Shown here piece after piece: positions 1 to 64,000 of a stretch of DNA of 64,000 nt (position 1 is the stretch's first letter; the number at the start of each line of letters is the position of its first letter). The stretch is taken from the NCBI GenBank assembly GCA_039934415.1, contig JBDTME010000001.1, positions 137,417 through 201,416 on the forward strand, read 5' to 3'. The stretch comes from Patescibacteria group bacterium. Lineage in GTDB: Bacteria; Patescibacteriota; Microgenomatia; UBA1400; PJMF01. The translations under genes were made by a program, and so were the position numbers. The notes beneath the pieces are model-generated. The model had not been told where the DNA came from, did no database searches, and saw nothing but the letters and a program-made list of their open reading frames with translations.

Positions 1-226
1 GAGTAAGGACTACCCATAACTTGAGACGCTCGAGTTGAAACACGACGGAAGTATTTTTTCATAAGGCTTTCTGAATTGTATTCATTCTAAGTGGGTTTCA
101 AAAAAATGTGAATACCCTTTCACAATGACTATAAGAGACAAAATTGTAACCATCTCCCTCTTGTAGTGCATTTGTATAAGTGTCTATACTAAAAGTGAGG
201 TAATTATTTATTGCCTTTGTTTTCGT

Positions 227-1450
227 ATGGGAAATAATCAAATACTCATGCTAGGCTGGGAGTATCCACCACATAACAGTGGTGGACTTGGTGTGGCTTG
301 TGAAGGGCTAACTCAGGCATTGGCTGACGGGGGGACTGAAATTTGCTTTACTCTTCCGTATGAACATCCTGTTGATATTGATCATATGCACGTTCTGAGC
401 TGTTACAGTCGATTCGTCACACTCCCATTTGGCAAAAATTCTCCACCGTTTCAGGCGTATTCGACACAAGCATCTGGCACATCAAAAATTAATTTTGATC
501 CCAAAAATGTACGCTCAATGAGCTTTTCTGAACTGGAATACAAGGTCAATGCCTATGCAAACTCAATCTTAGATGCTGTGCGACAAGAGCATATCGCATC
601 AGATGTCATACATGCTCACGATTGGATGACGTATCCAGCAGCTCAATACCTGAAGAAAAAGTTACACAAACCTTTTGTTGCTCACGTCCACTCTACTGAA
701 TTTGATCGAGTTCCAACTGGAAACGGTAATCCTTTTATTACTCATGTTGAGGCAGAAGGTTTGCATAATGCTGATCGAGTCATTGCCGTGAGTGAGCTGA
801 CAAAATCTGTATTAATGGATAAGTATGGTGTTGCAGAGGATAAAATTGATGTTGTGCACAATGGTATTGATGTAGCGCCCAAAATTCAAACATTGCAGTT
901 TGCACAAGACCGGCCTGTTATCGTGTTTATGGGACGGCTCACAATGCAAAAAGGTGCTGAGTATTTTTTACAATTAGCCAAAAAAGTTTTAACCCGAATT
1001 CCGAATGCGCTGTTTGTTGTAGCTGGTCATGGTGATCAATACAGTATGCTACTGCTAGAAAATGCAAAACAAAAGCTGTCGTCGTCCGTCATATTTGCCG
1101 GTTTCCTTCGTGATCAACAAAAAGATTTCTTACTTGATCGGGCAGATGTCTTCGTCATGCCATCAATTTCAGAACCTTTTGGTTTAGTGGCATTGGAGGC
1201 TGTTCAGCGTGAGACACCCGTGATCATCTCAAAAACTTCTGGTGTCAAAGAAGTTTTGCCCGGAGCAATTGTGTTCGATTTTTGGGATACAGATCTTATG
1301 GCAGAAAGTATCGAAAAATTACTGAGGGATCCAACATACTATGAACAAGTTGTTGATCAGCAACTTGCTAGTTTAGGTGAAGTAAGCTGGAAGAAATCTG
1401 CAGAAAAAATAAAAGAGGTCTACCAACGAATTTTGAATCGAAGAAAATAA
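227..1450 (+). CDS. Glycogen/alpha-glucan synthase-like glycosyltransferase (GT-B fold, GT5/GT4-like)
   Basis: 407-aa ORF. N-terminal 'GWEYPPHNSGGLGVA' glycine loop resembles the KTGGL donor-binding motif of glycogen/starch synthases. C-terminal 'EPFGLVALEA' is the E-x7-E motif of retaining GT-B enzymes. First gene of an operon with GH57, GH15, sugar kinase and PGI. Confidence 0.65.
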   Translation: MGNNQILMLGWEYPPHNSGGLGVACEGLTQALADGGTEICFTLPYEHPVDIDHMHVLSCYSRFVTLPFGKNSPPFQAYSTQASGTSKINFDPKNVRSMSFSELEYKVNAYANSILDAVRQEHIASDVIHAHDWMTYPAAQYLKKKLHKPFVAHVHSTEFDRVPTGNGNPFITHVEAEGLHNADRVIAVSELTKSVLMDKYGVAEDKIDVVHNGIDVAPKIQTLQFAQDRPVIVFMGRLTMQKGAEYFLQLAKKVLTRIPNALFVVAGHGDQYSMLLLENAKQKLSSSVIFAGFLRDQQKDFLLDRADVFVMPSISEPFGLVALEAVQRETPVIISKTSGVKEVLPGAIVFDFWDTDLMAESIEKLLRDPTYYEQVVDQQLASLGEVSWKKSAEKIKEVYQRILNRRK

Positions 1451-1454
1451 GAAC

Positions 1455-2717
1455 ATGCCAAAAGTTTCACTCTATTTCGAACTTCATCAGCCCTACCGGT
1501 TAGCTCCTTATTCTATTTTTGAGGTCGGTAGGAATCACGAGTATTTTTCAACAAAATCACACGATAGTAACCGAGAGGTGTTTACAAAAGTTGCACTGAA
1601 ATCTTATATCCCCATGTTAAGTTTGCTCCTTAATTTGACGAAACAGTACAAAGAGTTCGTATGGGCTTTTTCGTGCTCGGGCATCTTTCTTGAACAAGCA
1701 GAAACGTACGTACCTGAAGTACTAGACCTGCTTCAGGAGTTGTTGCGTACGCGGCAAGTCGAAGTATTAGCGGAAACGTATTACCACTCACTTGCCTCTT
1801 TGTATTCCTCCCAAGAATTTTTTCAACAAGTCGATTTACACTCAAAAAAAATAGTTGAATTCTTTGGAGTCAAACCAACTGTTTTTCGAAACACAGAACT
1901 TATTTACTCTGACGCAATCGCTTCACTCGTGGGAGAGATGGGTTACACAGGGATATTGACTGAGGCAGTAGACCGCTATTTGGAAGGACAAAAACGAACA
2001 CAACTTTTCTCATCTTACTCGGCGAAGCGATTGCCTTTAATGCTCAAACATTCCCAACTATCAGATGACATTGCATTTCGATTTTCAGACAAAAGCTGGG
2101 TGAGCTATCCTTTGAAAGCAGAAACCTATGTTCATTGGTTAAATGAGTATCAACAAAATGAAATTGTTAATTTATTCATGGACTTCGAAACGTTTGGCGA
2201 ACATCAATGGGGTGAGACTGGGATTTTTGATTTTTTCCAACACGTTGTTCATCAGTTTATTCAGTATGAATGGAACCAATTCGTGACACCCAGTCAAGCA
2301 ATGCAACTAACCGACGCAAGAAAATTGCCGTTATATAAAGTTGCTGAACCAATTTCTTGGGCAGATATTGACCGAGACCTCTCGGCTTGGCGAGACAACG
2401 AGTTACAGCATGATACATTGCGTTTAATCTATGAATTAGAGTCTCAAGTTAAAGCTACCAATGATAAACAGTTACTGCATGACTGGAGGAAATTACAAAC
2501 CAGCGATCACTTTTATTATATGTGTGTTAAATGGTCTGCTGATGGTGACGTTCATGCGTATTTTAGCCCTTATGAGAACCCTATGGATGCATACGTTAGG
2601 TTCACAACAGTACTTGCTGACATTCAATCTCGTATCTCACAATATCAAGCAAAACCGAGTAGAGTTAGAAGCATGAAGTCATTGAAAAAGAGAGCGCCCG
2701 AGTTTATTCAATATTAA
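1455..2717 (+). CDS. Glycoside hydrolase family 57 protein (alpha-amylase / branching-enzyme-like)
   Basis: 420-aa ORF starting 5 nt after the upstream stop. 'FELHQPYR' matches GH57 conserved region I (HQP). 'GILTEAV' is a candidate nucleophile Glu region. 'FMDFETFGEHQWGE' resembles the GH57 D-x-E-x-FGHW region. Confidence 0.6.
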   Translation: MPKVSLYFELHQPYRLAPYSIFEVGRNHEYFSTKSHDSNREVFTKVALKSYIPMLSLLLNLTKQYKEFVWAFSCSGIFLEQAETYVPEVLDLLQELLRTRQVEVLAETYYHSLASLYSSQEFFQQVDLHSKKIVEFFGVKPTVFRNTELIYSDAIASLVGEMGYTGILTEAVDRYLEGQKRTQLFSSYSAKRLPLMLKHSQLSDDIAFRFSDKSWVSYPLKAETYVHWLNEYQQNEIVNLFMDFETFGEHQWGETGIFDFFQHVVHQFIQYEWNQFVTPSQAMQLTDARKLPLYKVAEPISWADIDRDLSAWRDNELQHDTLRLIYELESQVKATNDKQLLHDWRKLQTSDHFYYMCVKWSADGDVHAYFSPYENPMDAYVRFTTVLADIQSRISQYQAKPSRVRSMKSLKKRAPEFIQY

Positions 2718-2722
2718 TTACA

Positions 2723-4741
2723 GTGATATCTATGGCACGTGCAACAGTACTTTCAAATGGAAACATGCTTGTATGTCTTGATGAAACAGGATTTGTACGA
2801 GATCTTTATTTTCCTTATGTTGGGCTCTCAAATCATGTGAGTGGCTATAAGCATCGCATTGGAATTATGGTGGACAAGACATTTTCGTGGCTGGATGATG
2901 GTCAATGGAAAATCAAAATTTCATACAAAAAAGAAACAATGGTGAGTCAGATGATTGCTCATAACGAACAATTAAAAGTTAGTCTTGTAACTGAAGACCT
3001 GGTATATAACGAAACGAATGTCTTTTTACGAAAAGTTGATATCTATAACCATCAGGAAAAACTAGTCGACATCAAACTTTTTTTCGGGCAAGAGTTCATA
3101 ATTGATGAAGGAAATAAACGTAATACTGGCTTCTACGACCCAACGCACAATGCGATTGTGCACTACAAAGGTCGTCGCGTGTTCATCGTGAATGGCATGA
3201 CTGATTCAGGAAACTCGATCGACGATTATACCGTTGGTTCATTTCAATATGAAAATCGAGAAGGGTCATATAGAGATGCTGAAGACGGTGAGTTAAGTAA
3301 AAATGCTGTTGAGCATGGTTCAGTTGATTCAGTGATTCGATTTTGCACATCTTGTGAAAGTGATCGTAAAACCAGTGTATATTACTGGATTTGTGCTGGT
3401 AAAACACTCAATGAGGCTTACACTCTCAACTCGATGGTACTCCAAAAACAACCTGAGGCAATGCTGCACTCAACCGAACAGTATTGGAATGCCTGGTTGA
3501 ACAAACGTCCCCTGCCAAAAGGCGTGCTTTCAGATTCGAAAAAGAGATTGTTTGACACCTCATTATTTGTCATGCGTGCCCACGTCGATAATCGTGGAGG
3601 AATTATCGCTTCTGCTGATTCGAACATGATCGAGTTTGGCAAAGACGATTATTCATATGTGTGGCCACGTGATGCAGCCTTTATTACGATGACATTGGAC
3701 CAAGCTGGCTATACTGAAGTGACCAAGCCATTTTTTTTATTTTGCAAAGACGTTTTACATGAAGACGGATACTTGCATCACCGATTTAGACCTGATGAGA
3801 GTTTGGGATCGACCTGGCACTCTAGTATCGCTCAAAATGACTGGTTGAAGAATAAAATTTTGCAGCTCCCCATTCAAGAAGACGAAAGTGCGGCCGTCAT
3901 ATTTGCCTTATGGAAACATTATGAGATCACAAAGGACATTGAATTTATGGAGATGTTGTTTAAGCCTCTGACTGAAAAAATCGCGAATTTTCTGATGAGT
4001 TTTCGAGACGATAAGTTAGGACTACCTCTTCATTCTTATGATTTATGGGAAGAGAAAATAGGCGTTTCTACTTATACCTGTGCTTGTGTGTATGGTGGCT
4101 TGATGGCAGCAGCTAAATTTTCAGAACTACTTGGCAAGCGTAACCACTTGCGTCTATACAGGGAAGCAGCGAACCAAATTAAACAAGCAGCTATTGACCA
4201 CTTATTCAGCCCAGAATTAAATTCGTTTGTTCGGTATGCTTACGTTCAGGATGGCAAAGTTGATCGGTTTGAAGTAATAGACGCAAGTTCTTTATTTGGC
4301 TTATGGTACTTCGACATGTTATCACCTGATGACCCTTTGTTTATTGCAACAGAAGAAGCCGTACAGAAACGATTAAAAAATCTAAGTCCACTCGGTGGTT
4401 TTATTCGTTATGAAAATGATAATTATTTTAAATCAACTCAGTATTCTAACTCATGGTTTATCATTACTATGTGGGAAGCGCAGCGTGTGTTACATCGACC
4501 AGTACTTAGTGATCAAGATATTGAGTATGTGAAATCTGTTTTAAACTGGGTAGAAAAATATCAGTCTCCATCTGGTGTTCTAGCAGAACAGATTGACCCA
4601 ATAACTGGTGCTCCCCTTTCTGCTACCCCATTAGTCTGGAGTCATTCAGTGTATGTAGAAACAGTTTTGATGTATATTAAGAAATTGAAAGAGGTTGGTT
4701 TGCTTGATGAACAGACTAATGAACTCCAATATGCTCAATGA
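2723..4741 (+). CDS. Glycoside hydrolase family 15 (glucoamylase/glucodextranase-like) with N-terminal beta-sandwich domain
   Basis: 672-aa ORF. 'YSYVWPRDAAF' matches the W-P-R-D motif at the start of the GH15 (alpha/alpha)6 catalytic domain. 'LWEE' (residue ~444) and a later 'W...E' region fit the general acid/base positions. Size matches archaeal/bacterial GH15 enzymes. Confidence 0.65.
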   Translation: MISMARATVLSNGNMLVCLDETGFVRDLYFPYVGLSNHVSGYKHRIGIMVDKTFSWLDDGQWKIKISYKKETMVSQMIAHNEQLKVSLVTEDLVYNETNVFLRKVDIYNHQEKLVDIKLFFGQEFIIDEGNKRNTGFYDPTHNAIVHYKGRRVFIVNGMTDSGNSIDDYTVGSFQYENREGSYRDAEDGELSKNAVEHGSVDSVIRFCTSCESDRKTSVYYWICAGKTLNEAYTLNSMVLQKQPEAMLHSTEQYWNAWLNKRPLPKGVLSDSKKRLFDTSLFVMRAHVDNRGGIIASADSNMIEFGKDDYSYVWPRDAAFITMTLDQAGYTEVTKPFFLFCKDVLHEDGYLHHRFRPDESLGSTWHSSIAQNDWLKNKILQLPIQEDESAAVIFALWKHYEITKDIEFMEMLFKPLTEKIANFLMSFRDDKLGLPLHSYDLWEEKIGVSTYTCACVYGGLMAAAKFSELLGKRNHLRLYREAANQIKQAAIDHLFSPELNSFVRYAYVQDGKVDRFEVIDASSLFGLWYFDMLSPDDPLFIATEEAVQKRLKNLSPLGGFIRYENDNYFKSTQYSNSWFIITMWEAQRVLHRPVLSDQDIEYVKSVLNWVEKYQSPSGVLAEQIDPITGAPLSATPLVWSHSVYVETVLMYIKKLKEVGLLDEQTNELQYAQ

Positions 4742-5666
4742 GAATAAAAACAACTTTTTTTTAGCTATTGATGGTGGAGGCACGAAAACAACCGTCTGGA
4801 TTGCCGATGAAAGTGGGAACGTTTTGGGTAGAGCGACGACTGGCCCTATGAGTCTTGCTGCAACGACTGAGGCATTGGCCATGGAACATTTTATGACAGC
4901 CATTTCTGAGGCTGTTGAACACCTGGATGTAGCAGGGTTCTCGCAAGTTGTGGTAGGTCTTGCTGGCGTTGACACAGATGAAGAAATCGCCGATGCGTAT
5001 CGTATTTTTTCAACTGCCTTGCATGAACGATTTTCTTTTCTTAATTTTAAAGTTGTGAACGACATTGTGATTGCCCTTGCAAGTGGAAGTACTTCTCCGA
5101 ATACAATATGTTTGATCTCAGGTACTGGTTCTAATTGCTATGGTAGAAATGAACAAGGTGAAACAGCAAAAACTGGTGGCATGGATTACTTGCTCTCAGA
5201 TCAGGGTAGTGGGTTTGAAATTGGACAGCAGGTCCTACGTGCGGCTGTGAAGAGTTTTGATGGGAGATCAAAAAAGACTATGATTGAGGAATTGGTCTGC
5301 CAACATTTTTTTATTGAATCGATTAGTCAATTGAAAGATAAAGTCTACCATCCACTTTTAAATAAAACTCAAATTGGACAATTGTCACAAATTTGTTTTG
5401 CTGCTAAAGAACAACACGATGCGATAGCAAATGAAATAATTGCTGCTTCGATTGAGGAACTTGTAGAAATGGTTGTGACAGTGATGAAGAGGCTTCACCT
5501 AACCAAAAAGTTGACCGATGTTGTTTTAATTGGCGGAATAGCCACCGACCCAGTTGTACACATTCAGCTTGAAGCTAGATTACTAACTCATTTTTCGCAA
5601 ATAAAACTTATTGTTCCAGCTCACCCTCCAGTGTATGGAGCGCTCCAACTGGCTTTACAGAAGTAA
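4695..5666 (+). CDS. BadF/BadG/BcrA/BcrD-type ATPase family sugar kinase (N-acetylglucosamine/glucose kinase-like)
   Basis: 'FFLAIDGGGTKTTVWIAD' is the phosphate-1 motif of ASKHA (BadF/ROK) sugar kinases; an 'ISGTGSNCYG' adenosine-loop-like motif follows. Lies between the glucoamylase and PGI, so a glucokinase role is inferred. The listed ATG overlaps the upstream gene; the true start is probably an internal Met near 4707-4731. Confidence 0.55.
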   Translation: MVCLMNRLMNSNMLNENKNNFFLAIDGGGTKTTVWIADESGNVLGRATTGPMSLAATTEALAMEHFMTAISEAVEHLDVAGFSQVVVGLAGVDTDEEIADAYRIFSTALHERFSFLNFKVVNDIVIALASGSTSPNTICLISGTGSNCYGRNEQGETAKTGGMDYLLSDQGSGFEIGQQVLRAAVKSFDGRSKKTMIEELVCQHFFIESISQLKDKVYHPLLNKTQIGQLSQICFAAKEQHDAIANEIIAASIEELVEMVVTVMKRLHLTKKLTDVVLIGGIATDPVVHIQLEARLLTHFSQIKLIVPAHPPVYGALQLALQK

Positions 5667-5709
5667 TATCAAACTTGAATCACTGACATTTCTGTGCGAT
5701 GATCGCCCT

Positions 5710-7014
5710 ATGAAACTTCTTTACTCCTCCACTTTTTTATATCAGGCTCATGGGGTAACTCATGGTATCAGCAATGAGACCGTTAATGAAAACAAGAAGA
5801 AAGTTGAAGGTGCACTCACCCGAGTCGATAAAAAGGTAGAAAATAAAGAGTACGGTTTTATCAACATTTTATCTGATAAAAAAATGTTGAAGCAAATGGA
5901 GACTGTATTTCACAGTATTCGATTCGCAAAGACTTTAGTCGTGGTAGGAATAGGGGGTTCAGATCTTGGTGGACGAGCAGTTCAACAAGCATTGGAGATG
6001 GATAGACCTGCCATGGACGTCTTTTTCCATGGGGATTCGACTGATCCTGTAGCTATTACTCGATTATTACGTCAGATTGATCTAGATGAGACAGTCTTTT
6101 GTATTATTTCCAAATCTGGGGAAACAATTGAGACAATCTCACAGTATGTTTTGTTTAAAGCGATCATGAAGCAACAGACTGACGAGTGGGCAAATCATTT
6201 TGTATTTATCACCGATGCAAAAAAAGGAATTCTTCGTGAAGAAGCAGTTGAACATGATATTTTGACCTTACCAATTCCTGATGATGTTGGGGGTCGTTTT
6301 TCAGTTCAGACGACTGTAGGACTTTTTCCTTCGCTTGCCATGAGTGTCGATGTTGAGCAGCTTTTAAAAGGGGCAGAGAGTGTAATCAAGGAGTACCGCC
6401 AAATAGCAAAAGATATTGCTATGGATCAATTTTTATTGTACTCACAAGGCATAAAAGTAAATATTTTAATGCCCTACTCAGTTCAACTTGAAGAATTTGC
6501 GCGATGGTATCGTCAACTTTGGGCAGAATCATTGGGCAAACTAGGGGATAAAGGTATTTTACCTATTCAAGCAAGAGGTCCAGCAGATCAGCACTCTCAG
6601 GTTCAGTTTTATACACAAGGTACACTTCTCCACTCATTACTCTTCTTACGTTTAGAAAAGCGTGAGGATGATTACACACTCGATGAAGTCGATATCCCAG
6701 CAGTCAGTTACTTAAAAGGACTTTCGTATCACAAGATTATCAATGTTGAGCAAGAAGCCACTGCTCTAGCTCTAAAAAAACTAGGTAGACCATCTGCAAC
6801 TTTATCCTTAGATACACTTGATGCATTCGGACTAGGCCAGCTATTTATGGTTTTTGAATTAGCTGTCGTCTATTTAGCTGAAATGTTGGAAGTTAATGCT
6901 TTCGACCAGCCAGGAGTCGAAGAAGGTAAAGTAATGATGTACGCATTACTTGGACGATCGGGCTATGAAGACAAAAAGAAAGAGATAGAACAACTCATGA
7001 AAAAAGGAGATTAA
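5710..7014 (+). CDS. pgi: Glucose-6-phosphate isomerase (bifunctional-type short PGI)
   Basis: 'GIGGSDLGG' at nt 5947-5973 is the PGI signature. Further PGI-like regions include 'SKSGETIET' and 'GGRFS'. Start placed at the internal Met (MKLLYSS...), because the listed ORF start at 5611 overlaps the upstream kinase by 56 nt. Confidence 0.75.
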   Translation: MKLLYSSTFLYQAHGVTHGISNETVNENKKKVEGALTRVDKKVENKEYGFINILSDKKMLKQMETVFHSIRFAKTLVVVGIGGSDLGGRAVQQALEMDRPAMDVFFHGDSTDPVAITRLLRQIDLDETVFCIISKSGETIETISQYVLFKAIMKQQTDEWANHFVFITDAKKGILREEAVEHDILTLPIPDDVGGRFSVQTTVGLFPSLAMSVDVEQLLKGAESVIKEYRQIAKDIAMDQFLLYSQGIKVNILMPYSVQLEEFARWYRQLWAESLGKLGDKGILPIQARGPADQHSQVQFYTQGTLLHSLLFLRLEKREDDYTLDEVDIPAVSYLKGLSYHKIINVEQEATALALKKLGRPSATLSLDTLDAFGLGQLFMVFELAVVYLAEMLEVNAFDQPGVEEGKVMMYALLGRSGYEDKKKEIEQLMKKGD

Positions 7015-8492
7015 TTTAGAGGAGTTGTACTTGGCTTTGTTAAATCAATGATGATATAGACAGGTGTTTTCTCGATTACTGTATATCTGTTTTCCAAGTC
7101 GTGCGCTTCATCATCATAATTGGTTGAAACATAAATAGTTGCACCTTTTTGAATTTTGTCTTCAATATCTACACCTATGGGCCACCCTGTTCGATTGGTT
7201 TGAAACAGAAAGTATGTATCACCATCAGCAGGTGCAATAACTTTTGCATCAGTTGGTGTAAGTCTGTCAACGACTTGACCAGCTTCAACATAGTCCCAGT
7301 GATTTACATTGAAATTCCCTTTAAGTTGTTGCCACGCGAGTAGTAACATCCCTACGTTTAAACTTACTACAATTCCTAGTGCTATTTTTTGGCTAGAGAG
7401 TAGATTGGTTAGTATTTTTAGTAACTCCCAACTACCAAGTGAAATAGAGATACAAACAATAGGAGTCATTAAATTTTGGTAGTAATCGTGCTGCACATTT
7501 CCTGTTGCGATCACGGAAAAAAAGAGAGCAATGCTCAACCACCAGAAAAGATAGACAACTTTATCTCGGCTTATTCTTACGAATGCCAGTGGCAAGAAGA
7601 GTATTCCAATATATCCTAAAAACATTTTAGTCAGTCGTTCATAACCCAACCAACGAAACCAAGCAGGTCTGAATCTGATACCATTACTATTAAATAGCCA
7701 AGTTAAGGCGGGAATACCTTCAGGGTATTGTGCAATCCACTTCCTCCAATAATACAGGGGTATGAATGCAATCAGAGCGTATGAGATCAGACCCAGAAAA
7801 AACTGTGCAGAAAGAAATTTTTGAACATCTTTTATTGTTTTAAACTGAAATAGGATTAGGCCTAAATAGACTGGCGCGAGAAAGGCAACGAATGGTTTGA
7901 GAAGTAGTGCAAGTGAAAGACCCACAGCAGACACGAGTAACCACTTTAAGTTTTTTGTGCTCAACCAATTTGAAAAACCTAACAATGAAAATGTTGAAAA
8001 AAATAACATGTATGGTTCGGGCAAAATTGTGCGTGAGTAGTAAACAGAGTATGGCAAGACCGCAAACATGATCGCTGTTACAACAGCAACTCTTTTTCCA
8101 GACAAATTTCTCACTAGGAAATATAAACTCAATAAAGTTCCCAGTGAGACAAGATTTGATAAGAAACGGCTAGTAGGCACAAGTGGTAAAACAGGGATTA
8201 CTTTTAACACAACTGCAGTAAAGGCATTAATGAATGGAAACTCCACCATCCTGTAGCCATGTTGTGCGTTGTTAAGGTTATTGGGAATTGTAGAAAGATC
8301 TTGATAAGTTGGGTGAAGTAGGTCGATACCGTGTTTTAGATATTCACGAGTTACTGAAGCAGTATCTGATTGTCGCCAGCTATGCCAATCAGCCAAAGGA
8401 TAATTAATGCGATAGAGTCTGACCACGAAAGCTACCAGGACAATAAAAGCAATCAGTTTCCACTCATGTTGGGCAATTTTTGATGTGGTCAT
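7011..8492 (-). CDS. GT-C fold membrane glycosyltransferase (PMT_2 / ArnT-like)
   Basis: 493-aa polytopic membrane protein with 10+ predicted TMs. The first extracytoplasmic loop 'DWHSWRQSD' is acidic, as in ArnT/PMT catalytic loops. Soluble C-terminal domain. One of many paralogous GT-C-like proteins in the window. Confidence 0.5.
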   Translation of the reverse strand: MTTSKIAQHEWKLIAFIVLVAFVVRLYRINYPLADWHSWRQSDTASVTREYLKHGIDLLHPTYQDLSTIPNNLNNAQHGYRMVEFPFINAFTAVVLKVIPVLPLVPTSRFLSNLVSLGTLLSLYFLVRNLSGKRVAVVTAIMFAVLPYSVYYSRTILPEPYMLFFSTFSLLGFSNWLSTKNLKWLLVSAVGLSLALLLKPFVAFLAPVYLGLILFQFKTIKDVQKFLSAQFFLGLISYALIAFIPLYYWRKWIAQYPEGIPALTWLFNSNGIRFRPAWFRWLGYERLTKMFLGYIGILFLPLAFVRISRDKVVYLFWWLSIALFFSVIATGNVQHDYYQNLMTPIVCISISLGSWELLKILTNLLSSQKIALGIVVSLNVGMLLLAWQQLKGNFNVNHWDYVEAGQVVDRLTPTDAKVIAPADGDTYFLFQTNRTGWPIGVDIEDKIQKGATIYVSTNYDDEAHDLENRYTVIEKTPVYIIIDLTKPSTTPLN

Positions 8493-8494
8493 GA

Positions 8495-10333
8495 TTATTG
8501 TTTTGGTTTTGGTAATACCGCAGTCTCAACTTTTGAACCTGGTAACTGTGGCCGCATCTTACCTTCTGCTAACTCTCTAGCAAAATAAGAGATGACGAAT
8601 CCACTAAGAGCCCAGTATGTAAAGGCAATTTTGGATGAGGCATAGACGTCAATGTAAACAGCATTCACCAGTAAAGCCACACTTCCTGTTACAAAACCGA
8701 TGGCTACTGCTTTGGCAAAAGATGAAGCTGAACTCAGTAATATCTTACCACTCAAAAACATTCCTATGACAATCGTGCCATAAAAAGTGATAACACCTAG
8801 CAGTCCTGTTTCACCTAGTGTCCTGAGAAAATTATTATCAGTACTTTCGGCCTCTGTAAAATCATCGACGTTGGCTTTAGTTAATGTTGCATAACCAGAG
8901 CCAAGTAGTGGGTTACTTTGGAAGCCGCGTATAGCTTGCGGCCAAAGTGTGTCTAGTCGAATCGCCATAGAAAGACCATACTTGAGTGCATTTTCAGAAT
9001 AGACTCGATCTCTAGTAAAAGACGAAGTTGTAGCGACTCCACTTGCACTCACGGTGGTTACAAAGACTGTATCTGGTACTTGAACATAGACGTCGGACGG
9101 TTGTTGAGTTGTAGGGCGTTCATCTGACGGAACGAGCACGTGCGTATTTTCCTGATCTTCTGCAGTAACAGCATGGCCGTTTTCTGGTGGTTTTACGTCT
9201 GGAAGTTTTGGTGTGTATTTTTGAATGATCGCGCTGAAATTCCCTTGCAACAAACTTTTACGACTCTCGTTCAAGCTGTCGTATGTATCCATTAATGCCG
9301 GATGAGGTTGAAGGATTTGTAAGAATCGCTCAAAAATAGAGTCACCAAATGTGAAAAACATGTATAAGATCATGAACGCAGTCAAAGATCCACGACTAAA
9401 TCCCCACCAAAGTTTCCTTTTCCAAGTAGATTGTTGAGCGACAAACAGTGCAATGAGCAGCATTGCGCCTACCACAAAGCCAGCAAACGAAGCTCTGGAA
9501 GCACTCATGATGAGTAGCCACAGTCCGGCTGTGTACGAGATGAAAAGTGGCACTTTCCATCGCCACTTCTTGGTAGCAAAGAAAATAGCAAGTAACATTG
9601 GCAAGGCAACAGCTAAATAACCGGCCATGTCATAGTGACCACCAAATGTAGATTGAACACGTGCATGTTCTGTTAGATACAGACGTTGTCCCTTACTAAA
9701 CTCACGGTTCATTGTGGAATACAGTGGCCAATAAAAAAACTTTTGGCCGTAACCATACATGGAAATAAGTACCACTGTGGTTGCAAAAATGGCTAGCATC
9801 CAAGTGAAATCTTTTTTTGTTTTGACGGCAGAATAAGCGACAAAGAAGAGTGAGAAATATTCTAAATATCTAAAATAATGCAAAAGAGTTTTTCCTACAT
9901 GAAGCGGTTGTAGAGGAATAGTTTTAGTAATATAGACTGCAGAGATGGTGGATAAGATTCCTACGATTGAATAGGCCAATATTATCCAAGTAAACGGTGT
10001 TTTCCATTGAGCTTTTTTTCGCAGGATTTGTATACCGTAGATCACTATGGTTGCCGCTACAAACAGATCCTCTAGTCTGAGTCGAACAATATAACCTGGG
10101 ATAATATCAGCGAGTGGTAGTTTGGGATAAAGCGGGATGAAAGCAAACAGGAAAGCAGATAGGATCAAAAGAATGTGATTGTCCAACCAATGCAACACTC
10201 GTACAAATCTTGAAGATTTTTTTTCACTGATTGGTAAAGATTTACTCATTGATGTACTTTCAATGCGATCAATTTTTACTAGTGGTTGAGAGCCGATTAA
10301 AGGCTTCTTGGTAGATTTTTTTCTTTTCTGCAT
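8495..10333 (-). CDS. O-antigen ligase / Wzy_C-domain membrane protein (WaaL/PglL-like)
   Basis: 612 aa, about 10 N-terminal TMs. A roughly 170-aa Pro/Thr/Ser-rich extracytoplasmic loop is followed by 'NPLLGSGYATL...ESTDNNFLRTLGETGLLG', resembling the Wzy_C 'HNSYLqvlaElGiiG' block, with D where ligases have the catalytic His; more TMs follow. A probable true start is the internal Met (MSKSLPIS...) at about 10249, which removes the overlap with the upstream GT2. Confidence 0.5.
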   Translation of the reverse strand: MQKRKKSTKKPLIGSQPLVKIDRIESTSMSKSLPISEKKSSRFVRVLHWLDNHILLILSAFLFAFIPLYPKLPLADIIPGYIVRLRLEDLFVAATIVIYGIQILRKKAQWKTPFTWIILAYSIVGILSTISAVYITKTIPLQPLHVGKTLLHYFRYLEYFSLFFVAYSAVKTKKDFTWMLAIFATTVVLISMYGYGQKFFYWPLYSTMNREFSKGQRLYLTEHARVQSTFGGHYDMAGYLAVALPMLLAIFFATKKWRWKVPLFISYTAGLWLLIMSASRASFAGFVVGAMLLIALFVAQQSTWKRKLWWGFSRGSLTAFMILYMFFTFGDSIFERFLQILQPHPALMDTYDSLNESRKSLLQGNFSAIIQKYTPKLPDVKPPENGHAVTAEDQENTHVLVPSDERPTTQQPSDVYVQVPDTVFVTTVSASGVATTSSFTRDRVYSENALKYGLSMAIRLDTLWPQAIRGFQSNPLLGSGYATLTKANVDDFTEAESTDNNFLRTLGETGLLGVITFYGTIVIGMFLSGKILLSSASSFAKAVAIGFVTGSVALLVNAVYIDVYASSKIAFTYWALSGFVISYFARELAEGKMRPQLPGSKVETAVLPKPKQ

Positions 10334-11246
10334 GTCGCAGTATTATACCAAAAAGGACGATCCGAAGTAAGCAGCCAAGCCTCAGGATCTTTCTAGTCAA
10401 TTTAGCCTTCCAGGCAGGAAAATGCTTTTGGGCCAGATGATTCAAGCCAATCAATTCACCGAGTGTCGCTCGAGCGGGAGAACTGCTTGCGGATCCAAAA
10501 TGAGTAATTTCCGTACTCGGAGTATATACTATATCCCAGTGATGATGACGTGCCCTTAAGCAGTACTCGACATCCTCTGAGTACATGAAAATGCCTTCAT
10601 CGAGTAAGCCTATCTGATTAATGACTTCACGTCTAATCATCATTGCTGTTCCGCCTAACCATCCAATCGCCTGTTCAGTGTCAAAGAATGCATCATGTTC
10701 AATGTGGTAGCTCCATCGTGAAGGAAAAATGGCTAAACTTGCTGGCAAAGGTAATAACCACCATAGGATTATTGTCCAAAGATTTGGGAGTGCGCCTCCT
10801 TGTTTTTGAAGTGTGCCATCGAGATTAAGTAACTTGCAACTGATGATGCCAACTTTGTCGAGTGAATTATTTTGAGCTTGTTCGGCTGTGTTTTTATCTG
10901 GATAGCGTGTGAAGACGTTTAGCAACTCTCTGATTGCGTGCGGATGAACCGTTGTGTCAGAGTTCAATAAAAAAATGTATGTCCCTTTAGATCTACGTAT
11001 TCCGATATTATTTGCTTGAGCGAAACCTAGATTATCAGAGTTCGCAATAAGCGTAATGTGTTCGTGGAAGAGTTTTTTTAATTGATGAATTGAAGTATCC
11101 GTCGAATGATTATCAATGACAATCAGTTCACCATCGATGTTAGAGTGAATATACTCATCAAGTACAGACTGAACAGCTTGGCAAGTCAAATCTGCAGTGT
11201 TATAGGAAACAATAATAGTGGAAATGAGTGGAGCAGGACTTTTCAT
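10269..11246 (-). CDS. Family 2 glycosyltransferase (GT-A) with C-terminal amphipathic/TM tail
   Basis: 'IIVSYNTADLT...IVIDNHSTDTS...IFLLNSDT' are classic GT2 motifs (N-terminal beta-strand and DxD-type 'LNSDT'). Hydrophobic C-terminus as in polyprenyl-phosphate sugar synthases. Confidence 0.65.
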   Translation of the reverse strand: MKSPAPLISTIIVSYNTADLTCQAVQSVLDEYIHSNIDGELIVIDNHSTDTSIHQLKKLFHEHITLIANSDNLGFAQANNIGIRRSKGTYIFLLNSDTTVHPHAIRELLNVFTRYPDKNTAEQAQNNSLDKVGIISCKLLNLDGTLQKQGGALPNLWTIILWWLLPLPASLAIFPSRWSYHIEHDAFFDTEQAIGWLGGTAMMIRREVINQIGLLDEGIFMYSEDVEYCLRARHHHWDIVYTPSTEITHFGSASSSPARATLGELIGLNHLAQKHFPAWKAKLTRKILRLGCLLRIVLFGIILRHAEKKKIYQEAFNRLSTTSKN

Positions 11247-11839
11247 TATTGGAACCAGCGGGCTCGCCCCAGTCTATAATTCAATTCTTTAGCTGTTCTT
11301 TTTTTCAGTTCCTTAGCTGGTACTCCACCAACGATACTCATTGTTGGAACGTCTTTAGTGACAACTGCCCCAGCTGCAATTATTGCGCCTCGCCCTATTG
11401 TGACTCCAGGTAAAATAATAGCTCGCGGACCAATGAAGACGTAGTCTTCAATAATAACCTTAGCTTCAATAGCATGAAAATCATTCGAGTTTACATCGTG
11501 CTGGCTTGTCCAGATCATCACTTCAGATGCAATGTCAACATGGTTGCCTATTTTTAATCCACCTTGCGAGTTTAGTAACTGCTTACGACCATCTAATGTT
11601 GCTTTCTCCCCTATGATCGTATCTTCACCAATGGAAATATGCCGTGGGTCGTAAATTCGTGCCATCATGTGAATTGTCGAGCCATGACCAATTCTCATGC
11701 CGAATAGTCGATAGAAAAACCGACGAATGTGATGAAAGGGAACAAAACCTACACCCCACCATAAAAATCCAGTGACGAACTCGAGAATGATCGTGTCTAT
11801 CCGGCGGTAAATTTTTTGATGGATTGGAAGTGTGCTCAT
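11246..11839 (-). CDS. Hexapeptide-repeat (LbH) sugar O/N-acetyltransferase
   Basis: 197 aa. Repeated [LIV]-G-x-x-x-x hexapeptides ('IGHGSTIHMMARIYDPRHISIGEDTIIGEKATL', 'IGPRAIILPGVTIGRGAIIAAGAVV'). N-terminal hydrophobic segment as in WcaF/PglD-like enzymes. Confidence 0.65.
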   Translation of the reverse strand: MSTLPIHQKIYRRIDTIILEFVTGFLWWGVGFVPFHHIRRFFYRLFGMRIGHGSTIHMMARIYDPRHISIGEDTIIGEKATLDGRKQLLNSQGGLKIGNHVDIASEVMIWTSQHDVNSNDFHAIEAKVIIEDYVFIGPRAIILPGVTIGRGAIIAAGAVVTKDVPTMSIVGGVPAKELKKRTAKELNYRLGRARWFQ

Positions 11840-11875
11840 AAGTGAAATTGGATATACACTTAGATTCTAGCACAC

Positions 11876-12883
11876 CTACTCATCCTCTTTTTTAGTGTAT
11901 TTCTTCCCAAGATGCTCGTAAGCGTGTCTAGTGACAACTCTCCCTCTTGGAGTTCGTTTTAAAAATCCAATTTGAATGAGATAAGGTTCTAAGACTTCCT
12001 CTATCGTAATAGTATCCTCACTCAAAGTTGCAGCGATGGTAGAAAGTCCAACAGGTCCCCCATTATGGCGAAGAATCAATTGTTCCAGTAGTCTTCGGTC
12101 AGAGTGGTCTAGACCATAGGTATCAATTGCAAACATGTCCAGGGCTTTACTTACTTCTGTTAAAGAGATTGCACCATCTGACATCATCTGAGCATAATCA
12201 CGAATACGTTTAAGTAATTTTAGAGCTATGCGAGGCGTGCCTCTTGAGCGTTGGCCAATTTCAAGTGCTGCTGCGTCGTCAATTTTAACATTTAACTTTT
12301 GAGCAGCTTTTAAAGCTATTGTCTTTAACTCTTCAGGCTTGTAGTACTCCAGCCGATGAATCAAGCCAAACCGATCCCGAAACGGTCCGGCTAATGCTCC
12401 AAATCGAGTCGTTGCTCCGACCAAAGTAAAGCGGGGCAAATCAAGTCGAACAGTTCTAGCTGAGGGACCTTTTCCTAAAATGATATCGAGAGCAAAATCT
12501 TCCATGGCTGGATACAATGTTTCTTCAACTGTTTTTGGAAGGCGATGAATCTCATCAATAAATAAAATGTCACCATCCTCCAAGTTAGTGAGAATTGCAG
12601 CGAGATCACCAGGTTTTGTTAGCGCAGTTCCTGATGTGATCCGAATGTTTTTATCCATTTCCTTTGCAATTAAATGGGACAACGTGGTTTTCCCCAATCC
12701 TGGTGGACCATAAAACAAAGTGTGATCCATAACTTCTTCTCTTTGTTTTGCAGCAGTCAAGGAAATTTGCAAAGATTTTTTGATAGTTTCCTGTCCCAAA
12801 AATTCATCCCAACTTTTAGCTCTCAGCGAGATAAGAAGGATTTCGTCTTCAGGTGTTGTAGATTCGAAAGGAGTATCTGTCAT
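11876..12883 (-). CDS. ruvB: Holliday junction branch-migration ATPase RuvB
   Basis: 335 aa. Walker A 'GPPGLGKTT', Walker B 'ILFIDEIHRL', sensor regions and a C-terminal winged helix. Overlaps ruvA by 4 nt. Confidence 0.9.
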   Translation of the reverse strand: MTDTPFESTTPEDEILLISLRAKSWDEFLGQETIKKSLQISLTAAKQREEVMDHTLFYGPPGLGKTTLSHLIAKEMDKNIRITSGTALTKPGDLAAILTNLEDGDILFIDEIHRLPKTVEETLYPAMEDFALDIILGKGPSARTVRLDLPRFTLVGATTRFGALAGPFRDRFGLIHRLEYYKPEELKTIALKAAQKLNVKIDDAAALEIGQRSRGTPRIALKLLKRIRDYAQMMSDGAISLTEVSKALDMFAIDTYGLDHSDRRLLEQLILRHNGGPVGLSTIAATLSEDTITIEEVLEPYLIQIGFLKRTPRGRVVTRHAYEHLGKKYTKKEDE

Positions 12884-13446
12884 TTCGATAACTGTTTTAT
12901 GGCTAATTTAATCACTGATTGGATGCTCATTGCATCATAGTCTATATGTTGCAAAGCCCTGTAAATCTCATCTGTGCCATAACCAAAGTTTTCCAAAGCA
13001 GCTACAACGTCTGCGTATTGTTGAGATTCTGGTTTGAGATCCAACTCTTTGAGGGTGCCTAATTTGGAACGCAGATCAATAATGATTTTCTGTGCTAGCT
13101 TTTTGCCTACTCTTGGAATTTGAGTAAAAAAACCAATATCAGCCTGTTGTACTGCTTGAGTAATTGGCTCCACTCCCCGGTCAGCTATATGCAGCGCTGA
13201 CTTTGGGCCGATTCCGGAAACACTCAATAAGTACTCAAATAATACTTGGTCAGAGGGTGACAAAAAGCCGTAGAAAGAAATTTCATCTTCTCTGACGTGT
13301 GTGTGTATACATAATTCTACTGTTGGTTTATGTAACAGCTGACTGAGTGTGGATGTACCAACATTGACGGCATATCCGACGCCAGCAACGTCAATAATAA
13401 GTTGTTTTCCTAGTAATTTGGGAATACCTCGTAAGCTACCAATCAT
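12880..13446 (-). CDS. ruvA: Holliday junction DNA helicase subunit RuvA
   Basis: 188 aa. 'MIGSLRGI' N-terminus typical of RuvA. Helix-hairpin-helix 'GIGPKSAL'. Lies between ruvC and ruvB. Confidence 0.8.
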   Translation of the reverse strand: MIGSLRGIPKLLGKQLIIDVAGVGYAVNVGTSTLSQLLHKPTVELCIHTHVREDEISFYGFLSPSDQVLFEYLLSVSGIGPKSALHIADRGVEPITQAVQQADIGFFTQIPRVGKKLAQKIIIDLRSKLGTLKELDLKPESQQYADVVAALENFGYGTDEIYRALQHIDYDAMSIQSVIKLAIKQLSK

Positions 13447-13503
13447 AGTTCGGTCTTTATTCGTTTTTTTAACTATACAAGCTAACCTTCATCTCGTGAA
13501 GCT

Positions 13504-14004
13504 CTAGATATTATTTGCTTTTTTTGTCTTTTTACAAACTTGATGTGTCAATCCTATCGCGAGTGCGTCCAAAGTATCATCAAGCAATTTCTCACTCGCA
13601 GGGATTTTCAACTGTAATCGAACCATTTTTTCAATTGCTTTTTTATCAGCCTTGCCATTACCAGTGGCTGCCTGTTTTACTTCAATTGGAGAGTACTCAA
13701 AAATTTTCATGCTATGTTGTAAGCATAAGCCTGTGATTGCACCACGAACTTCAGCTACTCTCATCGCGGTTTTGACGTTTTTAGAAAAAAACAGAGTTTC
13801 AATTGCTAAATCAGTCGGTTGATAGAGTTGAATCATTTTCTCTAGAAATGATATGACTTGAGAAAGCCTTTGAAAGAAAGTTTCATTTTTGTTTGTTTCT
13901 ATGCTCCCGTATTGAAAGCTAGCCTGATCTAATTTGCCAATGACTACCGCCCAACCACAACGATCATAACCTGGATCGATAGCAAGAATTGTAGGAGTAC
14001 TCAT
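13504..14004 (-). CDS. ruvC: Crossover junction endodeoxyribonuclease RuvC
   Basis: 166 aa. 'ILAIDPGYDRCGWAV' is the RNase-H-like N-terminal catalytic Asp motif of RuvC. Gene order is ruvC-ruvA-ruvB. Confidence 0.8.
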   Translation of the reverse strand: MSTPTILAIDPGYDRCGWAVVIGKLDQASFQYGSIETNKNETFFQRLSQVISFLEKMIQLYQPTDLAIETLFFSKNVKTAMRVAEVRGAITGLCLQHSMKIFEYSPIEVKQAATGNGKADKKAIEKMVRLQLKIPASEKLLDDTLDALAIGLTHQVCKKTKKANNI

Positions 14005-15209
14005 TTGTTAAGAGTAGTAAAAATGTCTAACAACTTTTTTGCACTCAGTTCCCATGTGAATTTTTTGAGTTGATTGTCTGCTCGTTTCTCAAATTCCTTA
14101 CGTTCTTTCTGATTCAAATTCAGAGCTTTGTCGATTCCTTTCATGACATGAATAGAATTGTAGGGATTTACCAATACCCCAGCTTCACCAACAACTTCTG
14201 GCAAGCTAGTAGTTTCTGAAACTACAGGTACAACGTGGAATAACAATGATTCCAGTGCAGGCATTCCAAACCCTTCATGGATCCCAATCAATATTGAACA
14301 AAGAGCATGGGTGTACAGTATAGTTTTTTCCTCTTCATCTACATAACCTGTTAAAATAATATCTGACTTGCATACACTTTTTTTAATTCTATTTAAAATA
14401 GGTTCGGCTAGCCAGCCAGTTTTTCCAGCTATAACGAGTTTTAAGTCTCTCAGCGGATGATTGATCCTTTGATTTTTTCTTTTCTTTCTTTTTCCACTAG
14501 TAGTAAGTTGTTTGACTTCACTTTGATATTTCAGTTTTAAATGCTCAAAAGCCTCAACGAGTTGAACAATGTTTTTTCGTGGTTGTAATGTTCCCACGTA
14601 TAAAATATATGGTGCGTCGATTTTAAATTTATGAAATACCGTCTGACGCATATTTTGATTTTCTCGATGAGAAATTTGTGCATTCATCGCAGGATAAATA
14701 ACGGAAATTTTTTCCGGTTGTATTTTGTATTGTTTCTGCAAATCTTGTTTTGTGTACTCGCTAATGGCCACAATACGTTTTGCTTTCTGAACTGAGTACT
14801 TAGTCCATAGCTTGAGTTGCCAGTAGTCTTTCAGTTTGAATTGGCGAGGAAAATGAAGAAATCCTAGATCCATAACGCAGGAAACATACGGAATTGGGCA
14901 TAATCGAGGAGCGTAGTGTCCTGGTGTGAAAAACAGATCGAGTTCTTTTCGCATCTTAAATAATGCTAGAGGTAATCCCCATTGTGTAGCGAAGGCTTTT
15001 GGTTTGATCCAATGATAGGTCCAGCCAGTGCGCTCTTCCGGCATACCTTGTACTGGCTTGTTTGTCAGAAAGATCGTAAATATAAAATCGGCGTTATTTC
15101 GTGTTTGCTCCTCAATCTGTTTCATCAATTCAAAAGCATACACGTTGCTACCAACTCGGTTGTCTACATTAGCCTCATTGCCATCAATGCCTATCCGGAA
15201 ATTACTCAT
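14001..15209 (-). CDS. Family 4 glycosyltransferase (GT-B)
   Basis: 402 aa. C-terminal Glycos_transf_1-like 'YILYVGTLQPRKN...EGFGMPALES' with the E-x7-E motif. Confidence 0.65.
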   Translation of the reverse strand: MSNFRIGIDGNEANVDNRVGSNVYAFELMKQIEEQTRNNADFIFTIFLTNKPVQGMPEERTGWTYHWIKPKAFATQWGLPLALFKMRKELDLFFTPGHYAPRLCPIPYVSCVMDLGFLHFPRQFKLKDYWQLKLWTKYSVQKAKRIVAISEYTKQDLQKQYKIQPEKISVIYPAMNAQISHRENQNMRQTVFHKFKIDAPYILYVGTLQPRKNIVQLVEAFEHLKLKYQSEVKQLTTSGKRKKRKNQRINHPLRDLKLVIAGKTGWLAEPILNRIKKSVCKSDIILTGYVDEEEKTILYTHALCSILIGIHEGFGMPALESLLFHVVPVVSETTSLPEVVGEAGVLVNPYNSIHVMKGIDKALNLNQKERKEFEKRADNQLKKFTWELSAKKLLDIFTTLNK

Positions 15210-16432
15210 ATGGTCGCCCTCTCTTCCACTGCTCTGCGATACACTTTAATGGTTTTTTCGGCGGTCGTATCCCAGTTGAATAGTTGAAGTTGCAATTTCA
15301 TAGCTTGTCTACGATGTTCTCGTTCACTGCTATCTTCATTCAATAACTGCTCTAAACCGGTTCGGATACTTTCCACTTCTAGTGGATCGATCAGTTTTGC
15401 AGCTATGCCGCTAATTTCAGACATAGCAGAATTTTGCGAAGTAAGTACCGGTGTCCGATACGAAAACGCTTCTAGAATTGGTAAACCAAAACCTTCATAT
15501 AGTGAAGGATATGCAAAAACTTTAGCATTCTTAAATAAAGTGGTGAGAGTCTTATTTCCAACTCCTCCAAGCAAATGCAGACCTTCTGTCTCTGGATCAA
15601 TTTCTACACCCCACTGCGTCTTGCCTGCAATAACAAGGTCGTACTCTTTTTGGAAAGGTCTCCAGGCTTCAACTAAACGCTCAACATTCTTTCGAGGTTC
15701 GAGCGAGCCCACGAATAAAATAAATGGTTTTGATATGTTAACTTTTTTTAATAAGGCATCTTGTTCTTCTCTTGATAACGAGAGCTGATGTTCAGCTGGT
15801 AACGCTTCATAAACGAGGTGAACTTTCTCTGGTTTGAATCCTAATAGTTCAATGACATCTTTTTTAGTGGCATGACTGACAGCGATAACATGGGAATCAG
15901 TTTGCTTTAGTCTTTTCCAAGCAGCTTGATGTTTTGATAAGGTACTAGGATGTGCTGTCTCAGGAAATTTCAAAATAGCTAGGTCGTGAATGGTTGCTAC
16001 GATTGGAACCGTACTGGCTGGTGGTATTAATTCTTCCCATGCATGGTAGACATCGGTTTTTTCAATGATTGATTCAATTGGTGGCCAGCTGAGTTGATAC
16101 CAAAGTGTGGGCCAAATACTTGGAGGGAGCGGTAATACTTTTGAGTTACTTAACTTCTTATGCTCTTCAATAAATTTTCGAAGCATAGGCTGCTGGCGTA
16201 GCGAACTACCAAATGCGCTAATTTTAACGTCATTTTGTCTAAGTAATGCACTCACCAAATTTGTCGTATAAAAGGAGACGCCTCGTTTGTAGACAATAGG
16301 TGAGATATCAATCGTGATGTTGAGTGTTGTCGGCAAAACTGCCACCTTTCGTGAAAACTCGGACAAACCCAAGATTGGGTTCGTCAAAGAGCTGACCTGG
16401 TTGGTAATTATATTGTAGTAAATACTGTTCAA
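15206..16432 (-). CDS. Family 4 glycosyltransferase (GT-B)
   Basis: 408 aa. 'FILFVGSLEPRKN...EGFGLPILEA' (E-x7-E). The N-terminal 'LNITIDISP' is typical of GT4 starts, so the true start is probably a TTG/near-cognate codon around 16334; the listed ATG overlaps the upstream gene by 125 nt. Confidence 0.65.
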   Translation of the reverse strand: MNSIYYNIITNQVSSLTNPILGLSEFSRKVAVLPTTLNITIDISPIVYKRGVSFYTTNLVSALLRQNDVKISAFGSSLRQQPMLRKFIEEHKKLSNSKVLPLPPSIWPTLWYQLSWPPIESIIEKTDVYHAWEELIPPASTVPIVATIHDLAILKFPETAHPSTLSKHQAAWKRLKQTDSHVIAVSHATKKDVIELLGFKPEKVHLVYEALPAEHQLSLSREEQDALLKKVNISKPFILFVGSLEPRKNVERLVEAWRPFQKEYDLVIAGKTQWGVEIDPETEGLHLLGGVGNKTLTTLFKNAKVFAYPSLYEGFGLPILEAFSYRTPVLTSQNSAMSEISGIAAKLIDPLEVESIRTGLEQLLNEDSSEREHRRQAMKLQLQLFNWDTTAEKTIKVYRRAVEERATI

Positions 16433-17831
16433 TGTAATGATTTGGATCAGTCAGGTCAGTTAAATAATCAAAAACGATCACGTTCTGATAATCCAGTGCT
16501 CGAACCATATTCGGTTCAACCTGAGAGAACTCTGTTTTAGTTGTGGTACCCACATTAATCGTCGAAAATGGTTGATGGGTATACCAGTCCCAAGGTGAAA
16601 AAGGATGATCAAAACCGAACACAATGACTGTGTTTGTTGAAGAAAACTGACCATCAATAGTTCTGATTACAGTTCTCCAATCTTCCCTATGGTATTGTGG
16701 ATCCATGAAATATGAAAAAGTCCCAAAGAGATGAGTAGCCACTAATATGCTCAGCAAGCCAACAGCGGCAAGCTTAGTCCTTTTCCATTCCCAACCATAC
16801 ACCACCATAGTAGCGAGTAACAGTTCCATTGCTGGTAAAGCGAATAAGACTCTTTTAGGTTGCAGTACTGGCAAGAAGAAAGAAAAAATCCAAATTGAAA
16901 ATACTGGAAGAACGAACCAGCACCCGACGACTAAACTGGTGGTCATGCCAATTCGTTTACGTAAACTCCATAGTAGAAATAGTAATGTAATAATGAAAAT
17001 GAGACTAATCGAGATAAAAACTATGTTGGTTTCCAAGTTTATTACTCCAAATAAAAACTTTCCAAAAACAAGTTGTAATGCCTTGAGCTGAGGGGTACTG
17101 ACCACCATTTCCCATGTTGGTGTTTGAGTGCGCAGATGAGCACTCACTTGCAGTTGTTCTTTGAGGAAAGGTAACCATGGCAAGAAGGCGATTGTAGTGA
17201 TAACACCTGAAATTACTGCTTGTCTGACATGAACCACATTTCGACGTGTGCATAAAAACAAAAGCTGACCGATGAGTGCAAAAGGATAAAGATAAGTTGA
17301 GTACAAGCCTGCAATACTAGTGAAAATAAACAGGATGAGGAGCTTTGGTTTTATAATTGAGTGTTCACTCATATACAAGACTAGTAACCAGCCCAAAGCA
17401 GCCCAAAGTCCTGTTAATGCATAGGGCCGAAGCTCTTGCGAATAAAATAGATGAAAAGGGTTAAAAGATAACAGCAATGCCGTCAAAATAGCTATTTTTT
17501 GGTTTGTCAGCTTCTTTGCTATCAAGTAGGTCACCCAAATCATTACAAGTCCATCTGAAAGTGGACTAAGTCGGAGCCACCATTCTGAATGACTAACTAC
17601 CGTCATGAAATGAGTAATTAGGTGCATTAGAGGTGGTTGAAAATCTTCTTTGATCATGAGCTGCTGAGACAGAGGTCGTGCACTCTCAATTGCTTGTGCT
17701 GCCTCATCAAGCCAGAAGGAACCATTGAGCAAGGGAATTCTGAGGAGGAATGCTAAGATCAAAATTGGCCATATAAACCAACTTTTTGAGCTATTCTCCA
17801 GGCTAAAACTAAGTTTCGGATTTTTTTTCAC
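16308..17831 (-). CDS. GT-C fold membrane glycosyltransferase (PMT_2/ArnT-like)
   Basis: 507 aa, polytopic. First loop 'SFWLDEAAQAIESAR' carries a DE motif like the PMT/ArnT catalytic loop. Soluble C-terminal domain. Confidence 0.5.
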   Translation of the reverse strand: MKKNPKLSFSLENSSKSWFIWPILILAFLLRIPLLNGSFWLDEAAQAIESARPLSQQLMIKEDFQPPLMHLITHFMTVVSHSEWWLRLSPLSDGLVMIWVTYLIAKKLTNQKIAILTALLLSFNPFHLFYSQELRPYALTGLWAALGWLLVLYMSEHSIIKPKLLILFIFTSIAGLYSTYLYPFALIGQLLFLCTRRNVVHVRQAVISGVITTIAFLPWLPFLKEQLQVSAHLRTQTPTWEMVVSTPQLKALQLVFGKFLFGVINLETNIVFISISLIFIITLLFLLWSLRKRIGMTTSLVVGCWFVLPVFSIWIFSFFLPVLQPKRVLFALPAMELLLATMVVYGWEWKRTKLAAVGLLSILVATHLFGTFSYFMDPQYHREDWRTVIRTIDGQFSSTNTVIVFGFDHPFSPWDWYTHQPFSTINVGTTTKTEFSQVEPNMVRALDYQNVIVFDYLTDLTDPNHYIEQYLLQYNYQPGQLFDEPNLGFVRVFTKGGSFADNTQHHD

Positions 17832-17916
17832 AGATATTCAATAGTATACCTGTAAAACTGCATCAGCCCAACTCTGGCTTATTTTCTTCATCAGTTTCCC
17901 TATAAATATGTCTTTG

Positions 17917-17925
17917 TGGTATAAT
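17917..17925 (+). promoter_or_regulatory. Extended -10 element TGGTATAAT, 7 nt upstream of ATG (candidate leaderless promoter)
   Basis: 'tctttgTGgTATAATcccgatcATG': the TG-n-TATAAT consensus ends 7 nt before the start codon at 17933. No Shine-Dalgarno is possible. Confidence 0.4.
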
Positions 17926-17932
17926 CCCGATC

Positions 17933-18271
17933 ATGAAGTACGCCTGGTGGGTCATCTTCTTCTTATCCATCTTTTTATTCTGCACACAACGGGTTGCTGC
18001 AGTTGAGATTAGTGGTTTTGATCCCACCTCTCCTTACGTTGTTCATTCAGTGCCACTCATAGTCTCAGAACCTTTTGTGCCAGTCCTTGCTCCGACAGTT
18101 GCACCTATGCCAGGGACAATTGCTGACACTTCTGTGACAGTTGAATCACAGACTGAAGTGCAAACTGTGACTGACATTTCATATGATAATCAGAAAACCT
18201 ATGAGTCTTTCTTTACTAAAATGGGCAAAGAACTATCTTCACTGGTTTCTAAAATAAAAGCCGCAATGTAA
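17933..18271 (+). CDS. Small secreted protein of unknown function (signal peptide)
   Basis: 112 aa. 'MKYAWWVIFFLSIFLFCTQRVAAVEISG' is a signal peptide. The mature part is Pro/Val/Thr-rich. No recognisable domain. Confidence 0.4.
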   Translation: MKYAWWVIFFLSIFLFCTQRVAAVEISGFDPTSPYVVHSVPLIVSEPFVPVLAPTVAPMPGTIADTSVTVESQTEVQTVTDISYDNQKTYESFFTKMGKELSSLVSKIKAAM

Positions 18272-18317
18272 ATCAGGTCTCATCGTTTTTTTCTTTTTCA
18301 GATAACACCCTTATTGC

Positions 18318-18812
18318 TTGTTTCTAAGCTACAATATACTTATGTCCCTTCACTCCTCTATCCCTAGAATTCCATTCACTGCTGATGCATATGCCAAGAT
18401 GCAGGCAGAGTATCGAGAGTTGTTGAAGGAGCAGGATGAGCTAGTAGTCAGAGTAAACACTGCTCGATTAATGGGTGACTTGTCAGAGAACGGTGCGTAT
18501 AAATATGGCAAGATTGAGTTGGGAAATGTGCGACATCGTCTACGAGATTTGAAACACCTGATTACACATGGCGAAGTGGTTACTGCTTCGAAGTCAGGTT
18601 TCATTAGTTTTGGAAGCACTATAACTTTACAAAATGCTGCAAAAAAAATGACGTTCACTCTTGTAAGTGAGTTTGAATCTGATCCAGCGCAGGGAAAACT
18701 CTCCGACTCAAGCCCAATAGGTCAAGCTGTCAAAGGAAAAAAGATTGGTGATAGCGTAGTAGTTGTAACTCCGAATGGTGAGATGATGTACGAGATTGCT
18801 TCAGTTGAGTAA
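18318..18812 (+). CDS. greA: Transcription elongation factor GreA
   Basis: The N-terminal coiled-coil region has acidic tip residues ('DLSENGAYKYGKIELG'). The C-terminal FKBP-like domain 'SPIGQAVKGKKIGDSVVVVTPNGEMMYEIASVE' matches the GreA C-terminus. Probable true start at the internal Met near 18342. Confidence 0.75.
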   Translation: MFLSYNILMSLHSSIPRIPFTADAYAKMQAEYRELLKEQDELVVRVNTARLMGDLSENGAYKYGKIELGNVRHRLRDLKHLITHGEVVTASKSGFISFGSTITLQNAAKKMTFTLVSEFESDPAQGKLSDSSPIGQAVKGKKIGDSVVVVTPNGEMMYEIASVE

Positions 18813-19136
18813 ATGAATGTTTACTTCGGTTTTCAACATTTCCACTAACTCTGGATCCATATACTGATACTCGTCAGGAATATTGAGATTGACTATTTTT
18901 TTGTCTTTCATCTCAATTTGGAAATTTTCTTCTAAATATTCACGATGCTTTTTTTCCATTACAAAAATGATGTCAGCCCACTGAAGATCTTTTGAATTAA
19001 TATGATGAGCCGCACTTCCTGAAGTACCTGCCGAGCGAACTGATAATCCCGAAACAGTTTTGAAAATGTGTTCAGCGGTTGGGCTTCTATATTGATTGTA
19101 GGTACAAATGAAAAGAAGATTCATAAAATATTTCAA
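18801..19136 (-). CDS. Low-molecular-weight phosphatase family protein (LMW-PTP/ArsC-like)
   Basis: 111 aa. 'FICTYNQYRSP' fits the C-X5-R(S/T) P-loop of LMW phosphotyrosine phosphatases / arsenate reductases (nt 19086-19106). Immediately downstream of apbE. Confidence 0.5.
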   Translation of the reverse strand: MKYFMNLLFICTYNQYRSPTAEHIFKTVSGLSVRSAGTSGSAAHHINSKDLQWADIIFVMEKKHREYLEENFQIEMKDKKIVNLNIPDEYQYMDPELVEMLKTEVNIHLLN

Positions 19137-19145
19137 AACTATTTT

Positions 19146-20018
19146 CTAGTAGAACAACTCCCCTTTCCAATCGTCACTGACCTGAAGCGTAGCATCCGCA
19201 TTGACGATCAGATATTCTGCTTTTAACTCACTAGCTATTTCAGCATAATTTTCAGCTGGTGCAAAACTGAGACACGAGGTCATCTGGTCAGCTAAAAATG
19301 TTGAAGAAGAAATTGCAGCGTTTCCGAGCATCGAGGATACTGGTTTGCCCGTAGAAGCATTAACGAGGTGATGCCAGTTTTTCCATGCCCGTTTAAAGAT
19401 GTCCGAAACAGCAAGCCCTTGATTTTGGAGTCCGACAATTCCGATGGCAGTATCAGGCTTACCAGGATATTCGATGGCAACTTGCCAAGGTGAACCATCT
19501 CTTTTTTGTGTTCCAAACATGTCTCCACCACCTTCAACAAGATGATTCATGAACTTGTGTTTTTTCAAAATATTACTGATTTGGTCTATCCAGTATCCCT
19601 TACCGATGCCGCCGACGTCGAAAACTATAGGTCCATCTGTAATTAAAATTGTCTTGTGCACTGACCACTTGGGTGGTTTCCATTCTATTGTCTTTGGTGC
19701 TTTGCCAAAATTGTAATCTTGGTCATAACCAATTTCTTCAAAAAGCGTGGCAACACTCACATCAAACGCGCCATCACTCAATATACTTATTCTCTGTCCT
19801 GCTTGCAGCATCATAGCTAAAGTCTCGGAAATCTCATACTCACCTTGTTGTGCGTGACGAAATTTATTTGCTTCACTTGTAGAGATGAAACGAGAATACT
19901 GTTGATCGAACTGGTTCGTTTGTTCAAAAATATCTGTTATGACATTTTGTGGCAATTGTTCCACATCGACAGACACCTGCCAATGTGTACCCATCGATTC
20001 GAAAGAAAGGTTGAACAT
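19146..20018 (-). CDS. apbE: FAD:protein FMN transferase (ApbE family)
   Basis: 290 aa. N-terminal 'SMGTHWQVSV' (ApbE MGT start) and 'GGIGKGYWID' (nt 19593-19613) match the ApbE 'GGIAKGYAVD' flavin-binding motif. Eight nt downstream of the FMN-binding lipoprotein gene. Confidence 0.7.
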   Translation of the reverse strand: MFNLSFESMGTHWQVSVDVEQLPQNVITDIFEQTNQFDQQYSRFISTSEANKFRHAQQGEYEISETLAMMLQAGQRISILSDGAFDVSVATLFEEIGYDQDYNFGKAPKTIEWKPPKWSVHKTILITDGPIVFDVGGIGKGYWIDQISNILKKHKFMNHLVEGGGDMFGTQKRDGSPWQVAIEYPGKPDTAIGIVGLQNQGLAVSDIFKRAWKNWHHLVNASTGKPVSSMLGNAAISSSTFLADQMTSCLSFAPAENYAEIASELKAEYLIVNADATLQVSDDWKGELFY

Positions 20019-20026
20019 AGCAGAAA

Positions 20027-20479
20027 TTAGATTTGAGCTTTGAGATCTTGAAGTGAGGCGTTAAACGCATTGGTTGTTAAGGAAGACCCACCTACCCGGT
20101 CAATATTGGTGAGTTCACTCAACTTTTTTCCTTTAATAACAGCAGGTAAACCTTCAGCAAATTTCGTCTGGCGATCAACTGAAATTGGTTTTAATCCATG
20201 TATCTCAGTTTTTGCATCAGAAATAATGCCGTTTTCATCTAGTACTAAAGTAAATCCGACAGCCTCTTCTCCAGCAGGCGATTGATACTTTGTTGTTACA
20301 CTAACTTCCTTACCTTTGGTCATTCCTTCTGATGTTTTTTGGGTAGGTGCTGGTGTCATTTCGGCGGTAACTTCAGGAGTAACTGTTTGGTCTGAAGAAG
20401 AAGGCTGCGGCTGGCATGCTGCCAAAAGTACGCTTGAAACAATTGCGACACTGAGTAGAAGAGTAGTGGATTTTGGCAT
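20027..20479 (-). CDS. FMN-binding-domain lipoprotein (candidate ApbE substrate)
   Basis: 150 aa. Lipoprotein signal peptide with lipobox 'LAAC'. C-terminal 'IDRVGGSSLTTNAF' (nt 20072-20101) resembles the FMN_bind motif 'D-x-x-(S/T)-G-A-(T/S)-x-T' that ApbE flavinylates. A perfect AGGAGG Shine-Dalgarno lies 5 nt upstream of the ATG. Confidence 0.5.
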   Translation of the reverse strand: MPKSTTLLLSVAIVSSVLLAACQPQPSSSDQTVTPEVTAEMTPAPTQKTSEGMTKGKEVSVTTKYQSPAGEEAVGFTLVLDENGIISDAKTEIHGLKPISVDRQTKFAEGLPAVIKGKKLSELTNIDRVGGSSLTTNAFNASLQDLKAQI

Positions 20480-20484
20480 GTTGG

Positions 20485-20490
20485 CCTCCT
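20485..20490 (-). promoter_or_regulatory. Shine-Dalgarno AGGAGG for the FMN-binding lipoprotein gene
   Basis: The minus-strand sequence reads 'AGGAGGccaacATG'. Most other genes in the window lack a comparable ribosome-binding site. Confidence 0.55.
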
Positions 20491-20528
20491 ATAATGTATG
20501 TAATATATAGACGAAGATAGATAATACC

Positions 20529-21386
20529 ATGAAAAGAAATTTGTTACCGATAAAAATTCTAATACTCTATCTTATTTTACTAATGCTGATTGGTAGCTTA
20601 AGTCAAGCAGGATTATCACTGAGTGTGTGGTTTACTCAGTTTAGAAATTTCGCTTTAGTACTAGGTGGAGCGCAAGCAGTCTATAGTCTTTTGCTCTTTT
20701 TAAAAAAAACAAAGCCAACTATATTCGACCACCGATTGATTACCTGTGCAATTCTATTTTTGTTATTCTACTCTGATAATCCTTGGTATTTTTTCTTTGG
20801 TTTGGGTGTCAGTGTCGAACTTCTGCAACGCTTCATTCGCTTGCCGACTGGTCCTGTAGTGAACCCTGCAGGTTTCGTTGTATTGATTGCAACACTAATG
20901 GGTTACTACCCAGTCTGGTGGGGAGCAAGTTTTGCACCTCGAACCCCTTTGTCTTTTGGTGGTATAAGTGTGGCGGTACTTTTTACAATTCCTTTTGGTT
21001 TATACGTTGCATATAAATATAGAAAATTAAAAATCATCTTTTCTTTATTATTGGCATTTGCTTTGTCTTACCTTTTCATATCTCAACACAGTCCTCTTTT
21101 TATAATCACAGAAGGTACTTTCCTATTCTTTGCTTTAGTAATGGCAATTGAACCAAAGACGTCACCTGTAATACGCAATGAGCAAATAGTATACGGAGTT
21201 ACGTTAGGAATATTAGTTACGCTTGCAAATATAATTAATTTCCCTGAAACATTTGTTGGTCCTCTAGTCCTATGCAATATCATTTTTAATATGTATAGAA
21301 ATCGAAAATTTTTAGCTACGAAGTTTCGTCGATCTTCCGTACCCACCTCGCCAGTAGTAACTGGCAGTGCTACAATCAGCCAATGA
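20529..21386 (+). CDS. Polytopic membrane protein, possible reduced RnfD/NqrB-like subunit
   Basis: 285 aa, 7-8 TMs. 'FFALVMAIEPKTSPV' (nt 21141-21167) resembles the 'FFMATDPVTSP' block of the NQR2_RnfD_RnfE family. Divergent from the apbE/FMN-bind pair, separated by 49 bp. The assignment is tentative. Confidence 0.35.
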   Translation: MKRNLLPIKILILYLILLMLIGSLSQAGLSLSVWFTQFRNFALVLGGAQAVYSLLLFLKKTKPTIFDHRLITCAILFLLFYSDNPWYFFFGLGVSVELLQRFIRLPTGPVVNPAGFVVLIATLMGYYPVWWGASFAPRTPLSFGGISVAVLFTIPFGLYVAYKYRKLKIIFSLLLAFALSYLFISQHSPLFIITEGTFLFFALVMAIEPKTSPVIRNEQIVYGVTLGILVTLANIINFPETFVGPLVLCNIIFNMYRNRKFLATKFRRSSVPTSPVVTGSATISQ

Positions 21387-22366
21387 GTACACTACGTTTT
21401 TCTAACCAAATAGTTTTAATTACTGGGGCAGCAGGTTTCATTGGTTCACATTTGGCAGAAACTATCATGAACGAAGGTGGTCAAGTCATTGGGGTAGACA
21501 ACTTTATTACTGGCCAAAAGAAACATATTGACATGCTCGTTGAGCAATTTGGAACAGCATTCAAGTTTATTGAGGCAGATGTGAGCTCCAATCCTGAAGA
21601 GTACTTAGCTGAAGAGCAGAAAATAGATTTAATTTTACATTTTGCTTCACCAGCCAGTCCCCCGAAATATCAAGAACACCCTATGGAGACCTATTTAGTA
21701 AATAGCATGGGTACTCATCAACTTTTATCTTTTTTACGCGTTCACCATCCCCAAGCCAAGTTTTTGTTTGCTTCTACCTCAGAAATTTATGGAAATCCAC
21801 TCGTTCATCCACAAACAGAAATGTACTGGGGAAATGTTAATCCTAATGGCGTGCGCTCTTGTTATGATGAATCGAAGCGCATGGGAGAAACAATTTGTGG
21901 TGTTTTTCAAAGAGACTTTGAGATGGATGTGAGGATGGTTCGCATTTTTAACACATACGGTCCTCGGATTGATCTAGAAGATGGTCGTATTATCCCTAGT
22001 TTTATTAATGCTGTTCTAAATAAAACTCCAATGCTGATTTTTGGAGATGGTTCCCAGACACGTTCCTTTTGTTATGTTGATGATTTAGTTTCAGGTATCT
22101 TAGCACTTGCAGTACACCCTGATGGTAATGGACAGACTCTCAATTTGGGTAACCCCGGTGAGTTTACAGTGCTTGAAACTGTAAAAGTGTTTGAATTAAT
22201 TGTTGGAGAATCTCTTGCCTTAGAACATAGACCATTACCTCAGGATGATCCAATGCGTCGACAACCAGACATCACAAAAGCAAAATCCTTACTGAATTGG
22301 GAGCCGAAAGTCAGTTTTGAACAAGGTCTAATTAAAACACTTCAATACTTCCAGGCTCAGCATTAA
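21383..22366 (+). CDS. UDP-glucuronate decarboxylase (UDP-xylose synthase, SDR family)
   Basis: 327 aa. 'ITGAAGFIGSHL' Rossmann motif. 'YDESKRMGE' is the YxxxK catalytic motif as in UXS 'YDEGKRVAE'. 'NTYGPR' also fits. Confidence 0.75.
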   Translation: MSTLRFSNQIVLITGAAGFIGSHLAETIMNEGGQVIGVDNFITGQKKHIDMLVEQFGTAFKFIEADVSSNPEEYLAEEQKIDLILHFASPASPPKYQEHPMETYLVNSMGTHQLLSFLRVHHPQAKFLFASTSEIYGNPLVHPQTEMYWGNVNPNGVRSCYDESKRMGETICGVFQRDFEMDVRMVRIFNTYGPRIDLEDGRIIPSFINAVLNKTPMLIFGDGSQTRSFCYVDDLVSGILALAVHPDGNGQTLNLGNPGEFTVLETVKVFELIVGESLALEHRPLPQDDPMRRQPDITKAKSLLNWEPKVSFEQGLIKTLQYFQAQH

Positions 22367-22386
22367 ATTTTAATCTCTGAAAATTT

Positions 22387-22860
22387 ATGAAAATTTTAAT
22401 TACGTTCGCGTCGATAGGTGGCAATACCATGATGGTTGCTCAAAAAATCGAAGAACTTTTGAAAGCACACGGCCAGGCTGAAGTAGAGTTAGTTGATATG
22501 GCTGAACTCGAACCAGCAACATTAAGCTCGTACCCGATTGTTTTTATAGGATCTTCTACCTGGGGTGATGGAGAATATAATGACTATTCACAAGTTTTTT
22601 TTGACAATTTGAAAGCAGCTACTGTTGACCTTAGCCAAAGCCGGTTTGCCATTTTTGGTTTAGGGGAAACTTTTTATCCAGTTTTTTGCGGTGCAGTTGA
22701 ACATATGCAGCAAGATTTGCAGACGAAACAGGCACAACTACTGGGTGAAGCTTTGAAAATTGATGGCTTTCCAGACGAGAATGTCATGCAATCTGTTGAG
22801 AAATGGGTAGAAGACATCATAAATGATGTAAATTTCACCTCTTCTCACATCGAGAAATAA
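22387..22860 (+). CDS. Flavodoxin (short-chain)
   Basis: 157 aa. 'KILITFASIGGNTMMVAQKI' matches the flavodoxin FMN phosphate-binding signature (T/S-x-T-G-x-T). 'FIGSSTWGDGE' is the typical isoalloxazine loop. Confidence 0.65.
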   Translation: MKILITFASIGGNTMMVAQKIEELLKAHGQAEVELVDMAELEPATLSSYPIVFIGSSTWGDGEYNDYSQVFFDNLKAATVDLSQSRFAIFGLGETFYPVFCGAVEHMQQDLQTKQAQLLGEALKIDGFPDENVMQSVEKWVEDIINDVNFTSSHIEK

Positions 22861-22900
22861 TTGCTATGGTGGGGATATTTGAATTCAGGTTCATTCTAAG

Positions 22901-24166
22901 ATGAAGTATTTTCGCTCACTCATATCACATCCCTTTTTAAGAGGAACTTTCATCTTCACATCTCTCTCTTTTGTGGCCAGTTTGTTTAGTTATGCTTTTA
23001 ACTTTTTGCTGGCACACGTTGTATCCCGGACGCAATATGGTGAGTATTCAGCAGCTATTTCGTATTTCTCATTATTCACTGTCCCGTTTGGCGCGCTGAG
23101 CTTAATTTTAATGAAAAAAATAGGCCAAATATCTTTGTCACAGCGGGAAAGTTATGTATTAGCCGTAGAAAAATCGTTCTATCAAAGTATTGCTAAATAT
23201 TTACCACTTATCGCTATCATTTCTTTATTAGTGGGAGTGGTGCTCTTGTTTGTTTCTCGTTTACAACTTTCAAGTGTCGCGTTCGTCCTTGTTTTAACTG
23301 GGATGACTTTTTTTATTACAATTTACACATCATTTTTTCAGGCGAAGAAACAATTTGTATTTGCTGGAGTATTTCTTTGTTTGTTATCTTTGCTCAAAGT
23401 ACTTACTGGCGGAGTTTCGGCTTTTTTCCGAGATGATCTTTGGGAGTTATATCTCATGATTGGAATCATACACGTACTGATGATCTTATTTGCGAAATGG
23501 TATTTGAGGAGAGATGGAAAAAAGATGAGCGTGAATGTTACTTTTCCAAAATTTTCCATTTTAATTGCTCAACAATCTTTTTACATACCGGTTATTACTT
23601 TTCTAGGTTTGGTCGCGATGACTAATATTGATATCATGATTGTCAAACGCTTTTTCGATGCCGCTGACGTAGGTTCGTATGCAGCGATTTCTCTGTTAGG
23701 AAGAATTATCTTATATGTTAGTTTACCTCTAACTACTGTTGCATTTGCTTTTTTCACCGACAAAGAAACAAATAATCACAGTAATTCTGTGCTGTGGATT
23801 AGTTTGGGATTTCTAGCTATTTTAGGAGTCATCAGTGTCGCAGGTTATACGCTTTTTCCAATGTTAGTTGTGAAAATTATTTTTGGGGCACAATATTTGT
23901 CTATTTCTTCTGTAGTTTGGTTAGCTGCAGTGTTTGGTTCTATTTATTCTTTGGCCACCTTGCTTGGTCAATACTGGGTAGCTCAACACCACCCAATTAG
24001 CATGGCTTCTCTATTATGCGCTGCAATACAAGCTGTTTGGTTAATGGTCATGCATGACACGTTTGTCACGGTGTTGTCGATCTCAATTGTGTGCTCAACA
24101 GTCTTACTAGTTATTTACTTGTCTGCCCTCATTTATCACCAAAGGTGGATCTATGTTTCAGCGTGA
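22901..24166 (+). CDS. Wzx-like oligosaccharide flippase / polysaccharide biosynthesis protein (MOP superfamily)
   Basis: 421 aa, about 12 TMs. N-terminal 'LLAHVVSRTQYGEYSAAISY' resembles the Polysacc_synt 'lARlLgpeeyGvys' block. Confidence 0.45.
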   Translation: MKYFRSLISHPFLRGTFIFTSLSFVASLFSYAFNFLLAHVVSRTQYGEYSAAISYFSLFTVPFGALSLILMKKIGQISLSQRESYVLAVEKSFYQSIAKYLPLIAIISLLVGVVLLFVSRLQLSSVAFVLVLTGMTFFITIYTSFFQAKKQFVFAGVFLCLLSLLKVLTGGVSAFFRDDLWELYLMIGIIHVLMILFAKWYLRRDGKKMSVNVTFPKFSILIAQQSFYIPVITFLGLVAMTNIDIMIVKRFFDAADVGSYAAISLLGRIILYVSLPLTTVAFAFFTDKETNNHSNSVLWISLGFLAILGVISVAGYTLFPMLVVKIIFGAQYLSISSVVWLAAVFGSIYSLATLLGQYWVAQHHPISMASLLCAAIQAVWLMVMHDTFVTVLSISIVCSTVLLVIYLSALIYHQRWIYVSA

Positions 24167-24950
24167 CAGCCATTTCTTAAGTCTTATTGTCCCTGCCTTT
24201 CGTCAAGAAAAAACAATCGTTAAGAATATAAAACAGCTCCTGAATGTGTTGGATACTATTCGATACGACTATGAACTCATCATTGTCATTGATGGGAAAG
24301 TTGACGAATCTTTGAAGATTTTAAAAAAAGCGAAATTGGGAAAGACAACAATTGTTAGTTATAAACAAAACCGTGGCAAAGCGTTTGCGATTAGAATGGG
24401 GATGAATCGTGCTAAAGGTGACTATGTCATGTTTATAGATTCAGGATTAGAAATCGATCCAAACGGAATCTCGATGTTACTTGAGCATATGGAGTGGTAT
24501 GACGCTGATGTGATTGTTGGGTCGAAGAGGCACCCAGCTTCTCATGTGAACTATACTTGGCAGCGGAAAATACTGAGTTATGGGTACTATTATTTTGTGC
24601 GATTGTTCTTTGGGTTAAATGTCAGAGATACTCAAGCGGGAATCAAAATTTTCAAGAAATCAGTTTTGGAAAAAATCTTGCACAGATTAGTGGAAAAGAG
24701 ATTTGCGGGAGATTTGGAAATGTTGGTTGTAGCAAGGCAAGTGGGGTCAAGACGTATCTTTGAGGCACCGATTAAGTTAAATTACGAGTTCAGTACATTG
24801 ACTTCAGCTGCTACTTATCGATCGATATTTTTCATTATTGTGGATACGTTAGCTATTTTCTATCGAGCACATATTATTAGATATTACCGAGGGACGCATC
24901 ATCGATTAGTAGAGCCAAAAGACATTCGAATCTACCGTCTGACGAAATGA
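24153..24950 (+). CDS. Family 2 glycosyltransferase, dolichyl/polyprenyl-phosphate sugar synthase-like (DPM1/GtrB/ArnC type)
   Basis: 265 aa. 'LSLIVPAFRQEKTI...IIVIDGKVDES...FIDSGLE' are GT2 motifs. A C-terminal hydrophobic helix 'IFFIIVDTLAIFY' as in GtrB/ArnC. Confidence 0.6.
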   Translation: MFQRDSHFLSLIVPAFRQEKTIVKNIKQLLNVLDTIRYDYELIIVIDGKVDESLKILKKAKLGKTTIVSYKQNRGKAFAIRMGMNRAKGDYVMFIDSGLEIDPNGISMLLEHMEWYDADVIVGSKRHPASHVNYTWQRKILSYGYYYFVRLFFGLNVRDTQAGIKIFKKSVLEKILHRLVEKRFAGDLEMLVVARQVGSRRIFEAPIKLNYEFSTLTSAATYRSIFFIIVDTLAIFYRAHIIRYYRGTHHRLVEPKDIRIYRLTK

Positions 24951-26059
24951 TAAATAAGACAAGAAGTATCATTATCTTTAATTGGCGTGACCCTAGTGAT
25001 CCTCTGGCTGGAGGCGCTGAGCGAGTTACACTCAAGCACGCCCAATACTGGGTTGCAGTTGGTCATCAAGTAACTTGGGTGAGCGGTACTTTTCCAGGTT
25101 GTAAGAAAGAGGAAAATAAGGGAAAAATTCGCTTCATCAGATTAGGTAGTTCGAGAACACTATTTCTCAGAGCTTGGTGGATTTTTTGGATTCGATTAAA
25201 CGGCAACTTTGACGTTGTAATTGATGAAGTGCATGGTTTGCCCATGTTTTCTCCATTATGGTCCGGAGACAAAAAGGTGATTACTTTCATTCATGAGGTT
25301 GCACAGGAAATTTGGGCGGAGATGTTCGCTGTTCCCATTAGCTGGCTTGGTCAATGGTTTGAGCGTTGGATTTTTCCGAGGATCTATCACTCCACCCTTT
25401 TTTGGGTAGACTGCCAATCAACTTTACTTGATTTAGTCAAAATTGGAATTCCTATGAAAAGGATTTCAGTCATTCCTTGTGCAATCGACCCAGTTCCTAA
25501 CATTCCTAAACAATCGAAAGAGAAAGATTTAACACTTATTTTTGTAGCGCGACTCGTCAAAATGAAAGGGATTGAGTTTGCTTTGCAATCCTTTGCAAGG
25601 ATTTTGCAAGATGAACCAAAAGCAAAGCTTTGGGTTGTCGGAGGTGGTTCAACTGAGTATCTAAAAACTTTGCATGTTATTTGTAAAAAGTTGAATATTA
25701 TAAAGCAAGTCAGGTTCTATGGGTTAGTTGAAGAAAAACAAAAATTTATTTTACTCGCAAAAGCACATTTTCTCATTCACACGTCAATTAGAGAGGGTTT
25801 TGGATTAACAGTGCTTGAAGCAAATTCACAACGGACCCCAGCAGCAGTGTTTGACGTTCCAGCCTTAAGAGATCTCGTGAATGATCAAAATGGTATTATT
25901 GTGCCATTTGAAGATACGGATCAATTGGCTCGACAGATTCTGTTGCTTTTTCAGAATGATAAGCGCTATGGGAGAATTCAAAAAACGGCGTATACTTTTA
26001 GTCAACAATTTAGATGGAGCACCTTCACTCAACAGAGTGAAGCGTTGGTGAAGGTATGA
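24947..26059 (+). CDS. Family 4 glycosyltransferase (GT-B)
   Basis: 370 aa. 'LIFVARLVKMKG...IREGFGLTVLEA' with E-x7-E. Confidence 0.6.
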   Translation: MINKTRSIIIFNWRDPSDPLAGGAERVTLKHAQYWVAVGHQVTWVSGTFPGCKKEENKGKIRFIRLGSSRTLFLRAWWIFWIRLNGNFDVVIDEVHGLPMFSPLWSGDKKVITFIHEVAQEIWAEMFAVPISWLGQWFERWIFPRIYHSTLFWVDCQSTLLDLVKIGIPMKRISVIPCAIDPVPNIPKQSKEKDLTLIFVARLVKMKGIEFALQSFARILQDEPKAKLWVVGGGSTEYLKTLHVICKKLNIIKQVRFYGLVEEKQKFILLAKAHFLIHTSIREGFGLTVLEANSQRTPAAVFDVPALRDLVNDQNGIIVPFEDTDQLARQILLLFQNDKRYGRIQKTAYTFSQQFRWSTFTQQSEALVKV

Positions 26060-27201
26060 GTAGTTCTGTACAATTTTTCCCCTTGGCGAAACCTGTACTG
26101 GGACGGGAGGAAGAAAAAGCGGTTATTGAGGCTTTACGTTCTGGTTGGATTACATTGGGCCCAAAAACTGCAGAGTTCGAAGAGCAATTTTGTAAATACA
26201 TTGGCTGTAAATACGCGATTGCGCTTAATTCTGCAACCGCAGCATTGCACATCGCATTTTTTGATTTGAATTTAAAGCCTGGAGACGAAGTGATTGTTCC
26301 TGCTTTTACATTTGCGGCTACTGTCAACACAGTTATTCATTCTGGAGGAACTCCTGTTTTAGCTGATGTTGATCCCGAAACGTTTTGTCTTAATCCTAAA
26401 TCAGTTGAGGCAAAAATCACTTCTCGCACGCGAGCAATTTGTGCTGTTCATTATGCAGGTCATCCTTGTGATATGGATGCGCTTGAAAAACTTGCCAAAA
26501 AACATCATTTAGAAATCGTAGAAGATGCTGCCACTGCAGTGGGTACGGAGTACCATGGAAAAAAAATTGGTAACTCGAATCATTCAGTTTGTTTTAGTTT
26601 TCATCCGATAAAAAACATGACCACAGGGGACGGTGGAATGCTGACGATCAATGATAAAGAAAAAGCAGACCGGATGCGTCTACTCCGTTTGCAAGGTATG
26701 AACAAAGAAGCATGGAAACGGTTGGATAAGTCGGGTTCCTGGTTCTATGAGATCGTTGCACCTGGATTTAAGTACAACATGACGGATATATCGGCAGCAA
26801 TTGGTATAGAACAGCTCAAAAAACTCGACAAATTTGACAAGAGAAGAACGGCTATAGTGAAAATGTATAAAAAATTACTTAAGAATAAAGAACTCACTTT
26901 TCAAAAAATTCAACGAGATGTTGTTCACAGTCACAACCTTTTTCCAATCTTGCTGCCTGAACGACTTATTTCAAAACGTAATGAAATCATTGATAAATTA
27001 AAAGAGGCTCAAATTGGGGCAAACGTCTATTATATTCCACTCAATTATCATCCGTACTATCAAGAAAAGTTTGGTTGGAAAAAAGGTGAGTATCCAGTGA
27101 CGGAATCAATTTATTCTCGGTTGATAAATTTGCCACTCTACCCTAGTTTGAAAAATCAAGACATTGAATACATTGCTGAACACGTTGCAAAACTATTATG
27201 A
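26056..27201 (+). CDS. DegT/DnrJ/EryC1/StrS-family PLP-dependent sugar aminotransferase
   Basis: 381 aa. 'SFHPIKNMTTGDGGM' contains the PLP-Lys motif of this family. 'DEVIVPAFTFAAT' also matches. Confidence 0.8.
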   Translation: MSSSVQFFPLAKPVLGREEEKAVIEALRSGWITLGPKTAEFEEQFCKYIGCKYAIALNSATAALHIAFFDLNLKPGDEVIVPAFTFAATVNTVIHSGGTPVLADVDPETFCLNPKSVEAKITSRTRAICAVHYAGHPCDMDALEKLAKKHHLEIVEDAATAVGTEYHGKKIGNSNHSVCFSFHPIKNMTTGDGGMLTINDKEKADRMRLLRLQGMNKEAWKRLDKSGSWFYEIVAPGFKYNMTDISAAIGIEQLKKLDKFDKRRTAIVKMYKKLLKNKELTFQKIQRDVVHSHNLFPILLPERLISKRNEIIDKLKEAQIGANVYYIPLNYHPYYQEKFGWKKGEYPVTESIYSRLINLPLYPSLKNQDIEYIAEHVAKLL

Positions 27202-28085
27202 TGTACATTCCAGATCGGAAGAGTCTTTCAGTTATTTTAAAAAAATCAGATCAATATCAAAATTGGGTTGACCAATATTTGGTGGATATTGCCGATCAAG
27301 TAAAGATTCAGCACGAGGATGCCTTTTTATATCATCACCAAGACAAATTTGATTCTGAGATGTTTGGATTGAAAGTTGGCAAAATTGAGGACGTCATTGG
27401 TGAAAATAAGTCAAATATTTTACATGTTGTCAATGAATTCTTTGAGACTAACCCATACGAGTATTGTGTAATTCGTTTGGCCCAGCACTTCATTGATTGG
27501 ATTCAAGCATTTCAACAACATGGTGCACTCTTTTTGGATGCTACCGTAGAATTAGTTTGTGACGTTCACAAAGTGAGTACTCCCTCAATTTCTCCGTTGG
27601 TCACTGAGGAGCTTAGTCAGAAAATGATTGACCAGACTTTGGAGATTGCCAGTTCATTCTGCCACGGTCGTTTTTTTACTGATCCAGATCTTCAAAAGGG
27701 GTTTGAAGTGTACACAACTTGGATTCAGAATTCGATTGATAAAAAAGCTGCTGATAGAACTTTCGTGTTATACGACCAAGATCAGGTTCATGGTTTTGCT
27801 ACGATCAAAGGTGGTCTTCTTGGTGATCTAAAGAGTTGGCGAATTCAGTTAGTTGGAAAGCATGGGAACTCGGTTCGCTCTGGGGTGGCTGAAACATTAT
27901 TACAACATGTTATCGCAGTTGCTCAACAAGACAATGTTGACGTTGTTTTGATTGCAACGCAATGCACTAACATCCCTGCCTTACGGGCATATCAGAGTGC
28001 TGGATTTTCACCATATGGGAGTGGAGTCACTTTAGGTTGGAAAAAACATCGGAAGTCGATTCAAGAGGATACTAGCCAAGTTTAA
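27198..28085 (+). CDS. GNAT-fold N-acetyltransferase (WecD-like two-domain sugar N-acetyltransferase)
   Basis: 295 aa. C-terminal GNAT motif A 'VRSGVAETLL' (R-x-x-G-x-A) and 'LRAYQSAGF'. Overlaps the upstream aminotransferase by 4 nt, a WecE/WecD-like arrangement. Confidence 0.45.
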   Translation: MMYIPDRKSLSVILKKSDQYQNWVDQYLVDIADQVKIQHEDAFLYHHQDKFDSEMFGLKVGKIEDVIGENKSNILHVVNEFFETNPYEYCVIRLAQHFIDWIQAFQQHGALFLDATVELVCDVHKVSTPSISPLVTEELSQKMIDQTLEIASSFCHGRFFTDPDLQKGFEVYTTWIQNSIDKKAADRTFVLYDQDQVHGFATIKGGLLGDLKSWRIQLVGKHGNSVRSGVAETLLQHVIAVAQQDNVDVVLIATQCTNIPALRAYQSAGFSPYGSGVTLGWKKHRKSIQEDTSQV

Positions 28086-29631
28086 CAATTAAGTTATCTC
28101 CTGACTGATACACAACGTCTTTTTCTTTTAACCCCAATTCCTTTAATGTCGCAAAACTTGTTCTGACAAGTGCATGAGTAAGTGAGTATTTTTTGGCCAA
28201 TTCTTTGAGCGATATTGTTAAAATAGGGTAAACTTCCTGAATTTTCATTAGCCCTGGATTATCGGCATTTACAAATACCTGTGCATTAGTGTGATATACC
28301 AACAGAGTGGTGTTTTGGTGTGGTACAGACACAATCCTTAGTGGTTTCTTTTGCTTGTTGATATAAGAAAAAATCTGCTGAAGCTCGCTAGTGACGCTAC
28401 GATTTTTGTCTTGTATTACTCCTTTTATTTGGACTGATAAAATAATCACAAGGTTTACGATGAGAAGCACCGTTGTTCCTAGTACTACAACAGTACTAAA
28501 TCGTGTACTAAGTGATTCAAAAACAAGGTACGCACTTAAAAGAGATGAAGGTACCGTTGCCATCTCAAGATAGCGTTGTCCTTCCCCTATTGGCATTAAA
28601 AATTTTATTTTTAACACCAATACACCGAAACAATAGAAGAACAAGATCCAAGCTGCATAAGTTAAGAATAGCGGTGAAATATTTATAAGATTGAAGTACC
28701 CTGCTCCAACAATGAGAAAACCACTGATCGCCCATGGATTTAAGCCAAACACTGCTACCGGTGAAAACACTGATAAAAATCGATAGATTTGACCCACCCA
28801 ATCAGTTTTGGTCTCTTTCTTTAGGACGCCTCTGACTTGATGGGCAAAACGATAATCAAGATTACAAATCCAGAAATAAATATTATAGAGATGTCCTTTT
28901 AGGACTCTTAAGTAGTAGCCTTTTGTTAAACTAACTGCCAACACGAACCCAACTAAAAACACTTGTACAAACAGTGCTGTATTCAGGTAATAAGTGAAAA
29001 ATATTGTGATGAAAAGATAGGATTGAGTTGCGAAACGATGTGTTAGAAATATGAATGTGCCAAAAATAATACCAAGGTATAGATAAATAGGATTGTGAAT
29101 ATAGTAAAAATTTAACAAACTAAGAGTGAGTATCGAAAAGTTGAGGTAGCCCAATGATCTAGGGGTTAAATAGCTATTTTCTAAAGCTACCATTGGTGTC
29201 AAAGCGTACATGAGTTGTGCAAGTAAAGATAAGCCTATATTTCCGGTGAAGTAATGTGTAACACTAAATATGAGCAAGACCTGTATAGAGTCAAAGAATG
29301 GGGCGATGAATCCTTGGAAGTTCAATAGTGTTTTGGGTGGTATAAAAGACAGTATCCAAGGAAAAACAGGTGGATAATCAAAATATCCTTCAATAATAAA
29401 TTGTTCCGAGAGCTTCTTTTGAGGAATGTGATGATTATTTTTGCGAATATGTGCTGTCTCTAATAAACGAGTCCAGACATCTACACCAAATAGCTTATTG
29501 AATAACCTTGGGTAGGATTGTAGAAAAAAACTTAAAATTGGGATGATTATTGCGAAAGGTGACATGTGGCGATAGTATAGGATAGCAAAAGCTATGAACA
29601 AAATAAAGCCTTCAATCAAACCCAAACCCAA
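28072..29631 (-). CDS. Polytopic membrane protein, possibly GT-C-like
   Basis: 519 aa, about 12 TMs followed by a C-terminal soluble domain. 'GQRYLEMATVP' sits at the same relative position as the 'SRY..P' block of neighbouring GT-C paralogs. Probable true start at the internal Met (MSPFAII...) near 29565. Confidence 0.35.
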   Translation of the reverse strand: MGLGLIEGFILFIAFAILYYRHMSPFAIIIPILSFFLQSYPRLFNKLFGVDVWTRLLETAHIRKNNHHIPQKKLSEQFIIEGYFDYPPVFPWILSFIPPKTLLNFQGFIAPFFDSIQVLLIFSVTHYFTGNIGLSLLAQLMYALTPMVALENSYLTPRSLGYLNFSILTLSLLNFYYIHNPIYLYLGIIFGTFIFLTHRFATQSYLFITIFFTYYLNTALFVQVFLVGFVLAVSLTKGYYLRVLKGHLYNIYFWICNLDYRFAHQVRGVLKKETKTDWVGQIYRFLSVFSPVAVFGLNPWAISGFLIVGAGYFNLINISPLFLTYAAWILFFYCFGVLVLKIKFLMPIGEGQRYLEMATVPSSLLSAYLVFESLSTRFSTVVVLGTTVLLIVNLVIILSVQIKGVIQDKNRSVTSELQQIFSYINKQKKPLRIVSVPHQNTTLLVYHTNAQVFVNADNPGLMKIQEVYPILTISLKELAKKYSLTHALVRTSFATLKELGLKEKDVVYQSGDNLIVKLG

Positions 29632-30622
29632 CTGGAGCTATGACATCTCAGTCATCATCGTATGCAGAAATGGGAAACAAGTCACTGAGAATTGTTTAAA
29701 AGGGATTCAGAAAACTAAAGTAAAAGAGATCATTGTAATAGATAATAATTCTTCTGATGGTACAGCTCAATTATTAGATCTATATTCCCGAAAAGATAAA
29801 CGTTTTTATATTATTCACAATGCTGCCAATAATGGCTTTGCAGAAGCAAATAACCAAGGATTCAAAGCTGCTACCGCAAATTTCATTCTTTTTCTAAATA
29901 ATGACACTGAGATAGATCATGATTTCATTCCACCTCTACTAAAGAGTCTCAAACAATCGAAAGTAGCAGCTGTACAACCTATGATTCTGTTTCCTGACGG
30001 TACAATTGATTCTATCGGATCTTATTTAACTCCTACAGGGTTTTTATACCATCGAGCGCATCGAATGAAACCAAATTCAAATTTCCTAAAAGAAGAACCG
30101 GTTTACACACTAAAAGGTGCTTGCATGCTTTGGAAACGTTCAGTCTTGGAGGAGATAGGTCAATTTAATGAAAGTTATTTTGCATATTTTGAAGAGACTG
30201 ATTTGTGTCATCGTGCAATCAACGTGGGTTATGAAGTCGTATACAATCCCCGCTCAACAATTACACATCTAGGCGGATTTACTTCAAATTTAATGGATCA
30301 ACATTTTATCCAGTATCACAATACAAAAAACAGAATAACTACTTATTTCTGTAACTTACCACTTTCGTTATTACTCACTATGTTGCCAATTCATCTGCTA
30401 CTTTCTGAGCTGCTTGTATTCAAAACAATATTTAGTAAAAAACTTCGACTTGCTTGGACTATTCAGAAAGGGTTAATTGAAGGGGTTGTTACTGGAATCT
30501 TGCGCCGCATTCGCGCGATTTCTAAGCCAGCAGTGAGTCTGAGTATCGTCATGAAGCGACCCAGCTTGAAGTATTACAAAGCACTTTTTTCTTCATTACA
30601 AGGTTATACAGAGATATGGTGA
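29594..30622 (+). CDS. Family 2 glycosyltransferase with C-terminal TM helices
   Basis: 342 aa. 'ISVIIVCRNGKQ...IVIDNNSSDGT...NNGFAEANNQG...LNNDTE' are GT2 motifs. C-terminal hydrophobic helices 'LPLSLLLTMLPIHLLLSELLVF'. Confidence 0.65.
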   Translation: MNKIKPSIKPKPNWSYDISVIIVCRNGKQVTENCLKGIQKTKVKEIIVIDNNSSDGTAQLLDLYSRKDKRFYIIHNAANNGFAEANNQGFKAATANFILFLNNDTEIDHDFIPPLLKSLKQSKVAAVQPMILFPDGTIDSIGSYLTPTGFLYHRAHRMKPNSNFLKEEPVYTLKGACMLWKRSVLEEIGQFNESYFAYFEETDLCHRAINVGYEVVYNPRSTITHLGGFTSNLMDQHFIQYHNTKNRITTYFCNLPLSLLLTMLPIHLLLSELLVFKTIFSKKLRLAWTIQKGLIEGVVTGILRRIRAISKPAVSLSIVMKRPSLKYYKALFSSLQGYTEIW

Positions 30623-31116
30623 CACAGTTTCTTAAAGATATATTTTTAACAAATTCAGCCACTTACAGTGGTTTTCCCAACTTTACTGTTTTTTTACCCA
30701 GTGCGATGAGAGACTTGTATTTTGATTACTATGGAAGTGGTACTGGGGCTAAAATTTTACTTATTTTTCTGGTACTCATCCTTTTACCTGCTATGTTTAG
30801 CAAACAGTTTAGACTGAGATATTTTTCAAGAACAGCTTTGTTATTAATTTGCAGTGTGTATGGAAGTTCAACTCAGGTGAGGTTGGCAAACACAGAGATC
30901 CAGCTGAGTGCTATTGGGTTCCCCATACCTCGCATTTCAACCCAGATAGTATATTTCATTTTTTTTGTTGCAACTATTCAGGGGTATTATTTTGTAAGAA
31001 AGTTATGTAACAAAAATTGTCGTAAAGTAATTGTTTATACAGTGGATGCGAGTTTCATCTTGCTTTTCCTCATGTTTCTTCTACCATTTTGGTCAGGAGA
31101 ACTTTTTTCACTATGA
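30616..31116 (+). CDS. Small 4-TM membrane protein (GtrA-like candidate)
   Basis: 166 aa with about 4 hydrophobic helices. Located between a GT2 and a large GT-C-like gene. Confidence 0.3.
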   Translation: MVTQFLKDIFLTNSATYSGFPNFTVFLPSAMRDLYFDYYGSGTGAKILLIFLVLILLPAMFSKQFRLRYFSRTALLLICSVYGSSTQVRLANTEIQLSAIGFPIPRISTQIVYFIFFVATIQGYYFVRKLCNKNCRKVIVYTVDASFILLFLMFLLPFWSGELFSL

Positions 31117-33635
31117 AGAAACAATTTAGATCCAATCTTCTTTTAACAATTTGTGTTGCTTCCTTGCTCTCAGTCCTACTAGTTTTTTTTGTGGGACACA
31201 AGATCCCATATATAAACATTCTTCAAAATTTCGTTTTAACGTTCTGTCTTATTATCTTTTTTGTGAGTCTAAAGTTTAGTTTCCCTAAGTTTAGAGCTGT
31301 GATTATATTAACTACATTTGTTTTAGCTACTTTTTTGTGGTTTGAAAAGAATTCTAGTGCTCTACTTTATACTTTTGTAACACTTTGGTTATTACCACCT
31401 TTAACTTTTCAAAGTGTTAAACGCTTTGTCCTTTTGTTTAAGAATGTTATTTCATATTTGTATCAAAAACATTTTTGGGGAATGCTAGTTCTCAGCTTAT
31501 TTTTTGGGGTTTTTTTGTTTTACAGCAACTCATTTCAGTCATTTTTTGAAGGTGACGAGTGGATATATTTTCGTAATTACAATAATTTGTTAAATAGTAA
31601 GATCTGGTTTATTGAAGGATTTCTACAATCATTTAAGGCTGCTGACTCAGCTACCCCTCATATTACGCCAATAGCAGACATGTTCTTTGTAATTGAGTTC
31701 AAGATTTTTGGTCTTAATTTTATTCAATATCTAGTTACTTCGATTAGCGTTCATATATTCACCAGCATTGTATTAGCTCTTTTAGTTTTTGAAATGACAA
31801 GATCGAAATTAACAACATTAATCTCAACTATCTTCTTTGCTTTTAATTCAATACACTCTGAAGCAATCACTTGGATCATGGCTTCCTTAAATACTGAATT
31901 GGCGGTATTTTTTGGGTTAGCAAGTCTGTTGTTTTTACAAAAGTCCTTTGTGCAAAAAAAAACAAACACATATTTATTTTTAGGATATCTCAGTTTGTTA
32001 TTTTCATTATGGAGTAAAGAGACAGCAGTCATTTTTATTCTTGCAGCTGCTTTTTTAATGTGGAAAAACCGTAGTAAGCTTGAAAAAAAGTTTCACTTTA
32101 AACTATTCTCCATTGTTTTAATTATCTTTCTTTTGACCGAGTTAGTAGGCCGTAGAGCACAAATTCACTTTCAATCTTCGATTGGCACAAACTCTCCTTT
32201 ATTATATCGAGTATTTGATTTGTATTATGAAATTAATCCCGCGTTACTAATTTTCCGATGTATGAGCCTTTTTTTAAAAATGCTGGCACAGTCAATTATT
32301 CCTGTAAAAGTAATAAGTTCTTTATCAATTGTTCTAACTGATTTTCAGTTTCCTTTTTTTAATCAAGAGAAAGCAGTTGGAGGTACTACTTATGTAAATT
32401 TTATTCAGTCACCCATGCCAGAAATGATTAGTTATATTTTGGGATTGTTTGTTTTGTTCTTTATTTTAGTCAGTAAAAAACTTCAATTGAATAAACTCTT
32501 TACATGGGGAGTAGCCTACTGGTTTTTGGGTTTACTACCGATCCTGAGCATCCTGGTTGGGTTCCCCTGGCTAGCTTACTCTCCTTATGTTGGCTCAAGA
32601 CACTTCTATCATTTGATGCCAGGATTGGCATTGTCTGTAGGTATTGTGGTTACTTCATTAGCTAAATGGGTCAAAATTAAAAAAAATGAAAGGGTCGCTC
32701 AACTTTTTTTATGTTTAATTACTTTTTCATATATTTATGTCCAGTACAGAGTTCAAGCATTTGATACATTAACAAGGAAAAAAGCTGCAGACTTTACTGC
32801 ACGCAAGAATATTGTTGAGACATTAGTCAAAGATCTTGATCCGATTCCTAAAAAAACAATTATTTACACCACTAGTAATCGAAACTACTATGGCTTCGGT
32901 CTACTTATGTTGCCCTTTCAAACTGCTTTTTCTCATATGTTGCCTGTTATCTTTTCGGAGAACTTCAATTTGCATGGGCTTTTATATCCGAGTTCCTTCT
33001 ACAGTAATGAATACTTTAAAGATTCCACAGATGGATTAGCGACTCAAGGATACTTTGAAGAAAATGGATATGGTCTTGGCTATTTTTTAGAAAAACCAAA
33101 ATTAATTAGAGCTCTAGAGCATGCTGATCTGGGCGTTGAGTACGTATATGCATATCGATTTAATGGCGATGATAACACCTTTTCAAACATGACTGATGAA
33201 TTACGATCTGAATTGAGCAGAGTGCTTGAGTCAAGAATGATGTTCCGAAAATGGAGAACGGAAGAATTCCCGGATGATTTTTTTCTATTTCAAGTTGACC
33301 CAAATTGGCTGGTAAAAAAACAAGAGACTAGCTACTCTATCTTTGATGAGAGAAATAAACCCATTTTAGAAATAGAAATATTTAGGGATATGAAGAAAGT
33401 AAATTTTTTTCAGTTTGTTACCGATCAAGTTGTGGAAGGAAAGAAGATTGACACCAAAATTGGAACAGATACTCTAAATTCTGATCTAGGTCTGAGTAGA
33501 GTGAAATACTACCCTAACTGGAATGAGAACATCTTCTTTGTGGCAGGAGGTCGAGGTACAACATTTTATAGATTTAAAGTATTTCAAAAAGAAGAGGCTA
33601 AGTTGATCTATAGAACTTTGGAATTTGTGGACTAA
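31089..33635 (+). CDS. Large GT-C-like membrane protein with C-terminal extracytoplasmic domain
   Basis: 848 aa, about 14 TMs in the N-terminal 560 aa. First loop 'SFFEGDEWIYFRNY' carries a DE motif. 'SRHFYHLMP' is the SRY-type block. The C-terminal roughly 290-aa soluble domain has no recognisable motif. Confidence 0.45.
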   Translation: MVRRTFFTMKKQFRSNLLLTICVASLLSVLLVFFVGHKIPYINILQNFVLTFCLIIFFVSLKFSFPKFRAVIILTTFVLATFLWFEKNSSALLYTFVTLWLLPPLTFQSVKRFVLLFKNVISYLYQKHFWGMLVLSLFFGVFLFYSNSFQSFFEGDEWIYFRNYNNLLNSKIWFIEGFLQSFKAADSATPHITPIADMFFVIEFKIFGLNFIQYLVTSISVHIFTSIVLALLVFEMTRSKLTTLISTIFFAFNSIHSEAITWIMASLNTELAVFFGLASLLFLQKSFVQKKTNTYLFLGYLSLLFSLWSKETAVIFILAAAFLMWKNRSKLEKKFHFKLFSIVLIIFLLTELVGRRAQIHFQSSIGTNSPLLYRVFDLYYEINPALLIFRCMSLFLKMLAQSIIPVKVISSLSIVLTDFQFPFFNQEKAVGGTTYVNFIQSPMPEMISYILGLFVLFFILVSKKLQLNKLFTWGVAYWFLGLLPILSILVGFPWLAYSPYVGSRHFYHLMPGLALSVGIVVTSLAKWVKIKKNERVAQLFLCLITFSYIYVQYRVQAFDTLTRKKAADFTARKNIVETLVKDLDPIPKKTIIYTTSNRNYYGFGLLMLPFQTAFSHMLPVIFSENFNLHGLLYPSSFYSNEYFKDSTDGLATQGYFEENGYGLGYFLEKPKLIRALEHADLGVEYVYAYRFNGDDNTFSNMTDELRSELSRVLESRMMFRKWRTEEFPDDFFLFQVDPNWLVKKQETSYSIFDERNKPILEIEIFRDMKKVNFFQFVTDQVVEGKKIDTKIGTDTLNSDLGLSRVKYYPNWNENIFFVAGGRGTTFYRFKVFQKEEAKLIYRTLEFVD

Positions 33636-33645
33636 GAAAATCTGA

Positions 33646-35649
33646 TTACTTTTCTACTTCTACATACTCAGGATTTTTTGCTAATACGTAGATTTTTCTT
33701 TCCAAATATCCACTACTCGCGACTTCTTTTAGCATGTAACGGTTTTTAGGGTATGTCTCACTGGCACCGCTTTGTAGGTACGATTTCCAACGAGGTATAT
33801 CATGATCAAGAATATAGAACTTTGCCTGATCACTTGATGACATCGTTTTTTTAACAAATTGGGGGAATCCAGGTTTAAATTCCTTGTTGTCCCAAATAAA
33901 ATTATCAGGTTTTATTTCAGCTGCTACGAAGAAGCCGTTGGTTAAGACAGTTTTCTTCGTGATTTTGCTTACAAGTAGTAAATTATCTGATGCACCACCT
34001 ATGATATAGCTATCAGCAGGCACAACAGTTGCAACCCATTTTAGATATCTAACTTCATTCTGAATTGCCCGAAAACTGGTCGGTAATTTACTTAGTAAAG
34101 GCCAGATGGTTGAAAACATCGTTAGTAGGACAAGAATTAATGAAACTACTCTTGTTCTCGTGCTGAATCGAGTTAAAAAAGATTCAAATCCTTCCTTAAT
34201 TGAGAAAGCAATCAATAAGGCTACCCAAATAATTAATGTTACAAACAGCTGGTTTTGACTAACAGCAGCAAGAGTCAACGATAATGCTGCCAAATAGAAT
34301 ATTTGAGTTCCGACTAAAGCCAAGCTATCCTTTTTGAAAAGAACTAGTTTAAATACGAAGGCAACAAAAACTGACATCAAGATAAAATGATATTTCCTTA
34401 CGGAAGGAAATGGGATAACAACATTTGTTCTAATAAAAGACGAATAAAAAAAGTAAGTAGAAACCGTAGAAAGTAAGATAATCAGCATGAGGAAAATAGC
34501 CCAGATTATAATCTTCTTCTTTTTTAGCAAAATAGAGACTATGCCAAGTCCAATTAACAGATATGCCTTGAGGTATTTTAATGTAAGTAAAGCTCCCATC
34601 ATGCTCAGACCTAGTATATTGATGAATTTTTGGGTGGCAGCACCTTTAAAATGAAGACTAGCACCGAGAACAGCATCCTTTGTTGAGGGGCCACTAGTGG
34701 GTACAAATAAGTCAGTAAGAAAGGAAAATTGGCCAACTGCTAGGTAATGAATAATTTCGAAATAGATGGAAATTCCAAAATATATTGTGAGTGCAATTAT
34801 ACTTTTATTTAGATGGTTCCAGTTGATCTCCATTTGGATATAAGGAAAAGATTTTTTGAAAGAGATGTTTTCAATCATGAGTAAAAGGCAGAAAATGAAA
34901 ATGAATGGTATGTCGCTGACAAACAGAAATGGTTTGTTTAGGCTCTGTAATGCAGCTACAGTTGCAAATGCATTTGTCCAAAATAGCGTTTTCTTATGTA
35001 TAGCCTGCCAAAGTACCCAAACATAGATGATGTACACAAATGAAACTAAAGGATAGATAAAAAACCTACCACTAGAATCATCGATCATGACACTATTGAA
35101 AATCAGAATTAGTGAGCCAATGACACCTCCTATTGAGATTTTTTCTTTTGAAGAGAACAGTAAATATGGGAATACAGCGACGACACAACCACTGAGTAAT
35201 AAGACAAAAGTAATGAGGGTGAGGCCGTCAATAAAATTTAAGTGTCTAAACGTAAATGTCATTAAAGGACACAAAAATAAGTAGTCGTAGTGGGTCAGTG
35301 CCTCTGATGTTTTACCTAGGGCACAATGCATTTGGTAATCTTGATCAGATCCAGAACCAATAGTTGAAAAAGTAAAAGCTTGTCGACCTGGCAGTTCTCT
35401 GGAATCTAATAAGCTATCTAAACGTGTCAGAAACGCAAGAGAAAATAAAATGCACAGTATAAAGTAGTATTTCATACAAAAGTTAATATAGATTTTTACC
35501 ATTGAATCAATCAATTTACAATGATACATTAATTGAGTTATTTTGAAATGATTGCACATTTTTCTTATGAGTAAGCAATTTAAAAAAACAAAAATTTTAG
35601 TTACTGGTGGAAATGGTTTTTTAGGCCAGAGAGTAATTTTAGCTCTCAA
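33646..35649 (-). CDS. Large polytopic membrane protein of unknown function (possible GT-C)
   Basis: 667 aa, many TMs. Probable true start at an internal Met (MKYYFIL...) near 35475; the listed start overlaps the divergent fcl. Confidence 0.35.
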   Translation of the reverse strand: MRAKITLWPKKPFPPVTKIFVFLNCLLIRKMCNHFKITQLMYHCKLIDSMVKIYINFCMKYYFILCILFSLAFLTRLDSLLDSRELPGRQAFTFSTIGSGSDQDYQMHCALGKTSEALTHYDYLFLCPLMTFTFRHLNFIDGLTLITFVLLLSGCVVAVFPYLLFSSKEKISIGGVIGSLILIFNSVMIDDSSGRFFIYPLVSFVYIIYVWVLWQAIHKKTLFWTNAFATVAALQSLNKPFLFVSDIPFIFIFCLLLMIENISFKKSFPYIQMEINWNHLNKSIIALTIYFGISIYFEIIHYLAVGQFSFLTDLFVPTSGPSTKDAVLGASLHFKGAATQKFINILGLSMMGALLTLKYLKAYLLIGLGIVSILLKKKKIIIWAIFLMLIILLSTVSTYFFYSSFIRTNVVIPFPSVRKYHFILMSVFVAFVFKLVLFKKDSLALVGTQIFYLAALSLTLAAVSQNQLFVTLIIWVALLIAFSIKEGFESFLTRFSTRTRVVSLILVLLTMFSTIWPLLSKLPTSFRAIQNEVRYLKWVATVVPADSYIIGGASDNLLLVSKITKKTVLTNGFFVAAEIKPDNFIWDNKEFKPGFPQFVKKTMSSSDQAKFYILDHDIPRWKSYLQSGASETYPKNRYMLKEVASSGYLERKIYVLAKNPEYVEVEK

Positions 35650-36508
35650 AAAAAATGGTCTGAGTAAAACTCAAATCTACTCTCCATCTTCAAAAGAGTT
35701 CGATTTAAGAAATAAAGAAGAATGTCGGGAGGTTATTAAAGGGGTAGACACTGTCATTCATTTGGCAGCAAATGTTGGTGGAATTGGCTATAATCAAAAA
35801 TTTCCGGGAAGTCTTTTTTTTGACAATGCCATCATGGGATTAAATTTGATCGAAGAAGCCAGAATAGCTGAAGTCAAAAAGTTTGTAGCAATTGGCACTG
35901 TATGTGCGTATCCCAAGTTCACACCCGTCCCCTTTAGAGAAGAGGACCTATGGTTGGGATATCCTGAAGAAACTAATGCTCCATATGGTTTGGCTAAGAA
36001 AATGTTACTTGTTCAAGCTCAAGCGTATAGAGCTCAATACGGTTTTAATACGATCTATTTAATTCCTGTAAACCTATATGGTCCTGGTGACAACTTTCAT
36101 CCTCAAAGTTCGCATGTCATCCCAGCTCTCATCCGAAAGTTTTATGAAGCGAAATTGAAAAAGAAGTCTCAAGTTAGTGTGTGGGGCACTGGGAACGCCA
36201 CACGTGAATTTTTATATGTTGATGATGCAGCTGAAGCCATTGTAAAAGCAACTCAGAATTATGATGGGGGTGATCCCGTCAATATCGGGAGTTCAGTTGA
36301 AATTAATATCAGTAATTTAGCTAGAATGATCTCAGATATCATTGGTTTTAAAGGTAAAATAGTTTTTGACAGTTCGAAGCCAGATGGTCAGCCAAGAAGA
36401 AAATTGGACACATCAAAGGCAAAAGAATTTTTTGATTTCGAAGCGAGTACCACATTCAATGCAGGCTTGAAAAAAACTATTACTTGGTTTATTGAGCACT
36501 ATGAATAG
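35567..36508 (+). CDS. fcl: GDP-L-fucose synthase (GDP-4-keto-6-deoxy-D-mannose 3,5-epimerase/4-reductase)
   Basis: 'KILVTGGNGFLGQ'. 'NAPYGLAKKM' is the YxxxK catalytic motif. 'NLYGPGDNFHPQSSHVIPALIRKF' closely matches the Fcl/WcaG '[24 protein letters not shown]' block. Start set at the Met before KILVTGG. Confidence 0.8.
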   Translation: MSKQFKKTKILVTGGNGFLGQRVILALKKNGLSKTQIYSPSSKEFDLRNKEECREVIKGVDTVIHLAANVGGIGYNQKFPGSLFFDNAIMGLNLIEEARIAEVKKFVAIGTVCAYPKFTPVPFREEDLWLGYPEETNAPYGLAKKMLLVQAQAYRAQYGFNTIYLIPVNLYGPGDNFHPQSSHVIPALIRKFYEAKLKKKSQVSVWGTGNATREFLYVDDAAEAIVKATQNYDGGDPVNIGSSVEINISNLARMISDIIGFKGKIVFDSSKPDGQPRRKLDTSKAKEFFDFEASTTFNAGLKKTITWFIEHYE

Positions 36509-36520
36509 AGAAAACCGTTT

Positions 36521-37522
36521 ATGATAAATCAACAGACAACTCCAATAGTCATCACATCAATTTTTTCTCCTAACGAGGTGATAAAGCAGTTTGTAAAAAA
36601 AGGTTTCAAATTATACATCGCAGGTGACAAAAAGACACCTAAAAATTGGTCATTTGAAAACTGTGAATATCTCTCTATTGAGAGTCAGTTCAGATATGAG
36701 AAGCTAGCGGAAATCACTCCTGAAAATCATTATGCTCGGAAAAACTTTGCATATTTAGCTGCTATAGAATCTGGAGCATCTGAGATTTTTGAAACTGATG
36801 ATGACAATTACCCACAAAGTAATTATCCCAGTTTCCTGGAAAAGTCTACACAAAGTGTTCAAATATTAAAGAGTTCAGATCGGTTTTTTAATATTTATTC
36901 GGAGTTTCTGGCAGGTGATCAAGTAGTTTGGCCTAGAGGATATCCTTTAAAACAGATTTTAAATACACCTAAAAAACTCAGTAGGAAGACAAAAACAATA
37001 AATACCTTTATTCAGCAATCTTTGATTGATAATGATACAGATGTTGATGCTATTTATCGATTGACTAATAATAGACCAGTTACTTTTATCAAAGATAAAA
37101 AGTTGGCTTTAGATAAACATGTCTATGCTCCATTTAACTCTCAAAATACTGCGTGGTTTCCTCCTGCTTACTTATTTCTATACTTACCATCAACAGTTGG
37201 GAGTCGCGTCTGTGATATCCTTAGAGGATGGATCGCGCAACGTATGAGTTGGGAGATTGATTCTCATCTACTTTTTCTTTCACCTTGTGCGTATCAACTG
37301 AGGAATGAACATGATTATTTAAAAGATTTTAAAGATGAGTTGCCATTGTATATCGAAACGGAGAGAACAATTGAAATTTTAGAAACTACAAGTTTAACAG
37401 GCAGCACCCAATCGAAATTTGTGCAAATATATCAGGCTTTGGCGAAAGCAAACATTGTTCAACCTGAAGAAGTAAACAAAGTAAAGGCATGGATCAAAAT
37501 ATTATCCACACTTTTAAAATGA
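36521..37522 (+). CDS. Hypothetical protein, candidate unclassified GT-A-like glycosyltransferase (DDD motif)
   Basis: 333 aa, soluble. 'ASEIFETDDDNYP' (DDD at nt 36797-36805) follows a predicted beta-strand, as D-x-D motifs do. No match to a family I can name from sequence alone. Confidence 0.35.
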   Translation: MINQQTTPIVITSIFSPNEVIKQFVKKGFKLYIAGDKKTPKNWSFENCEYLSIESQFRYEKLAEITPENHYARKNFAYLAAIESGASEIFETDDDNYPQSNYPSFLEKSTQSVQILKSSDRFFNIYSEFLAGDQVVWPRGYPLKQILNTPKKLSRKTKTINTFIQQSLIDNDTDVDAIYRLTNNRPVTFIKDKKLALDKHVYAPFNSQNTAWFPPAYLFLYLPSTVGSRVCDILRGWIAQRMSWEIDSHLLFLSPCAYQLRNEHDYLKDFKDELPLYIETERTIEILETTSLTGSTQSKFVQIYQALAKANIVQPEEVNKVKAWIKILSTLLK

Positions 37523-38271
37523 TGAAAAGAAACACTCAAACTACAGTTTCGCTAGCTATACTAGTTAAAAATGAGTTCCAATCCTCTGAGGTGATTTTTC
37601 CTCTTATACCCAAAGGCATTGTGGACACTGTTTTTGTTATAGATGGGGGATCTGTAGATGGTACGGTAGAGTACTATAAAAAAAATAATGTACAAGTGTA
37701 TGGTCAATCAGTTTCAGGTTTAGGAGGCGCAGTTTTTGAAGCGAGAAAACGTTGCAAAGATGATTCCTTCATACTGTTTCATCCGGATGGGAATGAAGAT
37801 CCTCTGGACATTGAAATTATTGCATCATACTTGAGAAGAGGTCGTGAATTTGTGATTCCATCAAGGATGATTAAAGGTGCTTGGAATGAAGAAGATACTG
37901 AGTATTTACGGCCTAGAAAATGGTTCAATAAATCAATGGCTCTCCTGAGTAATCTTTTGTGGAATGAGTCTAATCCATTTGTTTCTGAAATAGTACAAGG
38001 TTTCAGAGGAATTCGTTGTGATGTCTTTGACAATCTAAATTTAGATAGAACTGATTGTACTGTTGATTTTCAGATGGTAATTAGAGCTTTAAAACAGAAT
38101 ATCCCGATTTTAGAATTTCCAACGAAAGAAGGAAACCGATTGTTTGGAGAGACTCATTTTAAATCACTTGAGACAGGGGCTAAAGAATTGGACATGTTTG
38201 CTCAAGAAATTTTTAATGAAGAAACTTATTTTGTCGAGGCAAATGCAGCTCAGTTAGTTGAGGCCAGTTGA
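37489..38271 (+). CDS. Family 2 glycosyltransferase-like protein
   Basis: 260 aa. 'VSLAILVKNEF...VFVIDGGSVDGT' is a GT2 N-terminal signature. 'FHPDGNEDP' contains an acidic motif. Confidence 0.5.
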   Translation: MDQNIIHTFKMMKRNTQTTVSLAILVKNEFQSSEVIFPLIPKGIVDTVFVIDGGSVDGTVEYYKKNNVQVYGQSVSGLGGAVFEARKRCKDDSFILFHPDGNEDPLDIEIIASYLRRGREFVIPSRMIKGAWNEEDTEYLRPRKWFNKSMALLSNLLWNESNPFVSEIVQGFRGIRCDVFDNLNLDRTDCTVDFQMVIRALKQNIPILEFPTKEGNRLFGETHFKSLETGAKELDMFAQEIFNEETYFVEANAAQLVEAS

Positions 38272-38274
38272 CCT

Positions 38275-39474
38275 TCACCTTTTTATTTTTTTGTTTTTTG
38301 TCTTTGTATTATCATTTAAATACTCAACTATTTTTTTACTGATAAGATAGTTAGTGTCTGAGTTCCAGTGAGAATCATCTGGATAATATAAAGGAGTTGA
38401 GTGAGTGTTCTTATACTCTTCTACAGCTTCGTTCATATCTATTACTTCTACCTCATATTTTTTTAATGTTTTTTGTAGAATAATGAGTGCGTTCTGACTA
38501 TCAGGAATATTTTTGTAGGTTTCTAATTCCGCATGTGTTTTTGAAGGGAGAGCCACAACAATTAAACGAACTCCTCTCATATTCAGTTGATCGCTAGATT
38601 TTTTTAATGTTTCTGCTGATTTTACAATATCTTCAGTTTTCTTACCTTCAGTACCTAAAGTTGGATTATCAAAGTCTTTTTGCCAAAATAGCATTTTGCT
38701 TTGAGGATCATATGTAACAAAATTTTGTGTTGACTGTTTTGCGATTTCTTCCCTGCTATACATCAGATTTTTCAATTTGAAATCCAATTGAACGGAGGCA
38801 AAGCGAGTTAAAGAGTATTGTTTAAATAGAAACGCCCATTTTTCAAAAGTATTCGGTAACTGCTCATTCTCTGCTTTCCATTCCTGGTAAGAGTTCCACT
38901 TGTGTGGGATGTTGTAAGGCTCTTTTTCTTCAATAATATATTTCCATAAGGAATTGATAATTTCGCCTTCTGTACCTACTACAAAAATATATTTTGGTGT
39001 ATTGGACTTAAAACGGTAATCATCCCAGTAGTACTGTAATGATGTGGGTGAGTTGTAGGTTCTCAGGTTGTAATCTCTAGTCAATATTTCAGAGATGAGA
39101 TTCTCTTGTGTTTCTTGACCTCCCGCCACAAAAGAGCTTCCGAGAACAATTGCATCTATGGGTTTATCTAATAATTGCGGTTGATTTCTGTACCCATATT
39201 CATCCACTATAAACTCTTGTTTTCGGATTTCATTAGGTTTTGGGGAAAAACCAATACCATTTAACAAATCTCCAGTCATAGTTCCGCTATATCGACTCAT
39301 TGGTTTAAAAACTGCAAATCCAGCATCTTTTCCTGTATAGTTTGAAACATATTCCCATGCTCTAAAGTAAATGGGAATGTTTTCTCGGTTTAAAAAACCA
39401 TATATATCAATTAAGGATAAACATAGCCAAACAGCAAGTGGAATGTAATAGAAGAAATGTCTAGAGATACTCAT
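38275..39474 (-). CDS. DltD/AlgJ-like SGNH-fold acyltransferase partner (N-terminal membrane anchor)
   Basis: 399 aa. N-terminal TM. 'VLGSSFVAGG' (SGNH block I, GSS variant as in DltD; nt 39130-39141). C-terminal 'DDSHW' is the block V DxxH motif (nt 38368-38379). Three nt downstream of an MBOAT gene. Confidence 0.45.
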   Translation of the reverse strand: MSISRHFFYYIPLAVWLCLSLIDIYGFLNRENIPIYFRAWEYVSNYTGKDAGFAVFKPMSRYSGTMTGDLLNGIGFSPKPNEIRKQEFIVDEYGYRNQPQLLDKPIDAIVLGSSFVAGGQETQENLISEILTRDYNLRTYNSPTSLQYYWDDYRFKSNTPKYIFVVGTEGEIINSLWKYIIEEKEPYNIPHKWNSYQEWKAENEQLPNTFEKWAFLFKQYSLTRFASVQLDFKLKNLMYSREEIAKQSTQNFVTYDPQSKMLFWQKDFDNPTLGTEGKKTEDIVKSAETLKKSSDQLNMRGVRLIVVALPSKTHAELETYKNIPDSQNALIILQKTLKKYEVEVIDMNEAVEEYKNTHSTPLYYPDDSHWNSDTNYLISKKIVEYLNDNTKTKNKKIKR

Positions 39475-39477
39475 AAT

Positions 39478-40884
39478 TTAAAATTGAAAATAAATAAAAG
39501 CTATTGATCTTTTCACCATTGAAAAGGAAATACTGAAAAAAAGTAGACAACTAAAGAAAATCAATTTCCATACATTGGGTTGAATTGCTTTTAAATTCTT
39601 TTCTTTAATGCATATGATCCAAAATACACCGATTAACCAGGCTGGGATTGTAGCAAATAATATATTTTGGGTTATATCCTCAAGAGGAAAGAAAGTCCAA
39701 GTTGTCATGGCATGGAAAACCAGTTTGGCTTCAGAAAGTGTTTTAAATTTAAAGATTACCCAGAGACTAGACACCAGTATAAATGTCAAAATTTGACGAA
39801 TTCTTTTCGGTAACTTTGCAATAATATTTTGAGGGAGAATTCTTTCTGTTACTAAAAAACAGCCATGAAGTGTCCCCCATACTATATAGTTCCATCCAGC
39901 TCCATGCCAAAGACCAGCTAAAATCATTGTTATAAGTAAATTTAGGTTCGTTCGTATCTCTCCTTTTCTGTTTCCTCCCAATGGGATGTAAATATAGTCT
40001 CTTATCCAAAGAGAAAGTGAAATATTCCACTTTTGCCAAAAATCAGTTATTGAAACAGATGTATATGGTGAGTCAAAATTATCAGGAAAATGAAAACCAA
40101 AGAAAGAAGCTATCCCAATAGCCATTAGAGAGTAACCCAAAAAATCAAAGTACAACCGTAAACTAAAGCTAAGTGTGATAATAACAGCCTTCAGTGTATC
40201 AAGTTGGGTGATTAGGGTATCTAGATGCTCTTCTAATGGAAAAAGCTGATCAGCAATAAATGTTTTTAAAAATAAGCCCACAGAAAAAAACACTAATCCT
40301 CGAAAAAAACTTTGATAATCTACATATCTTTTTTTTATTTCTTGAAATATTTCTGAATACCTCACAATTGGTCCAGCTATTAGGTGAGGAAAAAGAAGTG
40401 CATACACAGTATAGTGAAAAAAATTAGTTGATGCCTTTATTTTTTTCTTATACACGTCTGTTAAATAGCTGATTCGTTGGAAAGTGATAAAGGAGATGCC
40501 TACCGGTAGAAAAATTTCAGTTGTTGAGAGTTTAGCAAGGAAAGTATTAGGGACAAGTAGAAATAGCTGACCGCTTAAGAAGTGTGTGTACTTAAAGTAT
40601 CCCAGTAATCCTAGGTTAGTAACAACACCCATTAGAAAAAACATTTTTCTTGAGTTTAAGTTTCTTGTTTTTCCAATTAACTGAGCAAGACAAAAATCAA
40701 AAAAAACTGGAATGAGTAAAACTTCTATGTTGTTCATCCCAAAACTGAGATAGAAAAGCAGACTGCCTATAATCAGAATTAAGTTAGATAAACGAGCTAA
40801 TCTGGGGGTACTTTGTGTAACTAGATATATTGCTAATAAAATTGGGAAAAAATAAATTAAAAAAAAATAATCTGAGAAATTCAT
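39478..40884 (-). CDS. MBOAT-family membrane-bound O-acyltransferase (AlgI/DltB/PatA-like)
   Basis: 468 aa, polytopic. 'LAGLWHGAGWNYIVWGTLHG' is the MBOAT signature with the conserved catalytic His. Confidence 0.8.
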   Translation of the reverse strand: MNFSDYFFLIYFFPILLAIYLVTQSTPRLARLSNLILIIGSLLFYLSFGMNNIEVLLIPVFFDFCLAQLIGKTRNLNSRKMFFLMGVVTNLGLLGYFKYTHFLSGQLFLLVPNTFLAKLSTTEIFLPVGISFITFQRISYLTDVYKKKIKASTNFFHYTVYALLFPHLIAGPIVRYSEIFQEIKKRYVDYQSFFRGLVFFSVGLFLKTFIADQLFPLEEHLDTLITQLDTLKAVIITLSFSLRLYFDFLGYSLMAIGIASFFGFHFPDNFDSPYTSVSITDFWQKWNISLSLWIRDYIYIPLGGNRKGEIRTNLNLLITMILAGLWHGAGWNYIVWGTLHGCFLVTERILPQNIIAKLPKRIRQILTFILVSSLWVIFKFKTLSEAKLVFHAMTTWTFFPLEDITQNILFATIPAWLIGVFWIICIKEKNLKAIQPNVWKLIFFSCLLFFSISFSMVKRSIAFIYFQF

Positions 40885-41217
40885 AAAATTCGAATTAACG
40901 TTAGAAGTTAGTATATAGCATGTTTTAGCAGGCTTGCCGTGCTATAAAAGTCAAAATCAATGTCACGGTAATACCTGATATTTCAGTATAATATCACGAC
41001 AAATCATATTTGTTTTGAAAACGCTTAAAATGTAAGCTTGTATGAAGCAGAACACTTTTTTTAGAGATAAATGAAAATAGTGTTTATTCTCGAATTAGTA
41101 CTTGTAGGAGCTCCATGAGCTTTACTTAGATAAAGAACATGGGTATTATATGACAGAAAGAAATATGAAGATGTTGCGGTATTTAATGATCATTTAAATA
41201 TATATTGTTAAGCATAT

Positions 41218-42204
41218 ATGAAACACATTGATAACCAAAAGGTTTTAGTGACAGGTGGAACTGGCTCCTGGGGAAATGAACTGGTTACTCAATTACTGAA
41301 CATGAAACCAGGTCCAGCTCAAATTAGAATCTATTCTAGAGGTGAACACAAACAGGTTGAGATGAAAGCTCGATTCAATAATCCGAAACTAAAGTTCATT
41401 ATTGGTGACGTGCGCGATAAGAATATTTTGAATTTTTCAATGAAAGGTGTTGATACAGTCTTTCATTTAGCGGCTTTAAAACATGTGCCGGTTTGTGAAG
41501 ATAACCCTTGGGAAGCAGTTTTAACTAATGTGTACGGAACGCAAAACGTTATTGAGACTGCCATTGATAACAAAGTAAAAGTAGTTGTAGATGTTTCAAC
41601 AGACAAAGCAGTCGATCCCTATAATTTATATGGTGTCGCAAAAGCCTGTGGAGAGAAATTGATTATCAATGCAAACAAACTTTCTGACTCGACGCAGTTT
41701 GTTTGTATTAGAGGTGGAAACGTGATTGGAACAAATGGTAGCGTTATCCCTCTCTTTAAGAAACAGATCTTAGAAGATAATCAAATTACAGTGACAGATG
41801 CTTCTATGACTCGTTACTTAATGAGTACAAAACAAGCAATCCATCTAATTTTTCAAGCCATTCAAAAACATACCGGTGGAGAAATATTTGTGTTAAATAT
41901 GCCCGGCACTACTGTCGACATCATTGCTAAAAGTATGATTGAACTTTTTGGGAATAAGAAGACAAAAGTTAAAGTGATTGGTGCCCGTCAAGGGGAAAAG
42001 AAGCATGAGGTGCTTATTTCTAAAAACGAAGCTGTATTTACTGAAGACACGAATGATTCTTTCTACACAATTCACCCAAGTTTTAAAAAAGTAGTGATAA
42101 AGAAACCGTTCAATCTTGAGGAATTTTCTTCTCTAAACACGAAACAACTTTCACAAACAGAACTTATCAATATGTTAAAAAAAGAAAATTGGTTGTTTTT
42201 ATAA
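41218..42204 (+). CDS. UDP-N-acetylglucosamine 4,6-dehydratase (PseB/FlaA1/CapD-like, soluble short form)
   Basis: 328 aa. 'VLVTGGTGSWGNELV', 'LKFIIGDVRD', 'FHLAALKHVP' and 'YGVAKACGE' match the PseB/FlaA1 family closely. Confidence 0.75.
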   Translation: MKHIDNQKVLVTGGTGSWGNELVTQLLNMKPGPAQIRIYSRGEHKQVEMKARFNNPKLKFIIGDVRDKNILNFSMKGVDTVFHLAALKHVPVCEDNPWEAVLTNVYGTQNVIETAIDNKVKVVVDVSTDKAVDPYNLYGVAKACGEKLIINANKLSDSTQFVCIRGGNVIGTNGSVIPLFKKQILEDNQITVTDASMTRYLMSTKQAIHLIFQAIQKHTGGEIFVLNMPGTTVDIIAKSMIELFGNKKTKVKVIGARQGEKKHEVLISKNEAVFTEDTNDSFYTIHPSFKKVVIKKPFNLEEFSSLNTKQLSQTELINMLKKENWLFL

Positions 42205-42213
42205 GGCTTCTTC

Positions 42214-43326
42214 ATGTCCTTTTTTTTGCTTTCTCATGTCATGTTTCAAAAAGGTGTCCCAATCTACGGTCCAGTACAAGTATTGGAACGATATTTAAAA
42301 GAACAGCGTGTATCAATTTCAACTGCATACTCGCCTCTTTTTCTTGAAGGCAAGTATATTCAAACTGGAAAAGTGAATAAGAAATTTTCAAAGCACTTCT
42401 CTAACATGATTGTAAAATATTTTTTTGATGTTCAATTTGCATTTCTCTTTTTATTGAAAAACAAACCTAAAAAAAATGATGTGGTGATTGCAGTTGATCC
42501 ACTAAACTGTGTAAGTGCCGTTATCTTAAGAGTTCTATTTAGGTTTACGCTCATTTATTACACTGCTGATTATTCAGACTCCCGCTTTCCGAGTGAAATC
42601 ATGAATCAAATCTATCATTGGTTAGACCAATTCTGTCTGAATAACTCTGATCAAAATTGGTGTGTGTCGGATCGAATTGTAGAAAAAAGAAAACAACAGA
42701 GAACGAAAACACCAGTCCACTTTGTTCCAAATACACCAATTCTTCCTGACGAGGTATCAAAAACACAGAAAGAGTCATCAAAGAATAAACTCTTATATGT
42801 TGGAAGTATGGATCAACACATGAATGTGCTAACTGTACTTGATGCAGTTAAAAAACTTTCTAAAACAAATAAAAGGATTCAATTGACATTGATTGGTGGT
42901 GGATTACTTGAACATCAAATTAAAGAACAGATTAAAAAAGAGAAAATGGAAAAAATTGTAGAATATTTTGGTCCACAGAAAAACAGTATTGTCATTGAAC
43001 AAATCAAAAAATCAGGAATTGGATTGGCCTTATATAGTGGTGGGAAACTTTGGAATAAATACGGAGATTCAATGAAAATTAGGGAATATCAGTATTTTGG
43101 CTTACCAGTAGTAACAACAGAAGTACCATCTAATGCAAAAGAGGTTGAAAAGATGGATTGTGGTATTGTATTAACAAGCAAACAACTTTCCGCTATGGTG
43201 ATTTGTTCAGCGGTGACAAAGATTCAAAAGAACTTTCTAGATTATTCTAAAAACACACATCTGCTGATGCAACAAAGACAGAAACACAAAATTTTAACAG
43301 ATTTGCTTAAGCCGTATCTTTCTTAA
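42214..43326 (+). CDS. Glycosyltransferase, GT4-like C-terminal domain
   Basis: 370 aa. 'LLYVGSMDQHMNVLTVLDAV...LTLIGGG' and 'YQYFGLPVVTTE' resemble the Glycos_transf_1 core. The N-terminal half is divergent. Confidence 0.45.
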   Translation: MSFFLLSHVMFQKGVPIYGPVQVLERYLKEQRVSISTAYSPLFLEGKYIQTGKVNKKFSKHFSNMIVKYFFDVQFAFLFLLKNKPKKNDVVIAVDPLNCVSAVILRVLFRFTLIYYTADYSDSRFPSEIMNQIYHWLDQFCLNNSDQNWCVSDRIVEKRKQQRTKTPVHFVPNTPILPDEVSKTQKESSKNKLLYVGSMDQHMNVLTVLDAVKKLSKTNKRIQLTLIGGGLLEHQIKEQIKKEKMEKIVEYFGPQKNSIVIEQIKKSGIGLALYSGGKLWNKYGDSMKIREYQYFGLPVVTTEVPSNAKEVEKMDCGIVLTSKQLSAMVICSAVTKIQKNFLDYSKNTHLLMQQRQKHKILTDLLKPYLS

Positions 43327-43338
43327 TTTGGACAATGT

Positions 43339-44292
43339 ATGACAGAAATAAACAACAGAGTGTTAATTACAGGCGGAACTGGTTTGTTAGGAACACATTT
43401 AATCCTTTCAAAACCTGAGAGCTGTTCAGTTTTCGCAAGCGTTCATCATTATAAAAATGTAATCGATGTGAAGAATTTAGAATATGTGGAGTTAGATGTC
43501 GCAAATCAGGCAGAAGTAGTAAAGGTTATTCAAGCAATTAAGCCAGCATTCATATTTCATACGGCAGCACATGGACGTGTGGATTTTTGTGAGTCCCATC
43601 CTGAAGAAGCACACGCTGTAAATTATGAAGCTACTCGTTTTATTGTAGATGCAGCTAATACTGTTGGTAGCCGGGTTATATTTTGTTCTACAAATATGAT
43701 TTTTGATGGTTTAGAAGCGCCTTATAATGAAAGTTCTCTTGTGACACCCCAAACGGTTTATGGAAAAACAAAGGTAAAAGCAGAAGTATATATCCGGGAA
43801 CATGCGAAGAATTACACAATTTTCCGATTGATGACCATGTATGGTTGGAACTGGCAACCTGAAAGAAAAAACATGATTTCTATGTCAATTGAAAAATTAA
43901 CAGCGAACCAGGATTTGTGGATGACCAATGATGTTTTTAATAACATGTTGTATGTAGCCGAGACTGCAAGAGTTTTCTGGAGTTCTATTCAATCAGAAAT
44001 AGCAAATCAGCAGACATATCACTTAGCAGGTAATGACTGTCTTAATAGATATGAAACTACTTTACAGGTGTGCAAAGTGTTTGAATTAAACAAAAAATTA
44101 GTTCATGAGGTCAGTTCGGATTACTTTAAAGGACAGGAAGTACCACGTTCACCTAATACTTGCTTTGATACATCGAAAATAGAAAGTAAATTTGAATACT
44201 CGCCTCTTTCTGTTATTGATGGCCTAATTGAGATGAAATCTGACCAACCAATGAGAAAAAGTTTAAATCGAAAGAACTATGAAGCAAGATAA
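43339..44292 (+). CDS. RmlD-like NAD(P)H-dependent 4-keto-sugar reductase (dTDP-4-dehydrorhamnose reductase family)
   Basis: 317 aa. 'VLITGGTGLLGTHL', 'FHTAAHGRVDFCESHPEEAHAVN', 'STNMIFDG' and 'TVYGKTKVKAE' (YxxxK) follow the RmlD substrate-binding-domain pattern. Confidence 0.55.
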   Translation: MTEINNRVLITGGTGLLGTHLILSKPESCSVFASVHHYKNVIDVKNLEYVELDVANQAEVVKVIQAIKPAFIFHTAAHGRVDFCESHPEEAHAVNYEATRFIVDAANTVGSRVIFCSTNMIFDGLEAPYNESSLVTPQTVYGKTKVKAEVYIREHAKNYTIFRLMTMYGWNWQPERKNMISMSIEKLTANQDLWMTNDVFNNMLYVAETARVFWSSIQSEIANQQTYHLAGNDCLNRYETTLQVCKVFELNKKLVHEVSSDYFKGQEVPRSPNTCFDTSKIESKFEYSPLSVIDGLIEMKSDQPMRKSLNRKNYEAR

Positions 44293-44959
44293 ACGTATTT
44301 TTCAAAAAGATTATTTTACTAAATATTACGAACCTATGACTGGAAAGTTTGGTCATCAGGATCTAGTTAGAAATAAGAATTGGTTCTATGGGTGGTTTAA
44401 CGCACTCCAAGAATGGTACAATTTTAAAGAAGGTAATGAGAAAAAAGTTTTGGAAATAGGTTGTTCAATCGGTGCTGCTTGTCAACTTCTTAGTGAGAGA
44501 GGATTTAAAGTTACAGGATCAGATATTAGTTCGTATGCGATTAAAGGTGCAAAAAAAGTTGTCCCTAAGGTCGCTTTCGAAGTGTTGGATATTGAAACTT
44601 CAAAGAAGTATCAAAATACATTTGATGTTATTTTTGCATTCGAAGTCATTGAACATCTGGGAGATTTAGATGCTGCATTTGCAAATATCTATCGAATGTT
44701 GAAAAAAGGTGGTGTGTTCATTGCATCTACGCCGTATCCTTATTCGTACGTGTTTATTGATAAAACGCACATAAATGTTCGTCATCCTCTAGATTGGATG
44801 CGACTCTTAAAACAACATAGGTTCAAGAACACTAAATGGAAACAAATAATGTTCATTCCATTTTTTTATCGTTACTCTCCTCTATTTCATTTTACATTAC
44901 CAATAGGGTTACCAACTCCATATGTGAACTCACCTATCTTTTTATATGGTAAAAAGTAA
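44279..44959 (+). CDS. Class I SAM-dependent methyltransferase
   Basis: 226 aa. 'VLEIGCSIGAACQLLSERGFKVTGSDIS' is SAM-binding motif I. 'VIFAFEVIEHL' is post-motif II. Confidence 0.65.
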   Translation: MKQDKRIFQKDYFTKYYEPMTGKFGHQDLVRNKNWFYGWFNALQEWYNFKEGNEKKVLEIGCSIGAACQLLSERGFKVTGSDISSYAIKGAKKVVPKVAFEVLDIETSKKYQNTFDVIFAFEVIEHLGDLDAAFANIYRMLKKGGVFIASTPYPYSYVFIDKTHINVRHPLDWMRLLKQHRFKNTKWKQIMFIPFFYRYSPLFHFTLPIGLPTPYVNSPIFLYGKK

Positions 44960-45010
44960 AATTAGTTTGAATATTCCAATCAATTACATTATCGTGTACT
45001 CTTTCTTCCA

Positions 45011-48000
45011 ATGAAAAAAAAATTCTTATTTTTAAATAAAAAAGAATTTCTCTCAGTTTTCATACTTCTTTGTATCTCACTTATGCCTTTTTCCTGGCTT
45101 CGAGGTGGATATACAGTACTTGGTCATGATTCAGGACTGCCAGTTTCACCAATAGCCCATTTTTCAGATCGACTCCAAACGTGGACTGATCGCTACGACG
45201 CTGGAGGTGATCAAACATTTGCACTTGGTGGTTTTTTCATACATGGCTTAGAAGCCCTTATTGCTCTAACCGGTTTTTCTTTGTCTACACAGCAAGCTAT
45301 TCAATTCAGTTTATACATCTTTTTAATTGGTGTGAGCATGTACTTTTTTTGTAAAATGAGTTGGGGAAGAGACAGTGAATTATTGGCAGTAAGTGCAGCA
45401 GTTTTTTACCAAATAAATCACTTTGTTTTGCAAGGGTGGTTTATTGCAGAGAGAACAAAGTTCTCGCTGTATATTGCACTGCCTCTATTATTGGTTTTAT
45501 TCTATAAACTCTTCACTTCGAAAGTCTCACCTATTAAAATTGGAATTTTGTCAGCGTTGGTCCTATTTTTCTTAAATGGTGGAGGGTTTCTCCCATTATT
45601 TGCAGGTGTATTCATTTCTCTTGGCGTATGGACATTAGTTCTTCTAAGAAGTACTGAACATTTCACCATAACTTTCAGAAAATTTTTGATATATTGTTTG
45701 ACTTTTTTTGTTTTCAATCTAATTCTGCAGTTATATTGGATTTTACCGTATGCAATTTATGTTAAAAATAATTTTCAAGCAGAAGTTAACCAGGCTGGAG
45801 GTACGGAGGGAGTAGTTAATTGGGTGTTATCAATTAGCCAAAACACCTCATATCTCAACCTGTTTAAGCTACAAGGAATTCAAGAGTGGTACGTAAATGA
45901 GCAACACCCATACGCAAAAATTTATTTTTCAAGTCGATTTTTAATGCTGTCAGCTTATATTTTTGTGTTTGTGCTAGTTTTTAACGCATTTAAGATTGCA
46001 AGAAACAAAAGAGTATTACAGTTAACCTGCTTAGCAACTGTGCTCGTCTCTATTTTCTTTATGGCAGGCTCTCATGCTCCATTTGGGGGCATATATTTGT
46101 GGATGATCAAACATGTACCAGGATTTATTGCTTTTAGAACACCTTATTATAAATTCGCACCTGCTTTTTTTGTAAGCTATGCGCCATTATTAGGATTTGC
46201 GATAGCTTCATTTTTTAAATTTAAGTTTGTCAAGCGTTTGCCTTATCTTTTAAAAGTGTTCATTCCAGTGGGACTTCTTTGTTTATATTTCTTTCCTTTT
46301 TTTACTATTAATTTTTTTCAGTACACAAATGAGCTTTCGACAAAAGTAAAAGTACCTCAGTATGTTTTTGAGTTCGCAAGTAGAAGTAACTCTGCGGAGT
46401 ACCCGTATAGACGAACTGCTTTGATACCAGGTAATAATCCAGAAAATTCAGTACACAGCTATACTTGGGGGTATTGGAGTTTGGCTTCATTAGAGTCACT
46501 CCTTGATCGACATGCATATATCACTCCTTCCTATGGTTTCACCTTAAATAAAAAAATGGTCGTAGACCTTTACGCAGCTTTAAGAAACAATGACCCTGTC
46601 TGGGAACAACTTGCTGATCATCTACAGATAGACAGTCTCCTCGTTCAAAAGGATTTTGTGCCTTACAAATATAAAGGAGTCGAAATATCCGCCGATTCTT
46701 ATGTTAAAGCAATTCAATCATCAGCCAGAGTGAAGCTGGAAGAAGATTTTGGTGAGTGGCAACTGTATAGTTTTGAGAAAAAGTTGTCACCTATCGCAGA
46801 TTCGTATGTGGAAGTACAAGATCAAACAGAACAGTTTGGAACCGCTAGTTTCGTGCATCAGTTGTTCAAGAATCCTAAAATAGTTTTTTCTGATAGGCCA
46901 ATGAATGACAATCTCATAACAAGGTCAGGATATGTAATCTTTCCGCAATGTCAGGATTGTCTTTTATTGAGAACACAAGTCTATTTTGCAAACCCTAACA
47001 TTATAGTGACCCCTGGTTCTACGCTTGAATCATTCAACTCATTATTTTTAGTTTTTTCAAAAAATAATCAAGCTTTGCCACCTGTCGATACTTTACAGTC
47101 ACTTTATGTTATTCAAGCTTCATTTAACAGAAAAGGTGAAAGTGGTGGTCGGATAGCGATCTGGCAGCGTTATACAACAGGTCTTGATTTATATCAGAAA
47201 GAGATTGATAAAACTTTGAAGAATTTTGATCGAACTACGACTCAGAATGCATTGTTGCAAGGATATTATAATAATCTGCTTTTTCAGTTATCAAACTTGA
47301 AAGATATCAGCAATTTGATAAATACAAAAGATGAAGCTGATATGTTTCTTTCAAACGTGAAAACAGTTAAAGAATTAATTGGCCGGATCGAGTCCCAGAT
47401 AGTCTCAACAAAAATCGTTCATTCAAATGTTTTTCTCGCAGATGTTCAAGAAAAAAACAATTTTTCTGTTTATGTTCATCAGCCATCATTGAACCAATAT
47501 AAATCCAATCTTCAAAACAAGATCACAGTACATTTTGATAATTCGGAACTATCTACACAAATTAATCCAAGCAGTGAGTGGGTGAAAGTAGGTACAGTTG
47601 AGCTCGATAAAGGTGGTCAAAAAATCACAGTCGATGACATTCCATTAGATAATAGTAGCTATTTCTCTGAACAGATAAGAAACGGTAGTGCATCACAAGA
47701 AGGACTTAGTGTTGAATTTGGTGCAACACAACCCTGCACCACCATGCCTATAGGTGAATTAACAGATAATAGATATAACTTATCTTTTGAAATAAAAAGT
47801 AACTTAGGGGAGGTCGAACCTTCTTTCCATATTGTAACTACTGATGATGTTTCTCCAGAGTTGCCTTTCTGGGGGGTAAAGCAAAAAGTTACAGACGGTT
47901 CTTGGAAAAAGATACTGCTACCTTTCGCTGGTTTATCTCATAAACAATATCTTTTCAAAATTTGTGATACAAGTGCGAAAGAGAACGCTGAACTTTCAAT

Positions 48001-48415
48001 CAGAAATCTCAACCTTGATCGAGCAGTCGAACCTTTAGTAGCGCTAGTTTCTGTTTCAGGCTCAGAACCTACTAACACTTTAACTCCGCTTATGACTTTC
48101 ACATCACAGAACAATACTCACTATGATATTAATATCCAGAACCCATATAAAGGTGTCTTGAGATTGCCACTCGCGTCAAATTCATATTGGAAACCTTCAG
48201 ACTCTTCCCTTGAAAATACACGTGTGGATGGGGCAATGTTGGGATACTATATTGACGAAAAAACTGAATCAGAGAATTTTACCATTTCATATGAGATTCA
48301 AAAATACTACGTTGCTGCATGGGTGATTTCAGTCTCAGGATTTATTGTAGCGATAATATATTTATTATTTAGTGTAATCAAAAATTATGCTGCAGAAGCA
48401 TCTACTAAACGTTAA
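45011..48415 (+). CDS. Giant membrane protein: N-terminal polytopic (GT-C-like) domain plus roughly 600-aa extracytoplasmic C-terminal domain with C-terminal TM anchor
   Basis: 1134 aa. About 12-14 TMs in the first roughly 480 aa, then a long soluble region rich in Asn/Ser/Thr. The final hydrophobic helix is 'YYVAAWVISVSGFIVAIIYLLFSVI'. The architecture resembles the AftD/YfhO-type membrane glycosyltransferases. Confidence 0.4.
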   Translation: MKKKFLFLNKKEFLSVFILLCISLMPFSWLRGGYTVLGHDSGLPVSPIAHFSDRLQTWTDRYDAGGDQTFALGGFFIHGLEALIALTGFSLSTQQAIQFSLYIFLIGVSMYFFCKMSWGRDSELLAVSAAVFYQINHFVLQGWFIAERTKFSLYIALPLLLVLFYKLFTSKVSPIKIGILSALVLFFLNGGGFLPLFAGVFISLGVWTLVLLRSTEHFTITFRKFLIYCLTFFVFNLILQLYWILPYAIYVKNNFQAEVNQAGGTEGVVNWVLSISQNTSYLNLFKLQGIQEWYVNEQHPYAKIYFSSRFLMLSAYIFVFVLVFNAFKIARNKRVLQLTCLATVLVSIFFMAGSHAPFGGIYLWMIKHVPGFIAFRTPYYKFAPAFFVSYAPLLGFAIASFFKFKFVKRLPYLLKVFIPVGLLCLYFFPFFTINFFQYTNELSTKVKVPQYVFEFASRSNSAEYPYRRTALIPGNNPENSVHSYTWGYWSLASLESLLDRHAYITPSYGFTLNKKMVVDLYAALRNNDPVWEQLADHLQIDSLLVQKDFVPYKYKGVEISADSYVKAIQSSARVKLEEDFGEWQLYSFEKKLSPIADSYVEVQDQTEQFGTASFVHQLFKNPKIVFSDRPMNDNLITRSGYVIFPQCQDCLLLRTQVYFANPNIIVTPGSTLESFNSLFLVFSKNNQALPPVDTLQSLYVIQASFNRKGESGGRIAIWQRYTTGLDLYQKEIDKTLKNFDRTTTQNALLQGYYNNLLFQLSNLKDISNLINTKDEADMFLSNVKTVKELIGRIESQIVSTKIVHSNVFLADVQEKNNFSVYVHQPSLNQYKSNLQNKITVHFDNSELSTQINPSSEWVKVGTVELDKGGQKITVDDIPLDNSSYFSEQIRNGSASQEGLSVEFGATQPCTTMPIGELTDNRYNLSFEIKSNLGEVEPSFHIVTTDDVSPELPFWGVKQKVTDGSWKKILLPFAGLSHKQYLFKICDTSAKENAELSIRNLNLDRAVEPLVALVSVSGSEPTNTLTPLMTFTSQNNTHYDINIQNPYKGVLRLPLASNSYWKPSDSSLENTRVDGAMLGYYIDEKTESENFTISYEIQKYYVAAWVISVSGFIVAIIYLLFSVIKNYAAEASTKR

Positions 48416-48749
48416 TCACTGGTACAGAAAGAACTTTCCTTATCTGATACCAGTGTCATTCTTGGTGCTTATCTCCTTCATTTTAGACAGAATTCCATAC
48501 TTAAATCTCTTTGCAGGAATGCTCTCAACAGTTTTAATCTTTGTTTCATTATTGTCTTTATGGTTCATTACACTTCGGACTTTATTGTCTTTCAGGTTGA
48601 TGATACTGAGTCTTTTTGTTGTTTTTCTACTATTTGATTTTTTACACTTGAGTAACTATTCAGAGACACTTGGAAGTGTGTTTTACTTATTTATGTTTCT
48701 TTTTATAATCTATTCTGTATGGCAAAAAAAACAGTTGTTTTCATCTTAA
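48387..48749 (+). CDS. Small 4-TM membrane protein (GtrA-like candidate)
   Basis: 120 aa. Four hydrophobic helices. Sits between the giant membrane protein and a GT-C gene. Confidence 0.3.
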   Translation: MLQKHLLNVNHWYRKNFPYLIPVSFLVLISFILDRIPYLNLFAGMLSTVLIFVSLLSLWFITLRTLLSFRLMILSLFVVFLLFDFLHLSNYSETLGSVFYLFMFLFIIYSVWQKKQLFSS

Positions 48750-50293
48750 TTTTTAGTATAAGCTTATTATTCAGATTTCAAAAAATCCATGTCCCTTTTT
48801 GGGTCGACGAGTTTTCTACAGCAAATCAGGCAGCATTACTACAAAAATACTCCTGGAAGTTATTTACCCAAAAAGACCGATATATTGAAGCTAGAAGCTT
48901 GAGTACTACTTCAATAGTGGCTGGTTCATTTTTAATCTTTGGTAAATCGGAAGAATCCGCACGATTACCAATTGAGATTATTGGATCTCTTATTCCTTTT
49001 CTTGTATTCTACTTATCAAAAATTCTTGTGCCGGAGCGCAAAGTTGTTAGGTTTAGTGCAACGTTATTAAGTATTACATCCTATTTTTTGATAACTTGGT
49101 CTAGGCAAGCTCGAGGATATGCATTACAGGAATTTTTACTATTACTAACGGTTATAGGTTATTTTCTCTTCTTCAATCATTCGAACATCCGAAAAAAAAT
49201 ATTTTGGCTAGTAATGTCTGGTCTTTCCATTATATTGGGATTGCTCACCCATCCAAGTTTCTTAATCGTCCCCATGTGTTTATTTACCCACCTAGTTTTA
49301 GTGCATAAAGAGCAACTTTTAAAGTTTCCCAAGAAGCGTTGGCTGACTTCCATCACAGCAGCAATTATTGGCTTGGTGGGTATCTTCTTTTTCAAAACCG
49401 GCTTGCTAGAACAAATCGTAACTCAGTGTCTTTCACTAGTTACACACGGGTTATCTAACAACATTTGGTACTACCACTCATTTCTGTGGAGAGAGTACGG
49501 TTTAGTTACTTTATTAGGAATAATAGGTTTGTTGTATTTAGTCATAAATAACTTTAAGAAGGGAATCTTGTTAACTGGAATTCTGGTAAGTTATCTTATT
49601 TTCGTATGTTTCTTATTCCCAGCAGTTGACTCCAGATATATTTTGCCAATTTTCCCATATCTGTTAGTGGGAATGGCTATATCTCTAGACTTACTCATTC
49701 AGTCAGTCTTTACTAAAGTAAATAAGAAGAGCAGTGAAAAGCAGCTATTAATATCTGTTTTGAGTGGTTGCTGTACTATTCTTGTCATACTAAATGGTCA
49801 CAAGTTTGATATTAAACCGAATAGTTTTTACTCTGTTAATCACGACTTTAGAGAGATTGCATTGATCGATTATGATCAAGTTTACTCAGTTATTAAGCAG
49901 AAAGGAGATTTAGCATCTGGAAAAACAGCCGTCATAGATACTTGGCCAGATCGACTAGAATGGTATCTAGGATTAGATTTTGAGCCTAATTATGTACTCA
50001 GGTGGGAAGATGCCGGTTTTATGAAACAGACACCGTTTAGGTTGCAATCTAATGGCGACAAAGTGCTTGTTGGTCGAAGTCAAACCAAACTCATCGCAAC
50101 TCAGCAAGACTTACTCAAGGTGTTATCACTTTATCCAAAGGGATTTATCTGGATAGATGACACATCTTTACCTGCTGAAGTTATTGATTACGCAAGGACA
50201 CATTTTAGACAAGAATTATATTTGGATCATTATCCACTTGATGATAACCCCTACTCAGTCTGGCCTGGGACATTGTATAGCTGGGGCTATTGA
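48719..50293 (+). CDS. GT-C fold membrane glycosyltransferase (PMT_2/ArnT-like)
   Basis: 524 aa. First loop 'PFWVDEFSTANQAAL' has a DE motif. 'WSRQARGYALQE' parallels 'YSRMAWEAN' and 'FSRGGWEVN' in the tandem paralogs. 'DSRYILPIFPYL' matches the ArnT-type 'PRYLLP' block. Soluble C-terminal domain. Confidence 0.55.
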   Translation: MAKKTVVFILIFSISLLFRFQKIHVPFWVDEFSTANQAALLQKYSWKLFTQKDRYIEARSLSTTSIVAGSFLIFGKSEESARLPIEIIGSLIPFLVFYLSKILVPERKVVRFSATLLSITSYFLITWSRQARGYALQEFLLLLTVIGYFLFFNHSNIRKKIFWLVMSGLSIILGLLTHPSFLIVPMCLFTHLVLVHKEQLLKFPKKRWLTSITAAIIGLVGIFFFKTGLLEQIVTQCLSLVTHGLSNNIWYYHSFLWREYGLVTLLGIIGLLYLVINNFKKGILLTGILVSYLIFVCFLFPAVDSRYILPIFPYLLVGMAISLDLLIQSVFTKVNKKSSEKQLLISVLSGCCTILVILNGHKFDIKPNSFYSVNHDFREIALIDYDQVYSVIKQKGDLASGKTAVIDTWPDRLEWYLGLDFEPNYVLRWEDAGFMKQTPFRLQSNGDKVLVGRSQTKLIATQQDLLKVLSLYPKGFIWIDDTSLPAEVIDYARTHFRQELYLDHYPLDDNPYSVWPGTLYSWGY

Positions 50294-50348
50294 GCATGTA
50301 ACAATTGCGTTTTGCCAACTATAATGAGAACTGTGGAATAGAGGCAAG

Positions 50349-51539
50349 ATGTTAAAACAACTTTTTTTTCGGTCTGGAGCTTATTTTGTGGGACTAGTCT
50401 CAGTCAAACTTGTTGCGACTTTTTTATTCGTTTTTTTAGCTCGATTTTTGCAACCAGATTTATTCGGAAAGTTGACATACTTTTTGACAATATTGTCGTT
50501 GTTGACCTTGATAACAGACTGGGGATTAGTTCAATGGTTTCAAGTTCACAGAACTTCAACCAACGAAGCAACATTGATTTCAAGGCTTGTGAGTGCCCGT
50601 TTTTTTACATTAACAGTTTCTGTATGTATTTTTCTCCTGTTTTCACTATCTTTTCATTCTTTTAGTCTTGTCGAGTCAGTCTTGTTCATAGCCCTACTTG
50701 TACCTGAGGCATTTCTGAGTATCACAGATGGATATTATTTAGTTCGCCATCGATCTGTTCTAATTGCGTTTAAACAACTGTCGAAATATATTTTTCCAAT
50801 ACTACTGGTTGTTTTTGTTCAAGACAAATTAACAATGCAAAATGTCATACTCAGTTTTTTGATCAGTTCAATTTGTACTTTGGTTTGGTATGTTCCAAAA
50901 AAATTCTTTCAAGTACCCTCTTTTTCGGTTTCCCAAATCAAGGAAACTCTATCAGAGTCAAGTTCGTACGCGACTTTAATACTTACATCCGCTCTCTATA
51001 GTCGAGGAGATGCAATAATCCTCGAATCAAAATTGGGTAATACTGCACTTGGGTTGTACTCTGCGGGCTACCGTTATTTAGATGCAATGAGTTTATTGCC
51101 AGCAGCTTTTGCTCAAAACCTATTTCATATCTCAGCTCAAAAAGAAAGTATAAATAAGCAGAAGATAATCACGATGACTGCTGTAATGGGTGGTTTGGGT
51201 GTTTTGTTTGGAGCATGTTTATTTGTATTCAGCCATTTCCTAACAACCGGATTGTTAGGTAGTGCTTATGAAGGTACTGAGATCATCGTAAAGATATTTG
51301 CTGTGGTTACTGTTCTCCTTTTTATTAACTCTCCATTAAGCACGATTGTTCAAAGCTCAACAGTTGTTAAGCAGTTTCTACCTTGGGGTATTATGAATAC
51401 AGTCTTAAACATTGGTTTGAATGTGGTTCTCATTCCTCTTGCTGGTGGAATAGGAGCAGCTTTCGTCATGTTATTTACTGAAGCGACTGGCTTATTAATC
51501 AATTTGTACTTTGTAAAACAGAGACTAAAAAAAGAATGA
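50349..51539 (+). CDS. Wzx-like flippase / polysaccharide biosynthesis protein (MOP superfamily)
   Basis: 396 aa, about 12 TMs. 'FVFLARFLQPDLFGKLTYF' matches the Polysacc_synt 'lARlLgpeefG' N-terminal block. Confidence 0.55.
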   Translation: MLKQLFFRSGAYFVGLVSVKLVATFLFVFLARFLQPDLFGKLTYFLTILSLLTLITDWGLVQWFQVHRTSTNEATLISRLVSARFFTLTVSVCIFLLFSLSFHSFSLVESVLFIALLVPEAFLSITDGYYLVRHRSVLIAFKQLSKYIFPILLVVFVQDKLTMQNVILSFLISSICTLVWYVPKKFFQVPSFSVSQIKETLSESSSYATLILTSALYSRGDAIILESKLGNTALGLYSAGYRYLDAMSLLPAAFAQNLFHISAQKESINKQKIITMTAVMGGLGVLFGACLFVFSHFLTTGLLGSAYEGTEIIVKIFAVVTVLLFINSPLSTIVQSSTVVKQFLPWGIMNTVLNIGLNVVLIPLAGGIGAAFVMLFTEATGLLINLYFVKQRLKKE

Positions 51540-53077
51540 AAAAAAACGTCTCAATCGTCATCATTCATTACAAAACAATTGAGCTTTTAGAAAAATGCTT
51601 GAGTCGGCTTCAATTTGCAGGGCGATCTTTTGATATCATTGTTGTCGACAACGACTCAAAACAAGATTTCCACTCCTTGAAGAAGAGTTTTCCAGAAGTT
51701 CAATGGATTCTGAATGAGAGGAACAGAGGATTTTCTTTTGCAGCGAACCAGGGAATCTTAGCAGCTCATGCACGTTGGATTCTATTTCTTAACCCAGATG
51801 TACAGATCAGCAGCTATGAAGTTGAAGAGCTCTTTCACTACGCTGAAAAAGCACAATTGGATGCTCTTTCTCCTAATTTTAATGATGAAAGATATCGTAA
51901 GTCACTACCCACACTATCATCATTACTTTCAGAGTTTACTCCGTTAAATCAATTGAGTTATCCCAATACAGGACAGAAAACATTAGTAGGAGGTTGTCTT
52001 CTCATCCGGAAAAAAGTGATAGAAAAGATTGGTGGATGGGACGAAAGATTTTTTTTATGGTTTGAGGACAGCGACTTAACACAACGATTACTTTCCGCAA
52101 ACTTCCGAGTTGGATTTGCACCCTTTAACATAAAACATATTGGCGGCGCTTCAGTTGGCAAACTTAAAATAAATCTCAGAAACCAAACCTTCTTTCATTC
52201 TATGAATATTTATTCAATTAAGCATTTTTCTGGCTGGAAGCAAAAAGTGCTGCGATTTTTTGTCATCAATCGTTTTACCGCACAAAGTGGATATCCTATT
52301 TCTGAATCTGGATCGACATGGGTCGTACCTAATATGAAGTTAGAACTTTTGCTAAAATTCTTAGAGACTAATAGATACTTTTTTAGTTCTGCAGAACTCA
52401 CCATAGTGTCGTCTGTACTCAATACACAAAATATTTGGAAGTTAAGAGCAACTTTCCCAAGTGTGCGTTTTATTCCAATCACTAAGAATAAAGGTTTTAG
52501 CTCGACAGTTAATGTTGGTATGAGAGTTGCTACAACACCTTTGGTTGGAACACTGAACGATGATGTAATTCTTAATGCGGATACTCTTCCAGGGCTACTG
52601 GCTGCCTTTTCCCCATTGATCGGATCAATAAATCCAGTTATTTATTCAGAGCATGAAGAGCTGGAATCAGCTGGCATAAAAATTCTACCAAAAGGGAAAG
52701 CAGTACCTATTACGACGTTACCAGATGAAAACCTTACCTCTGTCTCAGCAACCAATGCAGCTTGTGTTCTTTATAATGCAAGTGCTCTTGCTGAAACAGG
52801 ATTATTTGACGAGAACTTCGGGTCCTATTTAGAGGACATTGACTTAAGTCTAAGGATAAGTAAACACGGCTTTTCGAACATCGTAGTTAAAGCCTCACAT
52901 GTTATTCATCTAAAACACTCTAGCTCGAAACATTTCGGAAAATACAAACAGTATCTAGACATGAAAAACTGGTGGTTAGTTATCTTGAAGAACTGGTCAA
53001 TCACACAAACCATTCAAAATTTCCCTATGATCCTTGTTGAACGGTTGAGAAACATATCAGGTCTGATCAAAAGTTAG
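51536..53077 (+). CDS. Two-domain family 2 glycosyltransferase
   Basis: 513 aa. N-terminal GT2 domain 'VSIVIIHYKTIELLEKCL...VVDNDSKQD...NRGFSFAANQG...LNPDVQ'. A second GT-A-like repeat begins about residue 290 ('ELTIVSSVLNT...ITKNKGFSSTVNVG...LNDDVI'). Confidence 0.6.
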   Translation: MKKNVSIVIIHYKTIELLEKCLSRLQFAGRSFDIIVVDNDSKQDFHSLKKSFPEVQWILNERNRGFSFAANQGILAAHARWILFLNPDVQISSYEVEELFHYAEKAQLDALSPNFNDERYRKSLPTLSSLLSEFTPLNQLSYPNTGQKTLVGGCLLIRKKVIEKIGGWDERFFLWFEDSDLTQRLLSANFRVGFAPFNIKHIGGASVGKLKINLRNQTFFHSMNIYSIKHFSGWKQKVLRFFVINRFTAQSGYPISESGSTWVVPNMKLELLLKFLETNRYFFSSAELTIVSSVLNTQNIWKLRATFPSVRFIPITKNKGFSSTVNVGMRVATTPLVGTLNDDVILNADTLPGLLAAFSPLIGSINPVIYSEHEELESAGIKILPKGKAVPITTLPDENLTSVSATNAACVLYNASALAETGLFDENFGSYLEDIDLSLRISKHGFSNIVVKASHVIHLKHSSSKHFGKYKQYLDMKNWWLVILKNWSITQTIQNFPMILVERLRNISGLIKS

Positions 53078-53997
53078 CTTTTTTGCCAGATACTTGAGAA
53101 ATATTTTACCGTTTCGGCTACACCCTGCTCAATGCTTATTTTAGGTGACCATTTCAACTGCTCTTTTGCTTTTGTGCTATTTGCTACCAAAACGAGCGGA
53201 TCGCCTGGTCGATCTGGAAAGTGTTTAACTTTTGCAGGTTTTCCAATCTCTTTTTCAATCATTTTAATTACATCGATCACTTTTGTGGGATTTTCTGTCG
53301 AAATATTATAATAATGATATTGCTGAGGGTGTGACTCAGCATAGGAAAGTGCAAGCGAGTGTGCACTTACGACATCTGAAACATGAATAAAATCTCTTTG
53401 AAATTCGCCACTTCCCCACACTGTTACTTCTTCTTCATCATAGATTTGCTTAATAAAGCGTGGAATTGCATGAGACTCTGGTTCATGATGTTCTTCTGGC
53501 CCATATAGATTAAAATAACGTAAAGCAACACCCGTCATGTGATAACTAGAAACGTAAGACGAGACAAGTGCTTCCATAGCTAATTTGGTCATGCCGTAAG
53601 GGTTTATAGGCAAGGTTCTATCATCTTCATTAATTGGTACGCTGAGTGGTTCTCCATAAATTGCAGCACTTGAGGAAAATAAGAATAACGGTACTTGATT
53701 CTCTCTCATAGCATCAAGCACATTCAAGGTCCCTGAAATGTTGGAATCAATGAATTTCTGAGGGAATTTGACAGACTCGCCTGATTCAATCAGTGCTGCT
53801 AAATGAAAGACTGCATCAGCATCACGAATCAATCTCATCATAGACTCAGCATCTCGAATGTCAGCAATCTCAGTAGGCATTTCAGAACTTTCTCTGAGAT
53901 CAATATTTCGCACTTGGTGTCCTTCTGACATTAATGATCGACAAAGTTGTTTACCCAGAAAACCACTTCCACCTGTCACAATTATTTTCTTTGCCAT
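53074..53997 (-). CDS. NAD-dependent nucleotide-sugar epimerase (GalE/UDP-glucose 4-epimerase-like SDR)
   Basis: 307 aa. 'KIIVTGGSGFLGKQL', 'FHLAAL' and 'YGMTKLAME' (YxxxK). Confidence 0.7.
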   Translation of the reverse strand: MAKKIIVTGGSGFLGKQLCRSLMSEGHQVRNIDLRESSEMPTEIADIRDAESMMRLIRDADAVFHLAALIESGESVKFPQKFIDSNISGTLNVLDAMRENQVPLFLFSSSAAIYGEPLSVPINEDDRTLPINPYGMTKLAMEALVSSYVSSYHMTGVALRYFNLYGPEEHHEPESHAIPRFIKQIYDEEEVTVWGSGEFQRDFIHVSDVVSAHSLALSYAESHPQQYHYYNISTENPTKVIDVIKMIEKEIGKPAKVKHFPDRPGDPLVLVANSTKAKEQLKWSPKISIEQGVAETVKYFSSIWQKS

Positions 53998-54007
53998 AAT
54001 TTTCTCC

Positions 54008-55228
54008 TTAAGCGACCCAGTGTCCTTGAATAAACAACATGATATTAATAAAACTCAAAACTGAACAGACAACAATATAACCGATTTTAACAGTTTTATG
54101 TTGAGAAAAAATTTGACCTAAAATGAAGAAAATGGGCAAACAAACTATGACATAACGAGACATGCTGGAAAAGTTACCTGTCAATGTCGGGAGAAAAAAA
54201 GCACCAAAGCTAAATGCCAGCTCTGCGTATGATAATTTAAATGCCTTTTTTTTAATCGTACCAAATAGTAGAAAAATCAGCATAACTCCTGTCGTTACAA
54301 ATTCTTGAACATATGCAAAGTATTTCCAGTCAAAAGGTCTAGCGGTCCATAATATTTTTAAGTACCTCCAACATACTTGCAAGAATGGAACCAGATTTTG
54401 TTGCCTACCAGCGCCAAAGGATGATTGAACATGGAAAAAATAGAGCGGGTCACCAAAAGTAAGATACAGATACAGCATGTAACTCAGTAATCCGAAAATG
54501 CCACAACTTATTGCCGTGAACTGCCAAAAATGTTTTGAAAAAGTGTTCAACTTGTCCCAAAGACGAAAAGAGTGTGTCTTGCTAAGATAAAAATCAAATC
54601 CCAGTGCAGGAATCATGAAGATGCCAACAATTCTTGTTGCAGTAAGCAATATCAGAGCACCCATGAGACGTAACCACCAGCCTTTCTTATATGAATACAA
54701 ACAAAAAATCAGTAATAGTAGAAAAAGTGCTTCGGTGTAAATAGCATGTAAAAAGAATGCAGTAGGAAAAAAGAGAAAACTGATAAAGATATCTTTTCTT
54801 TGTTGGAGCTCGTATTTTAAAGCAAGATATTTATTTAAAATGTAGAAAAAAAATACAGAACAAACAAAACTGAAACTTAGACTGAAAATAAACTGGAAAT
54901 TCCGAAGTCCAACTGTTGTTTGCGGTATAAAATGTGAGATTGCAGCTGCTACAGCTCCAATAACCAATGGGTAAACCGGAAAATAGGCTTGTAGGAGGCC
55001 AACTCCTTTATAACCCCTTTCGGAAATGATGATATACGCTCCTCCATCAAAATTCCCCCATCGCTTTACCCATGTGGGTAAAGTAGATTCTTGCTCAAGA
55101 GCATAGTTTGAAAATGTGTTTGTAAAAGGAATGGTGTACAGAGCAATGCCACCCAAGCAAAACAAGATCATCCACCACAATGAAGTTATTGAAAAAACCC
55201 TGAATAGTGACCATTCTTGATTAACCAT
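54008..55228 (-). CDS. Polytopic membrane protein, GT-C-like (mannosyltransferase-like)
   Basis: 406 aa, about 11 TMs and no large soluble domain. 'SRYVIVCLP' is the SRY-type block. Confidence 0.35.
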   Translation of the reverse strand: MVNQEWSLFRVFSITSLWWMILFCLGGIALYTIPFTNTFSNYALEQESTLPTWVKRWGNFDGGAYIIISERGYKGVGLLQAYFPVYPLVIGAVAAAISHFIPQTTVGLRNFQFIFSLSFSFVCSVFFFYILNKYLALKYELQQRKDIFISFLFFPTAFFLHAIYTEALFLLLLIFCLYSYKKGWWLRLMGALILLTATRIVGIFMIPALGFDFYLSKTHSFRLWDKLNTFSKHFWQFTAISCGIFGLLSYMLYLYLTFGDPLYFFHVQSSFGAGRQQNLVPFLQVCWRYLKILWTARPFDWKYFAYVQEFVTTGVMLIFLLFGTIKKKAFKLSYAELAFSFGAFFLPTLTGNFSSMSRYVIVCLPIFFILGQIFSQHKTVKIGYIVVCSVLSFINIMLFIQGHWVA

Positions 55229-56933
55229 TTTTTGTTGTAGTGCTACTTGTCCATCTATGTTTCAAATACCCAAAACCCAGAGCGATGACTGATATCAAGG
55301 TGATTGAATTACCTATTATGCGAGCTGGTGTCCATTGGGTAAAGGTGGAATGAATCAGAAAAGTACCGATCGGGAGCTCAAACGCAATTCTGCCTTGAGT
55401 TAACTCAGTATTCAAATATTGCACATTTCTTGTTTTTCCATCAGAGCTAACTACACTTGTTTGCCAACCAGAAAATTTCATCGTTGGTTCAATGATTGTG
55501 CTGGGTGTTTCCAAAGATAAAGAGTAGGTACGATGTGAACCCGTCCAATCACTGACTGTTGACTCACCAACACCCTCTATTAATGGTCTTGGTTGCCAGT
55601 CGCCAATGTTTAAATATGTAAATTCTTTTGTTCTATTCTCATTTTGAGTTGAAGTGCTCTGGGGATACAAATCGTAATCAATTTGATTTCTATGAAAAAA
55701 ATCAACTGGTTTGAGCTGACCAATCACATACACAGTAATGAAGCATAGCGCTAACAAGACTTTTTTCAGGTTTCTTGAAATTAGACTTGATGATTCCGCC
55801 CATAATATGGGGACGAGTGCTCCCAAAAGAATAGAAAGTCTCCAAGGAAATTGAATAATCTGTAGTGTAGGCACTAACTTCCAAAAATAGAAAGAAGTGG
55901 GAGTCTGTAAAAATATAAGAATGAGCACTGTTGTTGTCCAGAGCAAGATTTTTGTGGGTACATGGACTTTTTTGAAGAACGACTTGAAAAGAATAATGCT
56001 TGAAATCCAGATGACAAACAAAGTACTTATTCCAAGTTGGAAGCCGAGTGAGTCTACTGGCCCTGGATTTGAGAATCCAAAACCTAGCTGGCCAAATGCC
56101 AACTGATTGATCGTGGCAAAGTGATCAAAGAAATGATTTGCAATTCCAGCATCTCTTACTACAGTTTGGCTTGCTTCAACAAGAGCAGGTAACCAAAACC
56201 AGAGCGATAACGCTAAGCTGTAGAAAAAATTGAGAAAAATTGCAAACACAGCTTTTTTATTTTTATTATCAAATATTTTTACTACAGCAAATAAAAGTAT
56301 GATTGGTAAGGATATAAGAACCGTAACATTGTGACTGAGTAAATAGAGAGATGAAATTGAGATTGTGAACAATGTAGGTTTTTGTTTTTTTATAAGTTCA
56401 TTGATTGACCAAAAAACCCAGGGCAAAAGAGAAGCAGCTAACAACTCTCCCATACTACCTCTGAATAAAATGAGATTAACAATGTACGGTTGAATGCCGA
56501 ACAGCACCATACCTATCACTATAATGAACAATGATTTTCGTTCACTATGAAGCAATTTGTATACTCCCAACAATCCTCCGATGAAACTCATGATACTAAT
56601 TATTTTAAAAGTGGTTTCTGGATTTACCTTGATGAGGCTAAATGGGACTGACAAGAGATTAGGTAATGGATAATTAAAATTGAAGACGGGATATCCGTAG
56701 TGATTCATAAGATTCGGGGCGAATCTCGGCGGAAACTGACCTTCCTTTAAAGCAATTTTATAATTTGCAAAACGAGCAAGATGGTTTTCACCATCATTGG
56801 TATACGGGAATCCAGAACGGAAGTATGTGTGGAATACGACTAAAGTAAGCGAAAATATTAATAGGCTTAAGAGTACTCTCTTCATAGGATATTTCGATAA
56901 ACTTGTACTGTCTCTTGAGCAGCTTTTTTCCAC
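55221..56933 (-). CDS. Polytopic membrane protein with C-terminal extracytoplasmic domain (GT-C-like)
   Basis: 570 aa. First loop 'GFPYTNDGENHLARF' is acidic. The C-terminal roughly 170 aa are soluble. Confidence 0.35.
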   Translation of the reverse strand: MEKSCSRDSTSLSKYPMKRVLLSLLIFSLTLVVFHTYFRSGFPYTNDGENHLARFANYKIALKEGQFPPRFAPNLMNHYGYPVFNFNYPLPNLLSVPFSLIKVNPETTFKIISIMSFIGGLLGVYKLLHSERKSLFIIVIGMVLFGIQPYIVNLILFRGSMGELLAASLLPWVFWSINELIKKQKPTLFTISISSLYLLSHNVTVLISLPIILLFAVVKIFDNKNKKAVFAIFLNFFYSLALSLWFWLPALVEASQTVVRDAGIANHFFDHFATINQLAFGQLGFGFSNPGPVDSLGFQLGISTLFVIWISSIILFKSFFKKVHVPTKILLWTTTVLILIFLQTPTSFYFWKLVPTLQIIQFPWRLSILLGALVPILWAESSSLISRNLKKVLLALCFITVYVIGQLKPVDFFHRNQIDYDLYPQSTSTQNENRTKEFTYLNIGDWQPRPLIEGVGESTVSDWTGSHRTYSLSLETPSTIIEPTMKFSGWQTSVVSSDGKTRNVQYLNTELTQGRIAFELPIGTFLIHSTFTQWTPARIIGNSITLISVIALGFGYLKHRWTSSTTTKNG

Positions 56934-58003
56934 GAAAAACGGTATAACGTTTCGTTATTCAGAGCTACTCTCTTGTTTTTTTCGGCTGAGGATAAATTTA
57001 TTACCCGTTTGATACCATTAGCGATATCAGCGTGTTGTAATCCAACAAATTCAACACCATTACCTCCTATCTCAAGCAACGCAGGTGTGTTGCTCGAAAT
57101 AACTTGAGTACCACACTGCATAGCCTCAAGTAGTGGCAGACCAAAGCCTTCGTATAATGATGGTTGTACATACGCTTCTGCTGCAGTGTAGATAGCTGAG
57201 AGCGATTCTGTATCTTCTTTAGGAACATTGGTTATAAAGTGCACACGATTAGATACAGAGCTAAGTTGTACTTCAATTGCTTTCCATTCAGGGATAGGAA
57301 GAGGCTTAAAATTTGCTCCTACACAAACTAAGTGAATATTTGAATCAACTAAAGCTAAAGCCTTTACTAATTCTGGGATATTCTTGTTATAGTTGATATC
57401 CCCTACGTATAACAAATATTGATTAGGAAGATCATATCTTTTCCTGATTTGAGCTACGACGTGTGCAGAGCTTTTTTTAATTTCTGGATTGCCAGCTAAT
57501 GGAATTGCGGTGATTTTTTGCTGTGGGACTGGCAAATATCTAGTAATGTCTTGTTTTGAAGTTTGTGAGTCGGTTATGACAGCTGCGACACTTTTCAGTG
57601 CTTGTTTTTGTAAAAATAAACCAACATTGCCAGCAATACCTACTGGGTAGTGTGTAGGATAAAGCAAAGGAATCACATCATGAATTGTTACTACGACCTT
57701 CTGTGAGCTTCTGCCTAGGAACTGGTTTATGGCAGGTAATGGCAGTGTTTGTTGAAATAAATTGAAGTAGGGATAGTGAATAATATCAATCCCTTTTTTA
57801 CTCATGAAAGCATTAAATTGCTCCAATCCAATATCTTCACTTGTAAAATATTCATCTTGAGTGTTTTGCAGTTTTTCTAATTCTTGTGACAGGAATTTGG
57901 TATACACTCCAACACCTCTAATGGCATTAGCATTGCGTAGTGGAGATGTTTCGAGTAAAACCTTCATGTTAACTCCTTGTTCTTTTTTTCGAGCAATTCC
58001 CAA
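56882..58003 (-). CDS. Family 4 glycosyltransferase (GT-B)
   Basis: 373 aa. 'YLLYVGDINYNKN...EGFGLPLLEA' with E-x7-E. Confidence 0.65.
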   Translation of the reverse strand: MGIARKKEQGVNMKVLLETSPLRNANAIRGVGVYTKFLSQELEKLQNTQDEYFTSEDIGLEQFNAFMSKKGIDIIHYPYFNLFQQTLPLPAINQFLGRSSQKVVVTIHDVIPLLYPTHYPVGIAGNVGLFLQKQALKSVAAVITDSQTSKQDITRYLPVPQQKITAIPLAGNPEIKKSSAHVVAQIRKRYDLPNQYLLYVGDINYNKNIPELVKALALVDSNIHLVCVGANFKPLPIPEWKAIEVQLSSVSNRVHFITNVPKEDTESLSAIYTAAEAYVQPSLYEGFGLPLLEAMQCGTQVISSNTPALLEIGGNGVEFVGLQHADIANGIKRVINLSSAEKNKRVALNNETLYRFSWKKAAQETVQVYRNIL

Positions 58004-58758
58004 AGTTTTAGATATGACACAGGAAAATATAGGCCGCTATAGAGAGCAAACACAAACCCTGGGTAGCCGTCTACAAAGCCTTTGTGTCGAATGAATATGC
58101 TTAAAAAAATCATTAGAGGTTTGAATACCAAGTAAACGATGGTGTTTTTGATACTTATGTTGACTTTAGCTTCCCGCAACTGAGTTGCTTTTAATGACGT
58201 GTAATCATTCCACTTTCGCAAATATTCAGTAAACGTCGGGCTGCTGTAGTGAAGCAAATGACCATCTGCCCAACCTAAGTCACCATCTACATCCATTTGT
58301 TCGTGCACATCTTTTTGTGGCAAACGAGCTTTGCCGTTTTGGTACAAACGAATAACTGGATCTGGATATTGACCACCTTTTGTTAAAAATTTATTTAAGA
58401 ACCAATTTTTTCTTTTTATCCACCAGGCACTTGGCAGTTTTTTTTCATCGTGATGCATCATCTTCGTATGAACTTGCTGTATGAAATTAGCTAACTCATC
58501 ATCAACTACCTCATCGGCATCAAGCTGTAGTACTAACTCACCTTTCGCTTCGTTCATCGCCAACTGCTTGTTAATATGAAAAACTGGTTTGTTTGTGGTC
58601 TTTATTACTCTGGCACCAAGTTTTTTAGCAATTTCAACCGTATTATCAGTCGATGTACCATCAACCACAATTATTTCATCAGTAAATTTTTTTACCGATT
58701 GTAAACAACGAGCAATATTTTTCTCTTCATTGTATGTAGCTAGAACAACTGAAATCAT
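57964..58758 (-). CDS. Family 2 glycosyltransferase
   Basis: 264 aa. 'MISVVLATYNEEKNIARCLQSV...IIVVDGTSTDNT...LQLDADE' are textbook GT2 motifs. Confidence 0.7.
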   Translation of the reverse strand: MISVVLATYNEEKNIARCLQSVKKFTDEIIVVDGTSTDNTVEIAKKLGARVIKTTNKPVFHINKQLAMNEAKGELVLQLDADEVVDDELANFIQQVHTKMMHHDEKKLPSAWWIKRKNWFLNKFLTKGGQYPDPVIRLYQNGKARLPQKDVHEQMDVDGDLGWADGHLLHYSSPTFTEYLRKWNDYTSLKATQLREAKVNISIKNTIVYLVFKPLMIFLSIFIRHKGFVDGYPGFVFALYSGLYFPVSYLKLWELLEKKNKELT

Positions 58759-58774
58759 ATTTTTTTATAAACAA

Positions 58775-60385
58775 TTATAATAATTTCCAATGTCCATCCA
58801 TTTGGTCTCTAAAAATTAGCCACTTTTTGTCTGGAAACGGATCATCGTCGTGGTAGATAAAATAATATCTACCGATGTGATTTACCCTATACAACCCTAC
58901 TGTGTCAGGTCCGCTACGCTCAATCGTCTCAATTGCTTCAGTAGCTGGAATCTTTTCGTACCAAGCCACAATCACATACATATACCAGCCTAGGTCAATG
59001 ATACCAACATTTCCTGTAGGATGTTGGACGGTTAACTCAGTAAAAACAGGCAGAAATCCGAGTTGAAAATCAGGTGAAAATTGAGTTGGCCATACTACGA
59101 AGTATTGAAAGACATATCGGCTTGATTCGAAAATCAAAAAAGCAAAGAGCAAGCCAATTCCACACTGCTGAATGAGCCTCTTTTGTGTAGTTAGAAAGAG
59201 TTGAAGAGAATTAAATCCTATTGCTGCGAATACTGTGATCATTAAAAAGGTGAAGAGACTTCTGGTGGCGTGAGGTGAGTCAATAGTAAAGATAGATGGC
59301 AAAGGTGAGATCAGGAGATAGAAGAATGGTAACAAACGAAAAATCAAAACCCTTATTTTCTTGATGTCTTTCTTTTTTACTGCAAAAAATAATTCTTGCA
59401 AAATCCACAATTGAGAAATAACACCTACCAAAAATAGAATATAAATAGTCCAGTACAAATGACCTTGACCTAGTATTGAGTGCCAAGGATGTTGTCCACC
59501 ATGAATAATGAGAAAGTTGGGTAAAAAAGTATCGATGTAATGTTGTACTGCAATACCTGCAAAATAAACGTATTTACTCCCTAAAAATGGTGTCAAGAGA
59601 GTAGGTAAGGTATTTCTATATACTGGATACTCTGCCAAAACGTTTGCATCCTTGAAAAACAAAATATCAGATTTTTGAGTATTATTCTGATCAAATACTT
59701 TGAATATGACTACAAAAACAAGTGCGAATAAGCTGACAGGCAGCAACCATTTTTTGTACTGCTTTACACCCCTAAACAGCGGAATTGTTAACACAAAGAA
59801 AGGTAATAAAAGAAAAGGTGAGTTGTATGTCATTGCAGCACCAACGTAGATCAGAACTGCTGTAATATCTTTTACAAAAGAATACTGTCTATGATGAAGT
59901 AGCCATAGCGATGACATCATTAGTGCTAAGGCTAGATTTGCTTCCCACGCCATTCTTGAATAAAAAATAGCAAAAGGAGCAGTTGACAGAGCTAAAATAA
60001 AAAAAAGATAAAACAAACCACTTTGTTTTGTAAGGAATAACTGTTTTAACCAGAGAGCTGAGATGATGATGAGTACAATTCCTGAGATAGCAGCAGGCAG
60101 ACGTACGACAAAATCATTAGTTTGAAATTGAAATAGACCGGCAAGTAAATATATATATCCTGGTAATTTATAATCACCCAAAGATTTGAATTGTAACGGT
60201 GAATGTACATTCCATTCATCCACAGCTGCTTGTTTAATATACAAAGCATTAATTGCTAAAGCAGCCTCATCTCTGTTGAGTTGAGGTGGATATCGATCAA
60301 GTTTATATAGCCGTACTACTGCAGCAAAAATTAAGATAACAAAAATCATGCCAGTCAAAAAAAATTTCTGCTTTTTCTTATTCAT
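58775..60385 (-). CDS. GT-C fold membrane glycosyltransferase (PMT_2/ArnT-like), tandem paralog 3 of 3
   Basis: 536 aa. 'NRDEAALAINA' DE loop, 'YSRMAWEANLALAL' and 'PHATRSL' (nt 59255-59275). Overlaps the upstream paralog by 8 nt. Confidence 0.55.
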   Translation of the reverse strand: MNKKKQKFFLTGMIFVILIFAAVVRLYKLDRYPPQLNRDEAALAINALYIKQAAVDEWNVHSPLQFKSLGDYKLPGYIYLLAGLFQFQTNDFVVRLPAAISGIVLIIISALWLKQLFLTKQSGLFYLFFILALSTAPFAIFYSRMAWEANLALALMMSSLWLLHHRQYSFVKDITAVLIYVGAAMTYNSPFLLLPFFVLTIPLFRGVKQYKKWLLPVSLFALVFVVIFKVFDQNNTQKSDILFFKDANVLAEYPVYRNTLPTLLTPFLGSKYVYFAGIAVQHYIDTFLPNFLIIHGGQHPWHSILGQGHLYWTIYILFLVGVISQLWILQELFFAVKKKDIKKIRVLIFRLLPFFYLLISPLPSIFTIDSPHATRSLFTFLMITVFAAIGFNSLQLFLTTQKRLIQQCGIGLLFAFLIFESSRYVFQYFVVWPTQFSPDFQLGFLPVFTELTVQHPTGNVGIIDLGWYMYVIVAWYEKIPATEAIETIERSGPDTVGLYRVNHIGRYYFIYHDDDPFPDKKWLIFRDQMDGHWKLL

Positions 60386-62111
60386 AAAATCCTACTTCAA
60401 ACTTTGGTAAGCCATAACTATCATTGATTATTTTCTTATGAGTTGGCTCGAATTCAAGAGAGCCCGCTCGGGTGACTATAATAAACGGTTTAACTGCTGT
60501 GGGATATCTATCCTTCGGGTACGCTTTATATTCAATGTTTTCCCATGATTTGAGGATTAGTTCATGCTGCATAGCTACTTGTATTTCTTGAACTGTCAAA
60601 TCACCATAAGCCAGATACCAGAGAAAGAAACGATCATCTTCTATATTTATCCAAATTTTGTCATATTTGTTTCGATTTTGATCTACAGTTAATACAATAT
60701 CTTTGTATCCTTGTTGCCACCACATGGCACTTTTGACAGGATACACGTAAAAATAATCAACAACAAACATGATTAGTTGATAACTAACGAGCAAAATGAC
60801 AGCGTACAACACTGCTTGTTTTGTTCTTTGTTTCTTCAATGAGTGAAAACAATTTACGAAAGGAACTGCACCAATTGCCATCAGTAAAATAATGGGAGTG
60901 AGAGCATTCAGTGACCGCAGCGCGTGGGGGGTATCAGTCGGGACTGAAGCTGGCAGTAACGCAATCAGCCACCAAATACTGAGAAAAACAAGCACATTGG
61001 GCTGTTTTTTAACTCCATAATAAATACCTGAGACTAGTAAAGGTAAACTGAAAAGTAAGAACAGACCGTGTTCCCCTGTGCTATGTCGTAAGTTAGGATC
61101 ACCAGTCAAGAATAAGAAGGACAAATCAAAATGATCACTATAGTTTTCAAGTAAGCTTTGAATCTGCAAAAGCCAACCATGATAAAGCACTCTAGAGACA
61201 GTGTTATTTCCAGTTACATCTCTGAGCGCGTTGGATTGAATATTGTAAGGTGTTGGATCAAGAATAGAACTCGCACTCAGCCGAAACTGTTGACTGGCAG
61301 CATAATATGGTGAGGAAAAAATGGGAATCAATCCAATTCCCCATATGACCAAACAGACCAGATAAGGCAAACTGGACAGAAATAAATTTTTTACAAGATT
61401 CAAAGGTTTTCTCCACAGACTCCACTTCTCAATCGAAACAAAACAAAACCAAAAACATATGACTAGCACGGGCCAAACAAAGCGAACACTGTAGTACGAG
61501 TAAACACCAGCGATTGCCAATAAAACACTTCCAATCAACCATTTCTTTGATTTCAATGACAGCATCAAACAAAGTACAGCAGTCGTTACTAAAAACTGAC
61601 CGGTATATCCTTCAAATCCCGTTCGGGAAAATAAAATACTCCAGGGGCTGATAGCAACAATAAACCAACCAAGTAGTGAAACTCTCCAGCTCATTTTATC
61701 AGTTAGCCTTCTTTGAGTTAGCTCTCTCAATAATATGAAAACGACAAGGCCTTGCAACACTCCAACAACGGCACTTGGTAATCTCAATGTGAATTCACTT
61801 GATCCAAGTAATTTGAAAGAAAGACTTGCTAGCCAGATATACATGGGTAACTTGTAGTCTCCATAGGAAAGAAAGATGGTTTGAAAAGCTGAGTCACCAT
61901 GCATATCCTTTAAAGTTTGAGATATGGTTTTAGCATCAATAAATATCGCAGTCTCATCCCAGTACAAACCAACTGGAATTTTCCCTAATTGCCAAAATCG
62001 CAAGAAAATACTCAGTAAAAAAATACCTACTGATAAGAAAAAAACTTGTTTATGCTCAATATCTAATTTCTTCATAAGGCATTCAATGTATTTAGTTCGC
62101 CCTGTATACAA
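60378..62111 (-). CDS. GT-C fold membrane glycosyltransferase (PMT_2/ArnT-like), tandem paralog 2 of 3
   Basis: 577 aa. 'YWDETAIFIDA' DE loop, 'FSRTGFEGYTGQ' and 'PHALRSL' (nt 60909-60929). Confidence 0.55.
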   Translation of the reverse strand: MYTGRTKYIECLMKKLDIEHKQVFFLSVGIFLLSIFLRFWQLGKIPVGLYWDETAIFIDAKTISQTLKDMHGDSAFQTIFLSYGDYKLPMYIWLASLSFKLLGSSEFTLRLPSAVVGVLQGLVVFILLRELTQRRLTDKMSWRVSLLGWFIVAISPWSILFSRTGFEGYTGQFLVTTAVLCLMLSLKSKKWLIGSVLLAIAGVYSYYSVRFVWPVLVICFWFCFVSIEKWSLWRKPLNLVKNLFLSSLPYLVCLVIWGIGLIPIFSSPYYAASQQFRLSASSILDPTPYNIQSNALRDVTGNNTVSRVLYHGWLLQIQSLLENYSDHFDLSFLFLTGDPNLRHSTGEHGLFLLFSLPLLVSGIYYGVKKQPNVLVFLSIWWLIALLPASVPTDTPHALRSLNALTPIILLMAIGAVPFVNCFHSLKKQRTKQAVLYAVILLVSYQLIMFVVDYFYVYPVKSAMWWQQGYKDIVLTVDQNRNKYDKIWINIEDDRFFLWYLAYGDLTVQEIQVAMQHELILKSWENIEYKAYPKDRYPTAVKPFIIVTRAGSLEFEPTHKKIINDSYGLPKFEVGFYE

Positions 62112-63789
62112 GCCAGACTGGCTGACCCTTTAAATCCATAATTGTTTCAATTTCAGTTACATCTGAGAAAAACTGACGCTGCTTATATGTACTAGCAATC
62201 AAACCTTTTTCGTTCCCTGTTAGACTGTCAGAGAAGGTCACATTTTTAAAATTTAAGAATTCGCCTTGATCTTTTGGCGCTGCTGCGTTTTCAGATTGAA
62301 CATCACTTGGGTTAGTTTTTGAAAAAAACCAATAGTACATTGCAGGTCTGCCATACTCACGGGTAATATATACTTTTTCTCCTGATTGCGAGTTATTTTG
62401 AATGCTCTCAACCATTTGCTGATACCCATATTGCCACTCACTAGCATATAGCTTGGGATACGCGAGGAAGTAAAAGTTCAAGTACATGATTAATTCGATA
62501 CAAAATAACACAGCGACACCACTAAGTAGTATCTTTGAAAATGGCATTTTTCTTATATATTGAATAAGAGCAAATAGCCCTAACCCAAGTACACTCATAT
62601 ACACTGGCAAAATAGGTAATGTTCGCAATGCGTGAGGAACCGGCAGAGCTAATGAAGCTGGAATGAGGCCAATAACCCACCAGAGCCATAAAAAATGGTA
62701 TTTGCCTTGCCACTTTTTAATAAGCGTAAAAAGACTAAGAATTAGCAGTACAAAATCAGTGGGAAAGAATAAACCGAAGTACTGAATGGAGTGCCTAAAA
62801 TTTTGATCACCAGATAGAAAAAGAAAATCCAGACGTAAATGAGTAGCAGCGTTGATCATAATTGTTCTTAAGTAGAACCAATACCGATGGAAAAGCAGTT
62901 TTGTTACTACGTTCGATCCAAATTGTTGCATGTAAAAATTGCTTTCCAACACCTCTTTGCCTGTACTAAAAGTCGAGGTTTCTTGTAAACGATGGCCAAC
63001 ACTTGGATCACGAATGAACAACAAAATGGGTAACATTAACCCAAAAGCTAATACTGCAAGCATGCAGATTTGTTTCCAGTTTGTCTTGTACCGTACAATT
63101 AAAGGATATGCTAATACAATTCCGAGCAGCGGAGCGATCACCCGTGTTGCATGGTAGGTGTATGCTGATAAAACAAATAAAAGAACTGTCAAAGTGTAAA
63201 AAGAAAGCATCGCTTTTTTTTGATTCGGTTGAGATTGGACAATACTTCCTGCTCGCAATCCAAAATACACTCCGATACTCAATAACGCGGTCGCTAAATT
63301 CACTTCCCATCCTCCTCTAGAAAATTGTATTGCCCAAGGAGAAAAGCAAGTGATAATCATCGTAAGTATTTCTGGTTGAATCAGGGTTCTCCCCCATCCC
63401 ATCTCACTAGAATTATGAAGTTCTTCAGATTGGAACAAGAGACCAGCTATCTTGCCAGAAAAATAAACAATGAGAACGCCAGCAATCACTGAAGGTATCC
63501 GGACAGACCAGACTGATAAACCAAACACAAATAAAAAAGGAATGATGGAATAGAAATATAAGGCAGGTTTATAATCTCCGAACGACTCAAATGCCACAAC
63601 TGGAAACCAATGCCCATGATGGTCCATGCCAGTTTTTAAAACAGAATACGCATCATAACCCAACGCAGCTTCTTCCCAATATAGAGAGGGTGGGGTCACA
63701 TTCAATTTATATATTCTCAGCACAAGGCTTACCATTAAAATGACGAGAATTAACCCTGCTTTTTTTGAGAATTGAAATGGGATGCGCAT
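62092..63789 (-). CDS. GT-C fold membrane glycosyltransferase (PMT_2/ArnT-like), tandem paralog 1 of 3
   Basis: 565 aa. 'YWEEAALGYDA' EE/DE loop, 'FSRGGWEVNLATAL' and 'PHALRTL' (nt 62617-62637). Soluble C-terminal domain. Confidence 0.55.
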   Translation of the reverse strand: MRIPFQFSKKAGLILVILMVSLVLRIYKLNVTPPSLYWEEAALGYDAYSVLKTGMDHHGHWFPVVAFESFGDYKPALYFYSIIPFLFVFGLSVWSVRIPSVIAGVLIVYFSGKIAGLLFQSEELHNSSEMGWGRTLIQPEILTMIITCFSPWAIQFSRGGWEVNLATALLSIGVYFGLRAGSIVQSQPNQKKAMLSFYTLTVLLFVLSAYTYHATRVIAPLLGIVLAYPLIVRYKTNWKQICMLAVLAFGLMLPILLFIRDPSVGHRLQETSTFSTGKEVLESNFYMQQFGSNVVTKLLFHRYWFYLRTIMINAATHLRLDFLFLSGDQNFRHSIQYFGLFFPTDFVLLILSLFTLIKKWQGKYHFLWLWWVIGLIPASLALPVPHALRTLPILPVYMSVLGLGLFALIQYIRKMPFSKILLSGVAVLFCIELIMYLNFYFLAYPKLYASEWQYGYQQMVESIQNNSQSGEKVYITREYGRPAMYYWFFSKTNPSDVQSENAAAPKDQGEFLNFKNVTFSDSLTGNEKGLIASTYKQRQFFSDVTEIETIMDLKGQPVWLVYRAN

Positions 63790-63799
63790 GTAATATGAA

Positions 63800-63994
63800 T
63801 TACTTAGTATTTTGAAACTCAGAAAGTTCTAGTTTTCCAAAATAAAAATTTTCTTTTGCAGGACCTAACCTGTCCTCAAACGATTGATCTAACTCTTTCT
63901 TCATCCAGTCTTGTACGCCTGGCTCAGCCTCTTTAATCGTAAAATGGAGCTCTGCTGGTTCTTCAACTTTTGTTAGTAACTCAGCGCCAGGCAC
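63800..63994 (-). CDS. 3' end of an unidentified gene, truncated by the window edge
   Basis: The open frame runs to the window end. The 64-aa C-terminal fragment is acidic/Lys-rich with no recognisable motif. Confidence 0.25.
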   Translation of the reverse strand: MPGAELLTKVEEPAELHFTIKEAEPGVQDWMKKELDQSFEDRLGPAKENFYFGKLELSEFQNTK

Positions 63995-64000
63995 GTCAAC

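What the first reader, a model, noticed from the sequence alone, without database searches (positions are those of the whole stretch)
29594..33635. Gtr-like three-component module: membrane-tailed GT2, small 4-TM protein, large GT-C
The gene order is GT2 with C-terminal TM helices (29594-30622), a 166-aa 4-TM protein (30616-31116) and an 848-aa GT-C-like protein (31089-33635), with 7-28-nt overlaps. It mirrors the GtrB/GtrA/GtrC (or ArnC/ArnEF/ArnT) logic: a polyprenyl-phosphate sugar synthase, a small flippase, and a periplasmic GT-C transferase. A second small 4-TM protein (48387-48749) is wedged between the giant membrane protein and another GT-C (48719-50293). A DPM1-like GT2 (24153-24950) is also present. 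Repetition of this triad suggests modular lipid-linked monosaccharide decoration systems.
Basis: inference. Interest (0 to 1): 0.55.

Follow-up and report, generated by a model that had tools for sequence, protein, structure and literature searches.

The report
GT2, small membrane protein, GT-C operon
Three overlapping genes in a large surface-sugar locus of an uncultured Patescibacteria bacterium are real and keep their order in relatives, but two of the three do not belong to the protein families that the proposed Gtr/Arn-type sugar-decoration scheme requires.

Summary
The three ORFs exist as described: 29594-30622, 30616-31116 and 31089/31113-33635, with ATGGTGA and ATGA overlaps. GT2 and the GT-C lie within 10 kb in all 18 related loci and are adjacent in 15.

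- **Large protein.** It is a GT-C by predicted fold. All of the top 20 PDB matches are STT3, PglB, ArnT, DPY19, ALG9, AftA, AglB or Pmt4. It carries an invariant EGDEW motif.
- **GT2.** Its whole catalytic domain does not match GtrB, ArnC or DPMS, and it has no conserved C-terminal TM pair.
- **166-aa protein.** It belongs to a tiny orphan family: 17 representatives among 1.84 billion proteins, all stand-alone. None hits GtrA, SMR or DUF2304. It is missing from five orthologous loci. In one locus (L014) a related 3-TM segment appears fused in frame to the GT-C.
- **Second small protein (48387-48749).** It is unrelated to the first and resembles the GT-C's own N-terminal 4-TM extension.

GtrB/DPMS-like GT2s do exist elsewhere in the locus (24153-24950, 37489-38271), next to Wzx-like proteins and at least 8 GT-C genes. 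Lipid-linked sugar decoration therefore probably operates across the locus, but not as this triad. I read the small protein as a GT-C accessory subunit, not a flippase.

Interest is moderate to low.

The parts
29594..30622 (+). GT2_342: family-2 glycosyltransferase of the generic 'LNNDT ... YFEETDLCHR' type. It has one moderately hydrophobic C-terminal helix (res 252-277) with a conserved His/Glu, and no TM pair.
   Evidence: PF00535 at 2e-28. Best NCBIfam matches are MftF, PgaC and rhamnosyltransferase; ArnC scores only 18.5 bits. The family profile against PDB matches GtrB/ArnC/DPMS only over positions 1-111. Hydropathy of 13 orthologs is.
30616..31116 (+). small166: orphan 4-helix membrane protein. 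Conserved features are LY..YY..G.G before TM1, an LPI loop and a C-terminal LP..GEL. Predicted topology is N-out/C-out.
   Evidence: ORF and ATGGTGA/ATGA overlaps. Orthologs A2/A6. 17 stand-alone representatives. No Pfam or PDB match. K/R distribution. Helices from the low-confidence AF2 model.
31113..33635 (+). big840: GT-C glycosyltransferase. The ORF is open from TTG 31089; the likely start is ATG 31113.
   Evidence: AF2 model with pLDDT 78 and pTM 0.69. The Foldseek top 20 are all GT-C enzymes. 3 of 10 homologs hit PMT_2 weakly. hhalign against gtc524 gives E 1.4e-4.
31113..31460 (+). N-terminal ~4-TM extension of big840 with an invariant G..PY.N motif. It is absent from some orthologs and resembles the stand-alone small120 protein.
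   Evidence: Alignments A1 and A4. hhalign of A3 against A4 gives probability 89%, E 2e-6. The A4 HMM finds small120 orthologs.
31548..31562 (+). Invariant EGDEW motif (res 146-150). It follows the first core TM helix (121-140) and is the candidate catalytic acidic motif of the first extracytoplasmic loop.
   Evidence: Invariant in 10 of 10 homologs. Translation check. Helix positions.
32838..33632 (+). C-terminal mixed alpha/beta domain of big840 (res ~576-840), predicted extracytoplasmic. It includes the invariant SN..YGF...MLPFQT.
   Evidence: Secondary structure and pLDDT of 80-95 in this region. Conservation.
28072..29631 (-). up519: divergently transcribed polytopic membrane protein of unknown family. 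The likely true start is M23 at 29565. It is the most conserved gene of the block.
   Evidence: 57-63% identity across loci. It lies directly upstream of big840 in L007, L011 and L015. No Pfam or PDB match in 9 members.
22901..24166 (+). mem421: ~11-TM protein, weakly Wzx-like. Its end overlaps the start of GT2_265.
   Evidence: hhalign against wzx396 gives E 2.5e-4 over 282 columns, probability 43%. The mem421-GT2_265 pair is conserved.
24153..24950 (+). GT2_265: GtrB/ArnC/DPMS-like GT2 without a TM pair. It is the better candidate for polyprenyl-phosphate sugar synthase.
   Evidence: PDB matches over the whole catalytic domain: GtrB 5ekp 6e-12, ArnC 9hwj 5e-10, DPMS 5mlz 4e-8. NCBIfam: PgfS, ArnC, PpgS, AglJ.
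37489..38271 (+). GT2_260: second DPMS-like GT2.
   Evidence: Its only PDB hit is Pyrococcus DPMS 5mlz, E 5e-6, res 19-226. It co-occurs with dn667 in L012.
45011..48415 (+). giant1134: AftD-like GT-C membrane protein.
   Evidence: Orthologs in L001 and L003 carry PF11847 GT-C_AftD. The window protein itself has no significant Pfam hit.
48387..48749 (+). small120: 4-TM protein with an invariant PY.NL motif. It is unrelated to small166 and resembles the N-terminal extension of big840.
   Evidence: It always follows the giant protein. It is fused to a methyltransferase in L003 and L005.
48719..50293 (+). gtc524: PMT_2-type GT-C.
   Evidence: PF13231 at 5e-7. TIGR03663 Agl23-like at 8e-7.
50349..51539 (+). 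wzx396: Wzx/MOP-type flippase candidate.
   Evidence: PF01943 at 1.7e-12 and PF13440 at 1e-10.

Best explanation
The three genes form a conserved, translationally coupled core inside a >50-kb cell-surface glycan locus of an uncultured Patescibacteria (CPR) bacterium.

**Shown.**
- The 840-aa product is a GT-C-fold membrane glycosyltransferase. It has an invariant EGDEW motif where the first extracytoplasmic loop of the core should be, plus a large C-terminal outer domain.
- The 342-aa GT2 is a generic GT-A enzyme outside the GtrB/ArnC/DPM1 group.
- The 166-aa protein belongs to a tiny orphan family.

**Inferred.**
- The GT-C works on the outer face of the membrane and uses a polyprenyl-linked donor.
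- The 166-aa protein is an accessory membrane subunit of that GT-C, not a GtrA/SMR flippase. Its conserved parts are predicted to face outward. It always sits directly upstream of the GT-C. One relative appears to carry a 3-TM version fused to the GT-C N-terminus. It is dispensable in some lineages.
- The GT2 acts at the cytoplasmic face. It probably adds a sugar to the lipid-linked glycan that the GT-C later modifies or transfers, and does not make the polyprenyl-P-monosaccharide donor.
- That donor is more likely made by the two GtrB/DPMS-like GT2s of the locus (24153-24950, 37489-38271). It would then be flipped by the Wzx-like proteins (22901-24166, 50349-51539).

For: - **GT-C identity.** The AF2 model has pLDDT 78. 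The top 20 Foldseek PDB matches are all GT-C enzymes. EGDEW is invariant.
- **Synteny.** GT2_342 is directly upstream of the GT-C in 15 of 18 related loci and within 10 kb in all 18.
- **GT2 type.** against for the DPM-like GT2s.
- **Small protein.** No GtrA, SMR or DUF2304 hit in 18 members. 17 stand-alone representatives. K/R-rich loops 1-2 and 3-4. An in-frame fused small166-like segment in the 963-aa GT-C ORF of L014, E 3e-4 to 8e-4 with the next hit at 0.12.
- **Other variants.** L012 has the domain as the C-terminal half of a 346-aa membrane protein, and L010 has a 93-aa form.
- **Flippase candidates.** Wzx-like proteins.
- **Precedent.** Systems with a separate membrane partner and a Wzx flippase are described in PMC8035078 and bioRxiv 10.1101/180810.
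Against: - No biochemical data exist for any part.
- The small protein could not be modelled (pLDDT 53), and its topology rests only on the positive-inside rule.
- The L014 fusion is a single MAG contig with a modest E-value.
- Tight coupling of GT2, small protein and GT-C is also what a Gtr-like donor pathway would look like.
- Failure to match the GtrB group does not prove that GT2_342 cannot use a polyprenyl phosphate acceptor.
- The mem421-Wzx link is weak (probability 43%).
- The donor type of the GT-C is unresolved. It could be a Pol-P-monosaccharide or a Pol-PP-glycan. The best fold hits are oligosaccharyltransferases, while the sequence link is to PMT_2.
Confidence: 0.5

Rival explanations
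1. The reader's model, a self-contained Gtr/Arn-like triad. GT2_342 makes a polyprenyl-phosphate monosaccharide, the 166-aa protein flips it, and the GT-C transfers it to a surface polymer.
For: The gene order matches, with translational coupling. GT2-GT-C adjacency is conserved in 15 of 18 loci. The last enzyme has a GT-C fold with PMT_2-like affinity. The middle protein has 4 helices.
Against: GT2_342 matches GtrB/ArnC/DPMS only in the N-terminal half, and ArnC scores 18.5 bits against a cut-off of 529. There is no conserved TM pair. 18 of 18 small-protein members have no GtrA or SMR hit at E<=10. The small gene is absent from L003, L005 and L016-18 even though GT2 and GT-C stay adjacent there. 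Its conserved residues are predicted to lie outside. True GtrB/DPMS-like GT2s and Wzx-like proteins sit elsewhere in the locus.
Confidence: 0.2
2. The 166-aa protein is a membrane anchor or activator of the GT2, analogous to GacJ for GacI, Rv3632 for PpgS or DPM3 for DPM1. It is not a partner of the GT-C.
For: A 7-nt ATGGTGA overlap with the GT2 is conserved in the window and in L001, L002, L004, L006, L009 and L010. Such partners have precedent. The GT2 has only weak membrane attachment of its own.
Against: No member hits DUF2304. No GT2-small fusion appears among the 17 representatives. The only fusions seen are to the GT-C (L014) or to another membrane protein (L012). The conserved segments are predicted extracytoplasmic. 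GT2 orthologs from loci without the small gene show no compensating C-terminal change.
Confidence: 0.12
3. The GT-C is an oligosaccharyl or polymer transferase of the PglB/STT3 type, or a polymerase. It uses a polyprenyl-diphosphate-linked glycan that GT2_342 helps complete. It would not be a monosaccharide-decorating enzyme.
For: The best Foldseek hits are STT3 and PglB at 1e-4 to 9e-4, ahead of ArnT at 2.5e-3. GT2_342 resembles enzymes that act on lipid-PP-linked acceptors, including the rhamnosyltransferase TIGR01556 and GlfT1. A partly conserved FPWWGY segment recalls the WWDYG motif.
Against: The sequence-level link is to PMT_2 and gtc524, not to STT3. The WW motif is not invariant (WLAY in the window) and sits before further TM helices, not at the start of the outer domain. 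TM-scores are low, 0.31-0.38.
Confidence: 0.15
4. The small ORF is an artefact: a frameshifted N-terminus of the large gene, or a chance ORF.
For: One ortholog (L014) appears to have a related segment fused in frame to the GT-C. In L006 the small gene is itself split by a frameshift.
Against: A separate gene with its own ATG and a 4-13-nt overlap is found in the window and in L001, L002, L004, L008 and L009. All 17 representatives are stand-alone full-length proteins of 145-170 aa. The large protein has its own conserved N-terminus starting at ATG 31113.
Confidence: 0.01

Closest known systems
Gtr O-antigen glucosylation cassette (GtrA/GtrB/GtrC) and the CsbB/GtcA/YfhO-type three-component systems of Gram-positive bacteria (PMC8035078)
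   Same: The gene order is GT-A enzyme, then small 4-helix membrane protein, then large GT-C. The genes overlap. The setting is a surface-glycan locus.
   Different: The GT2 is not in the GtrB/CsbB sequence group and has no TM pair. The small protein is not a GtrA-family member and is predicted N-out/C-out. The small protein is missing in some orthologous loci.
GacI/GacJ/GacK/GacL system of Streptococcus pyogenes (bioRxiv 10.1101/180810; PMC8035078) and mycobacterial PpgS/Rv3632
   Same: At the level of the whole locus the parts match: short DPM1-like GT2s without TM anchors (24153-24950, 37489-38271), Wzx-type flippase candidates, GT-C transferases and small accessory membrane proteins.
   Different: The small proteins here are not DUF2304 (GacJ/Rv3632) members. 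The small protein of the triad seems tied to the GT-C and not to the synthase. Many more GT-Cs are present (at least 8 in 64 kb).
ArnC/ArnE-ArnF/ArnT lipid A aminoarabinose pathway
   Same: A DegT aminotransferase, an acyltransferase, an ArnC-like GT2 (24153-24950) and ArnT/PMT_2-like GT-Cs lie in one locus. ArnT (5f15) is among the fold matches of the 840-aa protein.
   Different: No SMR-type ArnE/F is present. All Arn equivalog scores are far below cut-off. The organism has no known lipid A.
ArnT/PMT/PMT_2-type GT-C enzymes (GT39/GT83-like) and mycobacterial Aft/Emb arabinosyltransferases
   Same: The fold matches. An acidic DE-containing motif follows the first core TM helix. A large extracytoplasmic C-terminal domain is present. 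An AftD-like giant protein lies in the same locus.
   Different: The window protein has no Pfam or NCBIfam hit. The family has only about 10-20 known members, all in uncultured Patescibacteria-like MAGs. It carries an extra detachable 4-TM N-terminal module.

Membership tests
Gtr three-component system (GtrB/GtrA/GtrC) | A GtrB-type GT2: the whole catalytic domain belongs to the DPM1/GtrB/ArnC group. | tested here: not met
   GT2_342 alone has no GtrB/ArnC/DPMS hit at E<=1e-3. Its family profile hits them only over positions 1-111. By contrast, GT2_265 matches GtrB 5ekp across res 8-188 at 6e-12.
Gtr three-component system (GtrB/GtrA/GtrC) | A pair of C-terminal TM helices on the GT2. | tested here: not met
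   There is one helix with KD 1.3-2.4 and a conserved His/Glu. A second segment stays below 1.5 in 12 of 13 orthologs. This is a hydropathy test only.
Gtr three-component system (GtrB/GtrA/GtrC) | The small protein belongs to the GtrA family (PF04138). | tested here: not met
   0 of 18 small166 members and 0 of 4 small120 members hit PF04138 at E<=10.
Gtr three-component system (GtrB/GtrA/GtrC) | The terminal enzyme has the GT-C fold. | tested here: met
   AF2 pLDDT 78. The Foldseek top 20 are all GT-C enzymes.
Gtr three-component system (GtrB/GtrA/GtrC) | Formation, flipping and use of a polyprenyl-phosphate monosaccharide. | not testable with these tools
   This needs enzyme assays.
Arn pathway (ArnC/ArnE-F/ArnT) | The small proteins are SMR/ArnE-F type (PF00893). 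| tested here: not met
   No PF00893 hit in any member. The A6 profile gives 0 PDB hits at E<=10.
Arn pathway (ArnC/ArnE-F/ArnT) | An ArnC equivalog (NF007986, cut-off 529 bits). | tested here: not met
   GT2_342 scores 18.5 bits and GT2_265 scores 48.2 bits.
GacI/J/K/L-type multi-component transmembrane glycosylation | A small partner of the DUF2304 (GacJ/Rv3632) family. | tested here: not met
   DUF2304 is absent from all Pfam hit lists at E<=10. The family assignment of GacJ comes from bioRxiv 10.1101/180810.
GacI/J/K/L-type multi-component transmembrane glycosylation | A DPM1-like GT-A without a TM anchor, a Wzx-type flippase and a GT-C in one locus. | tested here: met
   GT2_265 and GT2_260. 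wzx396 PF01943. mem421 is weakly Wzx-like. GT-Cs. This holds for the locus, not for the triad.
GT-C superfamily (840-aa protein) | A polytopic N-terminal domain with a conserved acidic motif in the first extracytoplasmic loop. | tested here: met
   EGDEW is invariant in 10 of 10 homologs and follows helix 121-140 directly. Its outward orientation is inferred.
GT-C superfamily (840-aa protein) | Membership of a curated sequence family (PMT_2 PF13231). | tested here: inconclusive
   The window protein has no hit. 3 of 10 homologs hit PMT_2, best E 1.4e-4. hhalign against gtc524 gives probability 53%.
AftD-like GT-C (1134-aa protein) | A match to PF11847 GT-C_AftD. | tested here: inconclusive
   Orthologs in L001 and L003 carry the precomputed hit. 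The window protein shows no such hit at E<=0.1.

The most novel reading that the evidence does not exclude
The 166-aa family and the PY.N 4-TM module (small120, equal to the N-terminal extension of the GT-C) are new classes of small membrane modules. They would dock onto GT-C enzymes of Patescibacteria. One of them could deliver or flip the polyprenyl-linked donor directly at the GT-C, replacing GtrA, SMR or Wzx flippases in these reduced genomes. The 840-aa protein would then found a new GT-C family with a detachable adaptor module.
Probability: 0.15. Interest if true: 0.55.

Novelty: new variant of a known kind. Interest (0 to 1): 0.35.

Why it matters
Patescibacteria have tiny genomes, yet this one spends more than 50 kb on surface glycans, including at least 8 GT-C enzymes. 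Their envelope polymers are chemically unknown.

The result warns against reading every 'GT2, small membrane protein, GT-C' gene row as a Gtr cassette. It points to the likelier donor synthases. It also flags two unannotated membrane modules, and a GT-C family that is mis-annotated in the public record (truncated, lacking its catalytic motif), as targets for work on how GT-C enzymes recruit partners. It does not overturn any known principle.

Tried and rejected
- **Frameshift artefact.** Rejected. The frames differ, and the separate gene is conserved.
- **GtrA, SMR or DUF2304 membership of either small protein.** Rejected by Pfam scans of all family members at E<=10 and by a PDB profile search.
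- **Homology between the two small proteins.** Rejected: hhalign E 0.43.
- **Word-indexed homolog search with the small protein.** It found only itself. With the alignment it found 4 proteins.
- **AF2 model of the small protein.** It was too poor (pLDDT 53), so no fold search was run on it.
- **PDB sequence search with the GT-C family profile.** It found nothing.
- **up519.** I tried to assign it by hhalign to the GT-Cs or Wzx, by Pfam and by PDB. There was no match.
- **Literature.** Searches for Patescibacteria, CPR or Daviesbacteria glycosylation or GT-C work found nothing relevant.
- **WWDYG-like motif.** Considered and set aside, because it is not invariant and is misplaced.

Full report
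**Observation.**
- GT2: 29594-30622 (342 aa).
- Small ORF: 30616-31116 (166 aa).
- Large ORF: 31089-33635 (848 aa from TTG).

The first junction reads ATGGTGA, a 7-nt overlap. At the second junction an ATG at 31113 overlaps the small ORF's stop as ATGA. Orthologs start at the equivalent Met and show the same 4-nt overlap, so I take 31113 as the start, giving 840 aa. The small and large ORFs are in different frames. The second small ORF (48387-48749, 120 aa) lies between a 1134-aa membrane protein and a PMT_2-type GT-C, as stated.

**Source and setting.** An identical protein is held in NCBI as a hypothetical protein of a 'Patescibacteria group bacterium' MAG. That public gene model starts at residue 159. 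It therefore omits the N-terminal helices and the invariant acidic motif.

Window positions 20-64 kb form one large glycan locus. It contains:
- sugar epimerases and dehydratases, a DegT aminotransferase, a GNAT and methyltransferases;
- GT4 and GT2 enzymes;
- an MBOAT/AlgX pair and Wzx-like proteins;
- many polytopic membrane proteins.

**The large protein is a GT-C.** The window protein has no Pfam, NCBIfam or PDB sequence hit. Only nine full-length homologs were found, at 30-39% identity.
- *Conserved motifs.* The invariant motifs are YFEGDEW (res 144-150), SKE, RH.YH and SN..YGF...MLPFQT.
- *Model.* The AF2 model built from this alignment has pLDDT 78 and pTM 0.69. About 15 helices are followed by a mixed alpha/beta C-terminal domain.
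- *Fold matches.* The top 20 Foldseek matches in the PDB are all GT-C enzymes: STT3, PglB, ArnT, DPY19, ALG9, AftA, AglB and Pmt4. Probability is about 1.0, E-values start at 1e-4, and TM-scores are low at 0.31-0.38.
- *Sequence links.* Three of ten family members hit PMT_2 weakly. The family aligns to the locus's PMT_2 protein with E 1.4e-4.
- *Catalytic motif.* EGDEW directly follows helix 121-140. That is where GT-C enzymes of the ArnT/PMT type carry their acidic motif. This last point rests on established knowledge of the family.

**The GT2 is not GtrB-like.** GT2_342 is a clear PF00535 protein.
- *Best matches.* Its best NCBIfam matches, all below cut-off, are MftF, PgaC and the rhamnosyltransferase subfamily. 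ArnC scores 18.5 bits against a cut-off of 529.
- *PDB, single sequence.* It finds only generic GT2s.
- *PDB, profile of nine orthologs.* It matches chondroitin and heparosan synthases and GalT1. It matches ppGalNAc-transferases across the whole catalytic domain. DPMS, GtrB and ArnC match only over positions 1-111.
- *C-terminus.* It has one moderately hydrophobic helix with a conserved His and usually a Glu. The next segment is below the TM threshold in 12 of 13 orthologs.
- *Contrast.* GT2_265 (24153-24950) matches GtrB (6e-12), ArnC (5e-10) and DPMS (4e-8) across its catalytic domain. GT2_260 (37489-38271) has Pyrococcus DPMS as its only PDB hit.

**The 166-aa protein.** It has no Pfam or NCBIfam hit. 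Orthologs from related loci are 21-35% identical. They share the motifs LY..YY..G.G, LPI and LP..GEL.
- *Family size.* An exhaustive profile search of 1.84 billion representatives found 17 proteins. All are 145-170 aa, all match end to end, and none is fused.
- *Known small-protein families.* None of 18 members hits GtrA, SMR or DUF2304 at E<=10. The profile finds nothing in the PDB.
- *Structure.* The AF2 model is poor (pLDDT 53) but shows four long helices.
- *Topology.* Lys and Arg concentrate in loops 1-2 and 3-4. The positive-inside rule therefore predicts N-out/C-out, which places the conserved segments outside. This is an inference.

**Synteny.** I compared 18 related loci. One comes from a Ca. 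Daviesbacteria MAG. Several binned MAG records are titled 'Gammaproteobacteria', which I could not verify.

The conserved block runs in this order:
1. mem421, GT2_265, GT4, DegT, GNAT;
2. up519 on the opposite strand;
3. GT2_342, the small protein, the GT-C;
4. epimerase, GT4, epimerase, methyltransferase;
5. the AftD-like giant, small120, a PMT_2 protein, Wzx.

GT2_342 lies directly upstream of the GT-C in 15 of 18 loci. In L007, L011 and L015 it lies elsewhere, and up519 precedes the GT-C. The small gene varies between loci:

| State of the small gene | Loci |
|---|---|
| Separate gene between GT2 and GT-C | window, L001, L002, L004, L008, L009 |
| Split by a frameshift | L006 |
| Divergent or shortened | L013, L010 |
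| C-terminal half of a 346-aa membrane protein | L012 |
| Absent | L003, L005, L016-18 |
| 3-TM version apparently fused in frame to the N-terminus of a 963-aa GT-C ORF | L014 |

For L014 the match has E 3e-4 to 8e-4, and the next hit is at 0.12. Keeping three helices in that fusion fits an N-out/C-out four-helix protein joined to an N-in GT-C.

**The second small protein.** small120 is unrelated to small166.
- Its family matches the N-terminal roughly 75 residues of the 840-aa GT-C family, with hhalign probability 89% and E 2e-6. Both share a PY(L/I)N motif after the first helix. The GT-C N-extension HMM retrieves small120 orthologs.
- It always follows the AftD-like giant protein.
- In L003 and L005 it is fused to the N-terminus of a methyltransferase.

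It therefore looks like a portable 4-TM module and not a flippase. There is no second triad.

- two DPM1-like GT2s;
- Wzx-like proteins (mem421 only weakly);
- at least 8 GT-C genes.

The triad itself fails two of the three family tests for a Gtr or Arn cassette. My best reading, at confidence 0.5, has three parts:
- GT2_342 acts on a lipid-linked glycan at the inner face.
- The GT-C acts outside.
- The 166-aa protein is a lineage-specific accessory subunit of the GT-C.

The rivals and my confidence in each are:
- a GacJ-like activator of the GT2, 0.12;
- an oligosaccharyltransferase-like role for the GT-C, 0.15.

The last rival overlaps with my best reading, so these figures are not meant to sum to one. 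The frameshift artefact is excluded for this window.

**Novelty and score.** The system is a variant of a known kind. It includes an unannotated GT-C family and two orphan membrane modules, confined so far to uncultured Patescibacteria-like genomes. A specialist would find it mildly interesting, not surprising. Interest is 0.35.

Noticed in passing
window 48387-48749; window 31113-31460; L003 14518-15621; L005 14479-15582: The 120-aa protein resembles the N-terminal 4-TM extension of the 840-aa GT-C through a shared PY(L/I)N motif (hhalign probability 89%). In two relatives it is fused to the N-terminus of a SAM methyltransferase. It always follows the AftD-like giant protein. It looks like a portable membrane module of unknown role.
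   Followed up: partly
window 28072-29631 (-): up519 is the most conserved gene of the block (57-63% identity, against 30-39% for the GT-C). It is a polytopic protein with many invariant polar residues (DYPP, ENS..TPRS, HRF, GEGQRY.E) and a ~100-aa C-terminal soluble domain. It has no Pfam or PDB match. It is duplicated in L016-L018 and lies directly upstream of the GT-C in L007, L011 and L015. Its listed TTG start overlaps the GT2 start by 38 nt. The real start is probably M23 at 29565, which leaves only ~28 nt between the divergent genes.
   Followed up: partly
window 7011-8492, 16308-17831, 31113-33635, 45011-48415, 48719-50293, 58775-60385, 60378-62111, 62092-63789: At least eight GT-C-type genes lie in 64 kb of a Patescibacteria genome. 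Three are tandem paralogs at 58775-63789 (23-27% identity). Four further polytopic proteins of unknown family are also present: up519, dn667, mem406 and the 570-aa protein at 55221-56933.
   Followed up: partly
window 33646-35649 (-), 36521-37522, 37489-38271; L012 12126-15773: A DPMS-like GT2 (37489-38271), a STELLO-like protein and the 667-aa 12-TM protein dn667 co-occur in the window and in the Daviesbacteria locus L012. This may be another synthase plus membrane transferase set.
   Followed up: no
window 7011-11246 (-): A paralog of GT2_342 (10269-11246, 28% identity) is followed on the minus strand by a 612-aa Wzy_C (O-antigen ligase/polymerase-like) protein and a PMT-type GT-C, with overlapping ends. 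This is a second instance of 'generic GT2, then membrane protein, then GT-C'.
   Followed up: no
window 31113-33635: The public NCBI gene model for this protein (682 aa, ABI425_00880) starts at residue 159. It omits the N-terminal helices and the invariant EGDEW motif. Among public sources, the 166-aa gene product was found only in Logan assemblies.
   Followed up: yes
L012 8967-10007; L014 9554-12445; L010 1976-2257: The middle gene is architecturally variable. It is the C-terminal half of a 346-aa membrane protein in a Daviesbacteria MAG, a 3-TM segment apparently fused to the GT-C in L014, and a 93-aa 3-TM form in L010.
   Followed up: partly
window 38275-40884 (-); L016/L017 12135-14664: An MBOAT plus AlgX-like SGNH pair (a polysaccharide O-acetylation module) is present. 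In L016 and L017 it sits directly downstream of the GT-C ortholog.
   Followed up: no
window 227-7014: The start of the window encodes glycogen or starch-type metabolism (GT5/GT4 synthase, GH57, GH15, phosphoglucose isomerase). ruvB is at 11876-12883. The glycan locus is therefore not one uninterrupted island.
   Followed up: no
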